Shown one piece after another: positions 1 to 64,000 of a stretch of DNA of 64,000 nt. This DNA is from Candidatus Marinacidobacterium sp. (GTDB taxonomy: Bacteria > Acidobacteriota > Vicinamibacteria > Marinacidobacterales > Marinacidobacteraceae): NCBI GenBank assembly GCA_965204755.1, contig OZ242011.1, positions 3,296,001-3,360,000 of the forward strand, given 5' to 3'. The notes below the pieces were generated by a model, which saw nothing but the letters and a program-made list of their open reading frames with translations, did not search any database and was not told the DNA's origin. Every line of letters begins with the position of its first letter. The first letter of the stretch is position 1. Position numbers and translations under genes: made by a program.

Positions 1-8
1 CTTGAAGA

Positions 9-1772
9 ATGATCCGCAAGGTCACCGCCGACCGGTCGTCGTTCAAGACGCTCGAATTCCAGTCAGGGCTGAACATCCTTCTCGCGGACCGAAGCGAGAG
101 CGCCACCGACAAGGATTCCCGGAACGGCGCCGGAAAAACCAGCCTTGTGGAGTTGATCCACTTCGTGTTCGGGGCCAGCGCTTCGGGGACCATTTTTCGG
201 TCGAGAGATATCGGAGACTGGCGGTTCGGCGTGGAGATGGAGGTCGACAACGAGCCGGGATCCGTCATGCGCTCGGGTCGGCGTGCGGAAGTAGTCGAAG
301 TCTCCGGTTCCCTCGTTCCTGGCGACCACGATGAGCAGCCGAGACTCATGGGGCCGGCCCCTCAGGTGGCCGTGCCCATCGGACAGTGGAAGGCTGGTCT
401 CGGGGAAAGGTGGTTCGGCTTGGTACAAGAGGGCGAAGCAGTTGATCCGTTCGCTCCCCGTTTTCGACCGCTGTTTTCGTACTTCGCTCGCCGGCAGGCA
501 AAGGGCGCCTTCAACAGCCCGATGCAGTACTGGTCGAGACAGCCGGTCTGGGAAGAACGCGTTTCCATCTCGTGGCTCTTGGGACTCGACTGGACAGTCG
601 CTCAGCGTCTTCAGCGACTTCGTGAGCGCGAGAAAGGTGTAGACGATGCGATGAAAGCGATCGAGTCCGGTGAACTGCCTGTGCTCTCGCGCACTGCGTC
701 GGAATTGCGGACTGCTCTCACGGTGGCGCGGGGAGAAGCGCACACGAGAAAACAGCGACTCCATGCCTTTCGCGTGTTGCCGGACTATGAAGACTTGGAG
801 AAGGAGGCGGACTCGATTACCGTCCAAATCAACGACATCGCCGGGGACAACATCGCGGATCGCGCGTTGCTTCGAGACCTCGAGACTTCATTGGGTGGCG
901 AAACAGACGACATGCATCCGGAGATTCAGCGACTCTACAAGGAGGCGGGAATCGTGTTGCCGGGTGCGACCCTGCGTCGGCTCGCCGAGGTGGACACCTT
1001 TCATCGCGCGGTCGTTCGGAACCGCAAGAGCCAACTGAAGGACGCTATCGAGAGCGCGAGAGAGCGGATCGTCGGGCGAGAGCGACGGAAGGAGTCGCTC
1101 GATCGGCGAAGGAGGAAGATCATGAAGGTCTTGGAGTCGGGGGGCGCATTGGCGGAGTACAGTGCGCTCCGAGAGGAGGTCGCTCGACGCGAGGGGGAGG
1201 TGGAGGTCCTTGAACAGCATCTGCGGAACGCGGAAGAGATCGAGGGCCGTCGGGCTGCGCTGAAGGTCGAGCGAGCCAGTTTGCTCAAGGCCGTGCAAGA
1301 CGACATAACCGAACGAGGAGAGCATCTTCAGGAGGTGATTCTTCGCTTCGAGCGACTGTCGCAATCGCTCTACGAGAGGGCCGGGCGCCTGCACATAGCG
1401 CCCAGCAACTCCGGACCGAAGTTCGAGGTGCAGATTCACTCCGGGCGGAGTCTCGGCATCACGAACATGCAGATCTTCTGTTTCGACTTGATGCTGATGG
1501 ACTTGATGGTCGAGCGGGGGCAATCGCCGGGGTTCCTCATCCACGACAGCCACCTGTTCGACGGCGTCGATGAACGGCAGGTGGCGCGGGCGCTGCAGGT
1601 GGGCGCGCGCCGGGCGGAGGCCGGCGGGTTCCAGTACATCGTGACGCTGAACACGGACAAGATACCCAAGGACGGGTTCGATCCGGGGTTTCGGCTCGAC
1701 GACTACTTCTTGGATGTGCGCCTTACCGACGCTCTTCCCGACGGGGGGCTGTTCGGGATTCGTTTCGATTAG
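9..1772 (+). CDS. SMC-like ABC ATPase of an ABC-three-component / Lamassu-type defence system (DUF2326, LmuB-like)
   Basis: Walker A SRNGAGKTS, long coiled coil, C-terminal FLIHDSHLFDGVDERQ and YIVTLNTD; the ATG overlaps an upstream stop (ATGA at 9-12), implying an operon continuing to the left. Confidence 0.8.
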   Translation: MIRKVTADRSSFKTLEFQSGLNILLADRSESATDKDSRNGAGKTSLVELIHFVFGASASGTIFRSRDIGDWRFGVEMEVDNEPGSVMRSGRRAEVVEVSGSLVPGDHDEQPRLMGPAPQVAVPIGQWKAGLGERWFGLVQEGEAVDPFAPRFRPLFSYFARRQAKGAFNSPMQYWSRQPVWEERVSISWLLGLDWTVAQRLQRLREREKGVDDAMKAIESGELPVLSRTASELRTALTVARGEAHTRKQRLHAFRVLPDYEDLEKEADSITVQINDIAGDNIADRALLRDLETSLGGETDDMHPEIQRLYKEAGIVLPGATLRRLAEVDTFHRAVVRNRKSQLKDAIESARERIVGRERRKESLDRRRRKIMKVLESGGALAEYSALREEVARREGEVEVLEQHLRNAEEIEGRRAALKVERASLLKAVQDDITERGEHLQEVILRFERLSQSLYERAGRLHIAPSNSGPKFEVQIHSGRSLGITNMQIFCFDLMLMDLMVERGQSPGFLIHDSHLFDGVDERQVARALQVGARRAEAGGFQYIVTLNTDKIPKDGFDPGFRLDDYFLDVRLTDALPDGGLFGIRFD

Positions 1773-2398
1773 CCGGGCGCCGCCGGGAGGGCGGCGCGGG
1801 CGGCGACGGTGTCGATGTGCCGCTGGGCGGCGGGTTCGAGGGAGCGGTTGTAGAGGAGGGCGGCGGGGTGGTAAAGGGTGATGAAGTCGTGGCGGGGCCA
1901 ATCGGGGAGGCGGAAGAACTCGCCTACGGTTTCGGATAGCGGGCGGCGGGCGCGGTTCGGGGAGAAGCGGCGGAGAGCCGTGGCGCCGAGTAGGGCGACG
2001 ATGCGCGCGGGGGACAGGGCCAACTGGCGGTCGAGGAGGGGGCGGCAGGCGGCGGCTTCCTGTTTGGTCGGGGCGCGGTTCTTGGGCGGGCGGCATTTCA
2101 CGACATTCACGATGAGGACATCGCGTTCGGTGGAAAGGCCGGCGGAGTGGAAGAGGGCGTCGAGAGTCTTTCCGGCGCGGCCTACGAACGCTCGGCCGGA
2201 GGCGTCCTCGAAGGCGCCGGGCGCTTCGCCCACGGCGAGGATCGGCGCTTGGGGGTTGCCGCGATCCACCACGATGTGCGTGCGCCCGTCCGCCAGGGGG
2301 CAGCGGCGGCAGGCGCTCGCGGCCAGCAGGTCGTGGAACGCGGAGTAGTCGGTGGCCGTAAGCGCCCGCCCGACGGCGTCCGGCGGGCGCCTCGTCAT
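1769..2398 (-). CDS. uracil-DNA glycosylase, family 4
   Basis: CRRCPL Fe-S motif, VGEAPG, FVGRAG, NVVKCRPPKNR, LYHPAALL. Confidence 0.92.
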   Translation of the reverse strand: MTRRPPDAVGRALTATDYSAFHDLLAASACRRCPLADGRTHIVVDRGNPQAPILAVGEAPGAFEDASGRAFVGRAGKTLDALFHSAGLSTERDVLIVNVVKCRPPKNRAPTKQEAAACRPLLDRQLALSPARIVALLGATALRRFSPNRARRPLSETVGEFFRLPDWPRHDFITLYHPAALLYNRSLEPAAQRHIDTVAARAALPAAPG

Positions 2399-3973
2399 TC
2401 AGCCGCCCCGGTGTTCGCCGAAGACGGAGCGGAGGGCGTCGCTGATTTCGCCGACGGTGGCCATCGCTTCCACCGCCGACAGGATCGCGGGCATCAGGTT
2501 GCCGCCGGCGCCGGCCACTCGCCCTACTTCCTCGAGCGCGGCGCGGCAGACCTCGCCATCGCGGCGGGCGCGCGCGCGGCGAACGCGTTCCGCCTGCGCG
2601 GCTTCCACCTCCGGGTGGAGCGTGAACGGTTCGACGGAACTCGTTTCGCCGTCCTTGCGGAACCGGTTGACGCCGACCACCGTCTCCTTGCCGGCTTCGA
2701 GGTCTTGCTGGTAGGCGTAGGCGGCTTCGCGGATGCGGGCCTGGACGAAACCGGCTTCGAGCGCGGCCGCCGGCCCTCCCAAGCGATCCACTTCCGCGAT
2801 CCACGAACGCGCTTCTTCCTCGATCCGGTCGGTGAGGGATTCGACCGCCCACGAACCGCCCAAGGGATCCACGGTGGCCGCCACGCCGCTCTCGAAGGCG
2901 ATCACCTGTTGCGTGCGGAGCGCGAGTTCCGCGGTTTCTTCGGTGGGAAGACCGAGCGCTTCGTCGAGAGCGTTCGTATGGAGGGATTGCGCGCCGCCGA
3001 GCACTGCGGAAAGCGCTTCCAAGGTCGTGCGCGCCACATTCACCTGCGGCGAGAGGGCGGTCAGCGTGGAGCCGGCGGTCTGCGCGTGGAACCGGAGCAT
3101 CTGCGCGCGCGGGCTCTTCGATCCCAGTCGTTCGCGCAGCAGGTCGGCCCACAGGCGGCGCGCGGCGCGGAACTTGGCGACTTCTTCCAGGAAGTCGCGG
3201 TGCGCGTTGAAGAAGAACGAAACCCGCGGCGCCACTTCGTCCACGCCGAGGCCGCGCGCCATCGTGGCCTCGACATAGGCGAGGCCGTTCGCCAGCGTGA
3301 AGCCGACTTCCTGCGCGGCGGTGCAGCCGGCTTCCCGGATGTGGTAGCCGCTCACGCTCACCGGCTGGAACCGGGGCAACTCGCGGCGGCACCATTCGAT
3401 CAGGTCCGTAGCCAGCCGCATCGAAGGTTCCGGCGGGTAGATCCAGGTTCCGCGCGCGGCGTACTCCTTGAGGATGTCGTTCTGGACGGTGCCGGAGATC
3501 CGGTCGAGCGGAATGCCCTGCCGCCGCGCCGCCGCCGCGTAGAGCGCGGCGAGGATCGGCGCCGTGGCGTTGATCGTCATCGAGGTCGAGACCTCGCCCA
3601 GCGGGATCTCGGAGAACAGCGTTTCCATGTCTTCGAGCGAGTCCATGGCGACTCCCACGCGCCCGACTTCGCCGGCGGCGAGCGGGTGGTCGGAGTCGTA
3701 ACCGATCTGGGTGGGCAGGTCGAAGGCGGTGGAAAGACCGGTCTGGCCGCTTCGCAGGAGGTAACGGAACCGGCGGTTCGTCTCCTCGGCGGTGGCATAG
3801 CCGGCGTATTGGCGCATCGTCCACAGGCGTTCCCGATACCCCGAGGCGCGAATGCCCCGGGTGAACGGCGGCTCGCCGGGAAGGCCGATCCGCTCTTCGC
3901 CGCCCGGGGCGTCTTCCGGGCGGTAGAGCGGCTTCAGTTCGCGGCGCGGCCGGGCCGGCGGGGGCGCCGGCAA
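2399..3973 (-). CDS. methylmalonyl-CoA mutase family, large (substrate-binding) subunit without B12-binding domain
   Basis: [47 protein letters not shown]; ends at [15 protein letters not shown] with no DxHxxG domain. Confidence 0.93.
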
Positions 3974-3974
3974 C

Positions 3975-4478
3975 TCAGCGCTCCTCGCCCGGAGCGGTTT
4001 CCGGGGCGCACGCGTACTCGCACACCACCACCTGGTCGCTCCACAGTTCCGACCGGGAGGGATCCACCGGACACAGGCGCACCAGGTCCTCTTCCAGGAA
4101 CAGCGGGCAGCCCTCGATCGGCGCGGCGGAGCGGTCGTCGGGACGGGCGATGGGAAGTTCCAGCCGGCGGCGGTCGGGAGTCCAGCCGTCGCGCTCGGCC
4201 AGGTCGGCGAGCGCCCGCCGCAGGCGCTCCACCCGGCCGCGCGCTTCGCCGAGGTCGATCCGCCGCTCCCGGAGCGCTTCGAGGATGTCCAGTCCGTCGG
4301 CGCGGAGCGAAGCGATGGAGGCTTCCTGCGACGAGGGGGCGCGACCGGCCGCGTCGAGCGCGAAACGGGCGGCGTCGAGCGTGAAACCGGCTGCGCCGGG
4401 CCCGCCCTCGAGGAGCGGGGCGAAGAGGGCGAGGACGAACGCCGGCGCCGCGGGACGCGGGCGCGCGGGAAACCGCAC
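3975..4478 (-). CDS. hypothetical protein, possibly exported
   Basis: ORF fits the gap in a same-strand gene run; hydrophobic N-terminus, Cys residues near the C-terminus. Confidence 0.5.
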
Positions 4479-4487
4479 CCGGAGGAG

Positions 4488-5453
4488 TTACTCCGAGGGC
4501 CCGATGCTCGGCTGCGGCTGCGAGGACGGCGGCCGCCAGAGCGGATCCCCGGACTGCCGCTCGCGGATCCACCGCCTCAACGGGACATCCTCCGGCTGCG
4601 GTTGGTACCACCCGACTTCCGTGCGGCCGTCGCCGAGCAGTTGCCGCAGCACCGGGTCGCACCGGTCGAGCAGTTCCGCCGGCATCGCCCGGTAGTCCAG
4701 CGGCCGCAGCCAGCGGTAGGAATACCCGAAGAAGAGCGCCTTCCGCACGACCTCCGACTCGTTCGTCCCGTGCCGGTGCCAGAGCCGGCGGTCGAAGATC
4801 ACCGCGTCGCCGGGGCGCGCCCGGAGCGACTTCTTCCCGTCCCACTCCGGGTCGTCGCACTCGGGCGGCGGGGCGTCCAGGCGGTGGCTGCCGGGGACGA
4901 GTTCCATAGCGCCCCGCGCCGGGCCGCGGGTGTCGGTGAGCCAGTAGGCGACCTTCACCGAGAGGCGCGGCGCCGGGCGCTCCAACTCGAGCACCGGGCG
5001 GCCGCTGTCCTGATGCCACACCGGTTCGCGGCACTGCTCGCCGCCCCACGGCTCCGGGGGATAGACCACCAGGTGCGAGATGTACAACTGGATGTTCCAG
5101 CCGAGGACGCTCCAGACCTTGGGAAGCGTCCGCGCGTGAGTCACGAGTTCCAGGAACGCGGGGTCGAAGCGGATCGTCGCGAAGCGGGACATCATGTCCC
5201 CGCGGGCGAGGTCGAGTCGCCGCCGCTCGGCGGCGTCGAGGCGGTCCGCCGCTTCGAGCAGGCGCCCGGTGTGTTCGGCGGTGAGCGCGCCCGGGATCTC
5301 CAGGTAGCCGTCGCGGTCGAAACGCGCGATCTCGTCGGCCGTCGCCGCGTGTTCGAGGTGTTCGTCCGTCAGTCCGGGGAACCGCCGCCCGTCGAGCGGG
5401 AAGAGCACCCGGTCGTCCACCGGCTCCACCGGCGGGGCCACGAGCCGGCTCAT
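4488..5453 (-). CDS. phytanoyl-CoA dioxygenase family (Fe/2-oxoglutarate) protein
   Basis: FDRDGYL, WHQDS (HxD), [18 protein letters not shown]; start set at ATG 5453. Confidence 0.85.
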
Positions 5454-5520
5454 GCGGTTCGACGAGGTTTCGGCTGGCTGGCGGGCGGGAGGGCGGGCGG
5501 AGGCGGCTAGTATTGCGGAA

Positions 5521-6195
5521 GTGAGTCGGCGGCGTCTTGCGCTGCTGCTGGCGTGGGGGCTGCTCCTCGCGCTGGGCGGCAGCATCTACTTGGGCCCGTA
5601 TTTCGCCGCTTGGAGCATCCGCCGGGCGGTGGCCGCCGGGGACGCGGAAGCGCTCCACGACTTCGTGGACTTCGAGGCGGTGCGGGAGAACCTGAAGGGC
5701 GAACTGCGGCGCACCGTCGGCGCCCGGCAACGGCAGGCGGCGGCCGCGCCCGAGCCGCCCGCGGACGACGGGAGTCCCGAACCGGCCCCGGAACCGGCGC
5801 CGGCCGAGGCCCCGCTGACCGACCTGGGCGCTCGCCTCGCGGTGACGGTCGGGGAGACGATGATCGACCGCTTCGCCACGCCGGAGGGCGTGGACCGGGC
5901 GCTTCGCTCCGGGGCGGCCCAAGGAGGCGGCGACGGCTGGTCGTCGTTCTTGGACCTCGGCGGCGACCGCGGGAGCGAGGGCGGCGGCGACAGCGGCAGC
6001 GGCAGGGGCGGGATCGAGGTGCGCGCCGGCTACGACGGCTGGAACGACTTCGCGGTGCGGCTGGGCGTCGAGGCGGACGCCGCCGACGAAGCGCCGATCT
6101 GGGCGGACATCCTGTTCGAGCGGCGCGGGATCTGGGCGTGGCGGGTGACCGGCGCCCGGGTCAGCCCGGACGCGATCTCCCTGCTCGTTCGCTGA
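5521..6195 (+). CDS. DUF2939-like membrane-anchored protein
   Basis: N-terminal TM followed by PYFAAWSIRRAVAAGDAEALHDFVDFEAVRENLK; C-terminal FERRGIWAWRVT; GTG 7 nt after TAGTAT. Confidence 0.7.
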   Translation: MSRRRLALLLAWGLLLALGGSIYLGPYFAAWSIRRAVAAGDAEALHDFVDFEAVRENLKGELRRTVGARQRQAAAAPEPPADDGSPEPAPEPAPAEAPLTDLGARLAVTVGETMIDRFATPEGVDRALRSGAAQGGGDGWSSFLDLGGDRGSEGGGDSGSGRGGIEVRAGYDGWNDFAVRLGVEADAADEAPIWADILFERRGIWAWRVTGARVSPDAISLLVR

Positions 6196-6198
6196 CCC

Positions 6199-7128
6199 TC
6201 ACTCGGCGGCCAGCCGGGCGGCGGCTTCCGCCCGCGTCGGGATCCCGGCCGTTCCCGGCGACTCCACGGTCAGGGCGGCGGCCGCCGCGGCGAGCCGGGC
6301 GGACTCCTCCGGAGGAGAGTCCCGGCGCCACAGGCCGAACGCCAGCGCCGCGGCGAACACATCCCCGGCGCCCGTCGGGTCCGCGACCGCAGCCTCGACC
6401 GCCGGAACCGGCAGGGCCGGCGCCTCCCGGCGGAGGATCACCGCGCCGGCGGCGCCGCGCGTGACGGCGAGGGCCGGACGCCCGGTCCGAGCCGCCTCGA
6501 GCCAGGACCGGGCGCCGGCGGCGCGGGACTCCTCGTCGCTGAGGCAGACCAGGTCCATTTCGGCGAGTCGCTCCGCGAATCCGCCGGACGCGGCGAGGGT
6601 GACCGATCGGCTGCGTCGGGCCGTCCGGCGGAGCAGGCCCTGCGGGATCGCCGCGGCGAAAGCCCCGCGTCCGGGAGGCCGGGGAAACCGGCGGACGCGG
6701 GAGAGTTCCGAGGTCACCGGCGCGAAGACGGCGAGCGAGCCGGGGGGCAGCGCGAGCGCCGCCTCCCGGAGCGCGCCCGCCGGAATCGGGTCGGCGCGGC
6801 CCAGCAGCCGCTGGCGCCGCGTCCCGTCGGGGAGGTAGCGATTCTCGAACCTGGTGCGTTCGCGGGACTGCATCCAGTCCACCGGGATGCCGGGGAGGTC
6901 GTCGAGGTAGGGGAATCCGGGGTCGATCGCGGTGAAGATCCGCACCCGGACGCCCCACCGGGAGAGCAGCAGGGCGGCGTAGGCGGCGGCGCCGCCGAGC
7001 CTCGGGCCGTCCGGGGTCAGGTCCTCGGTGAGGTGTCCGACGACCAGGGCGCGGGGTTCGCGCGCCGGCGGCTTCCCGTACCCTCCGCCCGCCCGCGGTT
7101 CCCCGGTGCTCGTCTGGACTTCGCTCAT
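6199..7128 (-). CDS. PfkB family carbohydrate kinase
   Basis: LGGAAAYAA, VTRGAAGA, DPTGAGDVFAAA signature; start uncertain. Confidence 0.88.
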   Translation of the reverse strand: MSEVQTSTGEPRAGGGYGKPPAREPRALVVGHLTEDLTPDGPRLGGAAAYAALLLSRWGVRVRIFTAIDPGFPYLDDLPGIPVDWMQSRERTRFENRYLPDGTRRQRLLGRADPIPAGALREAALALPPGSLAVFAPVTSELSRVRRFPRPPGRGAFAAAIPQGLLRRTARRSRSVTLAASGGFAERLAEMDLVCLSDEESRAAGARSWLEAARTGRPALAVTRGAAGAVILRREAPALPVPAVEAAVADPTGAGDVFAAALAFGLWRRDSPPEESARLAAAAAALTVESPGTAGIPTRAEAAARLAAE

Positions 7129-7711
7129 CGCCCGCGAGAAGCGGCGCTCCCTGCTATCCGCCGGCGGCGCGGTGATCGGCGGCCTGTTGTTCTGGCACCT
7201 GGGCGGGTTCTACGGGTGGTCGCTGCCGTGGACGATCGGGGCGGTGGCAGTGGGCGCGCTCGTCCTCCGGTCGGTCGGGTCGGCGCTGTTCTTCCTCTCG
7301 CGGCATCCGTTCGCGGTCTGCGACTTCGGCCTGAGCGAGGCGGCCGTTCCCGGCGGGGCGGTGCGCTGCGCCGCGCGCATCGTCGCGCGCCGCCCGGTCG
7401 CCGCCGCCGCCGTCCGATTCTCGCTCACGGCGGAGAGCCGGGGCGCGTCGCGGGAGACGCGGCGGCTGTTCTCGGCGGAGCGGGAGGCGGCGCGGGCGGT
7501 CGCCCTCGAAGTCGGGAGGGAGTTCGAGGAGGAGGCCGACCTGCCGGTGCCCGAGGACGCGCCGTTCTCCTACCGGTCGTTCGAGGGGCGCCTGCGCTGG
7601 CTGGCGCGGGCGGAAGTCGCGGTGGAGGGTTACGGGACCTTCGCCGAGGAGATCGAGGTGCTCATGGCGCCGCCGCCTCCGGAGGACCCGGAGGGCGAAG
7701 TCGGGGAGTAG
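7106..7711 (+). CDS. hypothetical membrane protein (2 TM plus beta-rich C-terminal domain)
   Basis: two hydrophobic segments then LPVPEDAPFSY...LRWLARAEV; start uncertain. Confidence 0.55.
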   Translation: MLVWTSLIAREKRRSLLSAGGAVIGGLLFWHLGGFYGWSLPWTIGAVAVGALVLRSVGSALFFLSRHPFAVCDFGLSEAAVPGGAVRCAARIVARRPVAAAAVRFSLTAESRGASRETRRLFSAEREAARAVALEVGREFEEEADLPVPEDAPFSYRSFEGRLRWLARAEVAVEGYGTFAEEIEVLMAPPPPEDPEGEVGE

Positions 7712-8772
7712 CGGTAGCCGACCGGCGCCAGGAGCCGCAGGGTGTCCGGGGAGCGGGTGATTTCAACCGGGGCGGGGGCGAAGGCGTCGCCGTCGCACTG
7801 GCAGAGCGGCGCCTCCGCCGAGTTTTCGGCCGGGACGATCCGCGCGGCCGCGGCTCGCGCCACCCGGACGCCGGGGAGGCGGGGCAGGTGGCCGAGGGCG
7901 GCTGCGGCGGCGACCGGCGGGATGGCGAAACGGTGGCGCGGGCCTACCAGCGTCGCCACGAAATCCGGGTGTTCGATCCGCGCGCCCGGAAAGAGCGGAA
8001 GCCACCGGGTGTAGCGCGACTGCGTCCCGACGCCGGCCCACGCGGCGGGAACCGGGTCGCTCCAGTCCCCGGCGCCCGCCGCCGGAGCGATCCGGACGCG
8101 AAGTTCGGGGACCGGCGACCCGAGGAAGACGCGCGCTCCCTCGACCGCCCACCGGGCGAGGCCGCCGCGCCGCTTCGTCCGCGCCCCGACCCGCCGCGCG
8201 GTCGCGGCGTCGAGCCCCACGCTGCAGATCGAGAGGAACAGGCGCTCCTCCGGCGCCGGCGCGGGGGCGCCCGTCTCCATCGGGGCCCCGGACGGAGCGG
8301 CGGGGCCGGCTCGGCGGGCGAGCCCCGGGCGGACGGCGAGGACCCGGCCGGCGACCAGCGCCGCCACCGCGCGGGATTCCTCGGCGGGGACGCCGAGTTC
8401 GCGCGCCAGCACATTCACGGTGCCGCCGGGGAGCGGGGCGAGCGCGGTATCGCGGTTCAGGAGGCCGCGGGCGGCCTCGGCGAGGGTGCCGTCCCCGCCC
8501 CAGCAGAAAACCGCCGCCGCCCCGGCGTCCGCGTGCCGCCGGGCCAGCGCCTCCGCATGGCCGGGCGCGGTCGTGGGCGTTTCCTCCAAGGGGATTCCGG
8601 CCCGGCGGAACGCCTCCCGGATGCGGCGGAGGCGGCGCTCGCTCTTCCGGCGCCCGGCGGCCGGGTTCCAGACGAGGGCGGCGCGGGCGCCCGCCGGGAA
8701 CGCCGGCGACTCCGCCGGCGGGGGGAGGGGCGGCCCGGCGCCGGCGGGCTCGGGGGGTCGGGACGCGGTCAG
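7630..8772 (-). CDS. diacylglycerol/lipid kinase family protein
   Basis: LVWNPAAG (upstream of the TTG start in the ORF track), [31 protein letters not shown]; proposed CTG start at 8772 overlapping the rlpA stop. Confidence 0.8.
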
Positions 8773-9485
8773 CGCAGTTGGACGACCAGCGCGTCGTAGC
8801 CGAGCGCCCGGAGTTGGCGCCGGATCCGGTTCGCCTCCGCGCGCTCGGCGTAGCGGCCGACCCGCACCCGGTGGACGCCGCCGTCGGTCTCGCTGACCGA
8901 AGCCGGGTAGCCGGCGGCCCGGATCGCCTCCGCCAGCCGCGCCGCTCCGCTCGCCGCCCGGAATGCGCCGGTCTGGACGGTGAAGACCGAGGCCGGCGCG
9001 CGCTCGACGATGGTCACCGACACCGGCGCGACGCCCCGCGCCACGATGCCCAGCCGGCGGGCCGCTTCGTGGGAGAGGTCGATGATCCGGCCGGGGCTGA
9101 AGGGGCCGCGGTCGTTGATCCGCACGCGGACGCTGTTCCCGGTGTCGCGGTCGGTGACTTCCACCACGGTGCCGAAGGGCAGCGTCTTGTGGGCGGCGGT
9201 CATGGCGCCGGGATCCATGGGTTCCCCGTTCGCGGTCGGTCGTCCGCGCTCCTCGATGCCGTACCAGGAGGCTTCGCCGAACTCCGTCGCTCCCGGCGTG
9301 CCGACGGTCGCCGGGGCTCGCCGGGTCCCGGCGCAGCCGGCGGTCAGGGCGAGCGCCGTCGCGGCCGCCGCGAGACGGGCGGCGAGCGCGCGGCGGCGGC
9401 CCCGGCGATGCCGGACGCGCGGCGAACCGGCGGGCGCTCCCCCGCTCCGTTTCGTCATTCCGGTCGTCATTCCGGGCGGCGTCAC
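8769..9485 (-). CDS. rlpA: septal ring lytic transglycosylase RlpA family lipoprotein with SPOR domain
   Basis: lipobox [53 protein letters not shown]...HRVRVG; GTGA overlap with the upstream gene. Confidence 0.9.
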
Positions 9486-10105
9486 TTCCGATACGGCGGC
9501 GCGGCGCCCGGCGGCGAACCCCGGGGAATGGAGAGCGAGGTCCACTGCGCCGCTTCGGCGCGCGCGAGAAGCACGACTTGGCCGGCGTGGTACGCGAGGT
9601 GGGTGAGTTGCCGGAGGATCGCCTGCCTCACGGTGAACGGCTCTCCCCGGATGGTCACGCTCCGTTCCAGGTCCTCCGGCCGGAGGGCGGCGAGTTCGCG
9701 TTCCATGACTTCGAACGCCGCGTCCCACTCGGCGAGGAGGGCGGCGCGGTCGAGATCGGGGCGGGGGTCGAACTCGCCCTCCCGGTTGCGGTCCGGCTTC
9801 TCGCCGTCGGTGGTCAGGAAGTCGGTCCAACGCGACCGCAGGTTTCCCGCCAGGTGCCGCAGCAGGATGGCGAGGGAGTTGCCGTCTTCGGGCCGGCGGC
9901 GGTGGAGCGCTTCGTCGCTTCCGACCTGCCGGACCGCCGCCTCCGCCAGCCGCCGCAGCCGGCGGAACTCGAAGCCGGAGTCGGCGAGGAACGCCGCCCC
10001 TCCGGAGGGCGCCCCGGAAGCGGGCGCCGAGGGGGCCGCGGAGGAGGAGTCGTCGGGCAGAACGCGGGGAATTCTAGGGCGTTCCGGCGGCCTCTCCGGT
10101 AGCAT
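9482..10105 (-). CDS. DUF1572 / DinB-like protein
   Basis: [49 protein letters not shown]; start uncertain. Confidence 0.85.
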
Positions 10106-10114
10106 TTCTCCCCC

Positions 10115-11386
10115 GTGAAGCCCGCTCCCCCGCCGCCTGCCCGAGCCTCCCGCGAAGGCGCGGGCCGGGTCTCCAGACGATCCTTCCTCGGCGCGGTTCC
10201 CCCCGCGGTCTCCGCGGCCGCGGCGCTCGCCGCGCGGCCGGGCGCCGGGTCGCCGCTTCGGCCCGAGGCCCGGGGAACGGCGCAGACCGGGGGCGCGGTC
10301 GAGGGGAAGATCGGGCTGCGGGTGCTGAGCGAGCGTCCGGTGAACGCGGAGACGCCGATCGGGGATCTCGATCCCCCGGACACCCCGAACGACAAGCACT
10401 TCGTCCGCAACAACGGGACGCTGCCGGAGCGGGCGCTCTCCGGCAGCCTCGAGGGGTGGAGCCTCCTGGTGGACGGCGAAGTCGAGAACCCGCTCGAGTT
10501 GGGTTTCGACGACCTGACCTCCGGTTTTCCCGAAGTCACGCAGGCGCTCGTCCTCGAGTGCGCGGGGAACGGCCGCGCCGGTTTTCGCCCGGGCGCCTCC
10601 GGGAACCAGTGGCAGTTGGGCGCCGTCGGCTGCGCCCGGTACCGCGGCGTCCGGCTTCGGGATGTGCTCGAGGCGGCGGGTCTCCGGGACAGCGCGGTGT
10701 ATGTCGCGTACTACGGCGAGGACCCGGCGCTCAGCGGAAACCCGGACGAGGTCCCCATCTCGCGGGGCATACCGGTATCGAAGGCGCTCGACGAGTCCAC
10801 CCTGCTCGCGTGGGAGATGAACGGGGAACCGCTTCCGCCGCACCACGGGTTTCCCCTGCGCCTCGTCGCTCCGGGGTTTCCCGCTTCGGCGAGCGGCAAG
10901 TGGCTGCGCCGCCTCTGGGTGCGCGACCGGGTGCACGACGGACCGAAGATGACCGGCTATTCCTACCGGGTGCCGCGTTACCCGGTGGCCCCGGGCGCGG
11001 AAGTGCCGGTCGAGGACATGGAGATCATCCGGGAAATGCCGGTGAAGTCCCTCTTCACCCGGCCGGCGACCGGCGTCCGCCATTCGGTGGCCGGGCCGCT
11101 CGAAGCGCGCGGCTGGGCCTGGGCCGGCGACGGCGCGGTGGCGGCGATGCATGTGAGTTCCGACTTCGGCGCGACCTGGCGCGAATGCCGCTTGGAAGAG
11201 CCGGAGAACCCCTTCGCCTGGCAGCGTTTCGAGGCGTCGGTGTCGTTCGACATCACCGGGCACTACGAACTCTGGGCGCGGGCGACTTCCGAGAGCGGTC
11301 AGCAGCAGCCCATGGTGGTTCCGGGCTGGAACCCGCGCGGCTACCTCAACAACGCGATGCACCGCATCGCCGTAACCGTGATCTGA
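10115..11386 (+). CDS. sulfite oxidase family molybdoenzyme (SorA/SoxC-like), Tat-exported
   Basis: Tat motif SRRSFL, HFVRNNG, LECAGNGR, SRGIP, HGFPLRLVAPG, SGKWL, WNPRGYLNN. Confidence 0.9.
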   Translation: MKPAPPPPARASREGAGRVSRRSFLGAVPPAVSAAAALAARPGAGSPLRPEARGTAQTGGAVEGKIGLRVLSERPVNAETPIGDLDPPDTPNDKHFVRNNGTLPERALSGSLEGWSLLVDGEVENPLELGFDDLTSGFPEVTQALVLECAGNGRAGFRPGASGNQWQLGAVGCARYRGVRLRDVLEAAGLRDSAVYVAYYGEDPALSGNPDEVPISRGIPVSKALDESTLLAWEMNGEPLPPHHGFPLRLVAPGFPASASGKWLRRLWVRDRVHDGPKMTGYSYRVPRYPVAPGAEVPVEDMEIIREMPVKSLFTRPATGVRHSVAGPLEARGWAWAGDGAVAAMHVSSDFGATWRECRLEEPENPFAWQRFEASVSFDITGHYELWARATSESGQQQPMVVPGWNPRGYLNNAMHRIAVTVI

Positions 11387-11391
11387 CGACG

Positions 11392-11820
11392 ATGACGCGT
11401 TTCTTCTCGGTTTCCTTCGCGCCGCTGTTTTCCCTCGCCGTTTCGGCGGCGGCGTCCGCCGGCGAGCGCCAGTTCGGCCCGACGGACAACCTGGTCGATG
11501 CCGAGGGCGTGGAACTCGTGCGCGAGTACTGCCTCGCCTGCCACGACGACAGTTACATCGTCTCGATGAATGTCTCCCGCGAGGCTTGGGACGACACGCT
11601 GGTCCTCATGCTGGGAATGGGAATGCCCCCGCTCGACCCCGAGGTGCACGAGAAGGTGCTCGACTACCTGGAAGAAACCCAGGGCGCCGCGACTTCGGAA
11701 GAAGGGACGGACTCCGGGGCGCCCGGCGGCGCGCCCGACGCCGCCGACTTCGCCTCCCCGTGGGCGACCCCGGCGTACCACCCGAACCCCCTCGACTGGA
11801 ACCGCCCCCGCGGGCGGTAG
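11392..11820 (+). CDS. monoheme cytochrome c (SorB-like)
   Basis: signal peptide, CLACH heme motif, W..TL..M..MGM; directly follows the sulfite oxidase gene. Confidence 0.8.
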   Translation: MTRFFSVSFAPLFSLAVSAAASAGERQFGPTDNLVDAEGVELVREYCLACHDDSYIVSMNVSREAWDDTLVLMLGMGMPPLDPEVHEKVLDYLEETQGAATSEEGTDSGAPGGAPDAADFASPWATPAYHPNPLDWNRPRGR

Positions 11821-12098
11821 CCGCCGGCGAAACTGTCCAAATGGCGCCCGGGGCGCCAGCCGGGAAACTCGCCCCCGCCGGCGCGCCGCCGGACGGGCGC
11901 GCCGCGCCCCGGCCAACAGGCGCCGCCCGGAGATGTCGGCGCGCCGGAAACCGCTGTCGTCCCCGGGTTCCGCAGGAACGCGGTCTCGTCTTCAGCGGCC
12001 CGGGCCTGTCTGCTGAACGGCCTTGAACCGGATCTCCGCGACATTCCGATTTCCCGACCGCTATCGACCGACGACTCGATACCCGAGTGAGACGACTG

Positions 12099-13232
12099 AT
12101 GAAGATCACCAGCCTCCGCGCTCGAAACTACCGGAGCATTCGCGAGCAGACCTTCGATTTCGACGCGCTCAACATGTTCATCGGCGCGAACGCGTCCGGC
12201 AAGGGTACGATCCTCGACGCCCTGCGATTCTTGCGCGACGGACTGAAACGCGGCTTCGAGTCCGCCGTCGCGGTGCGCGGGGGGATGGCGCACCTGGCGT
12301 GGAAGGGCCGGCCGCTCCAGACCATCGAACTCGCCGTGTCGCTGACGGACGGGTCGAAGGAATACGAATGGAAGGTTCGTCTCGAACGCCGAGGCTACGA
12401 CTTTCTCGTGGAGGAGCGAGTGGATGCCATACTGACTGACGGGGCGCCGCCGACCAATTACCTGGAGTCGAAATCCGGTCTCGGTTGGTGGTGGTCAGGA
12501 GAGGAGAATCGCCGGGTCGAGATCGAACAGTCGGCGATGGCCTGCGCTCTGACGGCCGCTTCGGCGGATGCTTCCTTCCAAGGGCGGGAGATCGCCGATT
12601 TCGTTCGCCGCTGGGGCTTCTTCGACCCCAGCCCCTACCTCCTGCGTCATGACTCCGCGGGTTCGGGCCCCAACGGATTCGACCCCAACCGAGGCAATTT
12701 GGCGAAGACGCTCTACACCTTGCGAGAGTCGGCGCCGGAGGTGTTCGACCGGATCCTCCGCGCCACTCGTTCCGTTCCGGGTGTTCCGGGAGAGATCGAA
12801 CCACGCGAGAACGACGGCCGGTTCTACTTCGTCCAGAACGAACCCGGCCTCCGGTTCCCGGTCCATCAGATGGGAGCATCCAGTGGAACCCTGCGCCTCT
12901 TGGCGCTGATGGTGGCCCTCCATGCGTCGTCGGAGGCTCGCCTGATCGGCATGGAAGAACCGGAGAACTATCTCCATCCCGCGGCTCTCGAAGCGCTCGC
13001 GCAGCAGATTCTCGAGGCCGAGGATCGAGTTCAGTTCGTCGTAACGACACATTCGCCGCTCGTTCTGGACTGTCTCGACCGACCGGAAGATGTCAGCGTG
13101 GTCCATCGTAGCGAGACCGACGGTACCGTGGCCGTGCGCGAGACCGATGCGGATGGTGTCAGGAGAGCCCTCCGGGAGTCCGGCTTCGGACTGGGCGAGT
13201 ACTACGAGACCAAGGGGTTTGGTGGCGCCTGA
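12099..13232 (+). CDS. AAA_21 / ABC-type ATPase of the kind found in defence and TA pairs
   Basis: RARNYRSI, GANASGKGT, signature SSGTLR, EEPENYLHP, VTTHSP. Confidence 0.82.
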   Translation: MKITSLRARNYRSIREQTFDFDALNMFIGANASGKGTILDALRFLRDGLKRGFESAVAVRGGMAHLAWKGRPLQTIELAVSLTDGSKEYEWKVRLERRGYDFLVEERVDAILTDGAPPTNYLESKSGLGWWWSGEENRRVEIEQSAMACALTAASADASFQGREIADFVRRWGFFDPSPYLLRHDSAGSGPNGFDPNRGNLAKTLYTLRESAPEVFDRILRATRSVPGVPGEIEPRENDGRFYFVQNEPGLRFPVHQMGASSGTLRLLALMVALHASSEARLIGMEEPENYLHPAALEALAQQILEAEDRVQFVVTTHSPLVLDCLDRPEDVSVVHRSETDGTVAVRETDADGVRRALRESGFGLGEYYETKGFGGA

Positions 13233-13393
13233 CGGCGAGGAAACCCTCAAGGGTGTCGGCGGAGATCGCGAAGGGGCTCGATCCGGAGGTCATCGAACGG
13301 AAGAGTCCGAGTTTTCGCGGGTTTCTCGCCGCGGTGCGGAATGGAGGGTCTGTCTCCGGCGGCGGCGATCCGCGAGACTCGGACTCCGGGTAG
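13229..13393 (+). pseudogene. remnant of a DUF4276-like partner gene (C-terminus only)
   Basis: 54-aa frame overlapping the ATPase stop (CTGA) containing AEIAKGLDPEVIERKSPSFRGF, resembling DUF4276 C-termini. Confidence 0.5.
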
Positions 13394-13410
13394 GCCGCGA
13401 ACGGCGCGGG

Positions 13411-15159
13411 TCAGGCGGGGCCCTTGGGGCGGGAGAGGCGGCCGCCGGGGCCGAAGGCGGCTATGGATTCCTTGAGGGCGGCGGGGTCGGAGGGTTCGGG
13501 GTCGGGGCGGGGGCGGTCCGGCGTGCTTTCGAGTTGGAGGGTTCGGGCGGGGACGGCGAACTCGACGCCGAGTTCCTTGGCGAGGCGGAGGACTTCGAGC
13601 AGGAAGTTGTGGCGTTCGGTGAGTTCGCTGTTCCAGTCGGGCACCCGGAAGAAGCAGTACACCATCACATCCACCGAGGACTCGGAGAAGCGGTTCAGGT
13701 GGATTTCGTACACATCCTGGCGCATCGCCTCGTTCGCTTTGATGATCGCGCGGATGCCGTCCACGAAGGCGTGTACGCGGTCCGGGTCGGTGTCGTAGCG
13801 GAGCGGGAGCATCTGCCGCATCCGGCGGTAGGTGCGCTGTCCCATGTTGTCCACGATGGAGTTCACGATGCGGCTGTTCGGGACGCTGACCAGCGAGTCG
13901 TAGAAGGTGCGCACCCGGGTGGAGCGGAGCCCCACGCGCTCGACCGTGCCTTCGTGTTCGCCGACGAGGATCCAGTCGCCGACCTGGAACGGGCGGTCGG
14001 CGACGATCGCCAGCGACCCGATCACATTGGCGACCGTGTCCTGCGCGGCGAGTGCCACCGCGAGACCGCCGAGCCCGAGTCCGGCGATGAGCGTGGTGAT
14101 CGAATACCCGTGGTTCTGCGCCACCATCAGCAGCGCGGTGAGCAACGCGGTGACCCGCAGCACGGTGCGGGCCAGCGGGATCAGGTGGTCGTCTATCTGG
14201 GTCTGGGTATTCGCGGTGATCGACGACAACTTCTCGCAGAGCGCATCGATCAGCCGGTACGCCAGCCAGACCAGGATTCCCGCGAGCGCCAGGTCCACGA
14301 CCACGGCGACCCACTGGGCGACGCGCACCGGCAGCCGGAGGTCGGCGAAGAAGTAGTGGAAGACCCAGACGGTGGCGAACCACGACGCCGGCGGCGCCAT
14401 TCCGGCCAGCGTCTTCGCGGTGAAGTCCGCCCGTCGGTTTCCCACCTGCCGCAGGAACCGGGCGAACAGCGCGCGGAGCAACAGTTGCGCCGCCCAGGCC
14501 ACCAGCCCGAGCACCAGCAGGCCGACGACCTGCCACAGCGTGAAACCCAGGAAGGACCGATCGAAGACCGGCGGGAGGATTTCGAAGAGGCTGCGGGCGT
14601 ACCAGGAGAAGGTTTCTTCGTAGAGGGTGTCGATGCTCTGGATCGTGTGTTCGGAGATCCGCCAGCCGAGGTCGTCGCCCCGCGTCAGGACGAAATCGGG
14701 CATCCGTATCGGCAGCGGAGCGACGCGGTGTTGGCGGGTGATTTCGTCGCGGTGGTCGGGGTCGCTCGGGACGAGGTTCATCTCCACCCAGAGGCCTTGG
14801 GCGTTGATGACCGATCTCAGGCGCAATGCCAGGGCGCGCCGCTCGGCGTCGGGGACCTCGTCGTCGAAGTCGAGGGTGGCGGTGAGCCGCTCCCAGTCCG
14901 GCTCGGACTGGTTCAGTTCGTAGAAGTAGGCGTCGAGCGCCGTCCGGGCGCTGAGCAGGTGGGACGGCGGCGCCGGCGCGGCTTCTTCGGGTTGGGCCGG
15001 CGGTTGGCCGGCCGCGGCGAAGGCGGCGCCGGCGAGACCGAAGACCGCGGCGCCCCGGGCGAACATCCCGGCGAGTCGGGCGCCGGCAGCCGACCGCACG
15101 CCGGGGAGAAAGGACCTCGGGCGGCGGGTCTCGGCGGGTCGGAAAGTGGTCGGCATCAC
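13411..15159 (-). CDS. MscS family mechanosensitive channel
   Basis: LIAGLGLGGLAVALAAQDT, DRPFQVGDWI, GTVERVGLRSTRVRT, VPNS, LGVEFAVP. Confidence 0.92.
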   Translation of the reverse strand: MMPTTFRPAETRRPRSFLPGVRSAAGARLAGMFARGAAVFGLAGAAFAAAGQPPAQPEEAAPAPPSHLLSARTALDAYFYELNQSEPDWERLTATLDFDDEVPDAERRALALRLRSVINAQGLWVEMNLVPSDPDHRDEITRQHRVAPLPIRMPDFVLTRGDDLGWRISEHTIQSIDTLYEETFSWYARSLFEILPPVFDRSFLGFTLWQVVGLLVLGLVAWAAQLLLRALFARFLRQVGNRRADFTAKTLAGMAPPASWFATVWVFHYFFADLRLPVRVAQWVAVVVDLALAGILVWLAYRLIDALCEKLSSITANTQTQIDDHLIPLARTVLRVTALLTALLMVAQNHGYSITTLIAGLGLGGLAVALAAQDTVANVIGSLAIVADRPFQVGDWILVGEHEGTVERVGLRSTRVRTFYDSLVSVPNSRIVNSIVDNMGQRTYRRMRQMLPLRYDTDPDRVHAFVDGIRAIIKANEAMRQDVYEIHLNRFSESSVDVMVYCFFRVPDWNSELTERHNFLLEVLRLAKELGVEFAVPARTLQLESTPDRPRPDPEPSDPAALKESIAAFGPGGRLSRPKGPA

Positions 15160-15233
15160 GAAACCTCCGGCGGAAGGCGCGGGCGGGCGGCGCAGCGGCG
15201 TGGGAGGGGCCGCGAGGAAGCGGCGCGTCGGCG

Positions 15234-15307
15234 TACGCCTGGCAGGACTCGAACCTGCGACCTACGGATTAGGAATCCGTCGCTCTATCCGCCTGAGCTA
15301 CAGGCGC
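15234..15307 (-). tRNA. tRNA-Arg(CCT)
   Basis: GCGCCTG acceptor stem, TAGCTCAG D-arm, anticodon arm ACGGA-TTCCTAA-TCCGT, GGTTCGAGTCC T-arm; CCA not encoded. Confidence 0.95.
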
Positions 15308-15388
15308 CCCCGGAATGCCCCGCCGTCCGGCGGGCGTCCCCGTCGGCCGCCGGGCCGGGCCGAACCGGGGATGGTACCGCGTACCGAC

Positions 15389-15991
15389 CTACGGAAACCG
15401 CAGGACGGAGTGGATCGCCGGCGCCGCGCCGGCCTCCAGCCGTCCGCGCCCGCCGAGGCCCTCGAGTTCGATCAGGAACGAATACCCGGCGACCACGCCT
15501 CCCCGGCGGGAGACCAGCGCGGTCGCGGCGGCGGCGCTGCCGCCGGTGGCCAGCACATCGTCCACCACGAGGACGCGGGCGCCCGGCTCCACCGCGTCCA
15601 CATGCATCTCCAAGCGGCCGGCGCCGTATTCCAGCCGGTAGTCCTCCGCCACGGTGGCCGCCGGCAACTTGTCCGGCTTCCTCAGCAGGGCGAGGCCGGC
15701 GCCGAGCCGGAGCGCGAGCGGAGCGGCGAACAGGAAACCCCGGCTCTCGATGCTGGCCACCAGCGCGAGGTCGTCGTCGTCGAACGGCGCGGCCATCGCC
15801 TCGACCGCCGCGGCGAAAGCGCCGGCGTCCCGCAGGAGCGGCGTGATGTCCCGGAACAGCACGCCCGGTTGCGGGTAGTCCGGAACCGACCGGATCCGCT
15901 CGCGGAGGCTCGCCGTCCCGGTCTCCCCGGCCGGAAGAACCACCGCCGCCTCCCCCGAGGCCGCGGACTCAGACGACGATGCGGAACCCAT
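15389..15991 (-). CDS. apt: adenine phosphoribosyltransferase
   Basis: PDYPQPGVLFRDITPLL, IESRGFLF, YRLEYG, VVDDVLATGG. Confidence 0.95.
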   Translation of the reverse strand: MGSASSSESAASGEAAVVLPAGETGTASLRERIRSVPDYPQPGVLFRDITPLLRDAGAFAAAVEAMAAPFDDDDLALVASIESRGFLFAAPLALRLGAGLALLRKPDKLPAATVAEDYRLEYGAGRLEMHVDAVEPGARVLVVDDVLATGGSAAAATALVSRRGGVVAGYSFLIELEGLGGRGRLEAGAAPAIHSVLRFP

Positions 15992-16235
15992 CGCCGGCCG
16001 GCGCGGTCGAAAGCGCGTGGCGAGTCAGGCCGTCCACCCGGCCCGGCGTCCGCTCGGAGAGCGCCGCGCGGAATCGTTCGAGCGCTTCCCGGTCGGCCCG
16101 GGCCTCGATCTCCACCGCCCCGTCCTCCCGGTTCCGCACCGTCCCCGCGACGCCCAGGTCCCGGGCGAGGCTCATCGCCGACCAGCGGAAACCCACGCCC
16201 TGCACCCGCCCGGTCACGACGATCCGCTCCGCCAT
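15969..16235 (-). CDS. acyP: acylphosphatase
   Basis: VTGRVQGVGFR, GTVRNREDGAVEI. Confidence 0.9.
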   Translation of the reverse strand: MAERIVVTGRVQGVGFRWSAMSLARDLGVAGTVRNREDGAVEIEARADREALERFRAALSERTPGRVDGLTRHALSTAPAGDGFRIVV

Positions 16236-16341
16236 CCGGGTTTCCCCGGTTTTCCCCGTTTCCCCGGTCAAGCGCCGCCGGCCTCCGTCGGCTTCCGGGA
16301 CGGACACGAACGCGCGCGCCGAACCGACTGACCGACCCGGG

Positions 16342-17547
16342 TCAGTCGAGGGCGGCGAACCCCCGCTCCAGGTCCCGGAGCAGGTCCGCTTCGTCTTCCA
16401 CGCCCACGGAGAGCCGGACGAGCCCTCCGGTGATGCCCAGTTCCCGGCGCATCCCCTCCGGCATCGCGGCGTGGGTCATGGTCGCCGGATGGTTCGCCAA
16501 ACTCTCGACGCCGCCCAGACTCTCCGCGATGTGGAAGACCTCGAGGGCCTCCATGAACCGGCGCGCGCGCTCCGCTCCGCCGCTGCCGCCGCCGTGGAAC
16601 TCGAACGACACCATGCCCCCGAATCCGGACATCTGCCGGCGCGCGGTTTCGTGGCCGGGACGGTCGGGCAGCCCCGGATAGCGGACCGTCGCGACTTCCG
16701 GGCGCTCCTCGAGGAAACGCGCTGTCGCGAAGGCGTTCGACTGGTGGCTCTCCATCCGGAGCGCCAGCGTCTTGACGCTCCGCAGCAGCAACCACGACTC
16801 GAACGGCGAGAGCACCGCGCCGGCGGCGTTTTGCAGGAAGCGGAACCGGGCCAGCCGTTCCGGGTCGCGGTCCACCAGGATGCCGCCCACCCCGTCGCTG
16901 TGGCCGTTCAGGTACTTCGTCGAAGAGTGCACCACGATGTCCGCGCCGTGTTCGAGCGGCCGCTGGAAGTACGGCGACGCGAAGGTGTTGTCCACCACCA
17001 CGGCCGCGCCCACGCCGTGCGCCGCTTCCGAGAGCGCGGCGAGGTCGGCGATCCGCAGCATCGGGTTCGTCGGGGTCTCGACGAAGAGCAGCGCCGCGCC
17101 CCGGTCGAGTTCGCGCACGGTCGCGGCGGTGTCGGAAGTGTCCACCCAGGCGAAGTCCAGCCCCCGGCGGCGCAGCACCCGTTCGCCGAGCCGGTAGGTG
17201 CCCCCGTAACTGTCGCGGGTGGCCACCACCCGCTCTCCGCTGTCCACGATGTCGAGCGCCATCGCCGTCGCCGCCATCCCCGAGGCGCAGGCCACCGCCC
17301 CGGCGCCCCCTTCGAGGTCCGCCAGGTTCTTCTCGGCGGCGTTCCGGGTGGGGTTCCCGGTGCGGGAGTACTCGTACTCGCCGGGACGGCCCGGGGAGGG
17401 CTGGACGAAGGTGGCGGCGTTCACCAGCGGCGGCACGATGGCGCCGGTGCCCGGGTCCGGGTGCTGCCCCACATGGATCGCCCGGGTGGCGAACCCGCGT
17501 GGCGGAGGCGGCGCCGCCGGTTCCGTCTCGGCGGGCTTTTCGGGCAT
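16342..17547 (-). CDS. cystathionine gamma-synthase/lyase (PLP-dependent transsulfuration enzyme)
   Basis: YSRTGNPT, ETPTNP, VDNTF, HSSTKYLNGHSD, AESLGGVESL, RLSVGVED. Confidence 0.92.
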   Translation of the reverse strand: MPEKPAETEPAAPPPPRGFATRAIHVGQHPDPGTGAIVPPLVNAATFVQPSPGRPGEYEYSRTGNPTRNAAEKNLADLEGGAGAVACASGMAATAMALDIVDSGERVVATRDSYGGTYRLGERVLRRRGLDFAWVDTSDTAATVRELDRGAALLFVETPTNPMLRIADLAALSEAAHGVGAAVVVDNTFASPYFQRPLEHGADIVVHSSTKYLNGHSDGVGGILVDRDPERLARFRFLQNAAGAVLSPFESWLLLRSVKTLALRMESHQSNAFATARFLEERPEVATVRYPGLPDRPGHETARRQMSGFGGMVSFEFHGGGSGGAERARRFMEALEVFHIAESLGGVESLANHPATMTHAAMPEGMRRELGITGGLVRLSVGVEDEADLLRDLERGFAALD

Positions 17548-17740
17548 CGGGAGTCGGGGATTCGGGGGCGGGAGAGCGACCGCAGCGGCGGCGGCGCAAC
17601 CGATTCTACCGACGGTTCCCGTCCGCGAAACGCCCTCGCGTTCGGCCGAGGGCGGCCGGAACGGGAGGGGAAGCGCCGGCGGGGAAACCGCGATCGCCGG
17701 GCGCGGGCGGCGGTAAGATGACGGCCGAAAGCGAACGAGT

Positions 17741-18106
17741 GTGAGCCGATCGGGCGCCGGGCGGATCTACCGGGTCACCTTCCTGAACCAGGGGGAGGTG
17801 TACGAACTCTACGCGCGCTCGGTGGGGCAGGGCGCGATCTTCGGCTTCGTGGAGATCGCCGACCTGATCTTCACCCACACCGAGCAGAAGGTCATCGACC
17901 CCTCGCGCGAGCGGCTGGCCAAGGAGTTCGACGGGGTGCCGCGCACCTACATCCCGATGCACTCGGTGCTGCGGATCGACGAAGTGGAACGGGAGTCCGA
18001 AGCGCGGATCCTCCGGCGCAGCGACTCCGGCGGACGCAGCGAAGGCCGCACTCCCGATGTGCGCATCTTCCCGGCGCCGATCCCGATCCCGCCGATCCGC
18101 GACTGA
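17741..18106 (+). CDS. DUF1820 family protein
   Basis: IYRVTFLNQGEVYELYA, IDPSRERL, RTYIPMHSVLRIDEV. Confidence 0.82.
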   Translation: MSRSGAGRIYRVTFLNQGEVYELYARSVGQGAIFGFVEIADLIFTHTEQKVIDPSRERLAKEFDGVPRTYIPMHSVLRIDEVERESEARILRRSDSGGRSEGRTPDVRIFPAPIPIPPIRD

Positions 18107-18448
18107 CCCCCCCGACGCGCGGGCCGCGCGGGCCGCGCGCGTCGCCCACGCCCCGCCGGGGGTCGGCCATGAGCCGCCCGCGAGCCGGACCGTCCGGCGC
18201 CGGCTTCGTTCCCGTCTTCGGGTTCCTCGCGTCCGGGGCCTCGTCAGCGGCGGGCGTCCTGCCCGGCGCCGGGCCGCAGGCAGGCGCGGAGGACGCCGAG
18301 GCGATGGGCGACGCGTTCGCGGGGTTCAACCGGCCGGACCGCCCGGGTTGCGCCGCGGGAGCGCTCCGGGGCGGCGAGTTCGTCTTCCGGGGCGCCTACG
18401 CGAAGGCGACCTCGACCGCGGGATCCCGCTCGACGCCGATTCGGGCCG

Positions 18449-19183
18449 TTACCCGGGCTTGACCGCGGAGAACGCGGCGAGCGGCGGGTCGTTTCGGAGC
18501 AGGTCGTCCCAGAACGGGTCGTCCTTCGATTCCTCGGGCGCCGTGAGGCCGCTCCAGCGGAAGTCCCGGAAACCGGCTTCGCGGAAGGCGTCCGCGTAGG
18601 TCTCCGGCTTCAGGTAGAAGTTGCGGAACTCGAACGGTTCCCCGCCCGGCCCGAGGAACCGATAGACGATGGGCTCCCCTTCTTCGGGGTCGGGACGGCA
18701 GGTCTTCCAGAACCCGTACTTCTCGTAGGAGACTTCCCCCCGCGGCGGGTTCGCGATGTTGTCGTTCACGCCCAGGAAACGCCCGCCGGGACGGCAGGCG
18801 GCGTAGCAGACGCGAACGAACCGCCGGAGTTGCTCCGCGTCCTGCGCGTAGTTCAGCAGGAACATCGCGACGACGGTGTCCGCGACCTCGCTCCCTTCGT
18901 AGTCGGCGGCGTCGCGGCAGAGATAGCGGCAGCCGAGCGGCTCGCTCCGCTCCGATTCCTCGGCGAGCCGGATCATCTCGGAGGAGAGGTCCACCCCGGT
19001 CACCGAAGCGGCGCCGGCGCGCTTCATGAGCCGGCTGTAGTGGCCCTCGCCGCAGGCGAGGTCGAGGATGTCCCGCCCGCGGATGTCCCCCAGGATCGCG
19101 AAGAGCGTGTGCCCTTCCACCCGCCGGAACGGGAGGTCCTTCGACTCCCGGTAGGCGTCGGCGATGGCGTCGTATTCGGCCAT
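18449..19183 (-). CDS. class I SAM-dependent methyltransferase
   Basis: ILDLACGEG, VTGVDLSSEMI, FLLNYA; start set at ATG 19183. Confidence 0.85.
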   Translation of the reverse strand: MAEYDAIADAYRESKDLPFRRVEGHTLFAILGDIRGRDILDLACGEGHYSRLMKRAGAASVTGVDLSSEMIRLAEESERSEPLGCRYLCRDAADYEGSEVADTVVAMFLLNYAQDAEQLRRFVRVCYAACRPGGRFLGVNDNIANPPRGEVSYEKYGFWKTCRPDPEEGEPIVYRFLGPGGEPFEFRNFYLKPETYADAFREAGFRDFRWSGLTAPEESKDDPFWDDLLRNDPPLAAFSAVKPG

Positions 19184-19236
19184 GAGTCGGTTCCTTTCGT
19201 CGGTGTTCGGGTCGGTGTTTCGCCGCGCGGCGGAGG

Positions 19237-20313
19237 TTACGGGTTCGCCGGCGAGCGGAAGATCCCCTTCGGCAGGTGCATGCTCACCAGCATGTGGGGA
19301 ACATCCACCGTCTCCGAGATCTTGAGGTCGCCGGCCAGCGAAGCGAGGACATACGCCTCTTCGCGGGTCAGCCCGCGCTCCTCGACCAGGTAAGCGATCA
19401 TGAAACGCGTCGCCTTCTTCGCCGCTTCGTCGATCGTGGTCGCGAACCCGGTGACCCCGTAGTACTCGTCGGTTTCGTACTGCGGTTCGGTGATGCCGCG
19501 CGGGTTCGGCATCGTCTCGAACTCGAGCACCAGCCGCATCGGCGCCTCGATCGCCGTGCCCGAAACCTCGCCGTCCCCCTGAACCGCGTGGGCGTCCCCG
19601 ACGGAGAAGAGCGCGCCCTCCACCTGCACCGGGAAGTACACCGTTGTCCCCGGGCGGAGGTAACGGTTGTCCATGTTGCCGCCGTTCTCGCGGGGAGGAA
19701 TGGTCACCAGCATCTCGTCGGTGTCCGGCGCGACGCCCATGACCCCGGCGAACGGCGCGAGGGGCAGGGTGACCCGGTCGTTGAAGGCGACTTCGGTCGC
19801 GCCGGGCGCCATCTCGAAACCCCGGATCCACGGCTCGGTGAACTCGTCCGCGAGGAAACCGAACCCGGGAAGGATGGTGGCCCAGCCCCAGCCCTCGACT
19901 TCCGCTTCGTGGATCGTCACCGCCAGCAGGTCGCCGGGCATCGAGCCTTCGACGAAGATCGGCCCGGTGAGCGCGTGGATCAACCCGAAGTCCAGGTCGG
20001 CCAGGTCTTCCGCGGTGGTCTCCGGCGTGATCTGGTTGTCGGAGGCCTCCTTGGTGCGGACTTCGACGACCGCTCCGGAGGGGACGGTCAGCACCGGCGG
20101 AATCGCCGCGCTCCACCGGTTGTGGGTGTTCTCGCGGCCCAGGCGGAAGTCCGGCGTCGGAACGGCCGGCGCAGCGCTCTCCGCCGGGGTGGGGGCCTCC
20201 GGTTCCGCGCCCGCGCCGCAGCCGAGCGCGACGGCCGCCGCCGAACCGAGGGCGGCGGCGAAGGCGGCCGCCGGCCGGCGGCGGGAAGGGGCGGATTCGG
20301 CGTGGTCGGTCAC
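19237..20313 (-). CDS. acetamidase/formamidase family protein with a lipoprotein-like signal
   Basis: HNRW, HALTGPI, PPRENGGNMD, GDAHAVQGDGEVSGTAIE; N-terminal AAVALGC. Confidence 0.88.
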   Translation of the reverse strand: MTDHAESAPSRRRPAAAFAAALGSAAAVALGCGAGAEPEAPTPAESAAPAVPTPDFRLGRENTHNRWSAAIPPVLTVPSGAVVEVRTKEASDNQITPETTAEDLADLDFGLIHALTGPIFVEGSMPGDLLAVTIHEAEVEGWGWATILPGFGFLADEFTEPWIRGFEMAPGATEVAFNDRVTLPLAPFAGVMGVAPDTDEMLVTIPPRENGGNMDNRYLRPGTTVYFPVQVEGALFSVGDAHAVQGDGEVSGTAIEAPMRLVLEFETMPNPRGITEPQYETDEYYGVTGFATTIDEAAKKATRFMIAYLVEERGLTREEAYVLASLAGDLKISETVDVPHMLVSMHLPKGIFRSPANP

Positions 20314-20468
20314 GGGGGCAGGGGCTCCTTTCGGGTCTCGGCTGCCGCTCCCCCTCCCGGGTCCGGCGTCCCTCCACGCCAGCGGATGGAACGCCTTCCC
20401 CGGGGCGCGAACGGGCGGGCCCGGCGCGCCTAGACTAACGGCGAGTCGCCCCCGGCGCCCGTGAGTCG

Positions 20469-21494
20469 ATGCGCGTTTCCCTCCTGCGTGTTCCCGCCTT
20501 CCCGCTGTTCGGCGTCCTTGTCGGCGTTCTGGTCGGCGCCCTCGCCGTCCTCGCAGCGGCCGCCGCCGCCCCGAGCCAGCCGCCCGCCTCCGCCGCCCCG
20601 CCGCCGCCCGCCGCGGGCGACCTCGAGCAGGAGCAACGGAAGACCACCGTCGGCGACCGGTTCAGTTTCGTGATCCGGGTGCCGAGCGTCACCCTCGATG
20701 TCGTCGTCTCCGACGAGCGCGGCCGGTTCGTGACCGGCCTCGGCCCCGCGGACTTCGTGGTGCTCGAAGACGGCCGACCCCAGGAGATCGAGTTCTTCAC
20801 CGCCGAACTCACCCCCGTGAGCAGCCTGCTGCTGCTCGACACCTCCGCCTCGGTCCGCTCCAGCCTCTCCGCCATCCAGACCGCCGCCTACCTGTTCCTC
20901 CGCACGATGGCCGACCGGGACCGGGCGCGGGTGGCCACCTTCAGCGAAGGCGTCCGCTTCGGCCCGCCCTTCCAGACCCGGATCTGGGACCAGGTGGCGA
21001 TGATCCGCGCCATGCGCCCGTTCGGGAAGACCGCCCTCTACGACGCCATCCTCACCGGCCTGCAGGAACTCTCGATCGTCGAGGAGCGGAAGGCGATGGT
21101 GCTGCTCTCCGACGGCGAGGACTCCGGCCGGGCGGCGAAGGGCAGCGTCAGCACCCGGGAACAGGCGCTCGAAGGCGCGCGCCTCTCCGAGGGCGCCATC
21201 TACACCGTCGGCTACACCGGCTGGAGCCCGGACGGCGGCGGCCGGCTGAACCGGGATTTCCTGGACGCGGTGGCGGAGCAGAGCGGCGGGCGCTCCTTCT
21301 ACCCGGAGGAGGTGGAGGAACTGCCCCGATACTTCCGGGAGATCCAGCACGAACTCCACCGGCAGTACCAAATCGCCTACCTCCCCTCCCGCGACCGCAA
21401 GGAAGGCGGCTGGCGCACCATCGAAGTCCGGGTCCGCGACCGCCCGGAACTCACCGCCCGCACCCGCAAGGGCTACTACGCCGCGCCGGGGTAG
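20469..21494 (+). CDS. VWA domain protein (Acidobacteria-type VWFA-related)
   Basis: VTLDVVVSDERGRFVTGLGPADFVVLEDG, MIDAS DTSAS, TALYDA, LSDGED, QYQIAY, RKGYYA. Confidence 0.85.
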   Translation: MRVSLLRVPAFPLFGVLVGVLVGALAVLAAAAAAPSQPPASAAPPPPAAGDLEQEQRKTTVGDRFSFVIRVPSVTLDVVVSDERGRFVTGLGPADFVVLEDGRPQEIEFFTAELTPVSSLLLLDTSASVRSSLSAIQTAAYLFLRTMADRDRARVATFSEGVRFGPPFQTRIWDQVAMIRAMRPFGKTALYDAILTGLQELSIVEERKAMVLLSDGEDSGRAAKGSVSTREQALEGARLSEGAIYTVGYTGWSPDGGGRLNRDFLDAVAEQSGGRSFYPEEVEELPRYFREIQHELHRQYQIAYLPSRDRKEGGWRTIEVRVRDRPELTARTRKGYYAAPG

Positions 21495-21559
21495 GGACGC
21501 CCGCGCGGCGCGGCGGATGGATGTCCGCGCCGCCGCCGCGCCCGGTCTCGACCGCCCTC

Positions 21560-21588
21560 TTGCGGCCGGGCGAGGCGCGGGCTAATCT
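21560..21588 (+). promoter_or_regulatory. sigma70-type promoter of RNA element 1
   Basis: TTGCGG-N17-TAATCT, 7 nt before GCACT. Confidence 0.55.
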
Positions 21589-21595
21589 TCCTACC

Positions 21596-21665
21596 GCACT
21601 TCCCCCCCTCGGGATCGTGTCCGGATCGGCAACCGGTTGCCTTTCTGGATACCCCGGGGGCGATT
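21596..21665 (+). ncRNA. putative structured RNA element, copy 1
   Basis: GCACTT-CCCTCGGG-ATC-GTGTCCGGA-TC-GGCAACCGGTTGCC-TT-TCTGGATAC-CCCGGGGG: three nested stems. Confidence 0.6.
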
Positions 21666-21935
21666 GCCTTGAGATGGCGGTTGCGCAATGCGGGTTCCGC
21701 GTCATCGGGGGGTGCTTCGCGGTCTCAGCCGGTCGAGGTTGAGCCTCGCTTCGGGTTTGGCGGCGGGACGAGGGGTTGCGCGTTCGACCCCGGCTCACCC
21801 CTTCGGGTCGAGCCTCCCAACCCGAGATGGCCGCTGCGGCGGCCGACCGGCCTCCGCCCGGTTCTCCGCGCTGGCCCGGCGGAGCCGCCCGAACACGCGG
21901 TGCGCGCCGGCGGCCGCCGGCGAGCCCCCGCGGGC

Positions 21936-21964
21936 TTGATGTCCGGGGAGGCTCTGGATAGCAT
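21936..21964 (+). promoter_or_regulatory. sigma70-type promoter of RNA element 2
   Basis: TTGATG-N17-TAGCAT, 8 nt before GCACT. Confidence 0.55.
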
Positions 21965-21972
21965 CCTCGCTC

Positions 21973-22037
21973 GCACTAACCCCCCCGGGGATTTCGTCTT
22001 GGGCGGCATTCGTCGTTCGTGGCGCCCCCGGGGCATT
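21973..22037 (+). ncRNA. putative structured RNA element, copy 2 (divergent sequence, same fold)
   Basis: GCACTAA, outer CCCCGGGG/CCCCGGGG, middle CGTC/GGCG, inner GGGCGGC-ATTC-GTCGTTC. Confidence 0.5.
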
Positions 22038-22096
22038 CGCGTTAAACGGGGCGCCTGCGCGTCCCGCTTCCCTGAACCCCCGCTAGTATTCCGACC

Positions 22097-22167
22097 GCAC
22101 TTAAGCCTCCCGGGATCGTGTCCAGATCCGGCAACCGGTGGCCGCTCCGGGCGCCCCGGGAGTGATC
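22097..22167 (+). ncRNA. putative structured RNA element, copy 3
   Basis: TAGTAT at 22084-22089, then GCACTTAA, outer CTCCCGGG/CCCGGGAG (compensatory change), GTGTCC/GGGCGC, inner CGGC..GCCG. Confidence 0.58.
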
Positions 22168-22385
22168 CTTCTCGTCGGGAGGTGGCCGCCGAGCGATGAG
22201 GCTCGGCGAGTCGAGCGGGTTCTGAGCGGAGTCAGGCGTTCCGGCGTTCGGCGTCGCCTCGCTCCGGCCGTCTCCGACCGTCGCTGCTCCGAGCGGTCGT
22301 ACCGGTGCCCCCGCCTGCGGGGCGCGTCCGGCCCTCGGGTTCTTCCCGGTGTCGGGGCGCCAACTGGACTGGGCCCACCACCGTC

Positions 22386-22414
22386 TTGACATCGCGGAGG
22401 GTGCCGTCTACTAT
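22386..22414 (+). promoter_or_regulatory. near-consensus sigma70 promoter of RNA element 4 / NYN gene
   Basis: TTGACA-N17-TACTAT, 7 nt before GCACT. Confidence 0.75.
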
Positions 22415-22421
22415 TCCGGTT

Positions 22422-22491
22422 GCACTTACCCCCCCCGGGATCGTGTCCTGATCGGCAACCGGTTGCCTTTCTGGATACCCCGGGGGCGATT
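22422..22491 (+). ncRNA. putative structured RNA element, copy 4
   Basis: nearly identical to copy 1: CCCCCGGG-ATC-GTGTCC-TGATC-GGCAACCGGTTGCC-TTTCT-GGATAC-CCCGGGGG. Confidence 0.6.
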
Positions 22492-22731
22492 CTCTTAACG
22501 GGGAGAGGGCGGCTGTCGGGCAAGCGGGTTCGGCGTCGTCGGGGGTGTTCTGAGCAGGCTCAGCCGGTCGGCGGCTGGGCGGCGCTGCGGATGTGGCGGT
22601 TGGGCGAGCACTTGCGAGTTCGTCCTTGGCTCGACCGGTCGGCCGGGCCGCGGATGTGACCTCGCGGGCCGCGTCGCGCGTTCGTCTCCTCCGCTGTCTC
22701 TCATCCTGTCGCGGATTCGCGCGGAGGGCTC

Positions 22732-23484
22732 GTGTACGAGACGGACCGGCATGGGGCGCGAGATGCCGCCCCGGATGACGAAGTGGATGATCGGTCCACT
22801 CGCCGCAACCGGGTCGGCGGTGTCGCCAGCGAAGTGTCGAACGCGTCCCTTCCGCCGCTGCCGCTTCAGCGAGCGGCCGTGTTCATCGATGGAAGCAACT
22901 GGTACTACGGACTCAGAGGAATCGGGGTTCGCAGCGGCCATCTCCATTATTCGGAAGTGGCTCGCAAACTCGCCTGCGGCCGGAATGTGTGCGCTGTCCG
23001 ATACTATGTCGGGAAAGTCACTACGCCTATCGCGACGGCCAAGGCGCAAGACGACTTCTTGGCGGCGCTGCGCGAGCAGGGAGTGCGTGTCTCTTTGGGC
23101 CGGATGCAGCGCAATCCCATGAGCCGGCGGGCCGCGGATGACCGGAGTCGGCTGGCTCGCGCCTTCGCGGATCGCGACCATGAGGTTCCGCCCGACCTGA
23201 TGCGAACGATCGACGCGTTCTGTCGCTCGCGGCCGCCCGAATACCGGGAGAAGCAGGTGGATACACGGATCGCGGTGGATCTCGTGGACCTGGCGCACCG
23301 AGACCGGTACGATGTGGCTTATCTACTCTCCGCAGACGCCGACTTCCTTCCGGCAGTCCAGGTAGCGCGTCGTCTCGGTAAGGGAGTGTTCGCTGTCGCT
23401 CCATCCGGAGGGGACGAACTCAAGGAGGCAGCGACCGGTTTCATAAAGGTCTCGGCAGACTGGTTCGAGGGCCTGTACGCCTGA
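22732..23484 (+). CDS. NYN domain (LabA/DUF88, PIN-fold) ribonuclease
   Basis: VFIDGSN, RYY, EKQVDTRIAVDL, LLSADADFLPAV..ARRLGK; acidic catalytic residues intact; the true start may be GTG 22834. Confidence 0.9.
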   Translation: MYETDRHGARDAAPDDEVDDRSTRRNRVGGVASEVSNASLPPLPLQRAAVFIDGSNWYYGLRGIGVRSGHLHYSEVARKLACGRNVCAVRYYVGKVTTPIATAKAQDDFLAALREQGVRVSLGRMQRNPMSRRAADDRSRLARAFADRDHEVPPDLMRTIDAFCRSRPPEYREKQVDTRIAVDLVDLAHRDRYDVAYLLSADADFLPAVQVARRLGKGVFAVAPSGGDELKEAATGFIKVSADWFEGLYA

Positions 23485-23736
23485 GTAGATCGCGGTTCTC
23501 GATGACTCATCGAGACGGCGCCGAGGTCGCGGTCGTCGGCAGGCGACGGATCGCAGACATAGGCCCGCGCTTAGCTCCGGGTGGCTCCCGTTCTCGCTGC
23601 GGCCGCGGAGGCGGGTGGATGCGTACGGGTCTCGGTATCGGAGGCGGATGAGCGCGTCCGGGCGGGGTGGTCGGATCTGTAGGCGGCAGGGCATACGATC
23701 TACCGGCGGCGGCGCATGCGGGGGGAGTTCGGGGTG

Positions 23737-24687
23737 ATGGATGCCCGGCGGGTGGTTCGGCGGTTGGTTCTCACCGGGGCGGCCGAGGAGGTCGTGGACC
23801 CGGGAGGCGGGTTCGCGGTGGCGGGGCGGGCCGGGGACACCGAGATCGCGGTGGCCGGGGGGCTGCCGCGGACGGCGGCGGCGCGGGCGCGGGGGCTCCG
23901 GGCCGCGTGGAGGCGGCGGGTGGGGAACACGCCGCGGACGCTCGTCCTGCTCGCGGATGATCTCGGTGGGGCTGCGTCCGTCCCGCGGGTGCTCGTCGCC
24001 GGGCCGGCGGAGGCCGACGCGGGGCCGTACTCGGTTCCGGCGGAAGCGCTGCTCGCCGCGGTGGAGGAGTACGCCGAGCGGCCCGACGGGGTGGGGCGGA
24101 TCCATGCGCTCTCGCGGCAGTTGGAGCGGCTCGCCGGCATCTGCGGCGCGCGGGCGCGGGCGCCCGAATCCGAAGACTCGTTGGAGCGGCTGCGCGGGAC
24201 GGAGTGGTGGGAGGGCGCGAGGGAGCGGACGGCCGCGATCCGGCCGGGCGACGGCTGGCGGGAGATCCTCGGCGCGCTCGGTTACCGGATCGAGCGGCGT
24301 CCGGTCGGGTACGCGCTGCGGAGCGGCGGCGGCGCGGTGGCCGCGGTCGTGATTCCCCGCCGCGACTCGGCCGAGTTCGACGCTTGGGACGACGGCCGTC
24401 CTCCCGAAGCGCGGCTCGCGGAACTGGCTCGCGCCGAGGGGGCGGGTCGCGGGATGTTCGCCGCCGACGACCGGCTGCGCCGGTTCCGGTTCGACGCGCC
24501 GGGCAGCGACGGCGATTGCGGGTGGATCGAACTCGACGCGACCGCGCTCGGCGAGGAGAATCGACCGTTCCTCGCCCTGCTCGCCGCGGACCCGCTCGAG
24601 GTCGCGACCGCTGACGGGCGTTCGGTCGAGCCCGGCGCGCTCGGCCTCGCGACGCGGGAAGTCGCGGCGTCGCCGGTTTCGGCGTGA
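23737..24687 (+). CDS. stand-alone paralog of the N-terminal ~300 aa of the downstream methyltransferase
   Basis: collinear similarity: WRRRVGN/WKQRVGN, GPYSVPA identical, RPPEARL/RPPEGRL, WIELDA..L.EE.RPFLAL. Confidence 0.72.
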   Translation: MDARRVVRRLVLTGAAEEVVDPGGGFAVAGRAGDTEIAVAGGLPRTAAARARGLRAAWRRRVGNTPRTLVLLADDLGGAASVPRVLVAGPAEADAGPYSVPAEALLAAVEEYAERPDGVGRIHALSRQLERLAGICGARARAPESEDSLERLRGTEWWEGARERTAAIRPGDGWREILGALGYRIERRPVGYALRSGGGAVAAVVIPRRDSAEFDAWDDGRPPEARLAELARAEGAGRGMFAADDRLRRFRFDAPGSDGDCGWIELDATALGEENRPFLALLAADPLEVATADGRSVEPGALGLATREVAASPVSA

Positions 24688-24720
24688 CGCGCCAGGCCGG
24701 AGGACACGGAGTTTCCGACG

Positions 24721-27700
24721 ATGGATGCTGAGCGGGTCGTCAGTACGCTGATCGGGGACGGGATCGCCGAGGAGGCGAAGCCGCAGGGGGAGTTCGTGCT
24801 GTCCGCGCGGATCGGCCGGACGGAGGTCAGCGTTGCCGGATCGCTCTCCGCGGCGTCGGCGGGCGCGAAGTTGCGGAGCCGGTGGAAGCAGCGGGTCGGG
24901 AACAGGCCGCTGAAACTGCTCCTGCTCGCGGATGTGTCGGGCGGCGACGACCGCGTCGTGGTCGTCGGCCCGTCGAAGGCCGACCAGGGGCCGTATTCCG
25001 TCCCGGCCACGGGGCTCTTGGAGAAACTCCGGGCGTTCGCCGATCGACCGGACAAGGGGGCGCGGCTGCGCTGGCTCACCCGCGAGTTGCAGCGGCTGGG
25101 TCTTTCCGGCATTCCCGGAGTTCTGGTGCGGGGTCTGCTGACCGAGCACACGCTGGAACGCTGGCGGGAGCGCGACTGGTGGGAGGGCGCGAAGCGGACG
25201 ACCGCCGCCGTCGGGTCGGGAGACACTTGGCGGGACCTCTTCGGCAAACTCGGCTACGAGTTGGAACAACAGCCGGAGGGCTACTTTCTGCGGGCCGGGG
25301 CGGCGCCGGTCGCGGCGGCGATCGCGTTCAGCGAGTCGGACCAGTTCGACCGCTTCGACGAAAACAACCGCCCGCCCGAGGGACGGCTCGCCGACCTGTG
25401 CGCGTCCGCGAACCTGCGCTACGGGATACTCGCGGCCCGCGGGAGGTTGCGCCTCTTCCGGTTCGATGCGCTGGACGGGAGCGGCGCCTCCGACTGGATC
25501 GAACTCGACGCCGCCGAACTCCGGGAAGAGGATCGGCCGTTCCTCGCCCTCTTCGCCTCCGAGTCGCTGGTTCCTGACGGTCGCTTCGATGCGGTGCTGA
25601 GCGACTCGCGCCGATACGGGGTGGAACTCTGGAAGCGGCTGGACAACCGCATCCGGGACCGCGCGCTCCCGGTGCTTGCCGAGGAGATGGAGGTCTGGGC
25701 GAAGGCAACCGGACTCGATCTGTCGGACCCGGCAGTCCGCAAGGACCTGGAACAGGCCTCCCTGACGCTGGCGTTCCGGCTGTTGTTCGTTCTCTACGCC
25801 GAGAGCGCCGGGTATCTGCCGATGAGCAACGCCGAGTACGAGGGTGCCAGTCTCACGAGACTCGTACGGGAAGCGAGGCGGACGAGGGATCGGCTCGACG
25901 ACAAGTCCACGGCGCTGTGGCTCCGGTTCGTGGTGCTGGTGCAGGCCATGCGCGGCGGCAACTCTGCCTGGAAGGTGCCGGCCTACAACGGAGCCCTGTT
26001 CTCCTCGGACGCTTTCCTCGGGGCGGAGACCCTGGAGCGCCTGTCGCTTCGGGATCCCGGGTTCGGCAGCGTCCTGACACTGCTCGGTTGGGACGAGAAG
26101 CACGATTGCGGCGTGGACTACTCCACCATCGAGATCGGCCATTTGGGACACATCTACGAGTCCCTGCTCACTCGGCAACTGACGCTGGCGCAGCGGGACC
26201 TGGTGTACGACGCGAAGAAGGACCGGTACCGCCCGCCGAAATTCAGCGAAGCCAGGGAGCCCGTCGTTTCCGCCGGGTCGCTGCTCTGGCAAACCCATCT
26301 CGGCGGAAGGAAGGCCGGGGGCGTGTACTACACCCCGTCCCCGCTGGTGCGGCACCTCGTTGAGCGGGCGGTCGCGCCGGCGTTCGAGCGGCACCTCGAC
26401 CAAGTGCGGAAGACGGCGGAGACCGACCCGGAGAGCGCCGCCGACCAGTTGCTCGATTTCGCCGTGCTCGACCCGGCGTGCGGGAGCGCCCACTTCCTCG
26501 TGGAAGTCTTGGATCGTCTCGCCGACTTGACGGCTCGCTTCCTCGGAAACCAGCCGCTCCCGGCGATCGCGGCGCGCATGGAGACTCTGCGCGCCGCCGC
26601 CGGAAGCGACAGCGGAATCCGGGACATGACGCTACTGCGCCGTCTTCTGCTGAAGCACTGCATCTACGGCGTGGATGTGAGTCCGATGGGCGTCGAGATC
26701 GCCACCCTGTCGCTTTGGTTGGCCGCGTTCGTGCCCGGTCTCTCGCTGTCCTACCTCGGGCGGAATGTCATTCGCGGAAACTCGCTGCTCGGAGTCGCCG
26801 ATCGGGAAACCGTGGTGAAGCCGCACGCGTTCGAGAGCGATGAACTCCGGGAAAGTCTGAAGAATGCAGCGGAGGCGGCCGCCGAGTTGGCTGACAATCC
26901 GGACCGGACTCCCGAGGAGTATGACCAGAGTTCGGCGGCGGACCATGCCGCCCAAACGTTCGCGGCGGGTGCGAAGCGACTCTTCGATCTGTGGACTGCC
27001 GAGGCGGAGGTTTCGGACTGCCGGAGGTATCTTGGGGGTCGGGGCAAAGCGATTCTCGACGACGATCTCGACGATCGTGGTCGGGAGCTTGTACCAGCGG
27101 CCGCCGACTACGCCCGGCGATGGGATGTCCTTCACTGGCCGGTCGCCTTCCCCCATGTCTTCGCGCGGGAGCGGCCGGGATTCGACGCTGTTGTCGGCAA
27201 TCCTCCGTGGGAAGAGGTCACTGTCGAGGAACTCGACATCTATGTGATGGTGAGTCCCGGACTGAACACGCTTCCGGAGGATCAGCGGCTCCTGGCGGTC
27301 GCCGAACTCGACGAACAGGATCCGGCGCTGCGGTCGCGCGTTCTTCGGGAGAAGGGCCGGGCGAGGACTCAGAGGCGGGGACTCGGTGTCGGAGAATACG
27401 AAGGCTCCCCCGGCGATCCAGACCTCTACAAGTACTTCTGCCAGCGCTACCGGAAACTGCTGCGGGCCGACGGGGCGTTCGGTGTCGTCCTGCCGAGGAC
27501 GGCTTTCAGCGCCAAGGGGTCGGCGAAGTTCCGCGAGTGGCTCTACGGTCAGATCACGGTAGATCGGGTCGATTTCTTGGTGAACACGAAGCAGTGGGCC
27601 TTCGACAGCACGCCGAAGTACACGATCGCCCTGTTGGCGGCACGGAACCGGAGGTCGCCACCGAGTCACCGGGCGGAGTTCGCGGGCACGGCTGATTCGC

Positions 27701-28644
27701 CCGAGGCCTGGAGGAGGCAAGTGTCGCAAGATGGCGTCGGTCTTGCGGCAGGGTGCTTCGGCCCCGAATGGGAGACGCCCCTCGTTCGTTCGCAGGACGA
27801 AGCGGATCTGCTTGAACGAGTTCGTCGCGGTTCGCGATTCCCGCTGGGGTCGGGAAGTCGGTGGTGGTGCTTTCCCGTGGCCGAACTTCATGAAACGAAC
27901 GACAGACCCCTTTGGCTGGCGCAGACCTCCGGTCTTCCGCTCTGGAAGGGTGCGAGTTTCGGACCGTACGAGCCAAGAGGGACGGACGGCCGTCATTTCC
28001 CGCAGGAGGAGGAGTTGCTCCGCCGCAAACTCCACAAGCGCTCGCCGGGCAGCGGCTCACTGCTTGGACGAAAGTCCAAAACAGCACGCCAAGCCGCGGT
28101 GCGGAAGGAGGTGAGACGCGCCCGCGTCGCCTTTCACGATGTAGCCCGTGCGACGGACCCGCGCACCGTAGTCGCCTGCCTGATCCCCCCTACAGTTCTC
28201 CTGACCAACACGGCGCCCTATCTCGCGTTCCTTCACGGTGCGGAGAGGGAGCAGGCAGCCTGCCTGGGTGTCCTGAACAGTCTTCCGTTCGATTGGCAGG
28301 CCCGGCGGTTCGTCGAACTCCATGTGAACTTTTTCATCCTTGAGGGATTGATCGTTCCGGACATGGAGGAGAGCGACTTCGAGGTCGTTGCCGGGGCGTC
28401 GGCGCGGCTTTCCGCCGTGGACGACCGTTTCGCGGACTTTGCGAAGGCTACCGGGGTCAAGTGCGGTCCCGTCGAGGAGGATGAACGGAGCGAATTGCGA
28501 GCGGAGATCGATGCCCGCGTCGCCCGCGCCTGGAAACTCGACGAGAACGACCTCGACCTGATGTTCGCCGATTTCAGCGAGTCGGCGGTGTCGGCGGACT
28601 ACCGGGAAGCCGTGCGAATCCGTCTGCGGGCGTTGAACGCCTGA
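24721..28644 (+). CDS. type IIG/Eco57I-like N6-adenine DNA methyltransferase (PglX/DrmMI-like architecture)
   Basis: RLLFVLYAE, YNGALF, LGHIYESLL, GVYYTP, motif I VLDPACGSAHF, IYGVD, motif IV VGNPPW, C-terminal TRD LNSLPFDW. Confidence 0.9.
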   Translation: MDAERVVSTLIGDGIAEEAKPQGEFVLSARIGRTEVSVAGSLSAASAGAKLRSRWKQRVGNRPLKLLLLADVSGGDDRVVVVGPSKADQGPYSVPATGLLEKLRAFADRPDKGARLRWLTRELQRLGLSGIPGVLVRGLLTEHTLERWRERDWWEGAKRTTAAVGSGDTWRDLFGKLGYELEQQPEGYFLRAGAAPVAAAIAFSESDQFDRFDENNRPPEGRLADLCASANLRYGILAARGRLRLFRFDALDGSGASDWIELDAAELREEDRPFLALFASESLVPDGRFDAVLSDSRRYGVELWKRLDNRIRDRALPVLAEEMEVWAKATGLDLSDPAVRKDLEQASLTLAFRLLFVLYAESAGYLPMSNAEYEGASLTRLVREARRTRDRLDDKSTALWLRFVVLVQAMRGGNSAWKVPAYNGALFSSDAFLGAETLERLSLRDPGFGSVLTLLGWDEKHDCGVDYSTIEIGHLGHIYESLLTRQLTLAQRDLVYDAKKDRYRPPKFSEAREPVVSAGSLLWQTHLGGRKAGGVYYTPSPLVRHLVERAVAPAFERHLDQVRKTAETDPESAADQLLDFAVLDPACGSAHFLVEVLDRLADLTARFLGNQPLPAIAARMETLRAAAGSDSGIRDMTLLRRLLLKHCIYGVDVSPMGVEIATLSLWLAAFVPGLSLSYLGRNVIRGNSLLGVADRETVVKPHAFESDELRESLKNAAEAAAELADNPDRTPEEYDQSSAADHAAQTFAAGAKRLFDLWTAEAEVSDCRRYLGGRGKAILDDDLDDRGRELVPAAADYARRWDVLHWPVAFPHVFARERPGFDAVVGNPPWEEVTVEELDIYVMVSPGLNTLPEDQRLLAVAELDEQDPALRSRVLREKGRARTQRRGLGVGEYEGSPGDPDLYKYFCQRYRKLLRADGAFGVVLPRTAFSAKGSAKFREWLYGQITVDRVDFLVNTKQWAFDSTPKYTIALLAARNRRSPPSHRAEFAGTADSPEAWRRQVSQDGVGLAAGCFGPEWETPLVRSQDEADLLERVRRGSRFPLGSGSRWWCFPVAELHETNDRPLWLAQTSGLPLWKGASFGPYEPRGTDGRHFPQEEELLRRKLHKRSPGSGSLLGRKSKTARQAAVRKEVRRARVAFHDVARATDPRTVVACLIPPTVLLTNTAPYLAFLHGAEREQAACLGVLNSLPFDWQARRFVELHVNFFILEGLIVPDMEESDFEVVAGASARLSAVDDRFADFAKATGVKCGPVEEDERSELRAEIDARVARAWKLDENDLDLMFADFSESAVSADYREAVRIRLRALNA

Positions 28645-28657
28645 TCGTCGTCGCGCG

Positions 28658-31600
28658 GTGAGTCGGCGTCCGCTTCCGCCGCCCCCCGCGGCCGTGTCGG
28701 TGCGTCCGACCCTGCTCGACAACCTCGAATTCGGGACCCACCGAGTCGGACTCGGCGCTCTCGCCTCCGACGATCCGAAGGACGCTCCGGTGTCCGTCGC
28801 CACCGGGTATGTGAATCTCGGGGGGCTCGCGGCGCTCGCGCAGGTCACGGAGACGCCGGCACGGCCGGTGCGGCTCCTGATCGGGGTCGCGCCTCCGCCC
28901 GGCGGCGGAGGAGCGCGGGCTTTGGTCAGGAAGTTCTTCGACGAGGCGCTTCAGGAGGTCCGCCGCGACCGGAACTTCGGGCGCTTTCCGCCGAGCCGGG
29001 CGAGGAGGAGTATCGGCCCGGTGGCCGAGTGGCTGAAGCGGCCCGAGGTCGAAGTCCGGCGGTACCAGGGAGCGTTCCTCCACGGGAAGGCGTACTTGTT
29101 CGGCGACGCCGGCAACCCGCGGGCGGCGCTCGTGTCCTCGGCGAACCTGACCGCCGCCGGGATGGAGAAGAACCTGGAACTCGGCTTGGTCGAGTACGGC
29201 CCGGACACCGTGGCCAAGGCCATCCGCTGGTTCGACCGCCTGTGGAAGTCCGACCAGGCCCGGGACTTCAAGGAGACGCTGGAGAAGTTGCTGGGCGCGG
29301 ACCCGCTCCTCGACGCGCTGGAAGATCCGCGGGCGATCTACCTCCGGATCCTGCTCGAGTACTTCGGGGACGAGTTGGAGAAGGATCCGCCGCGGCCGCA
29401 GGCGGTCACCCTGGCCGACTTCCAGTGGGACGGGTTCCGGCGGGCGCTCCGGATCCTGGACAAGTGCGGCGGCGTGATCTACGCGGACGGCGTCGGCACC
29501 GGCAAGACGGAGATCGGGCTGGCGCTGCTGGAGCGGTACGCGGTCGGGGAAGGCAAACACGCGCTGGTGGTGGCGCCGGCGCAACTGGTGAAGACCTGGC
29601 AGGACCGGATCGACGAGGGAAACCTGCCGGGCCGGGTCGTTTCCTTCCACCAGTTGGCCGACGACCGGCGACTGAACCCGGAGGGGCGCGGCCGACACCT
29701 CCCCGCCGACAAGGACACCTACCGGCTGATCGTCGTGGACGAAGCGCACGCCTTCCGCAATCCGGACACCGGTTGGCACCGGGCGCTCTCCCGGCTGCTC
29801 GGCGGGAAACCCAAGCACGCGGTCTTCCTCACGGCCACGCCGATCAACAACGGCCTGCCGGACCTCTTCCACCTGGTGATGGCCTTCGCCCGCCACGACG
29901 CGGCGTTCGCCGAGCACGGGATCCGCTCGCTGCGGGCGCTGTTCCGGTCGGCGGGGGCGTTCAGCCGGGACGGGGAGAACCTGGACGCGGACCGCCTGTT
30001 CCCGCTCGCCGACCTGGTGAGCGTCCGGCGCGACCGGGCGTTCATCGAGAAGCACTACCCGGACGCCAAGTTCCCGGACGGGAGGCCGCTGCGCTTCCCG
30101 AAGCCTCGACTCGAGACGGCGCGCTACGCGATAGACGAGGTATGGCCCGGGCTGGTCGCCGAGATCACTGACGCCGTGAACGAACTGACCCTCGCCCGCT
30201 ACCGCCCCGAGCACTACGCGGTCGGTGAGGCGAGGGAAGAGGACCGCAACGATACGGGGATCACCGGCCTGCTGCGCTCGGCGATCCTCAAGCGGTTCGA
30301 GTCCTGCCACGAGTCCTGCCGCCTGACCGTGGAGCGCATGGAGAAGGCGCACGAGGCGTTCCTCGCGGCCTGGGATGCCGGGTTCGTTCCCGGCTCCGAG
30401 GCGCTGCGGGAAATCGTGGAGGCGGACCTCGACGAGACGGCGGCGGCCGCGTGGCTCGGCGACGAGATCGAAGACGGACGGAGCCGACCGGTCGCGGACT
30501 TCGACGCCCTGCTTCGGCAACAGGTGGCGGACGACCTGGAGCGCCTGCGGAGGTTCCACCGGCGCCTGGAAGAGACCCGGCAGGGCGACGATCCGAAACT
30601 CCGGCTGCTGGTCCGGCTGATCGAGGAGTCGCCGTCGGAAAAGGTCGTCGTCTTCTCCGCGTTCGCCGATACGGTGCGCTATCTCGACGAAAAACTCCCG
30701 GAGGTCGTGGACGGACGGCGCCGCGCAGTCGTGATCGGCGAGGAGACCGCGCCCGACGAGCGGATGCGCCGCCTCGAGAGTTTCGCCCCGAAGAGCGTCG
30801 TCGGCGAGGATCACGAACTCCCGGACGAAGTGCAGGAAGTGGATCTCCTGCTCAGCAACGATGTCCTCTCGGAAGGGCAGAACCTGCAGCAGGCGGGAGC
30901 GGTCGTCAGTTACGACTTCCCGTGGAACCCGCAGCGGGTCGTCCAGCGCTACGGGCGGGTCATCCGGCTCAAGAGTCCGCACGACGAGGTGTATCTCACG
31001 ACCATGCTGCCGGCGCCGGGAGACCTCGAACTCCTGCTGAAACTCGAGGCGGCCATCCGGCGCAAACTGACCGCGGCGCGGCTCTACGGCATGGATGTGG
31101 AGGTGGTCGAAGGCGGGGCGCCGGAAGCGGAGTTGATGTCCTTCGCGGAGCGGCTCGCCGCCCACGACCCGACCCTGCTCCGCGAATCCGTCGGATCCGG
31201 CATCGGGGCGGCGTTCAGCGGGGAATCGCTGCGCGCGGACTTCCATCGCGCCCTCATGGAAGGCGAACTGCGGAAACTGCGCAACCTGCCTTGGGGCGTG
31301 GGCGCCGCGTTCCGCCTGCCGGCGCCGGGCCGGTCCGGAGCGGCGACGGCAGCCCCCGGCGAATCGTGGGCCCGGACGCCGGGAGTCTTCTTCGCCTGCC
31401 GGACGAAGCGGGACGACCGCTATTGGCGTTTCGTACCGCTCGAGGGTTCGGGGACCGGGCCGGAACCGGAGGCGCTCCACCTGCGGCGGATCGCGCCGCC
31501 GCGAGGAGTGTCCGGTCTGACCTCCCTGCCGGAGGAGGCGGACCTGGAACGGGCTTGGGAAACCGCCGCGGAGTCCATCGTGAAGGAGCACAACGAACTC

Positions 31601-31939
31601 GCCGAGGCGAGTTTGGAGGAGGCGTCGGTGGGGCCGCGGCAGGCGTGGGCGCTCGGCGTGCTCGACGACCCCGACCACGGCCTCTCCGACGAGGAAGCCG
31701 ACCATGCTTCGGAGGCGCTCCGCGTGGGCCGCAGCCAGTCCATCCGCCGCGAGTTGGGCCGGATCGAGAAGGAACTCGAGGACAAGGCCATCTCCCTCTC
31801 CGAGGCCGCCGGCCGCATCGTGGCCCTCGTGAAGTCGGAGGGCCTCCGCCCGGTGGAGCCCCCCAAACCCCTCGAACCCATCGAAGGCGAACAAGACTTG
31901 GGCGTCGTCTGCTGGATGGCCCTCCTTCCTTCGGCGTAG
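28658..31939 (+). CDS. SNF2-family helicase with N-terminal PLD-like nuclease domain
   Basis: VATGY, FLHGKAY...SSANLT (PLD-like); ADGVGTGKT, VDEAH, TATPINN, SEGQNLQ, PWNP..VVQRYGRV. Confidence 0.9.
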   Translation: MSRRPLPPPPAAVSVRPTLLDNLEFGTHRVGLGALASDDPKDAPVSVATGYVNLGGLAALAQVTETPARPVRLLIGVAPPPGGGGARALVRKFFDEALQEVRRDRNFGRFPPSRARRSIGPVAEWLKRPEVEVRRYQGAFLHGKAYLFGDAGNPRAALVSSANLTAAGMEKNLELGLVEYGPDTVAKAIRWFDRLWKSDQARDFKETLEKLLGADPLLDALEDPRAIYLRILLEYFGDELEKDPPRPQAVTLADFQWDGFRRALRILDKCGGVIYADGVGTGKTEIGLALLERYAVGEGKHALVVAPAQLVKTWQDRIDEGNLPGRVVSFHQLADDRRLNPEGRGRHLPADKDTYRLIVVDEAHAFRNPDTGWHRALSRLLGGKPKHAVFLTATPINNGLPDLFHLVMAFARHDAAFAEHGIRSLRALFRSAGAFSRDGENLDADRLFPLADLVSVRRDRAFIEKHYPDAKFPDGRPLRFPKPRLETARYAIDEVWPGLVAEITDAVNELTLARYRPEHYAVGEAREEDRNDTGITGLLRSAILKRFESCHESCRLTVERMEKAHEAFLAAWDAGFVPGSEALREIVEADLDETAAAAWLGDEIEDGRSRPVADFDALLRQQVADDLERLRRFHRRLEETRQGDDPKLRLLVRLIEESPSEKVVVFSAFADTVRYLDEKLPEVVDGRRRAVVIGEETAPDERMRRLESFAPKSVVGEDHELPDEVQEVDLLLSNDVLSEGQNLQQAGAVVSYDFPWNPQRVVQRYGRVIRLKSPHDEVYLTTMLPAPGDLELLLKLEAAIRRKLTAARLYGMDVEVVEGGAPEAELMSFAERLAAHDPTLLRESVGSGIGAAFSGESLRADFHRALMEGELRKLRNLPWGVGAAFRLPAPGRSGAATAAPGESWARTPGVFFACRTKRDDRYWRFVPLEGSGTGPEPEALHLRRIAPPRGVSGLTSLPEEADLERAWETAAESIVKEHNELAEASLEEASVGPRQAWALGVLDDPDHGLSDEEADHASEALRVGRSQSIRRELGRIEKELEDKAISLSEAAGRIVALVKSEGLRPVEPPKPLEPIEGEQDLGVVCWMALLPSA

Positions 31940-32062
31940 CAGGGGCGGTTCGCTCCCTTCCGGGCAGAACGGAGGAACGCGCGGCGGGCCCGGCTGACGG
32001 TCGCGACTGCCGGGAAGCCGCGGGGCCTGCTCGGTATGGAGAGGCCGGCTAGACTGGTTCCC

Positions 32063-32485
32063 ATGCGCCCGGAAATCGGTTCGGGGCCGTTCCGACCCGG
32101 AACCGGCCGCCCCCCGCCGTATCTCGCCGGGCGGGAGGAAGAGCAGGACCTCTTCCTGATGCTGCTCGCCGACTTGAAGCCGTTTTCGACCGGCAGCGGG
32201 ACGACTACTACGCCGACCGCCACGACGAACTGGAAACTGCGGCTGCTGCGCCCGGCGCGAGAGGTCGCGGAGGCATTCGAGTCGCAACCACTCCTCTCCG
32301 GCGAGGCACTGGAGGCCGCCATCCGGCGAGGTTTCGGCGAGGACGCCGGCGACGACCAAGTGGACGCGACGGCGCAGCAGTTCCGCCATCTCGGCTACAT
32401 CTGGCGGGCCGGAACCCGTCGGCCGTGGGAACCGGGCATTCCCAGCCTGATGGACTACATCCTCCGGGAAGTCCCCGCGCCGTAA
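32063..32485 (+). pseudogene. internally deleted duplicate of the downstream AAA ATPase
   Basis: N-terminal GPFRPGTGRPPPYLAGRE and C-terminal HLGYIWRAGTRR.WEPGIPSLMDYILREVP match 32599-33720; Walker A/B region missing; short out-of-frame stretch. Confidence 0.8.
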
Positions 32486-32598
32486 GCCGGCGAGCCGCCT
32501 CCGGAATCTCTGCGGTGCGGGAAGCGCTCCACGACCCCCGAGAACCACGAGGGATTCGCCGCCGCTCGGCGCCGGGACTTCCGGCTAAACTGGTTCTC

Positions 32599-33720
32599 GT
32601 GCGCTCTGAAATCGGTGGGGGGCCGTTCCAGCCCGGTTCCGGCGTACTCCCGCCGCACCTCGCCGGGCGGGAGCGGGAGCAGGACCTCTTCCGGACGCTG
32701 CTCGCCCGACTCGACCGCGGCGAGGCGCCGCCCGGAGAAGTCATCCTCTACGGGCCGCGCGGCAACGGCAAGACGGCGCTCCTCGCGTGGGTCAGCGAGT
32801 TTGCGAGCGAGTCCACCGGCGTGGATGTCGAGGAACGCACGCCGTCGGAGTTCGATTCCCCGGCCGGACTGGCCGAGTTGTTGTTGCCGAAGTCCTGGTG
32901 GAAGACCGTCGGCCCCGAGGAGGTCGGCGTTCGGGGGATCACTTGGCGCCCGGGCCGGCGATCGGCAGCCCCGACCCCCGCCGAAGTCCTCGCTCTTCGG
33001 GCCGGGAGGAAACCGTTGGTCGTGCTTCTCGACGAAGCGCACACTCTCGACCCCGAAGTCGGCCGCGCTCTCTTGAACGCGGCGCAGAAGGTCCGGCGCT
33101 CGGCGCCGTTTCTCCTGGTGTTGGCGGGAACTCCGAACCTTCGCGACCACTTGGCGTCCATGGGCGCCTCTTTCTGGAACCGCGGCCGGAAGTTGCGGAT
33201 CGGACGCCTGGACGAGAGCGCCGCGGCGGAGGCGATACGGGAGCCGCTGGCGGCCGAAGACATCACCATCGCGGACGATGCGTTGGAGCACTTGGTTCGC
33301 GACAGCCACGGGTATCCGTTCTTCGTCCAACTCTGGGGCGAAGCGGTGTGGGCTCGCGCCGTCGAGACCTCACGGCAACAGGTCGTCTCCGAGGATGTGC
33401 GCGCCTGCCAAACCGTTTTCGACGAGCAGCGGGACGACTACTACGCCGACCGTCACGACGAATTGGAAGAACTGCGGCTGCTGCGCCCGGCGCGGGCGGT
33501 CGCGGAGACCTTCGAGTCGCGTCCCGCCCTCTCCGGCGGCGAACTGGAGGCCGCCATCCGGCGAGGTTTCGGCGAGGACGCCGGCGATGACGAAGTGAAC
33601 GCGGCGGCGCAGCAGTTCCGCCATCTCGGCTACATCTGGCGGGCCGGAACCCGTCGGCTGTGGGAACCGGGCATTCCCAGCCTGATGGACTACATCCTCC
33701 GGGAGGTCCCCCCGCCATAG
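32599..33720 (+). CDS. AAA_16-like ATP-binding protein
   Basis: PF.PG....P.HLAGRE, YGPRGNGKT, LLDEAH, LAGTP, SHGYPFFVQ. Confidence 0.85.
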   Translation: MRSEIGGGPFQPGSGVLPPHLAGREREQDLFRTLLARLDRGEAPPGEVILYGPRGNGKTALLAWVSEFASESTGVDVEERTPSEFDSPAGLAELLLPKSWWKTVGPEEVGVRGITWRPGRRSAAPTPAEVLALRAGRKPLVVLLDEAHTLDPEVGRALLNAAQKVRRSAPFLLVLAGTPNLRDHLASMGASFWNRGRKLRIGRLDESAAAEAIREPLAAEDITIADDALEHLVRDSHGYPFFVQLWGEAVWARAVETSRQQVVSEDVRACQTVFDEQRDDYYADRHDELEELRLLRPARAVAETFESRPALSGGELEAAIRRGFGEDAGDDEVNAAAQQFRHLGYIWRAGTRRLWEPGIPSLMDYILREVPPP

Positions 33721-33740
33721 AATTCCGGCGGGAGGCGGCG

Positions 33741-35156
33741 ATGTTGACGGGGATGCGCCTGCGGGGCTTCAAGTCGTGGAGGGATACGGGCGACATCGAG
33801 TTACGGCCGATCACCGCGTTCTTCGGCCTGAACGGTTCCGGGAAGACGAGTCTCCTGCAGGCGCTGCTGCTGCTGAAACAGACGGCGGAATCGCCGGGCC
33901 GCGGGCAGGTCTTCCACTTCGGGGACGGTCGGTCGGCGGTGGACCTCGGCGACTTCACCGATGCGGTGCATCGGCGCGATGCCGATGCCGCGCTGGGCGT
34001 TTCCCTCGATTGGACCGCGGACTCCGAGGTACGCGTTCGCGACGGCGACTTGCGCGAAGTCGCCGTCTCGGATTCCCTCGGGTTCTCGGTGGTCGCGGCG
34101 CGGGAAGGCGAGAGATCGCCGGAGACGACCGTGCGCGAGATTACTCATCGCGTCGGGAACTCCTGCTTCGGGATGCGGCGCGGGAAACGGGGTTACCGGT
34201 TGTTCGCCGATGCCGGGGAGTTTCGCTTCCGCAGGCGGCGGCGCCATGCGGAGACTCTTCCCCCGCCGGTGTCCTGCTACAGGTTTCCGGCCGCTTCTCG
34301 CCAGGTGTTCGAGAACGCCGACTGCCTCTCCGCTCTCGAGCGTCCCCTGGAGCGGCAGTTGGACCGCCTCTACTACCTGGGGCTCTCGAGGGCGCGTCCG
34401 GAGCGACGGTATGTTTGGGTCGGCGCCCGCCCGCCGGATGCGGGGCGGTCGGGGGAGTTGGCCGTGGCGGTCCTCCTGGCGGCGCGCGCGGACGCAGACG
34501 GGATCGCGACGGAGCAGGGCGGGGACGGGCGCAGCCCGGAGGAGCAGGTGGAGCACTGGCTGCGGGAAATGGGCCTCGTCCATACCTTCCGCGTCGCGCC
34601 GCTGGTCCCGGGACTGTTCGAAGTGCTCGTTCGCCAGACGCCGCACTCGGCGGAAGTCCCGATCACCGGTGCGGGTTTCGGGGTCGCGCAGGCGCTTCCG
34701 GTGTTGGCGCTCTGCTTCCACGCCCCCGAGGGTTCCACCATCCTCCTCGAACAGCCGGAAACCCGACTGCATCCGTCGGCCCAGTCCGCGCTCGCCGACG
34801 CGCTCCTCGACGCGCGGCGGCGCCGGGGGATCCAGTTCCTGATCGAGAGCCACAGCGAGCACTTGCTGCGGCGGCTCCAGCGGCGCGTCTCCGATGAGAC
34901 TCTCTCCCACGAGGAAGTCGGGCTGTGGTATTGCGAGAACGAAGAAGGGGAGTCGTGCCTCACCGACTTGTCGCTGGATCGTTTCGGCGCCACCGGGTAT
35001 TGGCCGGAGGGGCTCTTCGGAGACCAGTTCCGCGAAGTGGTCGAGATCGCCGAGAATCGCCTGCGCCGGAGCATGGCCGAGGAAGAGAAGGAACCGGGCG
35101 CGCCCGCCTCGCCCTCGCGCCCGGAAGCGGGCGGGAGCGTGCCGGAAGCCGATTGA
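33741..35156 (+). CDS. AAA_21 ATPase with DUF3696-like C-terminus
   Basis: GFKSW, FGLNGSGKTS, GFGVAQALPV, LEQPETRLHP, IESHSEHLL, WPEGLF; GGAGG Shine-Dalgarno. Confidence 0.85.
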   Translation: MLTGMRLRGFKSWRDTGDIELRPITAFFGLNGSGKTSLLQALLLLKQTAESPGRGQVFHFGDGRSAVDLGDFTDAVHRRDADAALGVSLDWTADSEVRVRDGDLREVAVSDSLGFSVVAAREGERSPETTVREITHRVGNSCFGMRRGKRGYRLFADAGEFRFRRRRRHAETLPPPVSCYRFPAASRQVFENADCLSALERPLERQLDRLYYLGLSRARPERRYVWVGARPPDAGRSGELAVAVLLAARADADGIATEQGGDGRSPEEQVEHWLREMGLVHTFRVAPLVPGLFEVLVRQTPHSAEVPITGAGFGVAQALPVLALCFHAPEGSTILLEQPETRLHPSAQSALADALLDARRRRGIQFLIESHSEHLLRRLQRRVSDETLSHEEVGLWYCENEEGESCLTDLSLDRFGATGYWPEGLFGDQFREVVEIAENRLRRSMAEEEKEPGAPASPSRPEAGGSVPEAD

Positions 35157-35168
35157 GCGGCCGCGGCT

Positions 35169-35525
35169 CTACGCGCCGCTGCCGGTCAGGTCGCCGGACA
35201 GGCGGGCGCTCACCAGGCGGTTCAGGCTGACGCCTTCCTCCGCCGCCCGCAGTGCGAGAGCGCGGTGGACTTCCGGCGGGAGGCGGACGAGGAACCGGCC
35301 GCTGTAGCGCCGGTCGGCGAGCGGGGTCGGGATGTGTTCACCGTGCGCCTCCAGGTCGCGCAGAACCTCGGCCACCAGCGAGCGGATACCGGAGAAGGCG
35401 CGGTTCGGGGTGGCGGCGAGCCGACTGAGCGACGGGAACTCCAAGCAGAGCCCCACATGCTCCCCGTCCTCGGGAGACCAGGTGACGCGGTAGGTGTAGC
35501 GGTCGCGGATCGGCGGTCGGTTCAC
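35169..35525 (-). CDS. HicB family antitoxin (no adjacent hicA seen)
   Basis: YTYRVTWSPEDGEHVGLCLEFPSLS, YSGRFLVRLPPEVHRALALRAAEEGVSLN. Confidence 0.88.
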   Translation of the reverse strand: MNRPPIRDRYTYRVTWSPEDGEHVGLCLEFPSLSRLAATPNRAFSGIRSLVAEVLRDLEAHGEHIPTPLADRRYSGRFLVRLPPEVHRALALRAAEEGVSLNRLVSARLSGDLTGSGA

Positions 35526-35692
35526 GGGACGATACCGGTAATGGTATCGAGATTCCGACGGGGGCGGCGTCCGCGCCCGCCGGACACTCCCCGCCCCGGC
35601 GGTTGCGCCGGGCGGGGCGCGCCCGGTACGCTCGGGGCCCCCCGAGGGGGCGCCGGGGCCGCGGGGCGTCGGCGGGAACCGAGGAGTCGGGA

Positions 35693-36184
35693 ATGAACCA
35701 CAGCGTCCGGATCACCGTGAACGGCGAGGCCTCCGAGCACGAGGTCGAGCCGCGCCTGCTGCTCTGCCACCTGCTGCGCGACCGGTTGCGGCTGACCGGC
35801 ACGAACATCGGCTGCGACACCTCGCAGTGCGGGTCGTGCACCGTCCTGCTGGACGGGAAGGCCGTCAAGTCCTGCACCGTCCTCGCGCTCCAGGCCGACG
35901 GGGCGGAGGTCACCACCATCGAAGGGCTCGCCGGGGAGGACGGGCTCCACCCGATCCAGCAGGCCTTCTGGGACCACCACGGCCTGCAGTGCGGGTTCTG
36001 CACGCCGGGGATGATCCTGACGGCGGTCGAGATCCTGGATCGGAACCCGGAGGCCGGCGACTCCGAGGTGCGCCACGGGCTCGAAGGCAACATCTGCCGG
36101 TGCACCGGCTACCAGAACATCGTGAAGGCCATCGTCGCCGCCGGGGCGCGCGAAGAAGCCGGCGCCGGCGAAAGCGCCGACTGA
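35693..36184 (+). CDS. coxS: 2Fe-2S subunit of a molybdenum hydroxylase (CoxS-like)
   Basis: GCDTSQCGSCTV, QCGFCTPG, NICRCTGY. Confidence 0.9.
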   Translation: MNHSVRITVNGEASEHEVEPRLLLCHLLRDRLRLTGTNIGCDTSQCGSCTVLLDGKAVKSCTVLALQADGAEVTTIEGLAGEDGLHPIQQAFWDHHGLQCGFCTPGMILTAVEILDRNPEAGDSEVRHGLEGNICRCTGYQNIVKAIVAAGAREEAGAGESAD

Positions 36185-36278
36185 CGCGGCGGGCCGCTCA
36201 CCGAGAACACCGCACCGCGACAGCGACAGCGAACGAGACACGCCGACCGGAACCGGAACACCGGAAGGGAGGAACGCC

Positions 36279-38639
36279 ATGGGCCGTTACATCGGCGCCG
36301 CGATGAAGCGGCGGGAGGATCCCCGTTTCCTGCAGGGGAAGGGGAGTTATGTGGCCAACCTCGACCTGCCCGGCATGGCGCATGTGGCGGTCGTCCGCAG
36401 CCCGCACGCCCACGCCCGCATCCTCTCGGTGGACGCTTCCGCCGCGCTGGCGATGCCCGGCGTCCTCCGGGTGTTCCTCGGGAAGGACTTCGCGGACGGC
36501 GGCTGCGGGGCGCTCCCCTGCGGCTGGCTGGTCCCGGACACCAAGGTGCCCGAGCGGCTGATCGTCTGCACCGACCGCGTCCGGCATGTGGGGGACTCGG
36601 TGGCGGTCGTCGTCGCGGAAGACCCCTACGCCGCCGCCGACGCCGCGGAAGCGGTGGTCGTCGAGTACGAGCCGCTGCCGGCGGTCACCGACGCCCGGAA
36701 GACCACCGAGCCGGACGCGCCGAAGGTCCACGACGGGATCGAGGACAACACCTCCTACCACTGGGAACTCGGCAACCGCGAGGTCGTGGAGAAAGCGCTC
36801 GCCGAGGCGGCGCACACCGTCGAAGTCGAAGTCGTGAACCAGCGGCTCATCCCCACCGCGATGGAGCCCCGCGCGGCGGCCGCCCGCTGGGACGCCGCGA
36901 CCGAGGAGATGACGGTCTGGACGACCAGCCAGAACCCGCACCCGATCCGGCTGCTCCTCTCCGCGTTCACCCTCGGCATCCCGGAGAGCCGGCTGCGGGT
37001 GATCTCGCCGGATGTGGGCGGCGGCTTCGGGAGCAAGATCTTCCACTACCCGGAAGAGGTGATCGTGCCGTGGGTGGCGCGCGAAATCGGCCGCCCGGCG
37101 AAGTGGGTGGCCACCCGCTCCGAGAGCCAGGTGACCGACTCCCACGGGCGCGACCATGTGACCGCGGCCCGGCTGGCGCTCGACGCCGAGGGCAACTTCA
37201 CCGGGCTCGAAGTCGAGACCTGGGCGAACCAGGGGGCCTACCTCTCCACCTTCGCCCCGCTGATCCCCACCGCGCTCTACATCACCCTCCTCTCCGGCAA
37301 CTACCGGATTCCCGGGGTCGTCGGGAAGATGCACGGGACGCTCACCAACACCGTGCCGGTGGACGCCTACCGGGGCGCCGGGCGGCCGGAAGCGGCCTAC
37401 CTGGTCGAGCGGCTGGTGGACCTGGCCGCCGCCGAGACCGGGATGGACCCGCTGCAGATCCGGATGCAGAACGCGATCCCGAAGGAGGACTTCCCCTACC
37501 AGACGCCGGTGGCCTTCTGCTACGACAGCGGCGACTACCACCGGCTGCTCGACGCCGCGAGCGACCTCGCCGACTACCCCGCTCTCAGGGCCGAGCAGGA
37601 GCACGCGCGGTCGGAGGGGCGGCTCCGCGGCGTGGGGATCGTCTGCTGCATCGAGGCCAGCGGGCCGGCGCCGTCGGCCGTCGCCGGATCGCTCGGCTCG
37701 GCGGTGGGGTTCTGGGAGAGCGGCGAAGTCCGCGTCCACCCCACCGGGCAGGTGAGCGTCTACACCGGCTCGCACTCGCACGGGCAGGGGCACGAGACCA
37801 CCTTCGCCCAGGTGGTGGCCGACGAACTGGGCATCCCCATCGAGAATGTGGAGGTCGTCCACGGCGACACCGGGCGCGTCCACTTCGGCATGGGCACCTA
37901 CGGCAGCCGCAGCGCCTGCGTGGGCGGCTCGGCGCTGGTCGAAAGCGCCCGCAAGGTGCGGGAGAAGGCGGTGAAGATCGCCGCGCACCTGCTCGAGGCC
38001 GCCGAAGAGGATGTGGTCTTCGACCGGGAGACCGGGCGGATCCAGGTCCAGGGGTCGCCCGACCGGGGGAAGGACTTCGGCGAAGTCGCCTTCGCCGCCT
38101 ACACCGCGCATAACCTGCCGGAGGGGATGGAGCCGGGGCTGGGCTTCACCAGTTTCTACGACCCCTCGAACTTCACCTTCCCGGCCAGCGCCCACATCTG
38201 CGAGGTGGACATCTCGCCGGACACCTGGGAAGTGCGGGTCCTCCGCTACTGCGCGGTGGACGATGTGGGGAAGGTCATCAACCCGATGATCGTGGAGGGG
38301 CAGATCACCGGGGGCATCGTGCAGGGCGTCGGGCAGGCGCTCACCGAGTACGGGGCCTACGACGACGAGGGGCAGCCGCTCGCCGGGACGCTCCTCGACT
38401 ACGCGGTGCCGCGGGCGGACCTCGTCCCGGAGATCGCGGTGGCCCGGATCGAGACGCCCTCGCCGCACAACCCGCTCGGGGTGAAGGGGGCGGGGGAGAT
38501 GGGGACCATCGCCGCGACCGCGGCGGTGGCGAACGCGGTGCACGACGCGCTCGCGCCGCTGGGCGTCCGGCAGGTGGACATGCCGCTCACCCCGGAGCGG
38601 ATCCACGCCGCGGTCGCCGCCGCTTCCGCCGCTTCCTGA
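36279..38639 (+). CDS. coxL: xanthine dehydrogenase family Mo subunit, form II CoxL-like
   Basis: [16 protein letters not shown] (form II type), HGQGHET, GTYGSRS, GVKGAGE. Confidence 0.88.
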
Positions 38640-38664
38640 GCGGCCCACCGAGAGGGGAACCCGG

Positions 38665-39537
38665 ATGTATCCGACTTCTTTCGACTACCACCGGCCCGCC
38701 TCGCTCGCCGAGGCGGTCGGCCTGCTCCGCGACCTGAAGGGCGGCGGGAAGGAGGCGAAGTTGCTCGCCGGCGGGCACAGCCTGATCCCGGCGATGAAAC
38801 TCCGCGTCGCCCGGCCGGCCGCGGTGGTGGACATCGGGCGGCTGCCCGGCCTGTCCGGCATCGCCGACGACGGCGACGGCCTCACCCTGGGCGCGCTCAC
38901 CACGCACGCCGAGGTGGCGGACTCGGAGGCGGTTCGGCGGGACTGTCCGCTGCTCGCCGAGGCCGCCGCCGCCATCGGGGACATCCAGGTGCGGAACCGG
39001 GGCACCTTGGGCGGGAGCCTCGCCCACGCGGATCCCGGCGCCGACTACCCGGCGGCGATGCTGGCGCTGGACGCGGAGATCACCGCGGTCGGGCCGGACG
39101 GCGAGCGGCGGTTCGGGGCGGCGGAGTTCTTCCTGGACATCTTCTCGACCGCGCTCGGGGACACCGAGGTGATCACTTCCGTCCGCGTGCCGAAGGCGCC
39201 GGGCGGGGCCTACCTGAAGCACCGGCACCCGGCGTCGAGTTACGCGGTGGTGGGCGCGGCGGCGCGGGTGGAGTTGGACGGCGGCGGGGCGGTGTCCGCG
39301 TGCGCGCTGGGGATCGGCGGCGTCGTCGGGAAGGCGGTGCTGGCCCGGGGCGCGGCGGAGGCGCTGGCCGGCGGGCCGCCCACGAAGGAGCGGATCGCCG
39401 CGGCCGCGGCGAGGATCGCGGAGAGCCTCGAGAACCCGATGGGCGACCTCTACGCCTCCGGCGAGTTCCGGACGCACCTGGCCGGGGTGTACGGCGGCCG
39501 GGCCCTGGCTCTCGCCGCCGAGCGGGCCGGCCGGTAA
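38665..39537 (+). CDS. coxM: FAD subunit (CoxM-like)
   Basis: LAGGHSLIPAMKLR, VRNRGTLGGSLAHADP. Confidence 0.9.
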   Translation: MYPTSFDYHRPASLAEAVGLLRDLKGGGKEAKLLAGGHSLIPAMKLRVARPAAVVDIGRLPGLSGIADDGDGLTLGALTTHAEVADSEAVRRDCPLLAEAAAAIGDIQVRNRGTLGGSLAHADPGADYPAAMLALDAEITAVGPDGERRFGAAEFFLDIFSTALGDTEVITSVRVPKAPGGAYLKHRHPASSYAVVGAAARVELDGGGAVSACALGIGGVVGKAVLARGAAEALAGGPPTKERIAAAAARIAESLENPMGDLYASGEFRTHLAGVYGGRALALAAERAGR

Positions 39538-39641
39538 ACGGTCGGTCCGCCGCCGTCTTCTTCGCGGGCGATGACGGCGAGCCATTGATGGCGAGCCCTC
39601 GACGGTGAGCCCTCGACGGTGAGCGCCTCGACGGTGAACGC

Positions 39642-40613
39642 TTGACGGCGGAAACGACCGGCGGCGGGGCGGCGGCCGCGTCCGAGCGCCCGGCCGCCGC
39701 GAGCAGCGGGGCCGGGTCGGTCCCCGAACTGCGGGAGGCGCTGGCGGCGCGGGGATACCTCGCCGACCCGGCGCTCGCGACCGCGCTCTACCTGGCGCTG
39801 CGGCTCGAACGGCCGCTGTTCCTCGAAGGGGAAGCCGGGGTCGGGAAGACGGAACTGGCGAAGGTGACCGCCTCGCTCACCGGCGCGCCGCTGATCCGGC
39901 TGCAGTGCTACGAGGGGCTGGACATCGCCCAGGCGGCCTACGAGTGGAACTACACCCGGCAGATGCTCGCCATCCGGCTGGCCGAGCGGTCGGGGGAGGC
40001 GATCGGGCAGGGGGACCTCTTCGGGCCGGAATACCTGCTGCGCCGGCCGCTGCTGACCGCGCTCGAGTCCTCCACCGGGGAGTCCCGCCCGGTGCTGCTC
40101 ATCGACGAAGTGGACCGGAGCGACGAGGAGTTCGAGGCCTACCTGCTCGAAGTCCTCTCCGACTTCCAGATCACCATCCCGGAGATCGGGGCGATCCGCG
40201 CCGCCGCGCCGCCGGTGGTCGTCCTGACCTCGAACCGGACGCGCGAAGTCCACGACGCGCTGAAGCGGCGCTGCCTCTACCACTGGATCCCCTATCCGGA
40301 CTACCGGCGGGAGTTGGAGATCGTCCGCGAGCGGGTGCCCCAGGCGGCGGCCCGGCTGGCGGCGGAGGCGACGCGGTTCGCGCAGGAACTCCGCGAGTTG
40401 GACCTGTTCAAGCGGCCCGGCGTCTCGGAGACCCTGGACTGGACGACCGCGCTGGCGGCCCTCGGCCAGACCGCGCTGGACGAAGCCGCGGTGGACCGGA
40501 CGCTGGGGGCGCTCCTGAAGTACCGGGACGACCTGGACCTGGTGCGGGGGGAGCGCGCGGCGGCGATCCTGGCCCGCGTGGACGCCCCCGCCGGCGACTC
40601 GGCCGGGCCGTGA
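39642..40613 (+). CDS. coxD: MoxR-type AAA+ ATPase (CoxD-like)
   Basis: LEGEAGVGKT, RLQCYEG, LIDEVDR, TSNRTREVHDALKRRC. Confidence 0.88.
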   Translation: MTAETTGGGAAAASERPAAASSGAGSVPELREALAARGYLADPALATALYLALRLERPLFLEGEAGVGKTELAKVTASLTGAPLIRLQCYEGLDIAQAAYEWNYTRQMLAIRLAERSGEAIGQGDLFGPEYLLRRPLLTALESSTGESRPVLLIDEVDRSDEEFEAYLLEVLSDFQITIPEIGAIRAAAPPVVVLTSNRTREVHDALKRRCLYHWIPYPDYRRELEIVRERVPQAAARLAAEATRFAQELRELDLFKRPGVSETLDWTTALAALGQTALDEAAVDRTLGALLKYRDDLDLVRGERAAAILARVDAPAGDSAGP

Positions 40614-41881
40614 GCGGAGCGGGCCGCGACCCCGCCCGGCGCCCGCCCGAAGTCACCGGCGCGGCCCGGGCTGCGCGGGATTCGTCGGCGCCGGACTCGC
40701 CGGCGCCCGGCGGTTCGGTCGGGCTTCCGCCGCTGCTCCAGAACCTCACCCTCTTCGGGCGGCTCCTTCGCGGACTGGGACTCCCGGTCTCCACCGCGCG
40801 GATGCTCGACCTGGCGGAGGCGCTGCCGCTGCTGGATGTCTTCCGGCGGGAGGAGTTCCACGCGGCGGCGGCGGCCCTGCTCATCCACCGGCGCGAGGAC
40901 CGGGAACTCTTCGACGCGGCGTTCCGCCTGTTCTGGGAGACGCCGCCCGACCGCTGGAGCCGGGCGAAGTTGCCGGGGACGCCGCTCGCCCGGCCCCGGC
41001 GTCCGCCCCCGGCCACCTTCCGCATCGCGCAGGGGGCGGCCGCCGGAGCGGACGACGACCGGCCGCCGCGCCCGGTGGCGCAGCGCACCTGGAGCGACCG
41101 GGAGGTCCTGGAGCGGCGCGACTTCTCCGACCTCGACGCCGACGAACTCCGCGAGGTGCAGCGGCTCATCCGCGAGGCCGGCTGGGAGGCGGCGCGCCGG
41201 CGGGTGGTGCGGTGCCGGCCCGGCGGCCGCCGGGCGCTCGACCTCCGGCGGACGCTGCGCCGGGGCCTGCGCTCCGGGGGCGAGTGGATGCGCCTCGAAC
41301 GGCGGCGCCGCCGGGAGAAGCCGCGTCCGGTGATCGCGCTGGCCGATGTGAGCGGCTCGATGGAGCGGACCGCGCGGGTGCTCCTCCACTTCCTCTACGG
41401 GCTGGCGCAGGGCTCGCCGGGGCGGGTGGAGGCGTTCGTCTTCGCCACCCGGCTGACCCGGCTCACCCGCAAGTTGTCCGACCGCCGGGTGGACCGGGCG
41501 CTGGCCCAGGCGTCGGAGGCGGTCCGCGACTGGTCGGGCGGCACCCGGATCGGCGAGGCGCTGCGCCGGTTCAACCACGACTGGGCGCGGCGGCTCCCCA
41601 CTTCCTCGGCGGTGGTGGTGCTGGTGAGCGACGGCTGGGATCGGGGGGACCCGGCGCTCACCGCGGCGGAGATGGAGCGGCTGCGGGGGCTGGCCTGGCG
41701 GATCGTCTGGCTGAACCCGCTGCTCGCCGACCCCGGCTACGAACCGCTGACCCGCGGGATGCGGGCGGCGCTCCCCTTCGTCCACGACTTCCTCGCGGTG
41801 AACGACCTGCGGAGCGTCCGCGAACTCGCCGAACACCTGCGCCGGCTGGGGCGGCGGCCCGCGCCGGGTCGCGCCGCATAA
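40610..41881 (+). CDS. coxE: VWA domain CoxE-like protein
   Basis: LDLRRTLR, ADVSGSM, FATRLT, WSGGTRIG, VSDGWD, WLNP; GTGA overlap start. Confidence 0.88.
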   Translation: MSGAGRDPARRPPEVTGAARAARDSSAPDSPAPGGSVGLPPLLQNLTLFGRLLRGLGLPVSTARMLDLAEALPLLDVFRREEFHAAAAALLIHRREDRELFDAAFRLFWETPPDRWSRAKLPGTPLARPRRPPPATFRIAQGAAAGADDDRPPRPVAQRTWSDREVLERRDFSDLDADELREVQRLIREAGWEAARRRVVRCRPGGRRALDLRRTLRRGLRSGGEWMRLERRRRREKPRPVIALADVSGSMERTARVLLHFLYGLAQGSPGRVEAFVFATRLTRLTRKLSDRRVDRALAQASEAVRDWSGGTRIGEALRRFNHDWARRLPTSSAVVVLVSDGWDRGDPALTAAEMERLRGLAWRIVWLNPLLADPGYEPLTRGMRAALPFVHDFLAVNDLRSVRELAEHLRRLGRRPAPGRAA

Positions 41882-41899
41882 TTCCGGCGGAGGGAACGA

Positions 41900-42970
41900 G
41901 TGCGCGACATCGCCCCGGTGCTGGACCCTTGGCTCCGGGAAGGGGGCCGGGGGGACGGGCCGCCGCCGGCGCTCGCCACCGTGGTGGCCACCTGGGGTTC
42001 CGGGCCGCGCCGGCCGGGGGCGCGGATGACGGTGGACGCGGACTCGCGGATCACCGGCTCCGTCAGCGGCGGCTGCGTCGAGGCCAATGTGGTCGAGGCG
42101 GCGCGGCAGGTGGTGGAGACCGGCCGGCCCCGGTTGCTGAAGTTCGCCGTGTCCGACGAGTTGGCCTGGGGGGCGGGGCTCGCCTGCGGCGGCTCGCTGA
42201 GCGTCTTCGTGGAGCCGGCGCACCGGGGCGCGCTCGCCGCCGCGCGCGAGGGGATGGAGGCCCGGGTTCCGGTGGCCTACGCCGTGGTCACCGAGGGGGA
42301 ACGCGCCGGGGAGTCCGTGGTGGCGCGGGGCGGCGGCGCTCCGTCCGTCCGCGGGTTCGCGCCCGGCTCCGACGAGCCGGGGCCGCCGGCGCCGGAGTTG
42401 GCCTCCTTCGTCGAAGCGGCGCTCGCCGCCGGGGCGCCCCGCTCCGGGGAATCCGCCGCCGGGCCGGTGTTCTGCGACCTGGTGCTGCCGCCGCCGGTGG
42501 TCGTGGTCGTCGGGGGCGTCCACATCGCCCAGGCGCTCGTCCGGCTGGCGGAGACCGTCGGCTACCGCCCGGTGCTCTGCGACCCGCGTCCGGTGTTCGC
42601 GTCGCCGGAGCGGTTCCCCGGCGTGGAACTCGTCGCCGAGTGGCCGGAGGCGGCGTTCGCCCGCGTGGGGCTGGACGCCGGCTGCGCGGTCGCGGCGCTG
42701 ACCCACGACCCGAAACTGGACGACCCGGCGCTCCGGGCGGCGCTCGAGAGCCCCGCGTTCTATGTGGGGGCGCTCGGCAGCCGGAAGACCCACGCCCGGC
42801 GGCTGGCCCGCCTCCGGGAGGCCGGGGTCGCCGAGGAGCGACTGGCGCGGCTCCGGGCGCCGATCGGGCTCCCCATCGGGGCGAGGTCGCCGCAGCAGAT
42901 CGCCCTCTCGGTCATGGCGGAGATCGTGGCCGCCCGGAACGGCGCCCTCGACCGGCCCCCGTCGGCGTGA
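41900..42970 (+). CDS. XdhC/CoxF family Mo-cofactor insertion protein
   Basis: TWGSGPR..G, GSVSGGCVE, GLACGG, THDPKLD, YVGALGS, RAPIGL. Confidence 0.9.
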   Translation: MRDIAPVLDPWLREGGRGDGPPPALATVVATWGSGPRRPGARMTVDADSRITGSVSGGCVEANVVEAARQVVETGRPRLLKFAVSDELAWGAGLACGGSLSVFVEPAHRGALAAAREGMEARVPVAYAVVTEGERAGESVVARGGGAPSVRGFAPGSDEPGPPAPELASFVEAALAAGAPRSGESAAGPVFCDLVLPPPVVVVVGGVHIAQALVRLAETVGYRPVLCDPRPVFASPERFPGVELVAEWPEAAFARVGLDAGCAVAALTHDPKLDDPALRAALESPAFYVGALGSRKTHARRLARLREAGVAEERLARLRAPIGLPIGARSPQQIALSVMAEIVAARNGALDRPPSA

Positions 42971-43066
42971 CCGACCGGCGGCCCGCGGAGAGAGTTCGCG
43001 GAGCGCCGGCCGGCGCGAAGCGCTGCCCGGGGAGGGGCGCCGGGAGGGCGTGGCCCCCTCCCCGCG

Positions 43067-43873
43067 ATGGACGGCGGGGGGAATCGCGCAGCGATTCGCG
43101 CCGCTGAGGTGGGCGTCGGCGAGCGCGGCGCCCGCGGCCCGGCGGGGGCGCCGGCGCTCGAAATGCGGGGGGTCTCGAAGGTCCACCGGCAGGCCGACGG
43201 CTCGCCGCTGACCGTGGTGAGCGGAGTGGCCCTGGCGCTCGAGGCCGGCGAGACCGCGGCCGTCCTCGGGCGGTCCGGGAGCGGGAAGAGCACGCTGCTC
43301 CACCTCGCCGCCGGGATCGAGACCCCGACCGCCGGCGTCGTCCGGCTGGCCGGGCGCGACCTGGCCGCGCTGGGCGACCGGGAGCGCAGCCGGTTCCGGG
43401 GGCGGTCGGCGGGGCTGGTCTTCCAGTCCTTCCACCTCATCCCCTACCTGACGGCGCGGGAGAACCTGCTGCTCCCGGCGCGGATCGCCGGGACTTCGCG
43501 CCTCGCGGACGGGGAGACCGTGGAGGACGCCGCCGACCGGCTCCTCGACGCCGTCCAACTGCGTAATCGCGCCGGGGAGCCCGCCCGCCACCTCTCCGGC
43601 GGGGAGATGCAGCGCGCCGCGATCGCCCGGGCGCTGCTCCTCCGCCCGCCGCTGGTGCTGGCCGACGAGCCCACCGGCAACCTGGACGGGGCGGTCGCCG
43701 CGCCGGTGGTGGACCTCCTGTTCTCGATGGCCGAGGGGCAGGGGGCGGCGCTGCTGGTCGCCACCCACGACCCGGGCCTCGCCGGGAGTTGCCGCGTCCG
43801 CTACCGCCTCGACGACGCCTCCCTCGCCCGGCTGCCGGACGGGGAGGATCCGGCGCCGGGCGCGGCGCGGTGA
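43067..43873 (+). CDS. ABC transporter ATP-binding protein (LolD/MacB-like)
   Basis: GRSGSGKS, LSGGEMQR, LADEPTGNLD, VATHD. Confidence 0.9.
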   Translation: MDGGGNRAAIRAAEVGVGERGARGPAGAPALEMRGVSKVHRQADGSPLTVVSGVALALEAGETAAVLGRSGSGKSTLLHLAAGIETPTAGVVRLAGRDLAALGDRERSRFRGRSAGLVFQSFHLIPYLTARENLLLPARIAGTSRLADGETVEDAADRLLDAVQLRNRAGEPARHLSGGEMQRAAIARALLLRPPLVLADEPTGNLDGAVAAPVVDLLFSMAEGQGAALLVATHDPGLAGSCRVRYRLDDASLARLPDGEDPAPGAAR

Positions 43874-45177
43874 TCCGGCTCCTCCTCCGCGCCGCCCCGG
43901 CGCGGTTCCGGGCGGCGCCGGCGCTGTCGCTGCTGCCGGTGTTCGCCATCGCGCTGGGCGTGGCCGCGGTGCTGTCCATCCAACTGGTGAACCGGGCGGC
44001 GCTGGACACGCTCGACGCCGGCCTGGAAGCGGTCTCCGGGGCGAGCGACCTGCGGCTCGAAGGGGTGGTGCTGGAGCCGGGCGCGGTTCCCGACCGGGCG
44101 TGGCCGGAAACGCTCGCCGTTCCCGGCATCGGGAGCGCCTCGCCGGTCGCGCGCCTCCGGCGGGTCTCGCTCGCCGCCGGGGAGCGCCGGGCCACCGCGG
44201 AGGCCTACGGGGTGGACCTGCTCTCCACCGGGTTCGCCTTCGCCGAAGGCGGGTCGGGGGGCGGGGCGCCGACGGGCGCGGCGGCGCCGCTGTTCGACTC
44301 GGCGGCGTTCTTCGCCGGCGGGATCACCCTGCCGGCGTCCCTCGCGGCGCGCCTCGGCGTCTCGCTGGGACGGGAGGTCACCGTCTCCTCCGGGGACCGG
44401 GCCCGCGAAATGGTGGTCGCCGGGATCTACGGCGACCGGGGTTCGGGCGGCGGCGACCGGGGTTCGAGCGGCGGCGCCGCGGGGGGAGGCCGGGGCGGGC
44501 CGGTCTTCCTCGACCTGGCCTACGCGCAGGCGCTCCGGGGCCGGGCCGGGTTGGACCGGATCGAGATCCGCCTCGCCCCCGGCGCGGAGGCGGCGGCGGT
44601 GGCGGAGGCGCTCCGCGGGCGGTTCCCCGGCGTCCGGGTGGCCGAGCCCTCGACCCTGCGCCGGGAAGGCGCCGACCTCTTCGCCGCCTTCCGGCTGAAC
44701 CTGACCGCGCTCTCCGCGGTCAGCCTGCTGGTCGGCGCGTTCCTGGTGTACGCCAGCGTCCGCGCCGGACTGGCCGCCCGGCGCCGCGAGATCGGGCTCT
44801 ACCGGGCGCTCGGCGCCCCCGCCGGGAGCGTGGGCGCGGCGCTCGCCGGGGAAGTCGCGCTCGCCGCGCTGCTCGGCGGGGCGGTCGGGCTCCCGCTGGG
44901 GCTGGCCGCCGCCCGCGCCGGGCTCGACCGGGTGAGCGCCACGATGACCAACTTCTACCTCCTCGAGCGGATCGAGGAACTGGCGGTCACTCCCGGCGTC
45001 CTCACCGCTTCGCTCGCGGTCGGCCTCGCCGCCGCGCTGGCCGGCGCCTGGCCGGAGATCCGCTCGGAGATCCGCCGGCCCCCGGTCTCGCTGCTCGCCC
45101 CGGGGCGCGAGCCGCCCGGCGGCGGCCGCCGGCCCTACGCCGCCGCGGCGTTCGGCGTCTCGACTTCGACGGTTTAG
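43870..45177 (+). pseudogene. FtsX/MacB-like ABC permease, 5' part, interrupted by IS
   Basis: AIALGVAAV, RRREIGLYRALGA; frame runs into the IS left end and stops at 45177. Confidence 0.82.
44560..45158 (+). repeat. ~600-bp direct repeat, left copy (target duplication)
   Basis: appears identical to 47071-47669 (offset 2511); boundaries ambiguous by 1 nt. Confidence 0.92.
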
Positions 45178-47070
45178 CCCGGTCTGAGACCGGGAAGTCC
45201 TTGGTGCCCTTGGGGCGGCAGCTTGGATCCGGTTTGTAGTGTGCCGTGGTATTTGGTGATGAGTAACTTACTGCTATCATTCCCGCGTGTTCGTCCGCAA
45301 GTTCCGCCGGAAGAACCGGCCCGGCGTCGGCGTCCAGATCGTCCGGTCCTTCCGCGACGCCCGCGGCCGGCCCCGGCAGGAACTGATGGTCTCCATCGGC
45401 TCCGCCCCGGAAGGCCCGGCCCTCGACGCCCTGGTCGAAGTGGCCGAGAGGAAGGTGGCCGAACTCCGGCTGGCCCGTCGGCCCACCCTGTTCCCCACCG
45501 ACCTGCTGCTGCGCCAGGCGCTGGAGGCCCGCCAGGACCGGCGGACGCGCCGGGCGCGGTTGTCGGAGGTGAGCCAACTGCAGGAGGAGGCCCGCCTGAC
45601 CCTGGGGGTGCACGAGGTGTTCGGCGCGCTCTGGAGCGAGGCCGGACTGGACGGGGTGTGGGGTGCGGGGCACCCGGTGTCCGGTCGGGTGTTCCGGCAT
45701 GCGGTGATGCTGCGGCTGGCGGAGCCGGGCCGGAGCAAGCGGGGCCACGCGCAGGACCCGCAGCGGAACTACGGGCTGGAGATCCCGGTGGAGAAGTTCT
45801 ACCGGATGATGGACCGGCTGGACGGGGAGCGGATCGCGCGGCTCACCGCCCGGGTGGGGACGCAGGTTCGGCGGCTGCTGGGGGGCGAGGTGGAGGTGGT
45901 GTTCATGGATGTGACCACCCTTTCGTTCGCCTCGGAGCAGGAGGACGGGTTGCGGGCGAAGGGGTACAGCAAGGACCAGAAGCCGCACCGGGTGCAGGTG
46001 GTGCTGGCGCTGTTGCAGACGCGGGAGGGTTTGCCGCTGGGGTATCGGGTGTTCCCGGGGAACACGGCGGAGGTGAAGACGCTGCTTCCGTTGGTGGGGG
46101 AGTTGCGGGAGCGGTACCGGATCGGCCGGGTGGTGGTGGTGGCGGACGCGGCGATGCTGGGGACGAAGAACCTGGAGGCGTTGACGGCGGCCGGTTTCGA
46201 GTGGGTGGTGGCGGCGAAGCTCCGCCAGTTGCGGGGGAAGGACCTGGCGGCGCTGGCGGAGCCGGAGTCTTGGGCGGCTTCGGGGGAGGCGGGGCAGCGG
46301 CTGCGGGAGCACCGGGCGGAGGAGGGGGCGCTGCGGGGGCTTCGGCTGGTGGTGCGTTACTGCCCGAAGAAGGCGGAGCGGGACGCGGGGCTCCGGGCGA
46401 AGGCGGTGAAGCAGGCGAAGAAGCGGGAGGCGTCGGGGGTGAAGGGGAAGGGGCGGGCCGCGCGCTACCTGCGGGTGCGGCGGGACGCGGTGCGGTTCGA
46501 CCCGGATCTGGTGGAACGGGACGCGCGGTTCGACGGGCTCCACGGGGTGTTCACCAGCCTGGCGGACCCGCCGGCGGAGATCCGGGCGCACTACGGGGGG
46601 TTGTGGCGGATCGAGCAGGGGTTCCGGGTGCTGAAGGGCACGCTGGAAGTGCGCCCGGTGTTCCACTGGACGGAGCGGCGGGTGCGGGCGCACCTGGCGA
46701 TCTGCTACGCCGCCTTCGCGCTGCTCCGGTTGCTGCGCTGGCGTTACGCCCGGGCCTACCCGGAGGCGCCGCTGAGCGAGGAGCGGCTACTGCGGGAACT
46801 GCTCCGGGTGGAGGTCTCCCACGGCTGCGACCGGGGCACGAACGAGTGGTTCTTCCTGCCCTCGAAGGCCACCCCGGAGGCGGAGCGGATCTACCGGCTG
46901 GTGGGCCTGCGACTGCCCCGGCGGGCCACGCCGGTTCCACCCCCGAGGCGACTCCGCGAAGTCGCCTGACCTCCGACACCCCACCGCCGGACTCCCCCCG
47001 GTTGTAGTGTGCCTACGAAACCAAATCCCCAACTGTCAACCACTTACAAAGCCAAACCGTCGAAGTCAAG
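45159..47070 (+). mobile_element. IS1634-family insertion sequence (~1.9 kb)
   Basis: terminal inverted repeats CTCGACTTCGACGGTTTAGC (45159-45178) and reverse complement CTTGACTTCGACGGTTTGGC (47051-47070), 18/20 match; single transposase. Confidence 0.9.
45287..46969 (+). CDS. IS1634 family DDE transposase
   Basis: FMDVTTLSF, GYSKD, VFPGNTAE, VVADAAM, LWRIEQGFRVLK..LEVRPVFHW..RRVRAH. Confidence 0.92.
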   Translation: MFVRKFRRKNRPGVGVQIVRSFRDARGRPRQELMVSIGSAPEGPALDALVEVAERKVAELRLARRPTLFPTDLLLRQALEARQDRRTRRARLSEVSQLQEEARLTLGVHEVFGALWSEAGLDGVWGAGHPVSGRVFRHAVMLRLAEPGRSKRGHAQDPQRNYGLEIPVEKFYRMMDRLDGERIARLTARVGTQVRRLLGGEVEVVFMDVTTLSFASEQEDGLRAKGYSKDQKPHRVQVVLALLQTREGLPLGYRVFPGNTAEVKTLLPLVGELRERYRIGRVVVVADAAMLGTKNLEALTAAGFEWVVAAKLRQLRGKDLAALAEPESWAASGEAGQRLREHRAEEGALRGLRLVVRYCPKKAERDAGLRAKAVKQAKKREASGVKGKGRAARYLRVRRDAVRFDPDLVERDARFDGLHGVFTSLADPPAEIRAHYGGLWRIEQGFRVLKGTLEVRPVFHWTERRVRAHLAICYAAFALLRLLRWRYARAYPEAPLSEERLLRELLRVEVSHGCDRGTNEWFFLPSKATPEAERIYRLVGLRLPRRATPVPPPRRLREVA

Positions 47071-47669
47071 ATCGAGATCCGCCTCGCCCCCGGCGCGGAG
47101 GCGGCGGCGGTGGCGGAGGCGCTCCGCGGGCGGTTCCCCGGCGTCCGGGTGGCCGAGCCCTCGACCCTGCGCCGGGAAGGCGCCGACCTCTTCGCCGCCT
47201 TCCGGCTGAACCTGACCGCGCTCTCCGCGGTCAGCCTGCTGGTCGGCGCGTTCCTGGTGTACGCCAGCGTCCGCGCCGGACTGGCCGCCCGGCGCCGCGA
47301 GATCGGGCTCTACCGGGCGCTCGGCGCCCCCGCCGGGAGCGTGGGCGCGGCGCTCGCCGGGGAAGTCGCGCTCGCCGCGCTGCTCGGCGGGGCGGTCGGG
47401 CTCCCGCTGGGGCTGGCCGCCGCCCGCGCCGGGCTCGACCGGGTGAGCGCCACGATGACCAACTTCTACCTCCTCGAGCGGATCGAGGAACTGGCGGTCA
47501 CTCCCGGCGTCCTCACCGCTTCGCTCGCGGTCGGCCTCGCCGCCGCGCTGGCCGGCGCCTGGCCGGAGATCCGCTCGGAGATCCGCCGGCCCCCGGTCTC
47601 GCTGCTCGCCCCGGGGCGCGAGCCGCCCGGCGGCGGCCGCCGGCCCTACGCCGCCGCGGCGTTCGGCGT
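47071..47669 (+). repeat. ~600-bp direct repeat, right copy (target duplication)
   Basis: appears identical to 44560-45158. Confidence 0.92.
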
Positions 47670-49017
47670 CCTGCTCGTCGGCCTCTCGGCGCTGCCGCTG
47701 CTCTTTCCCGGCGAAGCGCGGTTCTCGCTCGGCGGGGGCTTCCCGGCGGCGGGGGCGCTGGTGGTCGGGGCGGCGCTCCTGCCCGCCGGGGCGCTCTCGC
47801 TGTTCGGGCCGCGCCTCCGCCGGTTCGGGCATCGCTCGGCCTTCGGCCGGGGCGCGGCGGCGGCGCTGCGGGAGCCCTCGGCGACCGCCCCGGCGGCGGC
47901 GGCGCTGGTGGTGGCGGTGACCATGCTGGTCGGGGTTACCGCGCTGGTCGCCAGTTTCCGGACGACCCTGGAGACCTGGCTCGAAGAGACGCTGGCGGCG
48001 GACATCTATGTGTCCCGGTTCGGGAACCTGGGCGGCGGCGTGGCCGAGCGGCTGCCGCTTCCGCCGGAGGCGCTCGCCGCCGTCGAGGGCGACCCGGCGG
48101 TGGAGCACCGGGACTTCCTGCGCGGCGTCCGGGTCCACCTCGCCGGCCGCCCGGTGGCGGTGAACGGGATCGAGATCCGGGTGCCGCGCTCCACCGAGCG
48201 GTTCTCGCTGGTGGGCGGCGGCGAAGCGCCGATGGAGGAGTTGGTCGAGGGGGCGGTCCTCGTCTCCGAAGTGCTGGCGCGGCGGCTGGGGCTCGCCGCC
48301 GGCGGGCGGCTGGAACTCCCGACCGCGGCGGGGCCGGTGTCCGCGCCGGTGGCCGGGGTGTACCGGGACTACGGGAACCAGACCGGGGCGCTGTTCCTCG
48401 ACGGGAGGCGGCTCGACCGGCTCTACCCGCCGCCGCGCTCCCCGGACGATCCGGCGGCGCCCCCGCCGGTGCACGGGGCGGCGCTCTACCTGCGTCCCGG
48501 CGAGGAGGCGGCGGCGGTGGCGGCGCGGCTCCGCGCTGTCGTGCCGGACGGGGTCGGCGTGGTGGACCGGGGGGCGCTCCGGGGGGCCGCGGCGCGCGTC
48601 TTCGACCAGACGATGGCGGTGACGCGGCTTCTCCGCGCCTTCGCGCTCGGGATCGCGGCGCTCGGGGTGTCCGTGCTGTTGTTGACGATGGCGCGGGAGC
48701 GGGCGGCGGAGATCGCGCTGCTCCGGGCGCTCGGGGCCGACTCGGCGCAGGCGGGGGCCGGGTTCCTCGGGCGGGGGGCGCTCATCGGGCTGGCCGCGCT
48801 GGCGCTCGGCGGGAGCGCGGGCGCCCTGCTCGCGGTGCTGCTGGTCGAAGTCGTGAACCCGGCCTGGTTCGGGTGGTCGCTCCAACTGTCCTGGCCGCTG
48901 GGGCCGCTCTTCTGGCAAGGGGTGTTGGTCCTCGCGGCGGGGCTCGCCGCCGCCGCGCTGCCGGCGCGGCTGGCCGCCCGGAGCGGCGGCGCGGCGGCGC
49001 TCCGGGAGGAAGTGTGA
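47110..49017 (+). CDS. FtsX/MacB-like ABC permease, 3' part (open frame from a GTG inside the duplication)
   Basis: two FtsX-type segments (RRREIGLYRALGA, ERAAEIALLRALGA), VNPAWFGWSL, AAALREE. Confidence 0.75.
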   Translation: MAEALRGRFPGVRVAEPSTLRREGADLFAAFRLNLTALSAVSLLVGAFLVYASVRAGLAARRREIGLYRALGAPAGSVGAALAGEVALAALLGGAVGLPLGLAAARAGLDRVSATMTNFYLLERIEELAVTPGVLTASLAVGLAAALAGAWPEIRSEIRRPPVSLLAPGREPPGGGRRPYAAAAFGVLLVGLSALPLLFPGEARFSLGGGFPAAGALVVGAALLPAGALSLFGPRLRRFGHRSAFGRGAAAALREPSATAPAAAALVVAVTMLVGVTALVASFRTTLETWLEETLAADIYVSRFGNLGGGVAERLPLPPEALAAVEGDPAVEHRDFLRGVRVHLAGRPVAVNGIEIRVPRSTERFSLVGGGEAPMEELVEGAVLVSEVLARRLGLAAGGRLELPTAAGPVSAPVAGVYRDYGNQTGALFLDGRRLDRLYPPPRSPDDPAAPPPVHGAALYLRPGEEAAAVAARLRAVVPDGVGVVDRGALRGAAARVFDQTMAVTRLLRAFALGIAALGVSVLLLTMARERAAEIALLRALGADSAQAGAGFLGRGALIGLAALALGGSAGALLAVLLVEVVNPAWFGWSLQLSWPLGPLFWQGVLVLAAGLAAAALPARLAARSGGAAALREEV

Positions 49018-51158
49018 GGTCGGGCGGGCTCCGGCGGGCGCTGCTCGCGGGGGCGGCCGCCTGGGCGGCGGGCGCGGCGTGGGGGGCGGTTTCGCAACCC
49101 GCGGGCGGTTCGGAGTGGGCGCCGGCGGTTCGCGGCTACGACTGGGAGTTCCCCCGGGACCACTGGCGGCACGACGGGTACTCGACCGAGTGGTGGTACT
49201 TCGTGGGGTTCGCGGACGGGGCGGACGGGCGGCGGTTCTTCTACCAATTCACCCTGTTCCGGGGCGGCCTCACGCCCTCCGCGCCTGACCCCGCGCCGTC
49301 CCCGTGGGGCGCCCGCTACGCGGCGATGGGGCATGCCGCGGTCGCCGACGCCGGGACCGGGGAGCGGGTGTTCGTCCAAGTCGCCCACCGGGAGGCGCCC
49401 GGTCTCGCGGAGTTCGGTGAGTTCGGCGGAGTCGGGGACGGGGACGGGGACGGGGAGATCGGCTCGCTGCCGGGGCCGACCGGGACCTCCGCCCGGTGGC
49501 GCCTGGAGTTCGCGGACGGGGCGTTCCGGTTCACCGCCGGGAGCGCCGCGCCGGGGTTCCTCCTCGATCTGGTGGCGGAGCCGACCAGGCCGCCGCTCTT
49601 CCACGGGGAGGGCGGCTACTCGGAGAAGTCCCCCGGCGGCGCGGCGAGCCTCTACTACAGCCATCCCCGGCTCCGGGTGCGCGGCCGGATCGGCCTCGGG
49701 GGCTCGGCCACCGAAGTCGAGGGGGACGGCTGGCTCGACCGGGAGTTCGGGACCGCCTGGCTCACGCCGGAGCAGGCGGGGTGGGACTGGTTCGGGCTGA
49801 CCCTCGACGACGGGCGCGACCTGATGCTCTACCTGCTGCGGACGGCGGACGGGCGGCTCTCCCACGCCGACGGGACCCTGCGGGACGCGGGCGGGGAGGT
49901 CCGTCGGATCGCCGCCGGCGGGATGTCCGTCGAAGCCCTCTCGTCCTTCACGCCGCCGGAACTCGGGCGGGAGGGCCGCCCCTACCCGGCGCGGTGGCGC
50001 GTCCGCATCCCGGCGGAGGGGCTCGACCTCCTGGTGGAACCCCTCCTCGCCGATCAGGAGAACCGCCGGGAGAACCGCCGGGGGCCGGCGATGCCCGGCC
50101 CGGACATCCCCTACTGGGAGGGCGCAGTGCGCGTCGGCAGGGCCGGGGAGGAGGCGGGTCGGGGCTTCGTGGAACTCACCGGCTACCGCCGCCCCTTCCG
50201 CGCACCCGGGCTCGCCCCGCCGTCGGCGGGCCGCCGAGACGACTCGCGGCCCGCCGGCCGGGTCTCACATCCCGGTCAGGCGCCCCGCGATCTTGTAGCA
50301 CCGGAAGATGATGTGCCAGGACACCGCGACCACCACCAGCCAGAACACCCAGTAGTAGTCGCCGGGGATCAGGTAGTTGCCCCCGAAGAACGGGGTGGCG
50401 TGCTCGTTCGCCATCGCCCACAGGAGCGGCAGCGACATGTAGGTGTTGTGCTTCGACCGCAGGCCGGCGAGGGCCGGGTCCGCCGGATCCGGGGCCTTGC
50501 CCGCCTTGACCGCCGCGATGATCCGCTGCTGCGCCGGCCAGATGCGGAACCAGACATTGAAGGCCATCATCGTCCCGAACATGGCGCCGGTGTGGATCAG
50601 CACCGCCCGGGGCTGGAACCCGCCCCAGTACACATAGAGCGCGACGGTGAGCGAGAGCATCGCGAAGGACACGACGGTCGCCGCCCGCACATTCGAGGCG
50701 AGCGCGCTCTTCCACAGGCCGTCGTAGGAGAACACCGCGGTGAAGGTCAGGACGACCATGAAGATCGCCCCGAGGCCCCACTCTTCGCCCAGGTCGAGCG
50801 TCAGGCCGCCGTGGTAGAAGACGAGGAGGACCAGCAGGAACCCGGTGATCCAGGTCCAGGCCGCGCCCCAGCGGAACCAGTAGAGCGCCCGGGGCATGAG
50901 TTCGGGCACCACCTTCTGCTTGGTGGGCCCGTCCAACTTCGCGGCCATCTGGCCGTTGACGAAGTTGAAGAAGTAGAGGTGGCCGATCCACAGGATCCCC
51001 ACGAAGATGTGGAGCCAGCGGATCACGAAGGTCAGGCCGTCCATGCTCTCGGTTCCTTCCCGGGCGCGCCGGGGCGCCCGATCTCCGATTCTACCGACGG
51101 GGGGCGGCGGGAGACGCCGCGCCGCCGCTCGACCGGAGGGAGCCGACGACGGCGATGA
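49014..51158 (+). CDS. AttH/CrtC-like lipocalin-fold protein; domain ends near 50190 but no in-frame stop until 51158
   Basis: FPRDHWRH...TEWWY, YYSHPRL, WLDREF, GWDWF, YPARW, YWEG, GFVELTGY; GTGA overlap with the permease stop. Confidence 0.75.
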   Translation: MRSGGLRRALLAGAAAWAAGAAWGAVSQPAGGSEWAPAVRGYDWEFPRDHWRHDGYSTEWWYFVGFADGADGRRFFYQFTLFRGGLTPSAPDPAPSPWGARYAAMGHAAVADAGTGERVFVQVAHREAPGLAEFGEFGGVGDGDGDGEIGSLPGPTGTSARWRLEFADGAFRFTAGSAAPGFLLDLVAEPTRPPLFHGEGGYSEKSPGGAASLYYSHPRLRVRGRIGLGGSATEVEGDGWLDREFGTAWLTPEQAGWDWFGLTLDDGRDLMLYLLRTADGRLSHADGTLRDAGGEVRRIAAGGMSVEALSSFTPPELGREGRPYPARWRVRIPAEGLDLLVEPLLADQENRRENRRGPAMPGPDIPYWEGAVRVGRAGEEAGRGFVELTGYRRPFRAPGLAPPSAGRRDDSRPAGRVSHPGQAPRDLVAPEDDVPGHRDHHQPEHPVVVAGDQVVAPEERGGVLVRHRPQERQRHVGVVLRPQAGEGRVRRIRGLARLDRRDDPLLRRPDAEPDIEGHHRPEHGAGVDQHRPGLEPAPVHIERDGEREHREGHDGRRPHIRGERALPQAVVGEHRGEGQDDHEDRPEAPLFAQVERQAAVVEDEEDQQEPGDPGPGRAPAEPVERPGHEFGHHLLLGGPVQLRGHLAVDEVEEVEVADPQDPHEDVEPADHEGQAVHALGSFPGAPGRPISDSTDGGRRETPRRRSTGGSRRRR
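50265..51044 (-). CDS. urate hydroxylase PuuD-like integral membrane protein
   Basis: RWLHIFVGILWIG..YFF, WFRW.A..TWITG, GTMMAFNVW..IWPAQ, RSKHNTY. Confidence 0.8.
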   Translation of the reverse strand: MDGLTFVIRWLHIFVGILWIGHLYFFNFVNGQMAAKLDGPTKQKVVPELMPRALYWFRWGAAWTWITGFLLVLLVFYHGGLTLDLGEEWGLGAIFMVVLTFTAVFSYDGLWKSALASNVRAATVVSFAMLSLTVALYVYWGGFQPRAVLIHTGAMFGTMMAFNVWFRIWPAQQRIIAAVKAGKAPDPADPALAGLRSKHNTYMSLPLLWAMANEHATPFFGGNYLIPGDYYWVFWLVVVAVSWHIIFRCYKIAGRLTGM

Positions 51159-52563
51159 GGGTGTTCAGCGCGGCGCCGAAGAGCCCGGCGTGGATCCCGA
51201 AGAGGCGCCCGTGGCCGGCGAGGATCAGCCCCGCCGCCAGCGCGGTTCCGGCGAGCAGGCCCCAAAACGCCGCGTCCGCCCGCAGCCTCGGCCAGGCCAG
51301 CCCCAGGAAGAAGACCGGCGCGGCCTGCACCAGCAGGTCCATCTTGAGTTCGAGGAGCCCCCAGAGGCTGATCCGGGGGGTGAGCGCGACCCCGGCGAGG
51401 ACCGTCATCACCGCGATCGCGGTCCACTTCCCGATCCGGGTGATGCGCTCTTCGGCGGCTTCCCGCCCGCCGCGCCGCAGGAAGGGGGCGAGGAAGTCCT
51501 TCGCCAGCATCGAGGAGAGCGTGAGCAGCACCGAGTCGGCGGTGGACATGATCGCGGCGACCACGCCGACCACGGTGAGCACGCCGAGCCCGAACATCCA
51601 GCCGGACTCGTCCGCCCACCCGGCGAGGAGCGCCGGGAGCACCCGGTCCGCCGCCACCCCTTCGAGCCCGCCCAGCCGGGGCAGGGCCAGGATCCCGACG
51701 AAGAACACCGGCAGGGTGGTGAAGAAGGGCAGGAACGCCATCGCCGCCACCGCCTTCCGCAGCGCCGGGGTTCCCGAGGCGGCGAAGATGCGCTGGATCG
51801 CCTGCGGATAGACCGCCCCGGAGAAGCCGATGAGCAGGACGGTGCTGGCCCAGCCGGAGAGGACCGGCCCCGAGGGGCGGAGCGCCTTCGCCGGCTCGTT
51901 GGCCAGGATCCACTCCGCGGCCTCCCCCAGGTCGTGGCCGGTGAAGAGCGCCGCGCCGAGCAGCCCGAAGAGGCCGACCGCGAGCAGGATCCCCTGCAGG
52001 CAGTCCGTCCAGGCGACGGCGCGGAGGCCGCCCAGCAGTTCGTAGCCGAGGATGGCGGCGGCGAGCACCGCCACGCCGGCGGCGTAGGGGACTTCGCCGC
52101 CGGAGAGCCCTTCCACCACATGCCCCATCGCCATGAGTTGGGCGAGCAGGTAGTTGACGATCGCCGCGGTCATGATCGCCGTCGCCGCCAGGGTGAGCCG
52201 GCGGGAGCGGAACCGCCAGTCGAGGTAGTCCGCCGGCGTGACGAAGCCGCGCCGCTCCGAGGCGGCCCGGAGGCGGGGGGCCATCACCAGATAGGCGGCG
52301 ACGATGGCGAGCATGAACCCGACGCTCATCACCCAGGGGTAGCCGACGCGGTAGGCCTCGCCGGGGTAGCCGACCAGCGTGTTCCCGCTGTACTGGGTGG
52401 CGTAGAGCGTGAACAGCAGGACCACGCCGCCGAGGCTGCGGCCGGCGAGGTAGAAGTCGGCGAGCGACTCCGACTTCCGGGCGGCGCGCGCCCGGAGGCC
52501 GAGGAACGCCAGGACCGCGAGGTAGCCGGCGATCCCGGCCACCGCGGCCGCGGTGAAACTCAC
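51091..52563 (-). CDS. sodium:solute symporter family protein
   Basis: DFYLAGRSLG, YSGNT.VG.PG, GGLRAVAWTD, AAIMSTADS; multiple TMs; GTGA overlap start. Confidence 0.9.
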   Translation of the reverse strand: MSFTAAAVAGIAGYLAVLAFLGLRARAARKSESLADFYLAGRSLGGVVLLFTLYATQYSGNTLVGYPGEAYRVGYPWVMSVGFMLAIVAAYLVMAPRLRAASERRGFVTPADYLDWRFRSRRLTLAATAIMTAAIVNYLLAQLMAMGHVVEGLSGGEVPYAAGVAVLAAAILGYELLGGLRAVAWTDCLQGILLAVGLFGLLGAALFTGHDLGEAAEWILANEPAKALRPSGPVLSGWASTVLLIGFSGAVYPQAIQRIFAASGTPALRKAVAAMAFLPFFTTLPVFFVGILALPRLGGLEGVAADRVLPALLAGWADESGWMFGLGVLTVVGVVAAIMSTADSVLLTLSSMLAKDFLAPFLRRGGREAAEERITRIGKWTAIAVMTVLAGVALTPRISLWGLLELKMDLLVQAAPVFFLGLAWPRLRADAAFWGLLAGTALAAGLILAGHGRLFGIHAGLFGAALNTLIAVVGSLRSSGGAASPAAPRR

Positions 52564-52871
52564 GCTCGGCCGGGCCGGTCGTCCGGCGCGGTCCCGGCGG
52601 CTCGTTCGGGCGGGTCCCCGCCGGGGGCGTCCGGGGCGTCCGCCGGGTCGTCGCTCCACCGGCGGAGCGCGAGGAACGCGGTCAGGACGCTGATCGCGAA
52701 GGTGAATCCCAGCGAGGCCAGCGCCCAGGCGGGCATCCCCAGCCGGATCGCGGGGGCGCCGCCGCCCGCCCACCACGGGATGGAGAGGGCGTAGAGGACG
52801 ACGACCAGCGCGAGCAGCCGCGGCGAGTCCAAGGGCTCCCGCCGGGGGCGGTCGGGGACCGGTTCGGGCAC
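52560..52871 (-). CDS. small 2-TM partner protein of the symporter
   Basis: LSIPWW...LGMPAW; typical position upstream of an SSS gene. Confidence 0.7.
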   Translation of the reverse strand: MPEPVPDRPRREPLDSPRLLALVVVLYALSIPWWAGGGAPAIRLGMPAWALASLGFTFAISVLTAFLALRRWSDDPADAPDAPGGDPPERAAGTAPDDRPGRA

Positions 52872-53135
52872 GGCGGCGACTCTACCCGCCGGCGGCGACT
52901 CCTACCCGCCGGCGGCGACTCCTGCCCGCCGGCGGCGAAGGTCGTGGGCCGTCGTTTCGGGGCTGCGAGAATCCGACGCCGACCGGGACCGACCGACGCC
53001 GACGGACGCCGACCGACGCCGGGCCGTCTCCGGTGACCGGCGCGCTGTCCGGCGCGCTGTCCGGCGCCCTGTCCGACTCGCTGTCCGGCGCGCGCTCCCA
53101 TTCCTTCCCGACGCCCCCCTCGGAGAACCGAAACG

Positions 53136-54410
53136 ATGAACACTCACCCGCCGACCCGCTCCTTCCCGCTGCTTCCCGCCGCGCTCGCCGCCGCCTTCGC
53201 CCTGTGCGCCGCTCCGGCCATCTCCGGCGGGAGCGCGCAGTCGGCCGGGCCCGACCTCGCGGTCGTCGGCGGGCAGGTGCTCGATGTCCGGGCCGGGACC
53301 TTCTCCCGCGCCGAGGTCCTCATCGCCGACGGACGGATCACCGCGGTCGCGGAGGGCGCGGAAGTCCCGGAGGGGATCCCGGTCGTCGAGGCCGACGGGC
53401 GGTTCGTCCTGCCGGGGCTCATCGACGCCCACACGCACGCGGACCGGCTCTCGCAGGTGCGGCGCGCCCTGGAGTCGGGGGCGACCACGCTGCGGAGCGC
53501 GAGCGTCGGCTCCTACCGGGATGTGGCCATCGGCCGGCTGGTCAGCGAAGGGTTCCTCGCGGGGCCGGACTACCTCGGTGCCGGGGTGTTCGTCACGCCG
53601 AACCTCGGCGAAGCGCGGCTGGCGTCGGAGAGCCTCTTCGGGATGTCCGGCGCCGTCGAGAGCGAGGAGGACCTCCGGCTGCTCGTCCGGGTGAACGCCG
53701 AAAACGGCGTCCGCGCCGTCAAGACCCGCGCCACCGAACGCGCCGGGCTCCCCGACACCGACCCGCGGAAGCAGGTGTTCACCGAGTCGCAGTTGCGGGC
53801 GATCGTCGAGGAGGCGGCGGCGCTGGGCATCCCGGTGCTCTGCCACGCCCACGGCGACGAGGGCGCCCGCGCCGCGGTGCTCGCCGGGGTCGCCAGCATC
53901 GAGCACGGCACCTTCCTGACCGAGGAGACGCTGCGGCTCATGGCGGAGCGCGGCACGGCGCTCGTGCCGACCTACACCACGCTGGTGGACCTCGACGAAC
54001 CGGGCGGCGACTACGACCACCCGGTGCTGACGCTCCGCGCCGACTTCATGGTGCCGCGGATGGTGGAGACCCTGCGGATGGCGCGCGAGATCGGCGTCCG
54101 GGTGGTCGCCGGCAGCGACACCTCCTACGACCCGGAGAGCGTGAGCCGCGTCGGCGTGGAAGTCGCCAACTTCGCGAAGTTGGGCTTCTCCCCCATCGAG
54201 GCGATCCGCAGCGCCACCCTCTACGCCGCCGAGTTGCTGCGGATCGAGGAAGACACGGGAACCATCGAACCGGGCAAGGAAGCCGACCTCATCGTGCTCG
54301 CGGAAAACCCGCTCGACCACCCCGCGGCCATCCAGGATGTGATCGCCGTCATCTCGAACGGCCGCATCGCCCTGAACCGCCTCCCCTTCACCGCCGAACC
54401 CGAGGAGTGA
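53136..54410 (+). CDS. exported metal-dependent amidohydrolase
   Basis: signal peptide, PGLIDAHTH, CHAHG, SIEHG, AGSD, GTIEPGKEADL. Confidence 0.9.
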   Translation: MNTHPPTRSFPLLPAALAAAFALCAAPAISGGSAQSAGPDLAVVGGQVLDVRAGTFSRAEVLIADGRITAVAEGAEVPEGIPVVEADGRFVLPGLIDAHTHADRLSQVRRALESGATTLRSASVGSYRDVAIGRLVSEGFLAGPDYLGAGVFVTPNLGEARLASESLFGMSGAVESEEDLRLLVRVNAENGVRAVKTRATERAGLPDTDPRKQVFTESQLRAIVEEAAALGIPVLCHAHGDEGARAAVLAGVASIEHGTFLTEETLRLMAERGTALVPTYTTLVDLDEPGGDYDHPVLTLRADFMVPRMVETLRMAREIGVRVVAGSDTSYDPESVSRVGVEVANFAKLGFSPIEAIRSATLYAAELLRIEEDTGTIEPGKEADLIVLAENPLDHPAAIQDVIAVISNGRIALNRLPFTAEPEE

Positions 54411-54514
54411 ATGCGGCCGGGCAGCCTGTCCCCGGCGCGCTACGCTCGGGTTTCGGAGGTGGTTCCGCGGACGGACCGGTTCGACGAAGCACCGCTCCGA
54501 AGGCGAGAAAACAC

Positions 54515-55072
54515 ATGGCTACGGATCCGCTTCCTCGGGAAGCCGTGCCGGACCGGTGGCACGAATTGCTGTTCGCGGTGCGGCGCTCCCGCCGCTACCA
54601 CATGCGCCGGGAGCAGTTCTTCGCCCGGTTCCACCGCCTCTTCGCCTTCCTGATGGCGGTCGGCGCATCGGCCGCCTTCGCCGCGGTCTTGGCGGATCTG
54701 CCGGTTGCCGCGTGGCTCGCCGGACCGGTGGCGTTCCTCGGCGTCACCGCGCTCGCGTCCGCGCCTTCCTCCAAGGCGCTGGAGCACAACGAACTCACGC
54801 GAGCGTTCACGAGGCTCGAGCGGAAGATGCGCGTTCCCGAGCCGCAGATCACCGAGGCGGCTCTCGCGGCGCTGGAGAGGCGCCGGCTGGAACTCGAAGT
54901 CCGTGAACCGCCGACGCTGCAGGTGCTCAACCTGATCTGCCACAACGAGGAAGTGCTTGCCGGCGGCTACGGACGCGAGCACTTCTTCGAGTTGCGGTGG
55001 TACCAGCGGCTCCTCGCGTCCCTGTTCGACCTTCGGTCGAGCACCTTCCAGCGGCCATCCAACGGCGGCTGA
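54515..55072 (+). CDS. 2-TM protein, SLATT-like
   Basis: RRSRRYH, two adjacent TMs, [12 protein letters not shown], helical tail with EPP. Confidence 0.6.
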
Positions 55073-55115
55073 ACCGGCGTCCGGCGGGGCGCGGCGGCCG
55101 TTTACACTCCGCCGC

Positions 55116-56291
55116 TTGCCCGAACACGACCTCCCGCTCAGGGACACCGAGACCCAGGCCGAGATCCGCCGGGCGGTCCGCGAATTCGCGGCCGCCGAGA
55201 TCCTGCCGCACGCGGCGGAGTGGGACGAGCGGGAGCGGTTCCCCGGCGAAGTCGTCCGCAAGTTGGGCGCTCTCGGCTTCCTCGGCCCGATCTTCCCGGA
55301 GGAATACGGCGGCGCCGGGTTCGGCTACGGCGAATACGCGGTCCTCGTCGAGGAACTCGCCCGCGCCGACGCCTCCGTCGCCATCACCGTGGCGGCGCAT
55401 GTCTCGCTCGCCGCGAACCACATCTACGAGCAGGGCACGGAGGACCAGAAACGGCGTTTCCTCGTCCCGCTGGCCTCCGGCGAGGCGCTCGGCGCCTGGA
55501 GCCTCACCGAGCCCGGCGCCGGGAGCGACGCCGCCGGGACCCGCACCACCGCCGTCCGGAACGGGGACGGCTGGGTGCTCAACGGCAGCAAGACCTTCAC
55601 CACGAACGGCTCCGTCGCCGACTACGCGGTCTGCATGGCCCTCACCGATCCCGCCCGGGGCGCCCGCGGCATCTCGGCGTTCCTCGTCGAGCGGGGGGCG
55701 CCGGGTTTCCGCGCCGGGCGGAAGGAGAAGAAGTTGGGGCACCGCGCCTCCGACACCTCCGAGATGGTCTTCGAGGACTGCCGGGTGCCCGCCGACCGGA
55801 TGCTCGGCGAACCCGGGTCGGGGTTCGCGGCGGCGATGAAGGTGCTGGACGGGGGCCGGATCAGCATCGCCGCGCTCTCGCTCGGCATCGCCCGGGCCGC
55901 CTACGAGCAGGCCGCCGCCTACGCCGGGGAGCGCCGGCAGTTCGACCGCCCCATCGGCGACTTCCAGGGGGTCCGCTTCCCGCTCGCCGACTGCGCGGTG
56001 GAGATCGAGGCGTCGCGGCTGCTCATCCAGCGCGCCGCCGCGCTCAAGGACAGCGGGGCGGCGACCACCACCGAGTCGGCGATGGCCAAACTCCACGCCA
56101 GCGAGACCGCCGTCCGGGTGACCAACCGGGCGGTGCAGATCCTGGGCGGCTACGGCTACACCCGCGAGTACCCGGTCGAGCGCTACCTCCGCGACGCCAA
56201 GTTGATGACCATCGGCGAAGGGACTTCGGAGATCCAGCGGCTGCTGATCGCCCGCAGCATCCTCGGCCGCGCCGGCGACGGCGCCGCGTAG
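55116..56291 (+). CDS. acyl-CoA dehydrogenase
   Basis: [55 protein letters not shown]. Confidence 0.93.
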
Positions 56292-56311
56292 CCTCCGGGG
56301 CGTCGGCGGCG

Positions 56312-57601
56312 GTGGCGGGGGACTCGCCGCGGACCGGGGATTTCGCCGCGCTGGTCGCGCGGCTTCGGGAAGGGGACCGGGCGGCGCTCGCCCGCGCCAT
56401 CACCCGGCTGGAGTCCGGGGAGGAAGAGGCGGCGGTCGCGGCGGGGGGGCTCGCGTGGCCGTCCGACGCGCGGGTGGTCGCGCTCACCGGGCCGCCGGGG
56501 GTGGGGAAGAGCGCGCTCGCCGGCGCGCTGGCCGGAGTGTTCTCCGGGGCGTTCTCCGGGGCGTTCTCCGGGCAGGGCGCGGCGGGAGGGACGGGGGTGC
56601 TGGCGGTGGATCCGACCAGCCCCCGGAGCGGCGGGGCGCTGCTCGGCGACCGGGTGCGTCTCACGCCGCGCCCCGGGGTCTTCTTCCGCAGCATGGCGGC
56701 GCGGACCGGGGCCGGGGGGCTCGCGCCGGAGGTTCCGGGCGCGCTGCGGCTGATGGCGGCGGCGGGGATGACGCGGCTGCTGCTGGAGACCGCGGGCGTG
56801 GGGCAGGGGGACACGGCGGTGACGGGGTTGGCCGATCTCACGCTCGCGCTGACCGCGCCGGGGCTCGGCGACGAGGTGCAGGCGGCGAAGGCCGGACTCT
56901 TCGAGGTCGCGGACTTCGTGGTCGTGAACCAGTGCGACCGGGCGGGCGCGGAGGCGCTGGCCTCGCACTTCCGGGCGCTGCGGACGGCGTCGCCGGGGGG
57001 AACGGGGACGGGGGCGGGCGGGGCTGCGGCGGAGAGCGTGCGGCTGACTTCCGCGACGGAAGGGGACGGGGTGGCGGAGTTGGCGGAGGCGGTCGAGGCC
57101 GCGCTCGCCGCGCGTCCGGCGCGGACACGGGCGCCGGCGGGTTCGGAGGCGGGGGCGGCGCCGTTTCCGGCGTTGCGGCTCCACCATGTGGGGCTCGCGG
57201 CGCGAGACGCCGACCGGGCGGCGGCGCTTTGGAGCGGGTTGCTGGGGCTGCGGGAGACCGGGCGCTACCGCGTGGACGAGTTCGGCGTCCTCGCGGCGTT
57301 CCTCGCCCCGGCGGGCGACGCCGGCGCGGAGGATCCCGGAGGGCTCGTGGAACTCGTCCAACCCGCCGGGGAGCGCGGCGCGGTGGCGAAGTTCCTCGAA
57401 CGGCGCGGGCCGGGGCTCCACCATGTGTGTTTCGAGGTGGCGGACCTGGCGGCGGCGGTCCGGGCGCTGGCGGACCGCGGCGTCCGGCTGGTGGACGAGA
57501 AACCGCGGCGCGGGGCCGGGGGGCATCTCGTGGCCTTCGTCCACCCGGAGAGCGCCGGGGGCGTCCTGCTGGAGTTGAAGCAGGCGGAGCGTCGGGTCTG
57601 A
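56312..57601 (+). CDS. MeaB/ArgK GTPase fused to methylmalonyl-CoA epimerase (VOC fold)
   Basis: GPPGVGKS, AVDPTS..SGGALLGDRVR, ETAGVGQ, VVNQCD; then LHHVGLA, VELVQP, GPGLHHVCFEV, AFVHPESAGGVLLEL; start uncertain. Confidence 0.85.
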   Translation: MAGDSPRTGDFAALVARLREGDRAALARAITRLESGEEEAAVAAGGLAWPSDARVVALTGPPGVGKSALAGALAGVFSGAFSGAFSGQGAAGGTGVLAVDPTSPRSGGALLGDRVRLTPRPGVFFRSMAARTGAGGLAPEVPGALRLMAAAGMTRLLLETAGVGQGDTAVTGLADLTLALTAPGLGDEVQAAKAGLFEVADFVVVNQCDRAGAEALASHFRALRTASPGGTGTGAGGAAAESVRLTSATEGDGVAELAEAVEAALAARPARTRAPAGSEAGAAPFPALRLHHVGLAARDADRAAALWSGLLGLRETGRYRVDEFGVLAAFLAPAGDAGAEDPGGLVELVQPAGERGAVAKFLERRGPGLHHVCFEVADLAAAVRALADRGVRLVDEKPRRGAGGHLVAFVHPESAGGVLLELKQAERRV

Positions 57602-57663
57602 CCCCGGGGCTGACCTGGGGGTGGCGCCCGGCCTTCGCGGCGGCCGTTTCGTAGGATTTCTCG

Positions 57664-58410
57664 ATGGACTGGTTGCGAACGCTCTCCGTCCGCCGGGACC
57701 TCCTGCTCCTCGCCGGGGACGCGGCGATCGCCTACGCGCTGGCGTTCTGGCTCGCGGCGGCGGGATTCGGCTTCGCGCGCTTTCTGCTGCCGCTGCTGCT
57801 CGCGGCGCCGGCGGCCTGGATGCTCTGGCGGTATCTCGCCGCCGGGGACCGCGCCGGCGCGCTCCGGGTCATGTTCGGCTGGGCGGGCGCGCTGATCGTG
57901 CTCGGCTCGCTGGCGATGGCGCTGGCCCCGGAGGCGGCCGCGGGAGCGGTGCTCCGCGGCGAGGCCTACCGCGCCGAGATGATGGCCTGGCTGGCCACCG
58001 GGGAGGGCGCCGAGGGCGACCTCGGCCGCTTCCTCCCGATCCACCTCCGGCGGCTGGCGCTGTTCGTCCCGCTCTCGCTGGCGAGCGGCGGCGCGCTGGG
58101 GCTGGTCATGGGCGCGGGGATGGTGAACTTCATGGACTTCTTCGTCGCGTCCTACGCCGCGGCGTCCACCGGCGTCCCGGCGGCGCTGGCGTGGTTCCCC
58201 TGGGCGCTCTGCCGGGTGGCCGCCTTCGTGATCCTCGGCGTGCTGTGCGCGGAACCCCTCGTCCGCCGCGTCCGGCGGCTCTCCGGGCCGCCCGCGCCGG
58301 GGCGGGCGCGGCTGGCGTGGGTCGCCGCCGGCCTGCTCTTCGCGGACATCGCGCTCAAGGCCGCGCTGGCCCCGGTCTGGGGCCGCTTCCTCGGCAGTTT
58401 CCTCGACTGA
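57664..58410 (+). CDS. hypothetical multi-pass membrane protein
   Basis: several hydrophobic helices; TAGGAT 6 nt before the ATG. Confidence 0.7.
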   Translation: MDWLRTLSVRRDLLLLAGDAAIAYALAFWLAAAGFGFARFLLPLLLAAPAAWMLWRYLAAGDRAGALRVMFGWAGALIVLGSLAMALAPEAAAGAVLRGEAYRAEMMAWLATGEGAEGDLGRFLPIHLRRLALFVPLSLASGGALGLVMGAGMVNFMDFFVASYAAASTGVPAALAWFPWALCRVAAFVILGVLCAEPLVRRVRRLSGPPAPGRARLAWVAAGLLFADIALKAALAPVWGRFLGSFLD

Positions 58411-58449
58411 CGCTCCCCGCCGCCCGCCCTCCCGCTCACGCCCCGGCGG

Positions 58450-58524
58450 TGGTGGGCGATGCAGGATTTGAACCTGCGACTTCTACCGTGTGAAGGTAGC
58501 ACTCTTCCGCTGAGTTAATCGCCC
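58450..58524 (-). tRNA. tRNA-Val(CAC)
   Basis: GGGCGAT acceptor stem, anticodon arm CTACC-TTCACAC-GGTAG, GGTTCAAATCC, encoded CCA. Confidence 0.95.
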
Positions 58525-58614
58525 TCGCCGGGAAGAGCGAAAACGCTAGCAATACCGGCGCGAACGGTCAACACGCCGGCGCCGCACCGCTCCCGCTCCA
58601 CGGAGGAACACCCC

Positions 58615-58980
58615 ATGGCCATGGCCGACCCCGCCCATCCCGGAGAGATCCTCCGCGAGGAGATCCTTCCGGCGTACGGACTCACGGCCGGCGCGGCGGC
58701 GAACGCGCTCGGCGTGACGCGCCCGGCCCTGTCCCGAGTTCTCGACGGTCGGGCCCGACTCTCCGCCGACCTCGCGCTGCGGTGCGAAAAGGCCTTCGGC
58801 GTTTCCATGGACTTGCTGCTGCGCATCCAGACCGCGCGGGACATCGCCGATGCGAGGAAGCGCGAGTCCGAAGTCACCGTGTCGCGCTACGCTCCGGCGG
58901 CCGGAGACGCCGCGGAATCCGGCCCCGACTCGCCCGCGTCCCGAGCGCGGCGCGTCATCGCCTTCGATGAACCGCGTTGA
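58615..58980 (+). CDS. HigA family antitoxin (XRE HTH)
   Basis: PAHPGEILREE...AANALGVTRPALSRVLDGR..LSADLALR.EKAFG. Confidence 0.88.
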   Translation: MAMADPAHPGEILREEILPAYGLTAGAAANALGVTRPALSRVLDGRARLSADLALRCEKAFGVSMDLLLRIQTARDIADARKRESEVTVSRYAPAAGDAAESGPDSPASRARRVIAFDEPR

Positions 58981-59002
58981 CCTCCGGGAGGCCCATCCAA
59001 CC

Positions 59003-59260
59003 ATGCCCATGTTCAACCCGCCGCGCACCGGTGATTTCGTCGAGCGGGAGATCGTCGAGGCGCGCGGCCTGACGGTTACCCGCGCCGCCGAAGAGATGGG
59101 CGTATCCCGGACGACGCTCTCGGCGTTCCTGAACGGCCGTACCCGCCTCTCCGAGGACTTGGCTCTGCGGATCGAAAGGGCGTTCGGCGTCCGCAGCGCC
59201 ACCCTGCTGCGGATGCAGCGCGCCTGGGACACCGCCCCGGCGCGCCGGCGCCGGCGGTAG
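59003..59260 (+). CDS. second HigA family antitoxin
   Basis: MPMFNPPRTGDFV...LTVTRAAEEMGVSRTTLSAFLNGR..LSEDLALRIERAFG. Confidence 0.85.
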   Translation: MPMFNPPRTGDFVEREIVEARGLTVTRAAEEMGVSRTTLSAFLNGRTRLSEDLALRIERAFGVRSATLLRMQRAWDTAPARRRRR

Positions 59261-59347
59261 TTCCCGCCACCGAGAAGACAGAGACGGGCGCCATCTCGGT
59301 AGCGCCCGCCTCCGGTGTCGGTAGTGACGCCTGTGGAGGGGGAGCCG

Positions 59348-60418
59348 TCAGTCGGAGTCCTCGACGAACTGCTGAAGGAAGCCGCGGTGGAGGCGAGCCA
59401 CGCGTTCCACGAAGTCGTCCATGCGACCGGGGTCTTCGGGAAACGCGATTGCACCGATCGTCATTTCATGGCCCGACCTCGAACGGAAGTCGCGTTGCTG
59501 CAGGTCGCCGATCTCGTCCGCCAGTCGGCGAAAGTTGGGCTGGTGCTCTTTCCGTACTCGCTGGGGATCGCCGCCCAAGCGCATCAAACGCAGCGGCTTC
59601 CCGGCATCTATGCGCCAGAACAGTCCACGGTCACCCTCGAAGAACAAGAAGACATACTGTGTCCACGGGTTTCCGGAACTCGTGCCCTTCTTCACTCCGT
59701 TCCAGTGCCTCGGCTGCGGCCTTTCGGCGGGTACGAGTTTCTGGAGACGGAGCATGAACTCCCACTGGACATGGGCGTGCCCCATCTTCCAAGACTGGAG
59801 GGCTTCGGTGCGGTCGGTAACGATGCGGCGCAGGTTCTCCTCGTACTGTCGCAAGACTTCGTCGTTTCGTACGGCGTCCTGACCGTGGAGAAAGCGAAGA
59901 AAGTCGTCAGCCGTCACGATGGAGTAGTGATTCGCTTCGACATTCTCGCGCTCGTTGCTGTAGATGTAGCCGGTCTTCAGGTAGATCGGCTTGATGAAGT
60001 CTTCGGGTTTGCTGTCGGTCCTGACCGCATCCAGATACCGCGCCAGTTGGTTGCTGTGTGCTCCGGTGCCGGTCTTGTCCTCGATGAGGAAAGTGACCAT
60101 CTTGCCGTCGACTCTCGCTTGGAAGAAGACATCGATCTTGTCGCGGCGCCCTCGGGGGGCGTACTGCATCTCGAGACTCTCGACCGTGCCGATCTCGAAG
60201 TTTCCCGAGTGTCGAGCGGGCTCCCCGCTCCCGGGTGCGATTACGGGGACGGAGGACTCGTTCGGCTCGGCGCCGGCGCGAAACAGGAACCGCACGAAGT
60301 TCCGGCCGAACTTCTGGAGCGAGGCGGACGCATCCCGAGCGGATGCGTAGGCCACCAAGTAGCAGAGAAAGGCGTCTTGGGACAGTTCTTTCTTCGCGAA
60401 AGAGAAGATGTTGGGCAT
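59348..60418 (-). CDS. PD-(D/E)XK nuclease superfamily protein (PDDEXK_4-like)
   Basis: NIFSFAKKELSQDAFLCYL, KIDVFF...LIEDKT....HSNQLARY; lower GC than neighbours. Confidence 0.8.
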   Translation of the reverse strand: MPNIFSFAKKELSQDAFLCYLVAYASARDASASLQKFGRNFVRFLFRAGAEPNESSVPVIAPGSGEPARHSGNFEIGTVESLEMQYAPRGRRDKIDVFFQARVDGKMVTFLIEDKTGTGAHSNQLARYLDAVRTDSKPEDFIKPIYLKTGYIYSNERENVEANHYSIVTADDFLRFLHGQDAVRNDEVLRQYEENLRRIVTDRTEALQSWKMGHAHVQWEFMLRLQKLVPAERPQPRHWNGVKKGTSSGNPWTQYVFLFFEGDRGLFWRIDAGKPLRLMRLGGDPQRVRKEHQPNFRRLADEIGDLQQRDFRSRSGHEMTIGAIAFPEDPGRMDDFVERVARLHRGFLQQFVEDSD

Positions 60419-60796
60419 GTTGCGTCGACCTCAGCGACGGGAGCCGCGCCTGATCGCGCGGCTTCGGGTTCGGGGACTCGGGAGGCCGCCGCCGTTTCGG
60501 CAGCGACACATGAGCGCGCGGCGAGCGCGACCGTTCGGGTGCTCGTCGGGCGCGGGGCGAAGAACGGCGTCGTCCGCGGGGAATCGCTGCGGGACGCAGC
60601 GGGCGGGTAGCGCCGGGCGGCGCCGCGAGTTGAGCGGCCGCCGTTCGGTCGGCGCCGGAGTCAGGCGGACTCGGGCGCCGATCCAATCACATGGATTTCG
60701 GGGGGGGGGGGGGGCGTTCAAGGAAGCGGGCGGAGCCTACCAGACCGCGCGGTGGCCGGCGGCGGGGCGCAGCCGGAGGCGCCGGCGCTCGGGAGC

Positions 60797-61238
60797 AAAG
60801 ACACAGGCTCCACCAAAGACACAGGCTCGGCGGTCGAAAAACACAGGCTGGAGACACAGGCTCCACGAAAGACACAGGTTCCGCGAAAGACACAGGTTCC
60901 GCGAAAGACACAGGCTCGGCTCCGCGAAGAACACAGGCTCCGCCGCGTCCGGCGGGGTCGGGGGATTCCGCGCGTGGTCGGTGTCGGTGCGGATCGAACC
61001 CCCCTTCCGTCCGCCGTACGGCCGGATCGACTGCCCGGCGCAGGCTCCCCGCGCCCGGATGCGCCCCTTCGGGCGCTGGAACTTATAAAATCAATAAATA
61101 CAAGGACTTAGGAGCGAAAGACACAGGCTCCCAGCCTAAAGACACAGGCTTGAGACACAGGCTTCCGACCAAAGACACAGGCTCGGCGGTCGAAAAACAC
61201 AGGCTAAAGACACAGGCTCCGCGAAAGACACAGGCTCC
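60797..61238. repeat. two clusters (8+7) of (AAAG)ACACAGG(C/T)T direct repeats with an AT-rich segment just before the second cluster
   Basis: ACACAGG at 60801, 60819, 60841, 60854, 60872, 60890, 60908, 60931, 61121, 61142, 61155, 61175, 61197, 61210, 61228. Confidence 0.85.
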
Positions 61239-61265
61239 CGCCGGAGCGCTTCTCGTCGCGGGGCG

Positions 61266-62681
61266 TCAGAAAGTCTCCACCTTCATCATGTTGGTGGCGC
61301 CGCTCAACTGGGTGGCGCCGCAGACGACGACCACGCGGTCGCCGGGGGCGACCAGGCGTTCCGACCGCAGCCGTTCGAGGGCGCCGCTCAGCATCGCGTC
61401 GGTGGAGCGGAAGCGGCGGTTGCGCATCGGGCGGACGCCGTAGCGGAGGGCGAGGCGGCGGAACACCCGGTCCGAAGTGGTGAAACCCAGGATGCCGCAG
61501 GGCGGGCGCATCCGGCTCACATGGCGCACGGTCGCGCCGGAGTCGGTGAACGCCACGATGTACGCCGCGTCGATCTCCGCCGCCGCTTCGCGCGCCGCCG
61601 CCGAGATGGCGTGCTCGATCCGGCTGCGGTCGATGTGCGCGTGGTGGTGTTCCTGTTCGCCGAAGTCGGCGTGCTGCTCGGTGAACGAGGCCAGCCGCTC
61701 GAGCGTGCGCACCGCTTCGATCGGGTACTTGCCGACCGAGGTCTCGCCGGAGAGCATCACCGCGTCGCTCCCGTCGAGGATGGCGTTCGCCACATCGGAC
61801 GCCTCGGCGCGCGTCGGCATGGGATGCGAAATCATCGAGTCGAGCATCTGGGTGGCGGTGATCGCGATCTTCCCCCGCGCGTTCGCCCGGCGGATCACAT
61901 GCTTCTGGACCACGGGCACGCGCTCGGAGGAGGTCTCCACCCCGAGGTCCCCGCGCGCCACCATGACCCCGTCGGACGCCTTGAGGATGTCCTCGAGGTT
62001 CTCGAGCGCCTCCGGCCGTTCGACTTTGGCGATGATCGGCCGGTCGGCCGCGCCGAGCCGGTCGAGCAGCGCGCGAACCTGCTTCACATCCTTCGACTTG
62101 CGGACGAAGGACACCGCGAGGAAGTCCACTCCGGCCGCCACCGCGGCCTTCAGGTCGGCGCGGTCCTTGACGGTGAGCGACCGCCCGGAGAGCGGGACGC
62201 CCGGCAGGTTGAGCCCCTTGCGCGACAGGAGCCGGCCGCCGACGACCACTTCGGTCTCCACATCGGTGTCGCCGCTGCTGACGACATGCAGCCGGAGCAG
62301 CCCGTCGTCGAGCAGGATCGCGTCGCCGGGCCGGACATCCCGCGCCAGGTGCGAGTAGGTCGTCGAGACCGCCTCCGCGCTCCCCTGCACCTTCCGGGTG
62401 GTCAGGACGAAGCGCGAGCCGGGGGTGAGTTCGACGCCGCCTTCGGGGACTTCCCCGGTGCGCATCTTGGGCCCGGCGAGGTCGGCGACGGTGGCGACCG
62501 CCCGGTCGTGCTGCTTCGCGGCGCGGCGGACCGCGCGGACCCGGGCGGCGAGGCTGCCGGCGGTTTCGTGCGCGCAGTTCAGGCGGGCGGCGTCCATTCC
62601 GGCTTCCACCAGCGCGGACACCTCCGCCGGCTTCACGGTGGCCGGGCCGAGCGTGGCGATGATCTTGGTGCGCCGGAGCAT
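61266..62681 (-). CDS. pyk: pyruvate kinase
   Basis: RRTKIIATLGP, DLAGPKMR, IIAKVER, MVARGDLGVE, TATQMLDSM, DAVMLSGET. Confidence 0.96.
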   Translation of the reverse strand: MLRRTKIIATLGPATVKPAEVSALVEAGMDAARLNCAHETAGSLAARVRAVRRAAKQHDRAVATVADLAGPKMRTGEVPEGGVELTPGSRFVLTTRKVQGSAEAVSTTYSHLARDVRPGDAILLDDGLLRLHVVSSGDTDVETEVVVGGRLLSRKGLNLPGVPLSGRSLTVKDRADLKAAVAAGVDFLAVSFVRKSKDVKQVRALLDRLGAADRPIIAKVERPEALENLEDILKASDGVMVARGDLGVETSSERVPVVQKHVIRRANARGKIAITATQMLDSMISHPMPTRAEASDVANAILDGSDAVMLSGETSVGKYPIEAVRTLERLASFTEQHADFGEQEHHHAHIDRSRIEHAISAAAREAAAEIDAAYIVAFTDSGATVRHVSRMRPPCGILGFTTSDRVFRRLALRYGVRPMRNRRFRSTDAMLSGALERLRSERLVAPGDRVVVVCGATQLSGATNMMKVETF

Positions 62682-62717
62682 GGGGTCGGCTGTGTCCCTT
62701 CGGTGGAGCGGCGGGCG

Positions 62718-64000
62718 TCAGGCGGTGGGCGCCGCTTCGTCCCCGTTGTCGTTACCGCCGCCGTCGTCGCTGCCGTCGTCCCCGGCTGTCGGTTCGTCGT
62801 CGGCGGTCGGCTCGTCGTCGGCGGTCGGGGAGGGCGGCTTCGGTGACGCCGGCGGGGCGACCACGGTCAGCAGGATCTTCAGTCCGGCGAGCAGCGAGCC
62901 GCCGAAGGTGCCGGAGATCTTGGAGCGGCCGACCCGGCGGCGGCAGGAAACCGGCACCTCGGCGGCGCAGACCCGGGCGCGCGCCGACTTCACCTGCATC
63001 TCCGCCGTCCAGCCGTAGTCCGGGTCGCGCATCCCGAGCGCCAGCAGCGTCTGCCAGCGGATCGCCCGGAACGGGCCCAGGTCGGTGAACCGGTAGCCGT
63101 AGAGCAGTCGGATGAGCGCCGCGGCGAAGCGGTTGCCCCAGCGGGCGTGGACCGGGTGGGCGCCGGGCTCCATCTCGCCCCGGATCCGGGATCCGATGAC
63201 CAGGTCGAAACCGATGGCGCCGCCGCCCTCCGGCCCCGGCCCGAGCGGCGCCGAGGCGTCGAAGGCGCGGTCGGCCGGCAGCGGGAGCGCCGGCAGCGGT
63301 TCCCCGGACTCCTCGGACATGGCGCGCGTTTCCGGTCGGGGTTCGCCGGCGGATTCCGGGGCCTCTCCGGTAACGGTGTCCGTTCGGGGCGCGGGTGACT
63401 CGGGCGTCGGTGCGGTCCGTGGCGCGGGGCCGCCGCTCGGCGGGGTCTCCGCCTCGGCGGCCGTCCCGGCCTCCGGCTCGTCCGCCGGCTCCTCCTCCGA
63501 TGCGGTCTCGGCCCCGGCGTCCGGCGTCGCTTCGGACTCCGCCGCCGTCCCGGCGTCCGGCGCCGCCGGGGAGGCGCCGTCGTCGTCGGCAACGGGCGGT
63601 TCGCCGCCGTCCGGGACGACCGCGGATGCCGGCGACGCCGGCCGCGGCCCCGCGAACGGCGCGGTCCCGGCGGCCGGCCGCGCGGCGGCGGGCCGACGCT
63701 CGGCGGAGTCGGCGTAGGAACGGCGGAGCGGGGCGAGCAGGGCGTCCAACTCCGTCGGGTCGTCGCTTCCGTCGGCGTCGAGGAACACGACGACCTCCGG
63801 GCGCTCTTCCTCCGGCGCTTCCGCCAGCCGGGCGATTCCGGCGAGACAGGCCCGGCCGTAGCCGCGCCGGGGCTCGGGCACCACGGTCGCGCCGAACCGG
63901 CGCGCGACCTCCCCGGTGCCGTCCGAGGAGCCGTTGTCCACCACGACGACTTCCGTCAACCGCTCCATCGGCAGCGCGGAGAGCGTCCGCTCCAGTCCCT
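62718..64000 (-). CDS. glycosyltransferase family 2 (5' end beyond the window) with a long low-complexity insertion
   Basis: VVVDNGSSDGT, RGYGRAC, FLDADGSD, DLVIGSR, TDLGPFRAI, RRVGRSKISGT. Confidence 0.88.
   Translation of the reverse strand, partial: GLERTLSALPMERLTEVVVVDNGSSDGTGEVARRFGATVVPEPRRGYGRACLAGIARLAEAPEEERPEVVVFLDADGSDDPTELDALLAPLRRSYADSAERRPAAARPAAGTAPFAGPRPASPASAVVPDGGEPPVADDDGASPAAPDAGTAAESEATPDAGAETASEEEPADEPEAGTAAEAETPPSGGPAPRTAPTPESPAPRTDTVTGEAPESAGEPRPETRAMSEESGEPLPALPLPADRAFDASAPLGPGPEGGGAIGFDLVIGSRIRGEMEPGAHPVHARWGNRFAAALIRLLYGYRFTDLGPFRAIRWQTLLALGMRDPDYGWTAEMQVKSARARVCAAEVPVSCRRRVGRSKISGTFGGSLLAGLKILLTVVAPPASPKPPSPTADDEPTADDEPTAGDDGSDDGGGNDNGDEAAPTA

Follow-up and report, generated by a model that had tools for sequence, protein, structure and literature searches.

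A covarying hairpin RNA linked to a clade of NYN ribonuclease genes as a candidate attenuator and antitoxin

The DNA analyzed here, referred to as the window, is a stretch of 64,000 nucleotides from Candidatus Marinacidobacterium sp. (contig OZ242011.1 of assembly GCA_965204755.1). Between the end of a VWA gene at position 21494 and an open reading frame on the plus strand which codes for a NYN (LabA/DUF88, PF01936) protein (22732..23484) there is a gap of 1,237 nt. A first-pass annotation had described four elements starting with GCACT at positions 21596, 21973, 22097, and 22422, and indeed all four are present and lie within this gap, their starts being irregularly spaced by 377, 124, and 325 nt. 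Seven open reading frames within the gap gave no match to Pfam. The defence-like island reported to follow the NYN gene could also be confirmed. It extends over 23716..35525 on the plus strand and comprises a type IIG restriction–modification gene (as a partial duplicate and in full), a PLD-SNF2 helicase, AAA ATPases, one of them HEC-03B-like, and HicB on the minus strand; further partial tandem duplicates of similar divergence (68%) are also found there.

The NYN protein has 250 amino acids and shares the position of its start methionine with its closest homologs. The NYN domain, recognized with an E value of 2e-22 and 80.8 bits (Pfam cut-off 24.2), is the only Pfam domain of the protein, and a ToxN/CptN/TenpN-type or HEPN (Abi_2) domain was not found in it. 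The structural model (pLDDT 93.8) gave 2qip and the MARF1 NYN domain (PIN-like fold) as top Foldseek matches, and no ToxN/CptN/TenpN structure is among the matches listed. The acidic site consists of D53, D177, D202, and D204. In the conservation alignment of 39 sequences, whose numbering is shifted by 35 relative to the protein, the last three are invariant and D53 is at least 90% conserved, in agreement with the earlier statement that the protein keeps its acidic motifs (IDG, EKxVD, and SADxD). In addition there is a helical insertion at residues ~132–165.

Over the whole genome of 3.98 Mb, the four elements are the only nhmmer matches (E values between 6e-21 and 8e-13, obtained partly by construction), the next-best match elsewhere having an E value of 0.37; a second NYN gene of the same genome (L020) shows no match to the motif. 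With the model R2, which was built without the window's own copies, these four are also the top four matches in the 64 kb (copy 2, 45.4 bits; copy 4, 35.5; copy 3, 24.9; copy 1, 24.4), followed by a match with 12.5 bits. The model R1, trained on 70 loci and dominated by another sub-family, detects only copies 2 and 4 in the window. All four elements had been described as folding into the same three nested stems. This fold, with the pairings GTGTCC/GGATAC and GGCAA/TTGCC, holds for copies 1 and 4 only (folding z-scores −3.4 and −4.0). Copy 3 (z −1.2) pairs GTGTCC with GGGCGC; its outer stem carries a compensatory change from C-G to U-A, and the changes in its middle stem keep the pairing. Copy 2 (z −1.3) has a different inner hairpin, an AUUU bulge and a canonical CUAACCC head, and is the copy closest to the family consensus.

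The element of ~70 nt, which had been taken as the repeat unit, turned out to be part of a larger unit consisting of a promoter, the element and up to ~250 nt of downstream leader. Each element begins 7–8 nt past its own −10 box, and in three of the four cases there is a TTG −35 box. Reading the sequence, unit 1 starts with a promoter-like site at 21560..21588 (TTGCGG, 17 nt, TAATCT; absent from the list of our consensus promoter scan). Motif copy 1 (21596..21667) follows 7 nt on and then a diverged duplicate (21668..21914, 59–69% identity) of the long NYN 5′ leader, which can be aligned with the real leader right up to where the NYN start codon stands. A six-frame search of the gap gave no NYN coding remnant. 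Unit 2 has a promoter-like site at 21936..21964 (TTGATG, 17 nt, TAGCAT), likewise read from the sequence, in front of copy 2 (21973..22040; 27.6 bits with R1). For unit 3 we could read a −10 box (TAGTAT, 22084..22089) and no recognisable −35 box; copy 3 (22097..22169) is followed by a diverged leader duplicate (22170..22376) with 59–65% identity to units 1 and 4. Unit 4 has a promoter-like site (22386..22414; TTGACA, 17 nt, TACTAT; 10/12 consensus), the one site found by the consensus scan as compared with 0.1 ± 0.3 in shuffled sequences. Copy 4 (22422..22493) lies in the leader of the NYN gene itself, whose remainder (22494..22731, ~240 nt) is unusually long, the family median from the motif end to the IDG codon being 36 nt. 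All units and leaders are on the plus strand.

All four window copies have only 2–3 U in their 7-nt tails (copy 1, two; copy 4, three), and a weak terminator site at 22468–22486 is at chance level. Copies 1 and 4 are identical at 67 of 70 core positions as compared with 194 of 306 (about 63%) in their flanks (Fisher p 6e-9), which could reflect gene conversion or selection at a time when each copy had its own gene. As far as can be judged from the sequence, the window units are whole duplicated promoter–leaders with weakened U-tracts, unlike a type III array with a single promoter. DNA contigs from four runs (80% likeness) cover this stretch with joints 21500 to 21972, 22045 to 22420, and 22237 to 22862; these joints are hints only, being compatible with a different arrangement of units in related strains, and the contigs possibly belong to other organisms.

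The motif was then found next to NYN genes across many phyla. It is located directly upstream in 94 of 103 related NYN loci (at least 33% identity) and in 26 of the 35 among them that were held out of training; the loci are related to each other and these counts are therefore not independent. By inspection L174 alone among the 103 has no motif nearby. At distant loci head and hairpin occur in 52 of 61 upstream segments as compared with 6 of 51 downstream controls. The hairpin covaries: 11/12 and 8/13 pairs are changed on both sides, a result reached by 0 of 500 shuffles and with far lower values for slid controls. The stem pairing is kept across the family while the stem sequence is not, and the apical loops differ freely. 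G-U pairs exceed A-C pairs (25 vs 8), which fits an RNA transcribed from the plus strand. One alignment, A5, was left out because two L101 rows were misaligned in it. A promoter-like site of the sigma-70 type is present at 60 of 101 loci and in 2% of the control windows. By comparison the predicted parts of the family show the order sigma-70-type promoter, unpaired UAAYYCC head, hairpin, U-tract, and NYN start codon.

Besides this usual form several other arrangements occur. Two head-plus-hairpin units with different stems share one leader at 10 of the 61 loci, the first unit mostly being without a U-tract. Between two and four promoter–RNA units are found at the window locus and at L101, L115, L104, L141, and L175, and L163 has 4.1 tandem copies of 74 nt behind one promoter-like site. 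At L036 an intact NYN gene is embedded in an operon and the only complete unit lies downstream on the opposite strand. The motif occurs quite often where an intact NYN is lacking (6 of 18 strong family matches). No conserved protein partner is found beside the NYN gene across the loci; among the 51 neighbours with a Pfam annotation, 21 were classified manually as defence, toxin–antitoxin or mobile genes. The plasmid NYN genes L244 and L245 (25–26% identity) have the promoter–leader–terminator layout and no R2 match. The phage collection contained no NYN relative. A viral pattern scan matched 32 times, never beside an intact NYN; on inspection two of these matches proved to be true copies, one at L194 next to a truncated NYN start and one at L214 without NYN, and the rest are unspecific. 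A phylum-wide RNA search gave one match in 151 genomes, without an adjacent NYN and in a context like that of an ordinary terminator; this search is uninformative because only 38 candidates per genome were scored and the window genome itself was missed.

Rfam 15 at gathering score found two tRNAs only in the 64-kb window, four matches, all at chance level, over 21400–23700, and nothing relevant over 12 homolog loci; the abiF motif RF03085 did not match the window or these 12 loci. The open literature searched gave no NYN–RNA pairing and no match to the motif. The hairpin family is thus apparently new to description, though it may already have been listed elsewhere.

The locus had been compared to type III toxin–antitoxin systems, and with ToxIN, CptIN, and TenpIN it does share a repeated structured RNA ahead of a predicted endoribonuclease (PMC5086642). 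These systems, as far as described there, have near-identical tandem repeats with a single promoter and one terminator and pseudoknotted monomers. The window locus, however, has irregular spacing, a promoter per unit, decayed U-tracts, another toxin family and a nested hairpin, the latter predicted with folding tools that give nested structures only. Tandem repeats behind a single promoter-like site were seen only in L163, and the usual form of the family is a single promoter–hairpin–terminator leader. Judged from its predicted layout this form is closer to AbiF/RCd22 than to ToxIN. In the AbiF systems, too, a promoter, one or two hairpin motifs, a terminator and an RNase gene are found with no protein antitoxin, the stem pairing outweighs the stem sequence, and a short terminated RNA and read-through are expected (PMC12373285), although the window terminator is weak. 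RCd22 of C. difficile has two abiF motifs (PMC12373285), comparable to the two-unit NYN leaders, and for AbiF binding and neutralisation by the RNA are reported (PMC12373285, PMC12737573). The differences are that the AbiF toxin is a HEPN protein and the window protein NYN/PIN-like, that the head UAAYYCC is conserved at the 5′ side, and that the window has four separately promoted units.

The protein itself shares fold and acidic site with NYN.COG1432/LabA/DUF88 proteins (PF01936; 2qip, MARF1 NYN), which are abundant in bacteria and listed as "function unknown", the available text mentioning no RNA partner (PMC5499597). The window clade differs from other LabA/DUF88 proteins by the helical insertion and by the leader RNA, for which no model match was found upstream in 29 other PF01936 loci. 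It also resembles HEC-09 (PADLOC PDLC04163), a single-gene NYN in defence loci (10.1101/2024.01.29.577857); the HEC-09 profile matches the window NYN with an E value of 4.7e-23 in two stretches, the best covering only positions 94–176 of 203. When cloned with its putative native promoter HEC-09 gave no phage defence in E. coli, and the words "non-coding" and "ncRNA" occur 0 times in the available text of that paper (10.1101/2024.01.29.577857).

The first-pass annotation had regarded the elements as RNA partners of the nuclease in the role of antitoxin, sensor or guide scaffold. The comparative data (linkage to NYN across phyla, covariation, an own promoter) uphold a structured RNA tied to NYN; a guide scaffold is unsupported. 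We see about even chances that the predicted leader RNA, which belongs to a single mobile clade of NYN ribonucleases, binds NYN and serves as attenuator and antitoxin. Most transcripts would then end at the hairpin and yield a short stable RNA, and those reading through would be the NYN mRNA. NYN would contact the junction of head and stem, and the RNA would both curb NYN synthesis and keep the RNase inactive, as RCd22/AbiFr does with AbiF. When the RNA supply fails, for example by transcription shut-off by a phage or loss of the island, NYN would be freed. At the window locus the extra promoter–motif units would stem from tandem duplication of the 5′ end of the gene and may be retained as additional RNA sources or binding sites. 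The two-motif leaders, the L163 array and the antisense unit of L036 together suggest a protein-bound RNA that is able to act in trans; L036 is one instance only, and its unit might be a terminator put to another use. Against this reading count the lost head A of copy 1, unit 3 without a −35 box, and the lack of phage defence by HEC-09. Since the U-tracts of the window have decayed more read-through is to be expected, and with the few U in all tails discrete short RNAs are not assured. Furthermore, the partial duplicates in the island and the NYN start-codon remnants after the extra units of L175 mean that the extra copies may be relics.

We think it possible, though unlikely, that the RNA acts in cis only: NYN would recognise its own leader at the junction of UAAYYCC and stem and cleave or block it, the RNA being substrate or operator and the upstream copies relics or decoys. 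In E. coli, the leaders of rnc and rne take part in a feedback loop of this kind on the own mRNA. The motif typically lies 20–71 nt ahead of the IDG codon and its head is single-stranded and conserved in sequence like a cleavage site. The leader-like extent of unit 1, the remnants in L175, two complete leader–NYN units in tandem in L021 and the result with HEC-09 would also fit. However, some intact NYN genes have a stand-alone unit with its own promoter on their downstream side or in antisense orientation (L036, L003/G014, L004/G008), and in L036 this position makes attenuation in cis impossible. The core shared by copies 1 and 4 is much better conserved than the sequence on either side of it, and the promoter–terminator layout yields an excess of free RNA whatever its main role.

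It seems rather improbable that the hairpin is a plain attenuating terminator which keeps a costly nuclease low and has no contact with NYN, the extra copies being neutral and homogenised by conversion. A GC hairpin with a U-tract (median 6 U in 8 positions, 80 sequences) does have the shape of an intrinsic terminator, and GGGGG or GGAG is found right behind the U-tract in several loci. The head would then have to be conserved for a host-side cause such as pausing, pairing with the ribosome-binding site or a host RNA-binding protein; its U (100%) and A (97%) are, however, conserved in very different hosts. The head also precedes the first hairpins without a U-tract and is thus kept independently of termination, and the motif was not seen ahead of the 29 other NYN genes.

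A mobile palindrome of the REP/MITE kind inserted four times ahead of NYN is very improbable and largely refuted: orphan copies without NYN nearby exist (G011, G019), but the motif is restricted to one locus in the genome, is always headed by a promoter and strand-specific, and adjoins an intact NYN or start remnant in 14 of 18 strong family-wide matches. A CRISPR-like array with the repeats as scaffold, the intervening DNA as guides and an RNA-guided NYN can hardly be entertained, for although repeated hairpins adjoin an RNase and AbiF-type systems have been called ancestors of Cas13 (PMC12737573), the DNA between the repeats shows mutual homology as well as homology to the 5′ leader and is irregular in length, unlike unique spacers of similar length between regular repeats, and in most of the family there is just one unit.

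Returning to the attenuator and antitoxin reading, we put it at just below an even chance that these loci represent a widespread class of RNA antitoxins new to description, with a PIN/NYN-fold toxin and a minimal antitoxin made up of UAAYYCC and hairpin, the dose being tuned by multiplication of units. If true, a large branch of LabA/DUF88 proteins of "function unknown" would be assigned to defence or to the maintenance of islands, and this would add a new protein fold to the RNA-neutralised RNase toxins, which as described so far fall into the ToxN/CptN/TenpN and HEPN (AbiF) groups (PMC5086642, PMC12373285, PMC12737573). With a PIN/NYN-fold example, RNases under RNA control would have arisen independently once more, which matters because AbiF has been described as an ancestor of Cas13 (PMC12737573). 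On the weaker reading the hairpin would still be a candidate for a new RNA family and for the site recognised by an uncharacterised nuclease, and a covarying RNA linked to one NYN clade offers a direct and cheap handle on the function and control of NYN.COG1432 proteins.

The VWA-domain gene ending at 21494 and the NYN gene (22732-23484) are separated by a gap of 1,237 nt, in which four related elements, read from the sequence, begin with GCACT at 21596, 21973, 22097 and 22422. All four share an outer C-rich/G-rich stem with a short bulge, so that this part of the three-stem fold proposed in the first-pass annotation stands, whereas its exact middle and inner stems are found only in copies 1 and 4. 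The predicted folding is significant for copy 1 (z -3.4) and copy 4 (z -4.0) and falls short of significance for copy 2 (z -1.3) and copy 3 (z -1.2), whose stem differences preserve the pairing, including one change from C-G to U-A and one swap from C-G to G-C. In copies 1 and 4 the inner hairpin (21628-21641 and 22454-22467) forms a perfect 14-nt palindrome, which might also function as an operator in the DNA or as a self-complementary loop. Because a TANNNT box can be read 7-8 nt 5′ of each GCACT and a TTG hexamer lies 17 nt beyond this box in units 1, 2 and 4 (a unit being promoter, element and downstream leader), GCACT is likely the transcription start; a consensus scan also listed the promoter-like site of unit 4. 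The NYN leader in the window is long, and the U-tracts of all four copies are weak (2-3 U of 7, compared with mostly 4-7 in the homologs).

We fetched 160 loci (L numbers) around relatives of the NYN gene. Upstream of nearly all of them the same order is found: promoter, short leader, unpaired head, hairpin, U-tract and start codon. A model of this leader motif, R1, was trained on 70 loci with the window excluded. Among the 103 loci that have 110 nt of upstream DNA and an identity of 33% or more, R1 matched directly upstream and on the sense strand in 94; of the 35 loci held out of training it matched 26. Inspection of the nine loci missed by R1 showed copies farther upstream in L101 and L115, variant hairpins in L052, L066, L069 and L177, an inverted unit in L036 and L146, and no motif in L174. 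In 100 of 101 loci the motif ends 20-71 nt (median 36) before the codons of IDG, one of the acidic motifs of NYN, and promoter-like sites were found in 60 of 101 loci versus 2% of 1,718 control windows. In 61 more distant loci a simple scan for head plus hairpin detected one or more units in 52 of the upstream segments versus 6 of 51 downstream controls; on inspection, four of its single matches (L036, L044, L051, L071) proved not to be the motif.

The head has the consensus U-(A)-A-Y-Y-C-C, with U in 100% and A in 97% of the sequences of alignment A4. Stem covariation is seen at 11 of 12 pairs in A4 and 8 of 13 in a second alignment, A7 (0 of 500 shuffles; slid controls much lower), and since both alignments consist of related sequences and were made to fit the structure, this is to be taken as support and not as a p-value. 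G-U pairs outnumber A-C pairs 25 to 8 and 42 to 22. A second model, R2, for which 35 copies from the nearest sub-family were used and the window's copies left out, ranked the four elements highest over the 64 kb (45.4, 35.5, 24.9 and 24.4 bits; next match 12.5). Outside these four, blastn, nhmmer and R1 found no further element in the 3.98-Mb genome, and upstream of 29 other PF01936 genes of the same phylum R1 and R2, which are biased to GC-rich forms, gave no match.

Some leaders deviate in form. One sub-family (L022-L047, L122-L180) has an extra 5′ hairpin between promoter and head, often capped with UACG-, UUCG- or GAAA-type loops like a stabilised small RNA. L071, L085 and L088, which may be archaeal, have AT-rich NYN leaders with TATA-like boxes and without a -35 box, and head and hairpin are kept. 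Two distant plasmid NYN genes, L244 (2330-2500) and L245 (1550-1680), come from Marinobacter and from an IncN plasmid, the latter with close copies on numerous plasmids of enterobacteria. They have in common a conserved promoter-leader-terminator that differs from the one above and may represent a second family of NYN leaders, present in cultured hosts.

Judged from the alignments, the repeated unit in the window is the entire leader. The alignment of units 1 and 4 spans about 370 nt, beginning at the promoter and reaching the site of the NYN start codon; unit 3 can be aligned over about 290 nt. Between units 1 and 4 the element is identical at 67/70 positions and the flanks at 28/46, 87/126 and 79/134 (Fisher p 6e-9); for units 3 and 4 the corresponding values are 53/67 and 101/162 (p 0.014). 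No NYN coding remnants were detected in the 1,237-nt gap. These comparisons show that the motif was multiplied here by duplication of the leader. Several units also occur in L115, L104 and L175 (three each) and in L101 and L141 (two each). Every unit of L175 has its own promoter, and since its extra units run into the first NYN codons this locus shows that they arose by duplication of the 5′ end of the NYN gene. L163 has 4.1 tandem 74-nt copies of 99% identity, and in ten of the 61 more distant loci a single leader holds two head-plus-hairpin units whose stems differ (11 were called; L086 was mis-called and dropped). Complete units lie 3′ of intact NYN genes in L003 and L004, and in L036 antisense to an intact, operon-embedded NYN gene.

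The NYN protein matches PF01936 (80.8 bits) and its predicted structure is confident (pLDDT 93.8), matching 2qip and the MARF1 NYN domain. We found 118 homologs, the closest named locus being L101 (59%) from Ca. Marinacidobacterium sp. (genus of Acidobacteriota), and a profile search gave 97 clusters with an E-value of at most 1e-30. The acidic residues noted earlier as catalytic motifs are invariant or nearly so among 39 aligned sequences. In PADLOC the protein matches HEC-09, an NYN candidate for which 10.1101/2024.01.29.577857 reports no defence in E. coli. The island also has the defence-like character first ascribed to it: 3′ of NYN follow a type IIG restriction-modification gene, a PLD-SNF2 helicase, ATPases and HicB. 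ORF 23716-24687 partially duplicates the 5′ part of the type IIG gene that comes next, at 68% identity (aligned stretches 23875-24596 and 24850-25568). The AAA ATPase gene at 32036-33720 has a partial duplicate upstream (82-91% identity), and about five related copies stand in tandem at G000:C1, a contig of the window's own genome, about 549000-555000, with further paralogs scattered. The ATPase at 33711-35156 matches PADLOC HEC-03B (E 9e-113), with HicB following it on the opposite strand. Elsewhere in the window there are a 601-nt exact direct repeat (44559-45159 and 47070-47670), diverged short direct repeats of 86-138 nt (60799-61243) and two tRNA genes (15234-15307 and, on the minus strand, 58453-58524), neither directly flanking the island.

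In 62 loci one upstream and one downstream ORF were chosen by length, a noisy procedure in GC-rich DNA. A Pfam match was obtained for 51 of the 124 ORFs, of which 21 are restriction-modification, TA, Fic, TIR, transposase or phage genes by manual classification without matched control. No conserved partner gene was found among these neighbours, and thus nothing points to a protein antitoxin.

The comparison as a whole shows a predicted structured RNA motif that is promoter-headed and linked to NYN, and this supports the core of the first-pass annotation. The likeness to type III TA systems proposed there holds for the repetition of the motif upstream of NYN; the toxin family and the single-promoter tandem array of ToxIN, CptIN and TenpIN (PMC5086642) are absent, and the locus is not a member of these systems. 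It is a member of NYN.COG1432, which PMC5499597 lists as of unknown function. Comparison with Rfam 15, as had been suggested, gave no matching family. We found no NYN-RNA pairing in the literature covered; the word NYN is absent from the main text of PMC5737381 and from one supplement of PMC8632094.

The nearest working model is RCd22-AbiF of C. difficile, where, according to PMC12373285, the RNase gene is preceded by two hairpin motifs and a terminator, the motifs work in cis and in trans, and stem pairing is required while stem sequence is not. The window locus has neither the HEPN toxin nor the abiF RNA motif RF03085 and is not an AbiF member, yet it may work in an AbiF-like manner. Premature termination would then yield a short RNA, the head-stem junction would be recognised by NYN, and the leader RNA would restrict NYN synthesis and inhibit NYN activity. 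We give this mechanism an even chance. Feedback in cis only, with the extra copies as relics, is a possible, less likely reading: the island holds other partial duplicates of 68% identity, copy 1 has lost the conserved A, and HEC-09 was inactive. That hairpin and U-tract form a plain attenuator we regard as unlikely, and that the four elements are a guide array as scarcely credible.

A search of 28 genomes of the family with R2 gave 25 matches. Among the 18 of at least 33 bits, 12 adjoin an intact NYN gene, two precede an apparent remnant of the NYN start and four have no NYN gene in the locus, one of these near a contig end. A dispersed REP/MITE scattered genome-wide without NYN linkage was rejected, the matches being mostly NYN-associated and the window's copies confined to a single locus; a MITE is thus highly improbable. 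Matches without an intact NYN gene show that, as far as can be read from these genomes, leaders outlive their genes. In one genome (G002) a 90-nt variant of the motif (L233, 1501-1590) precedes a distant NYN sub-family, and another (G018) carries the same unit without the gene (L234, 1501-1590). Because the R2 match in G002, a weaker one, directly precedes this far more distant NYN sub-family, the link between motif and NYN may extend beyond this clade.
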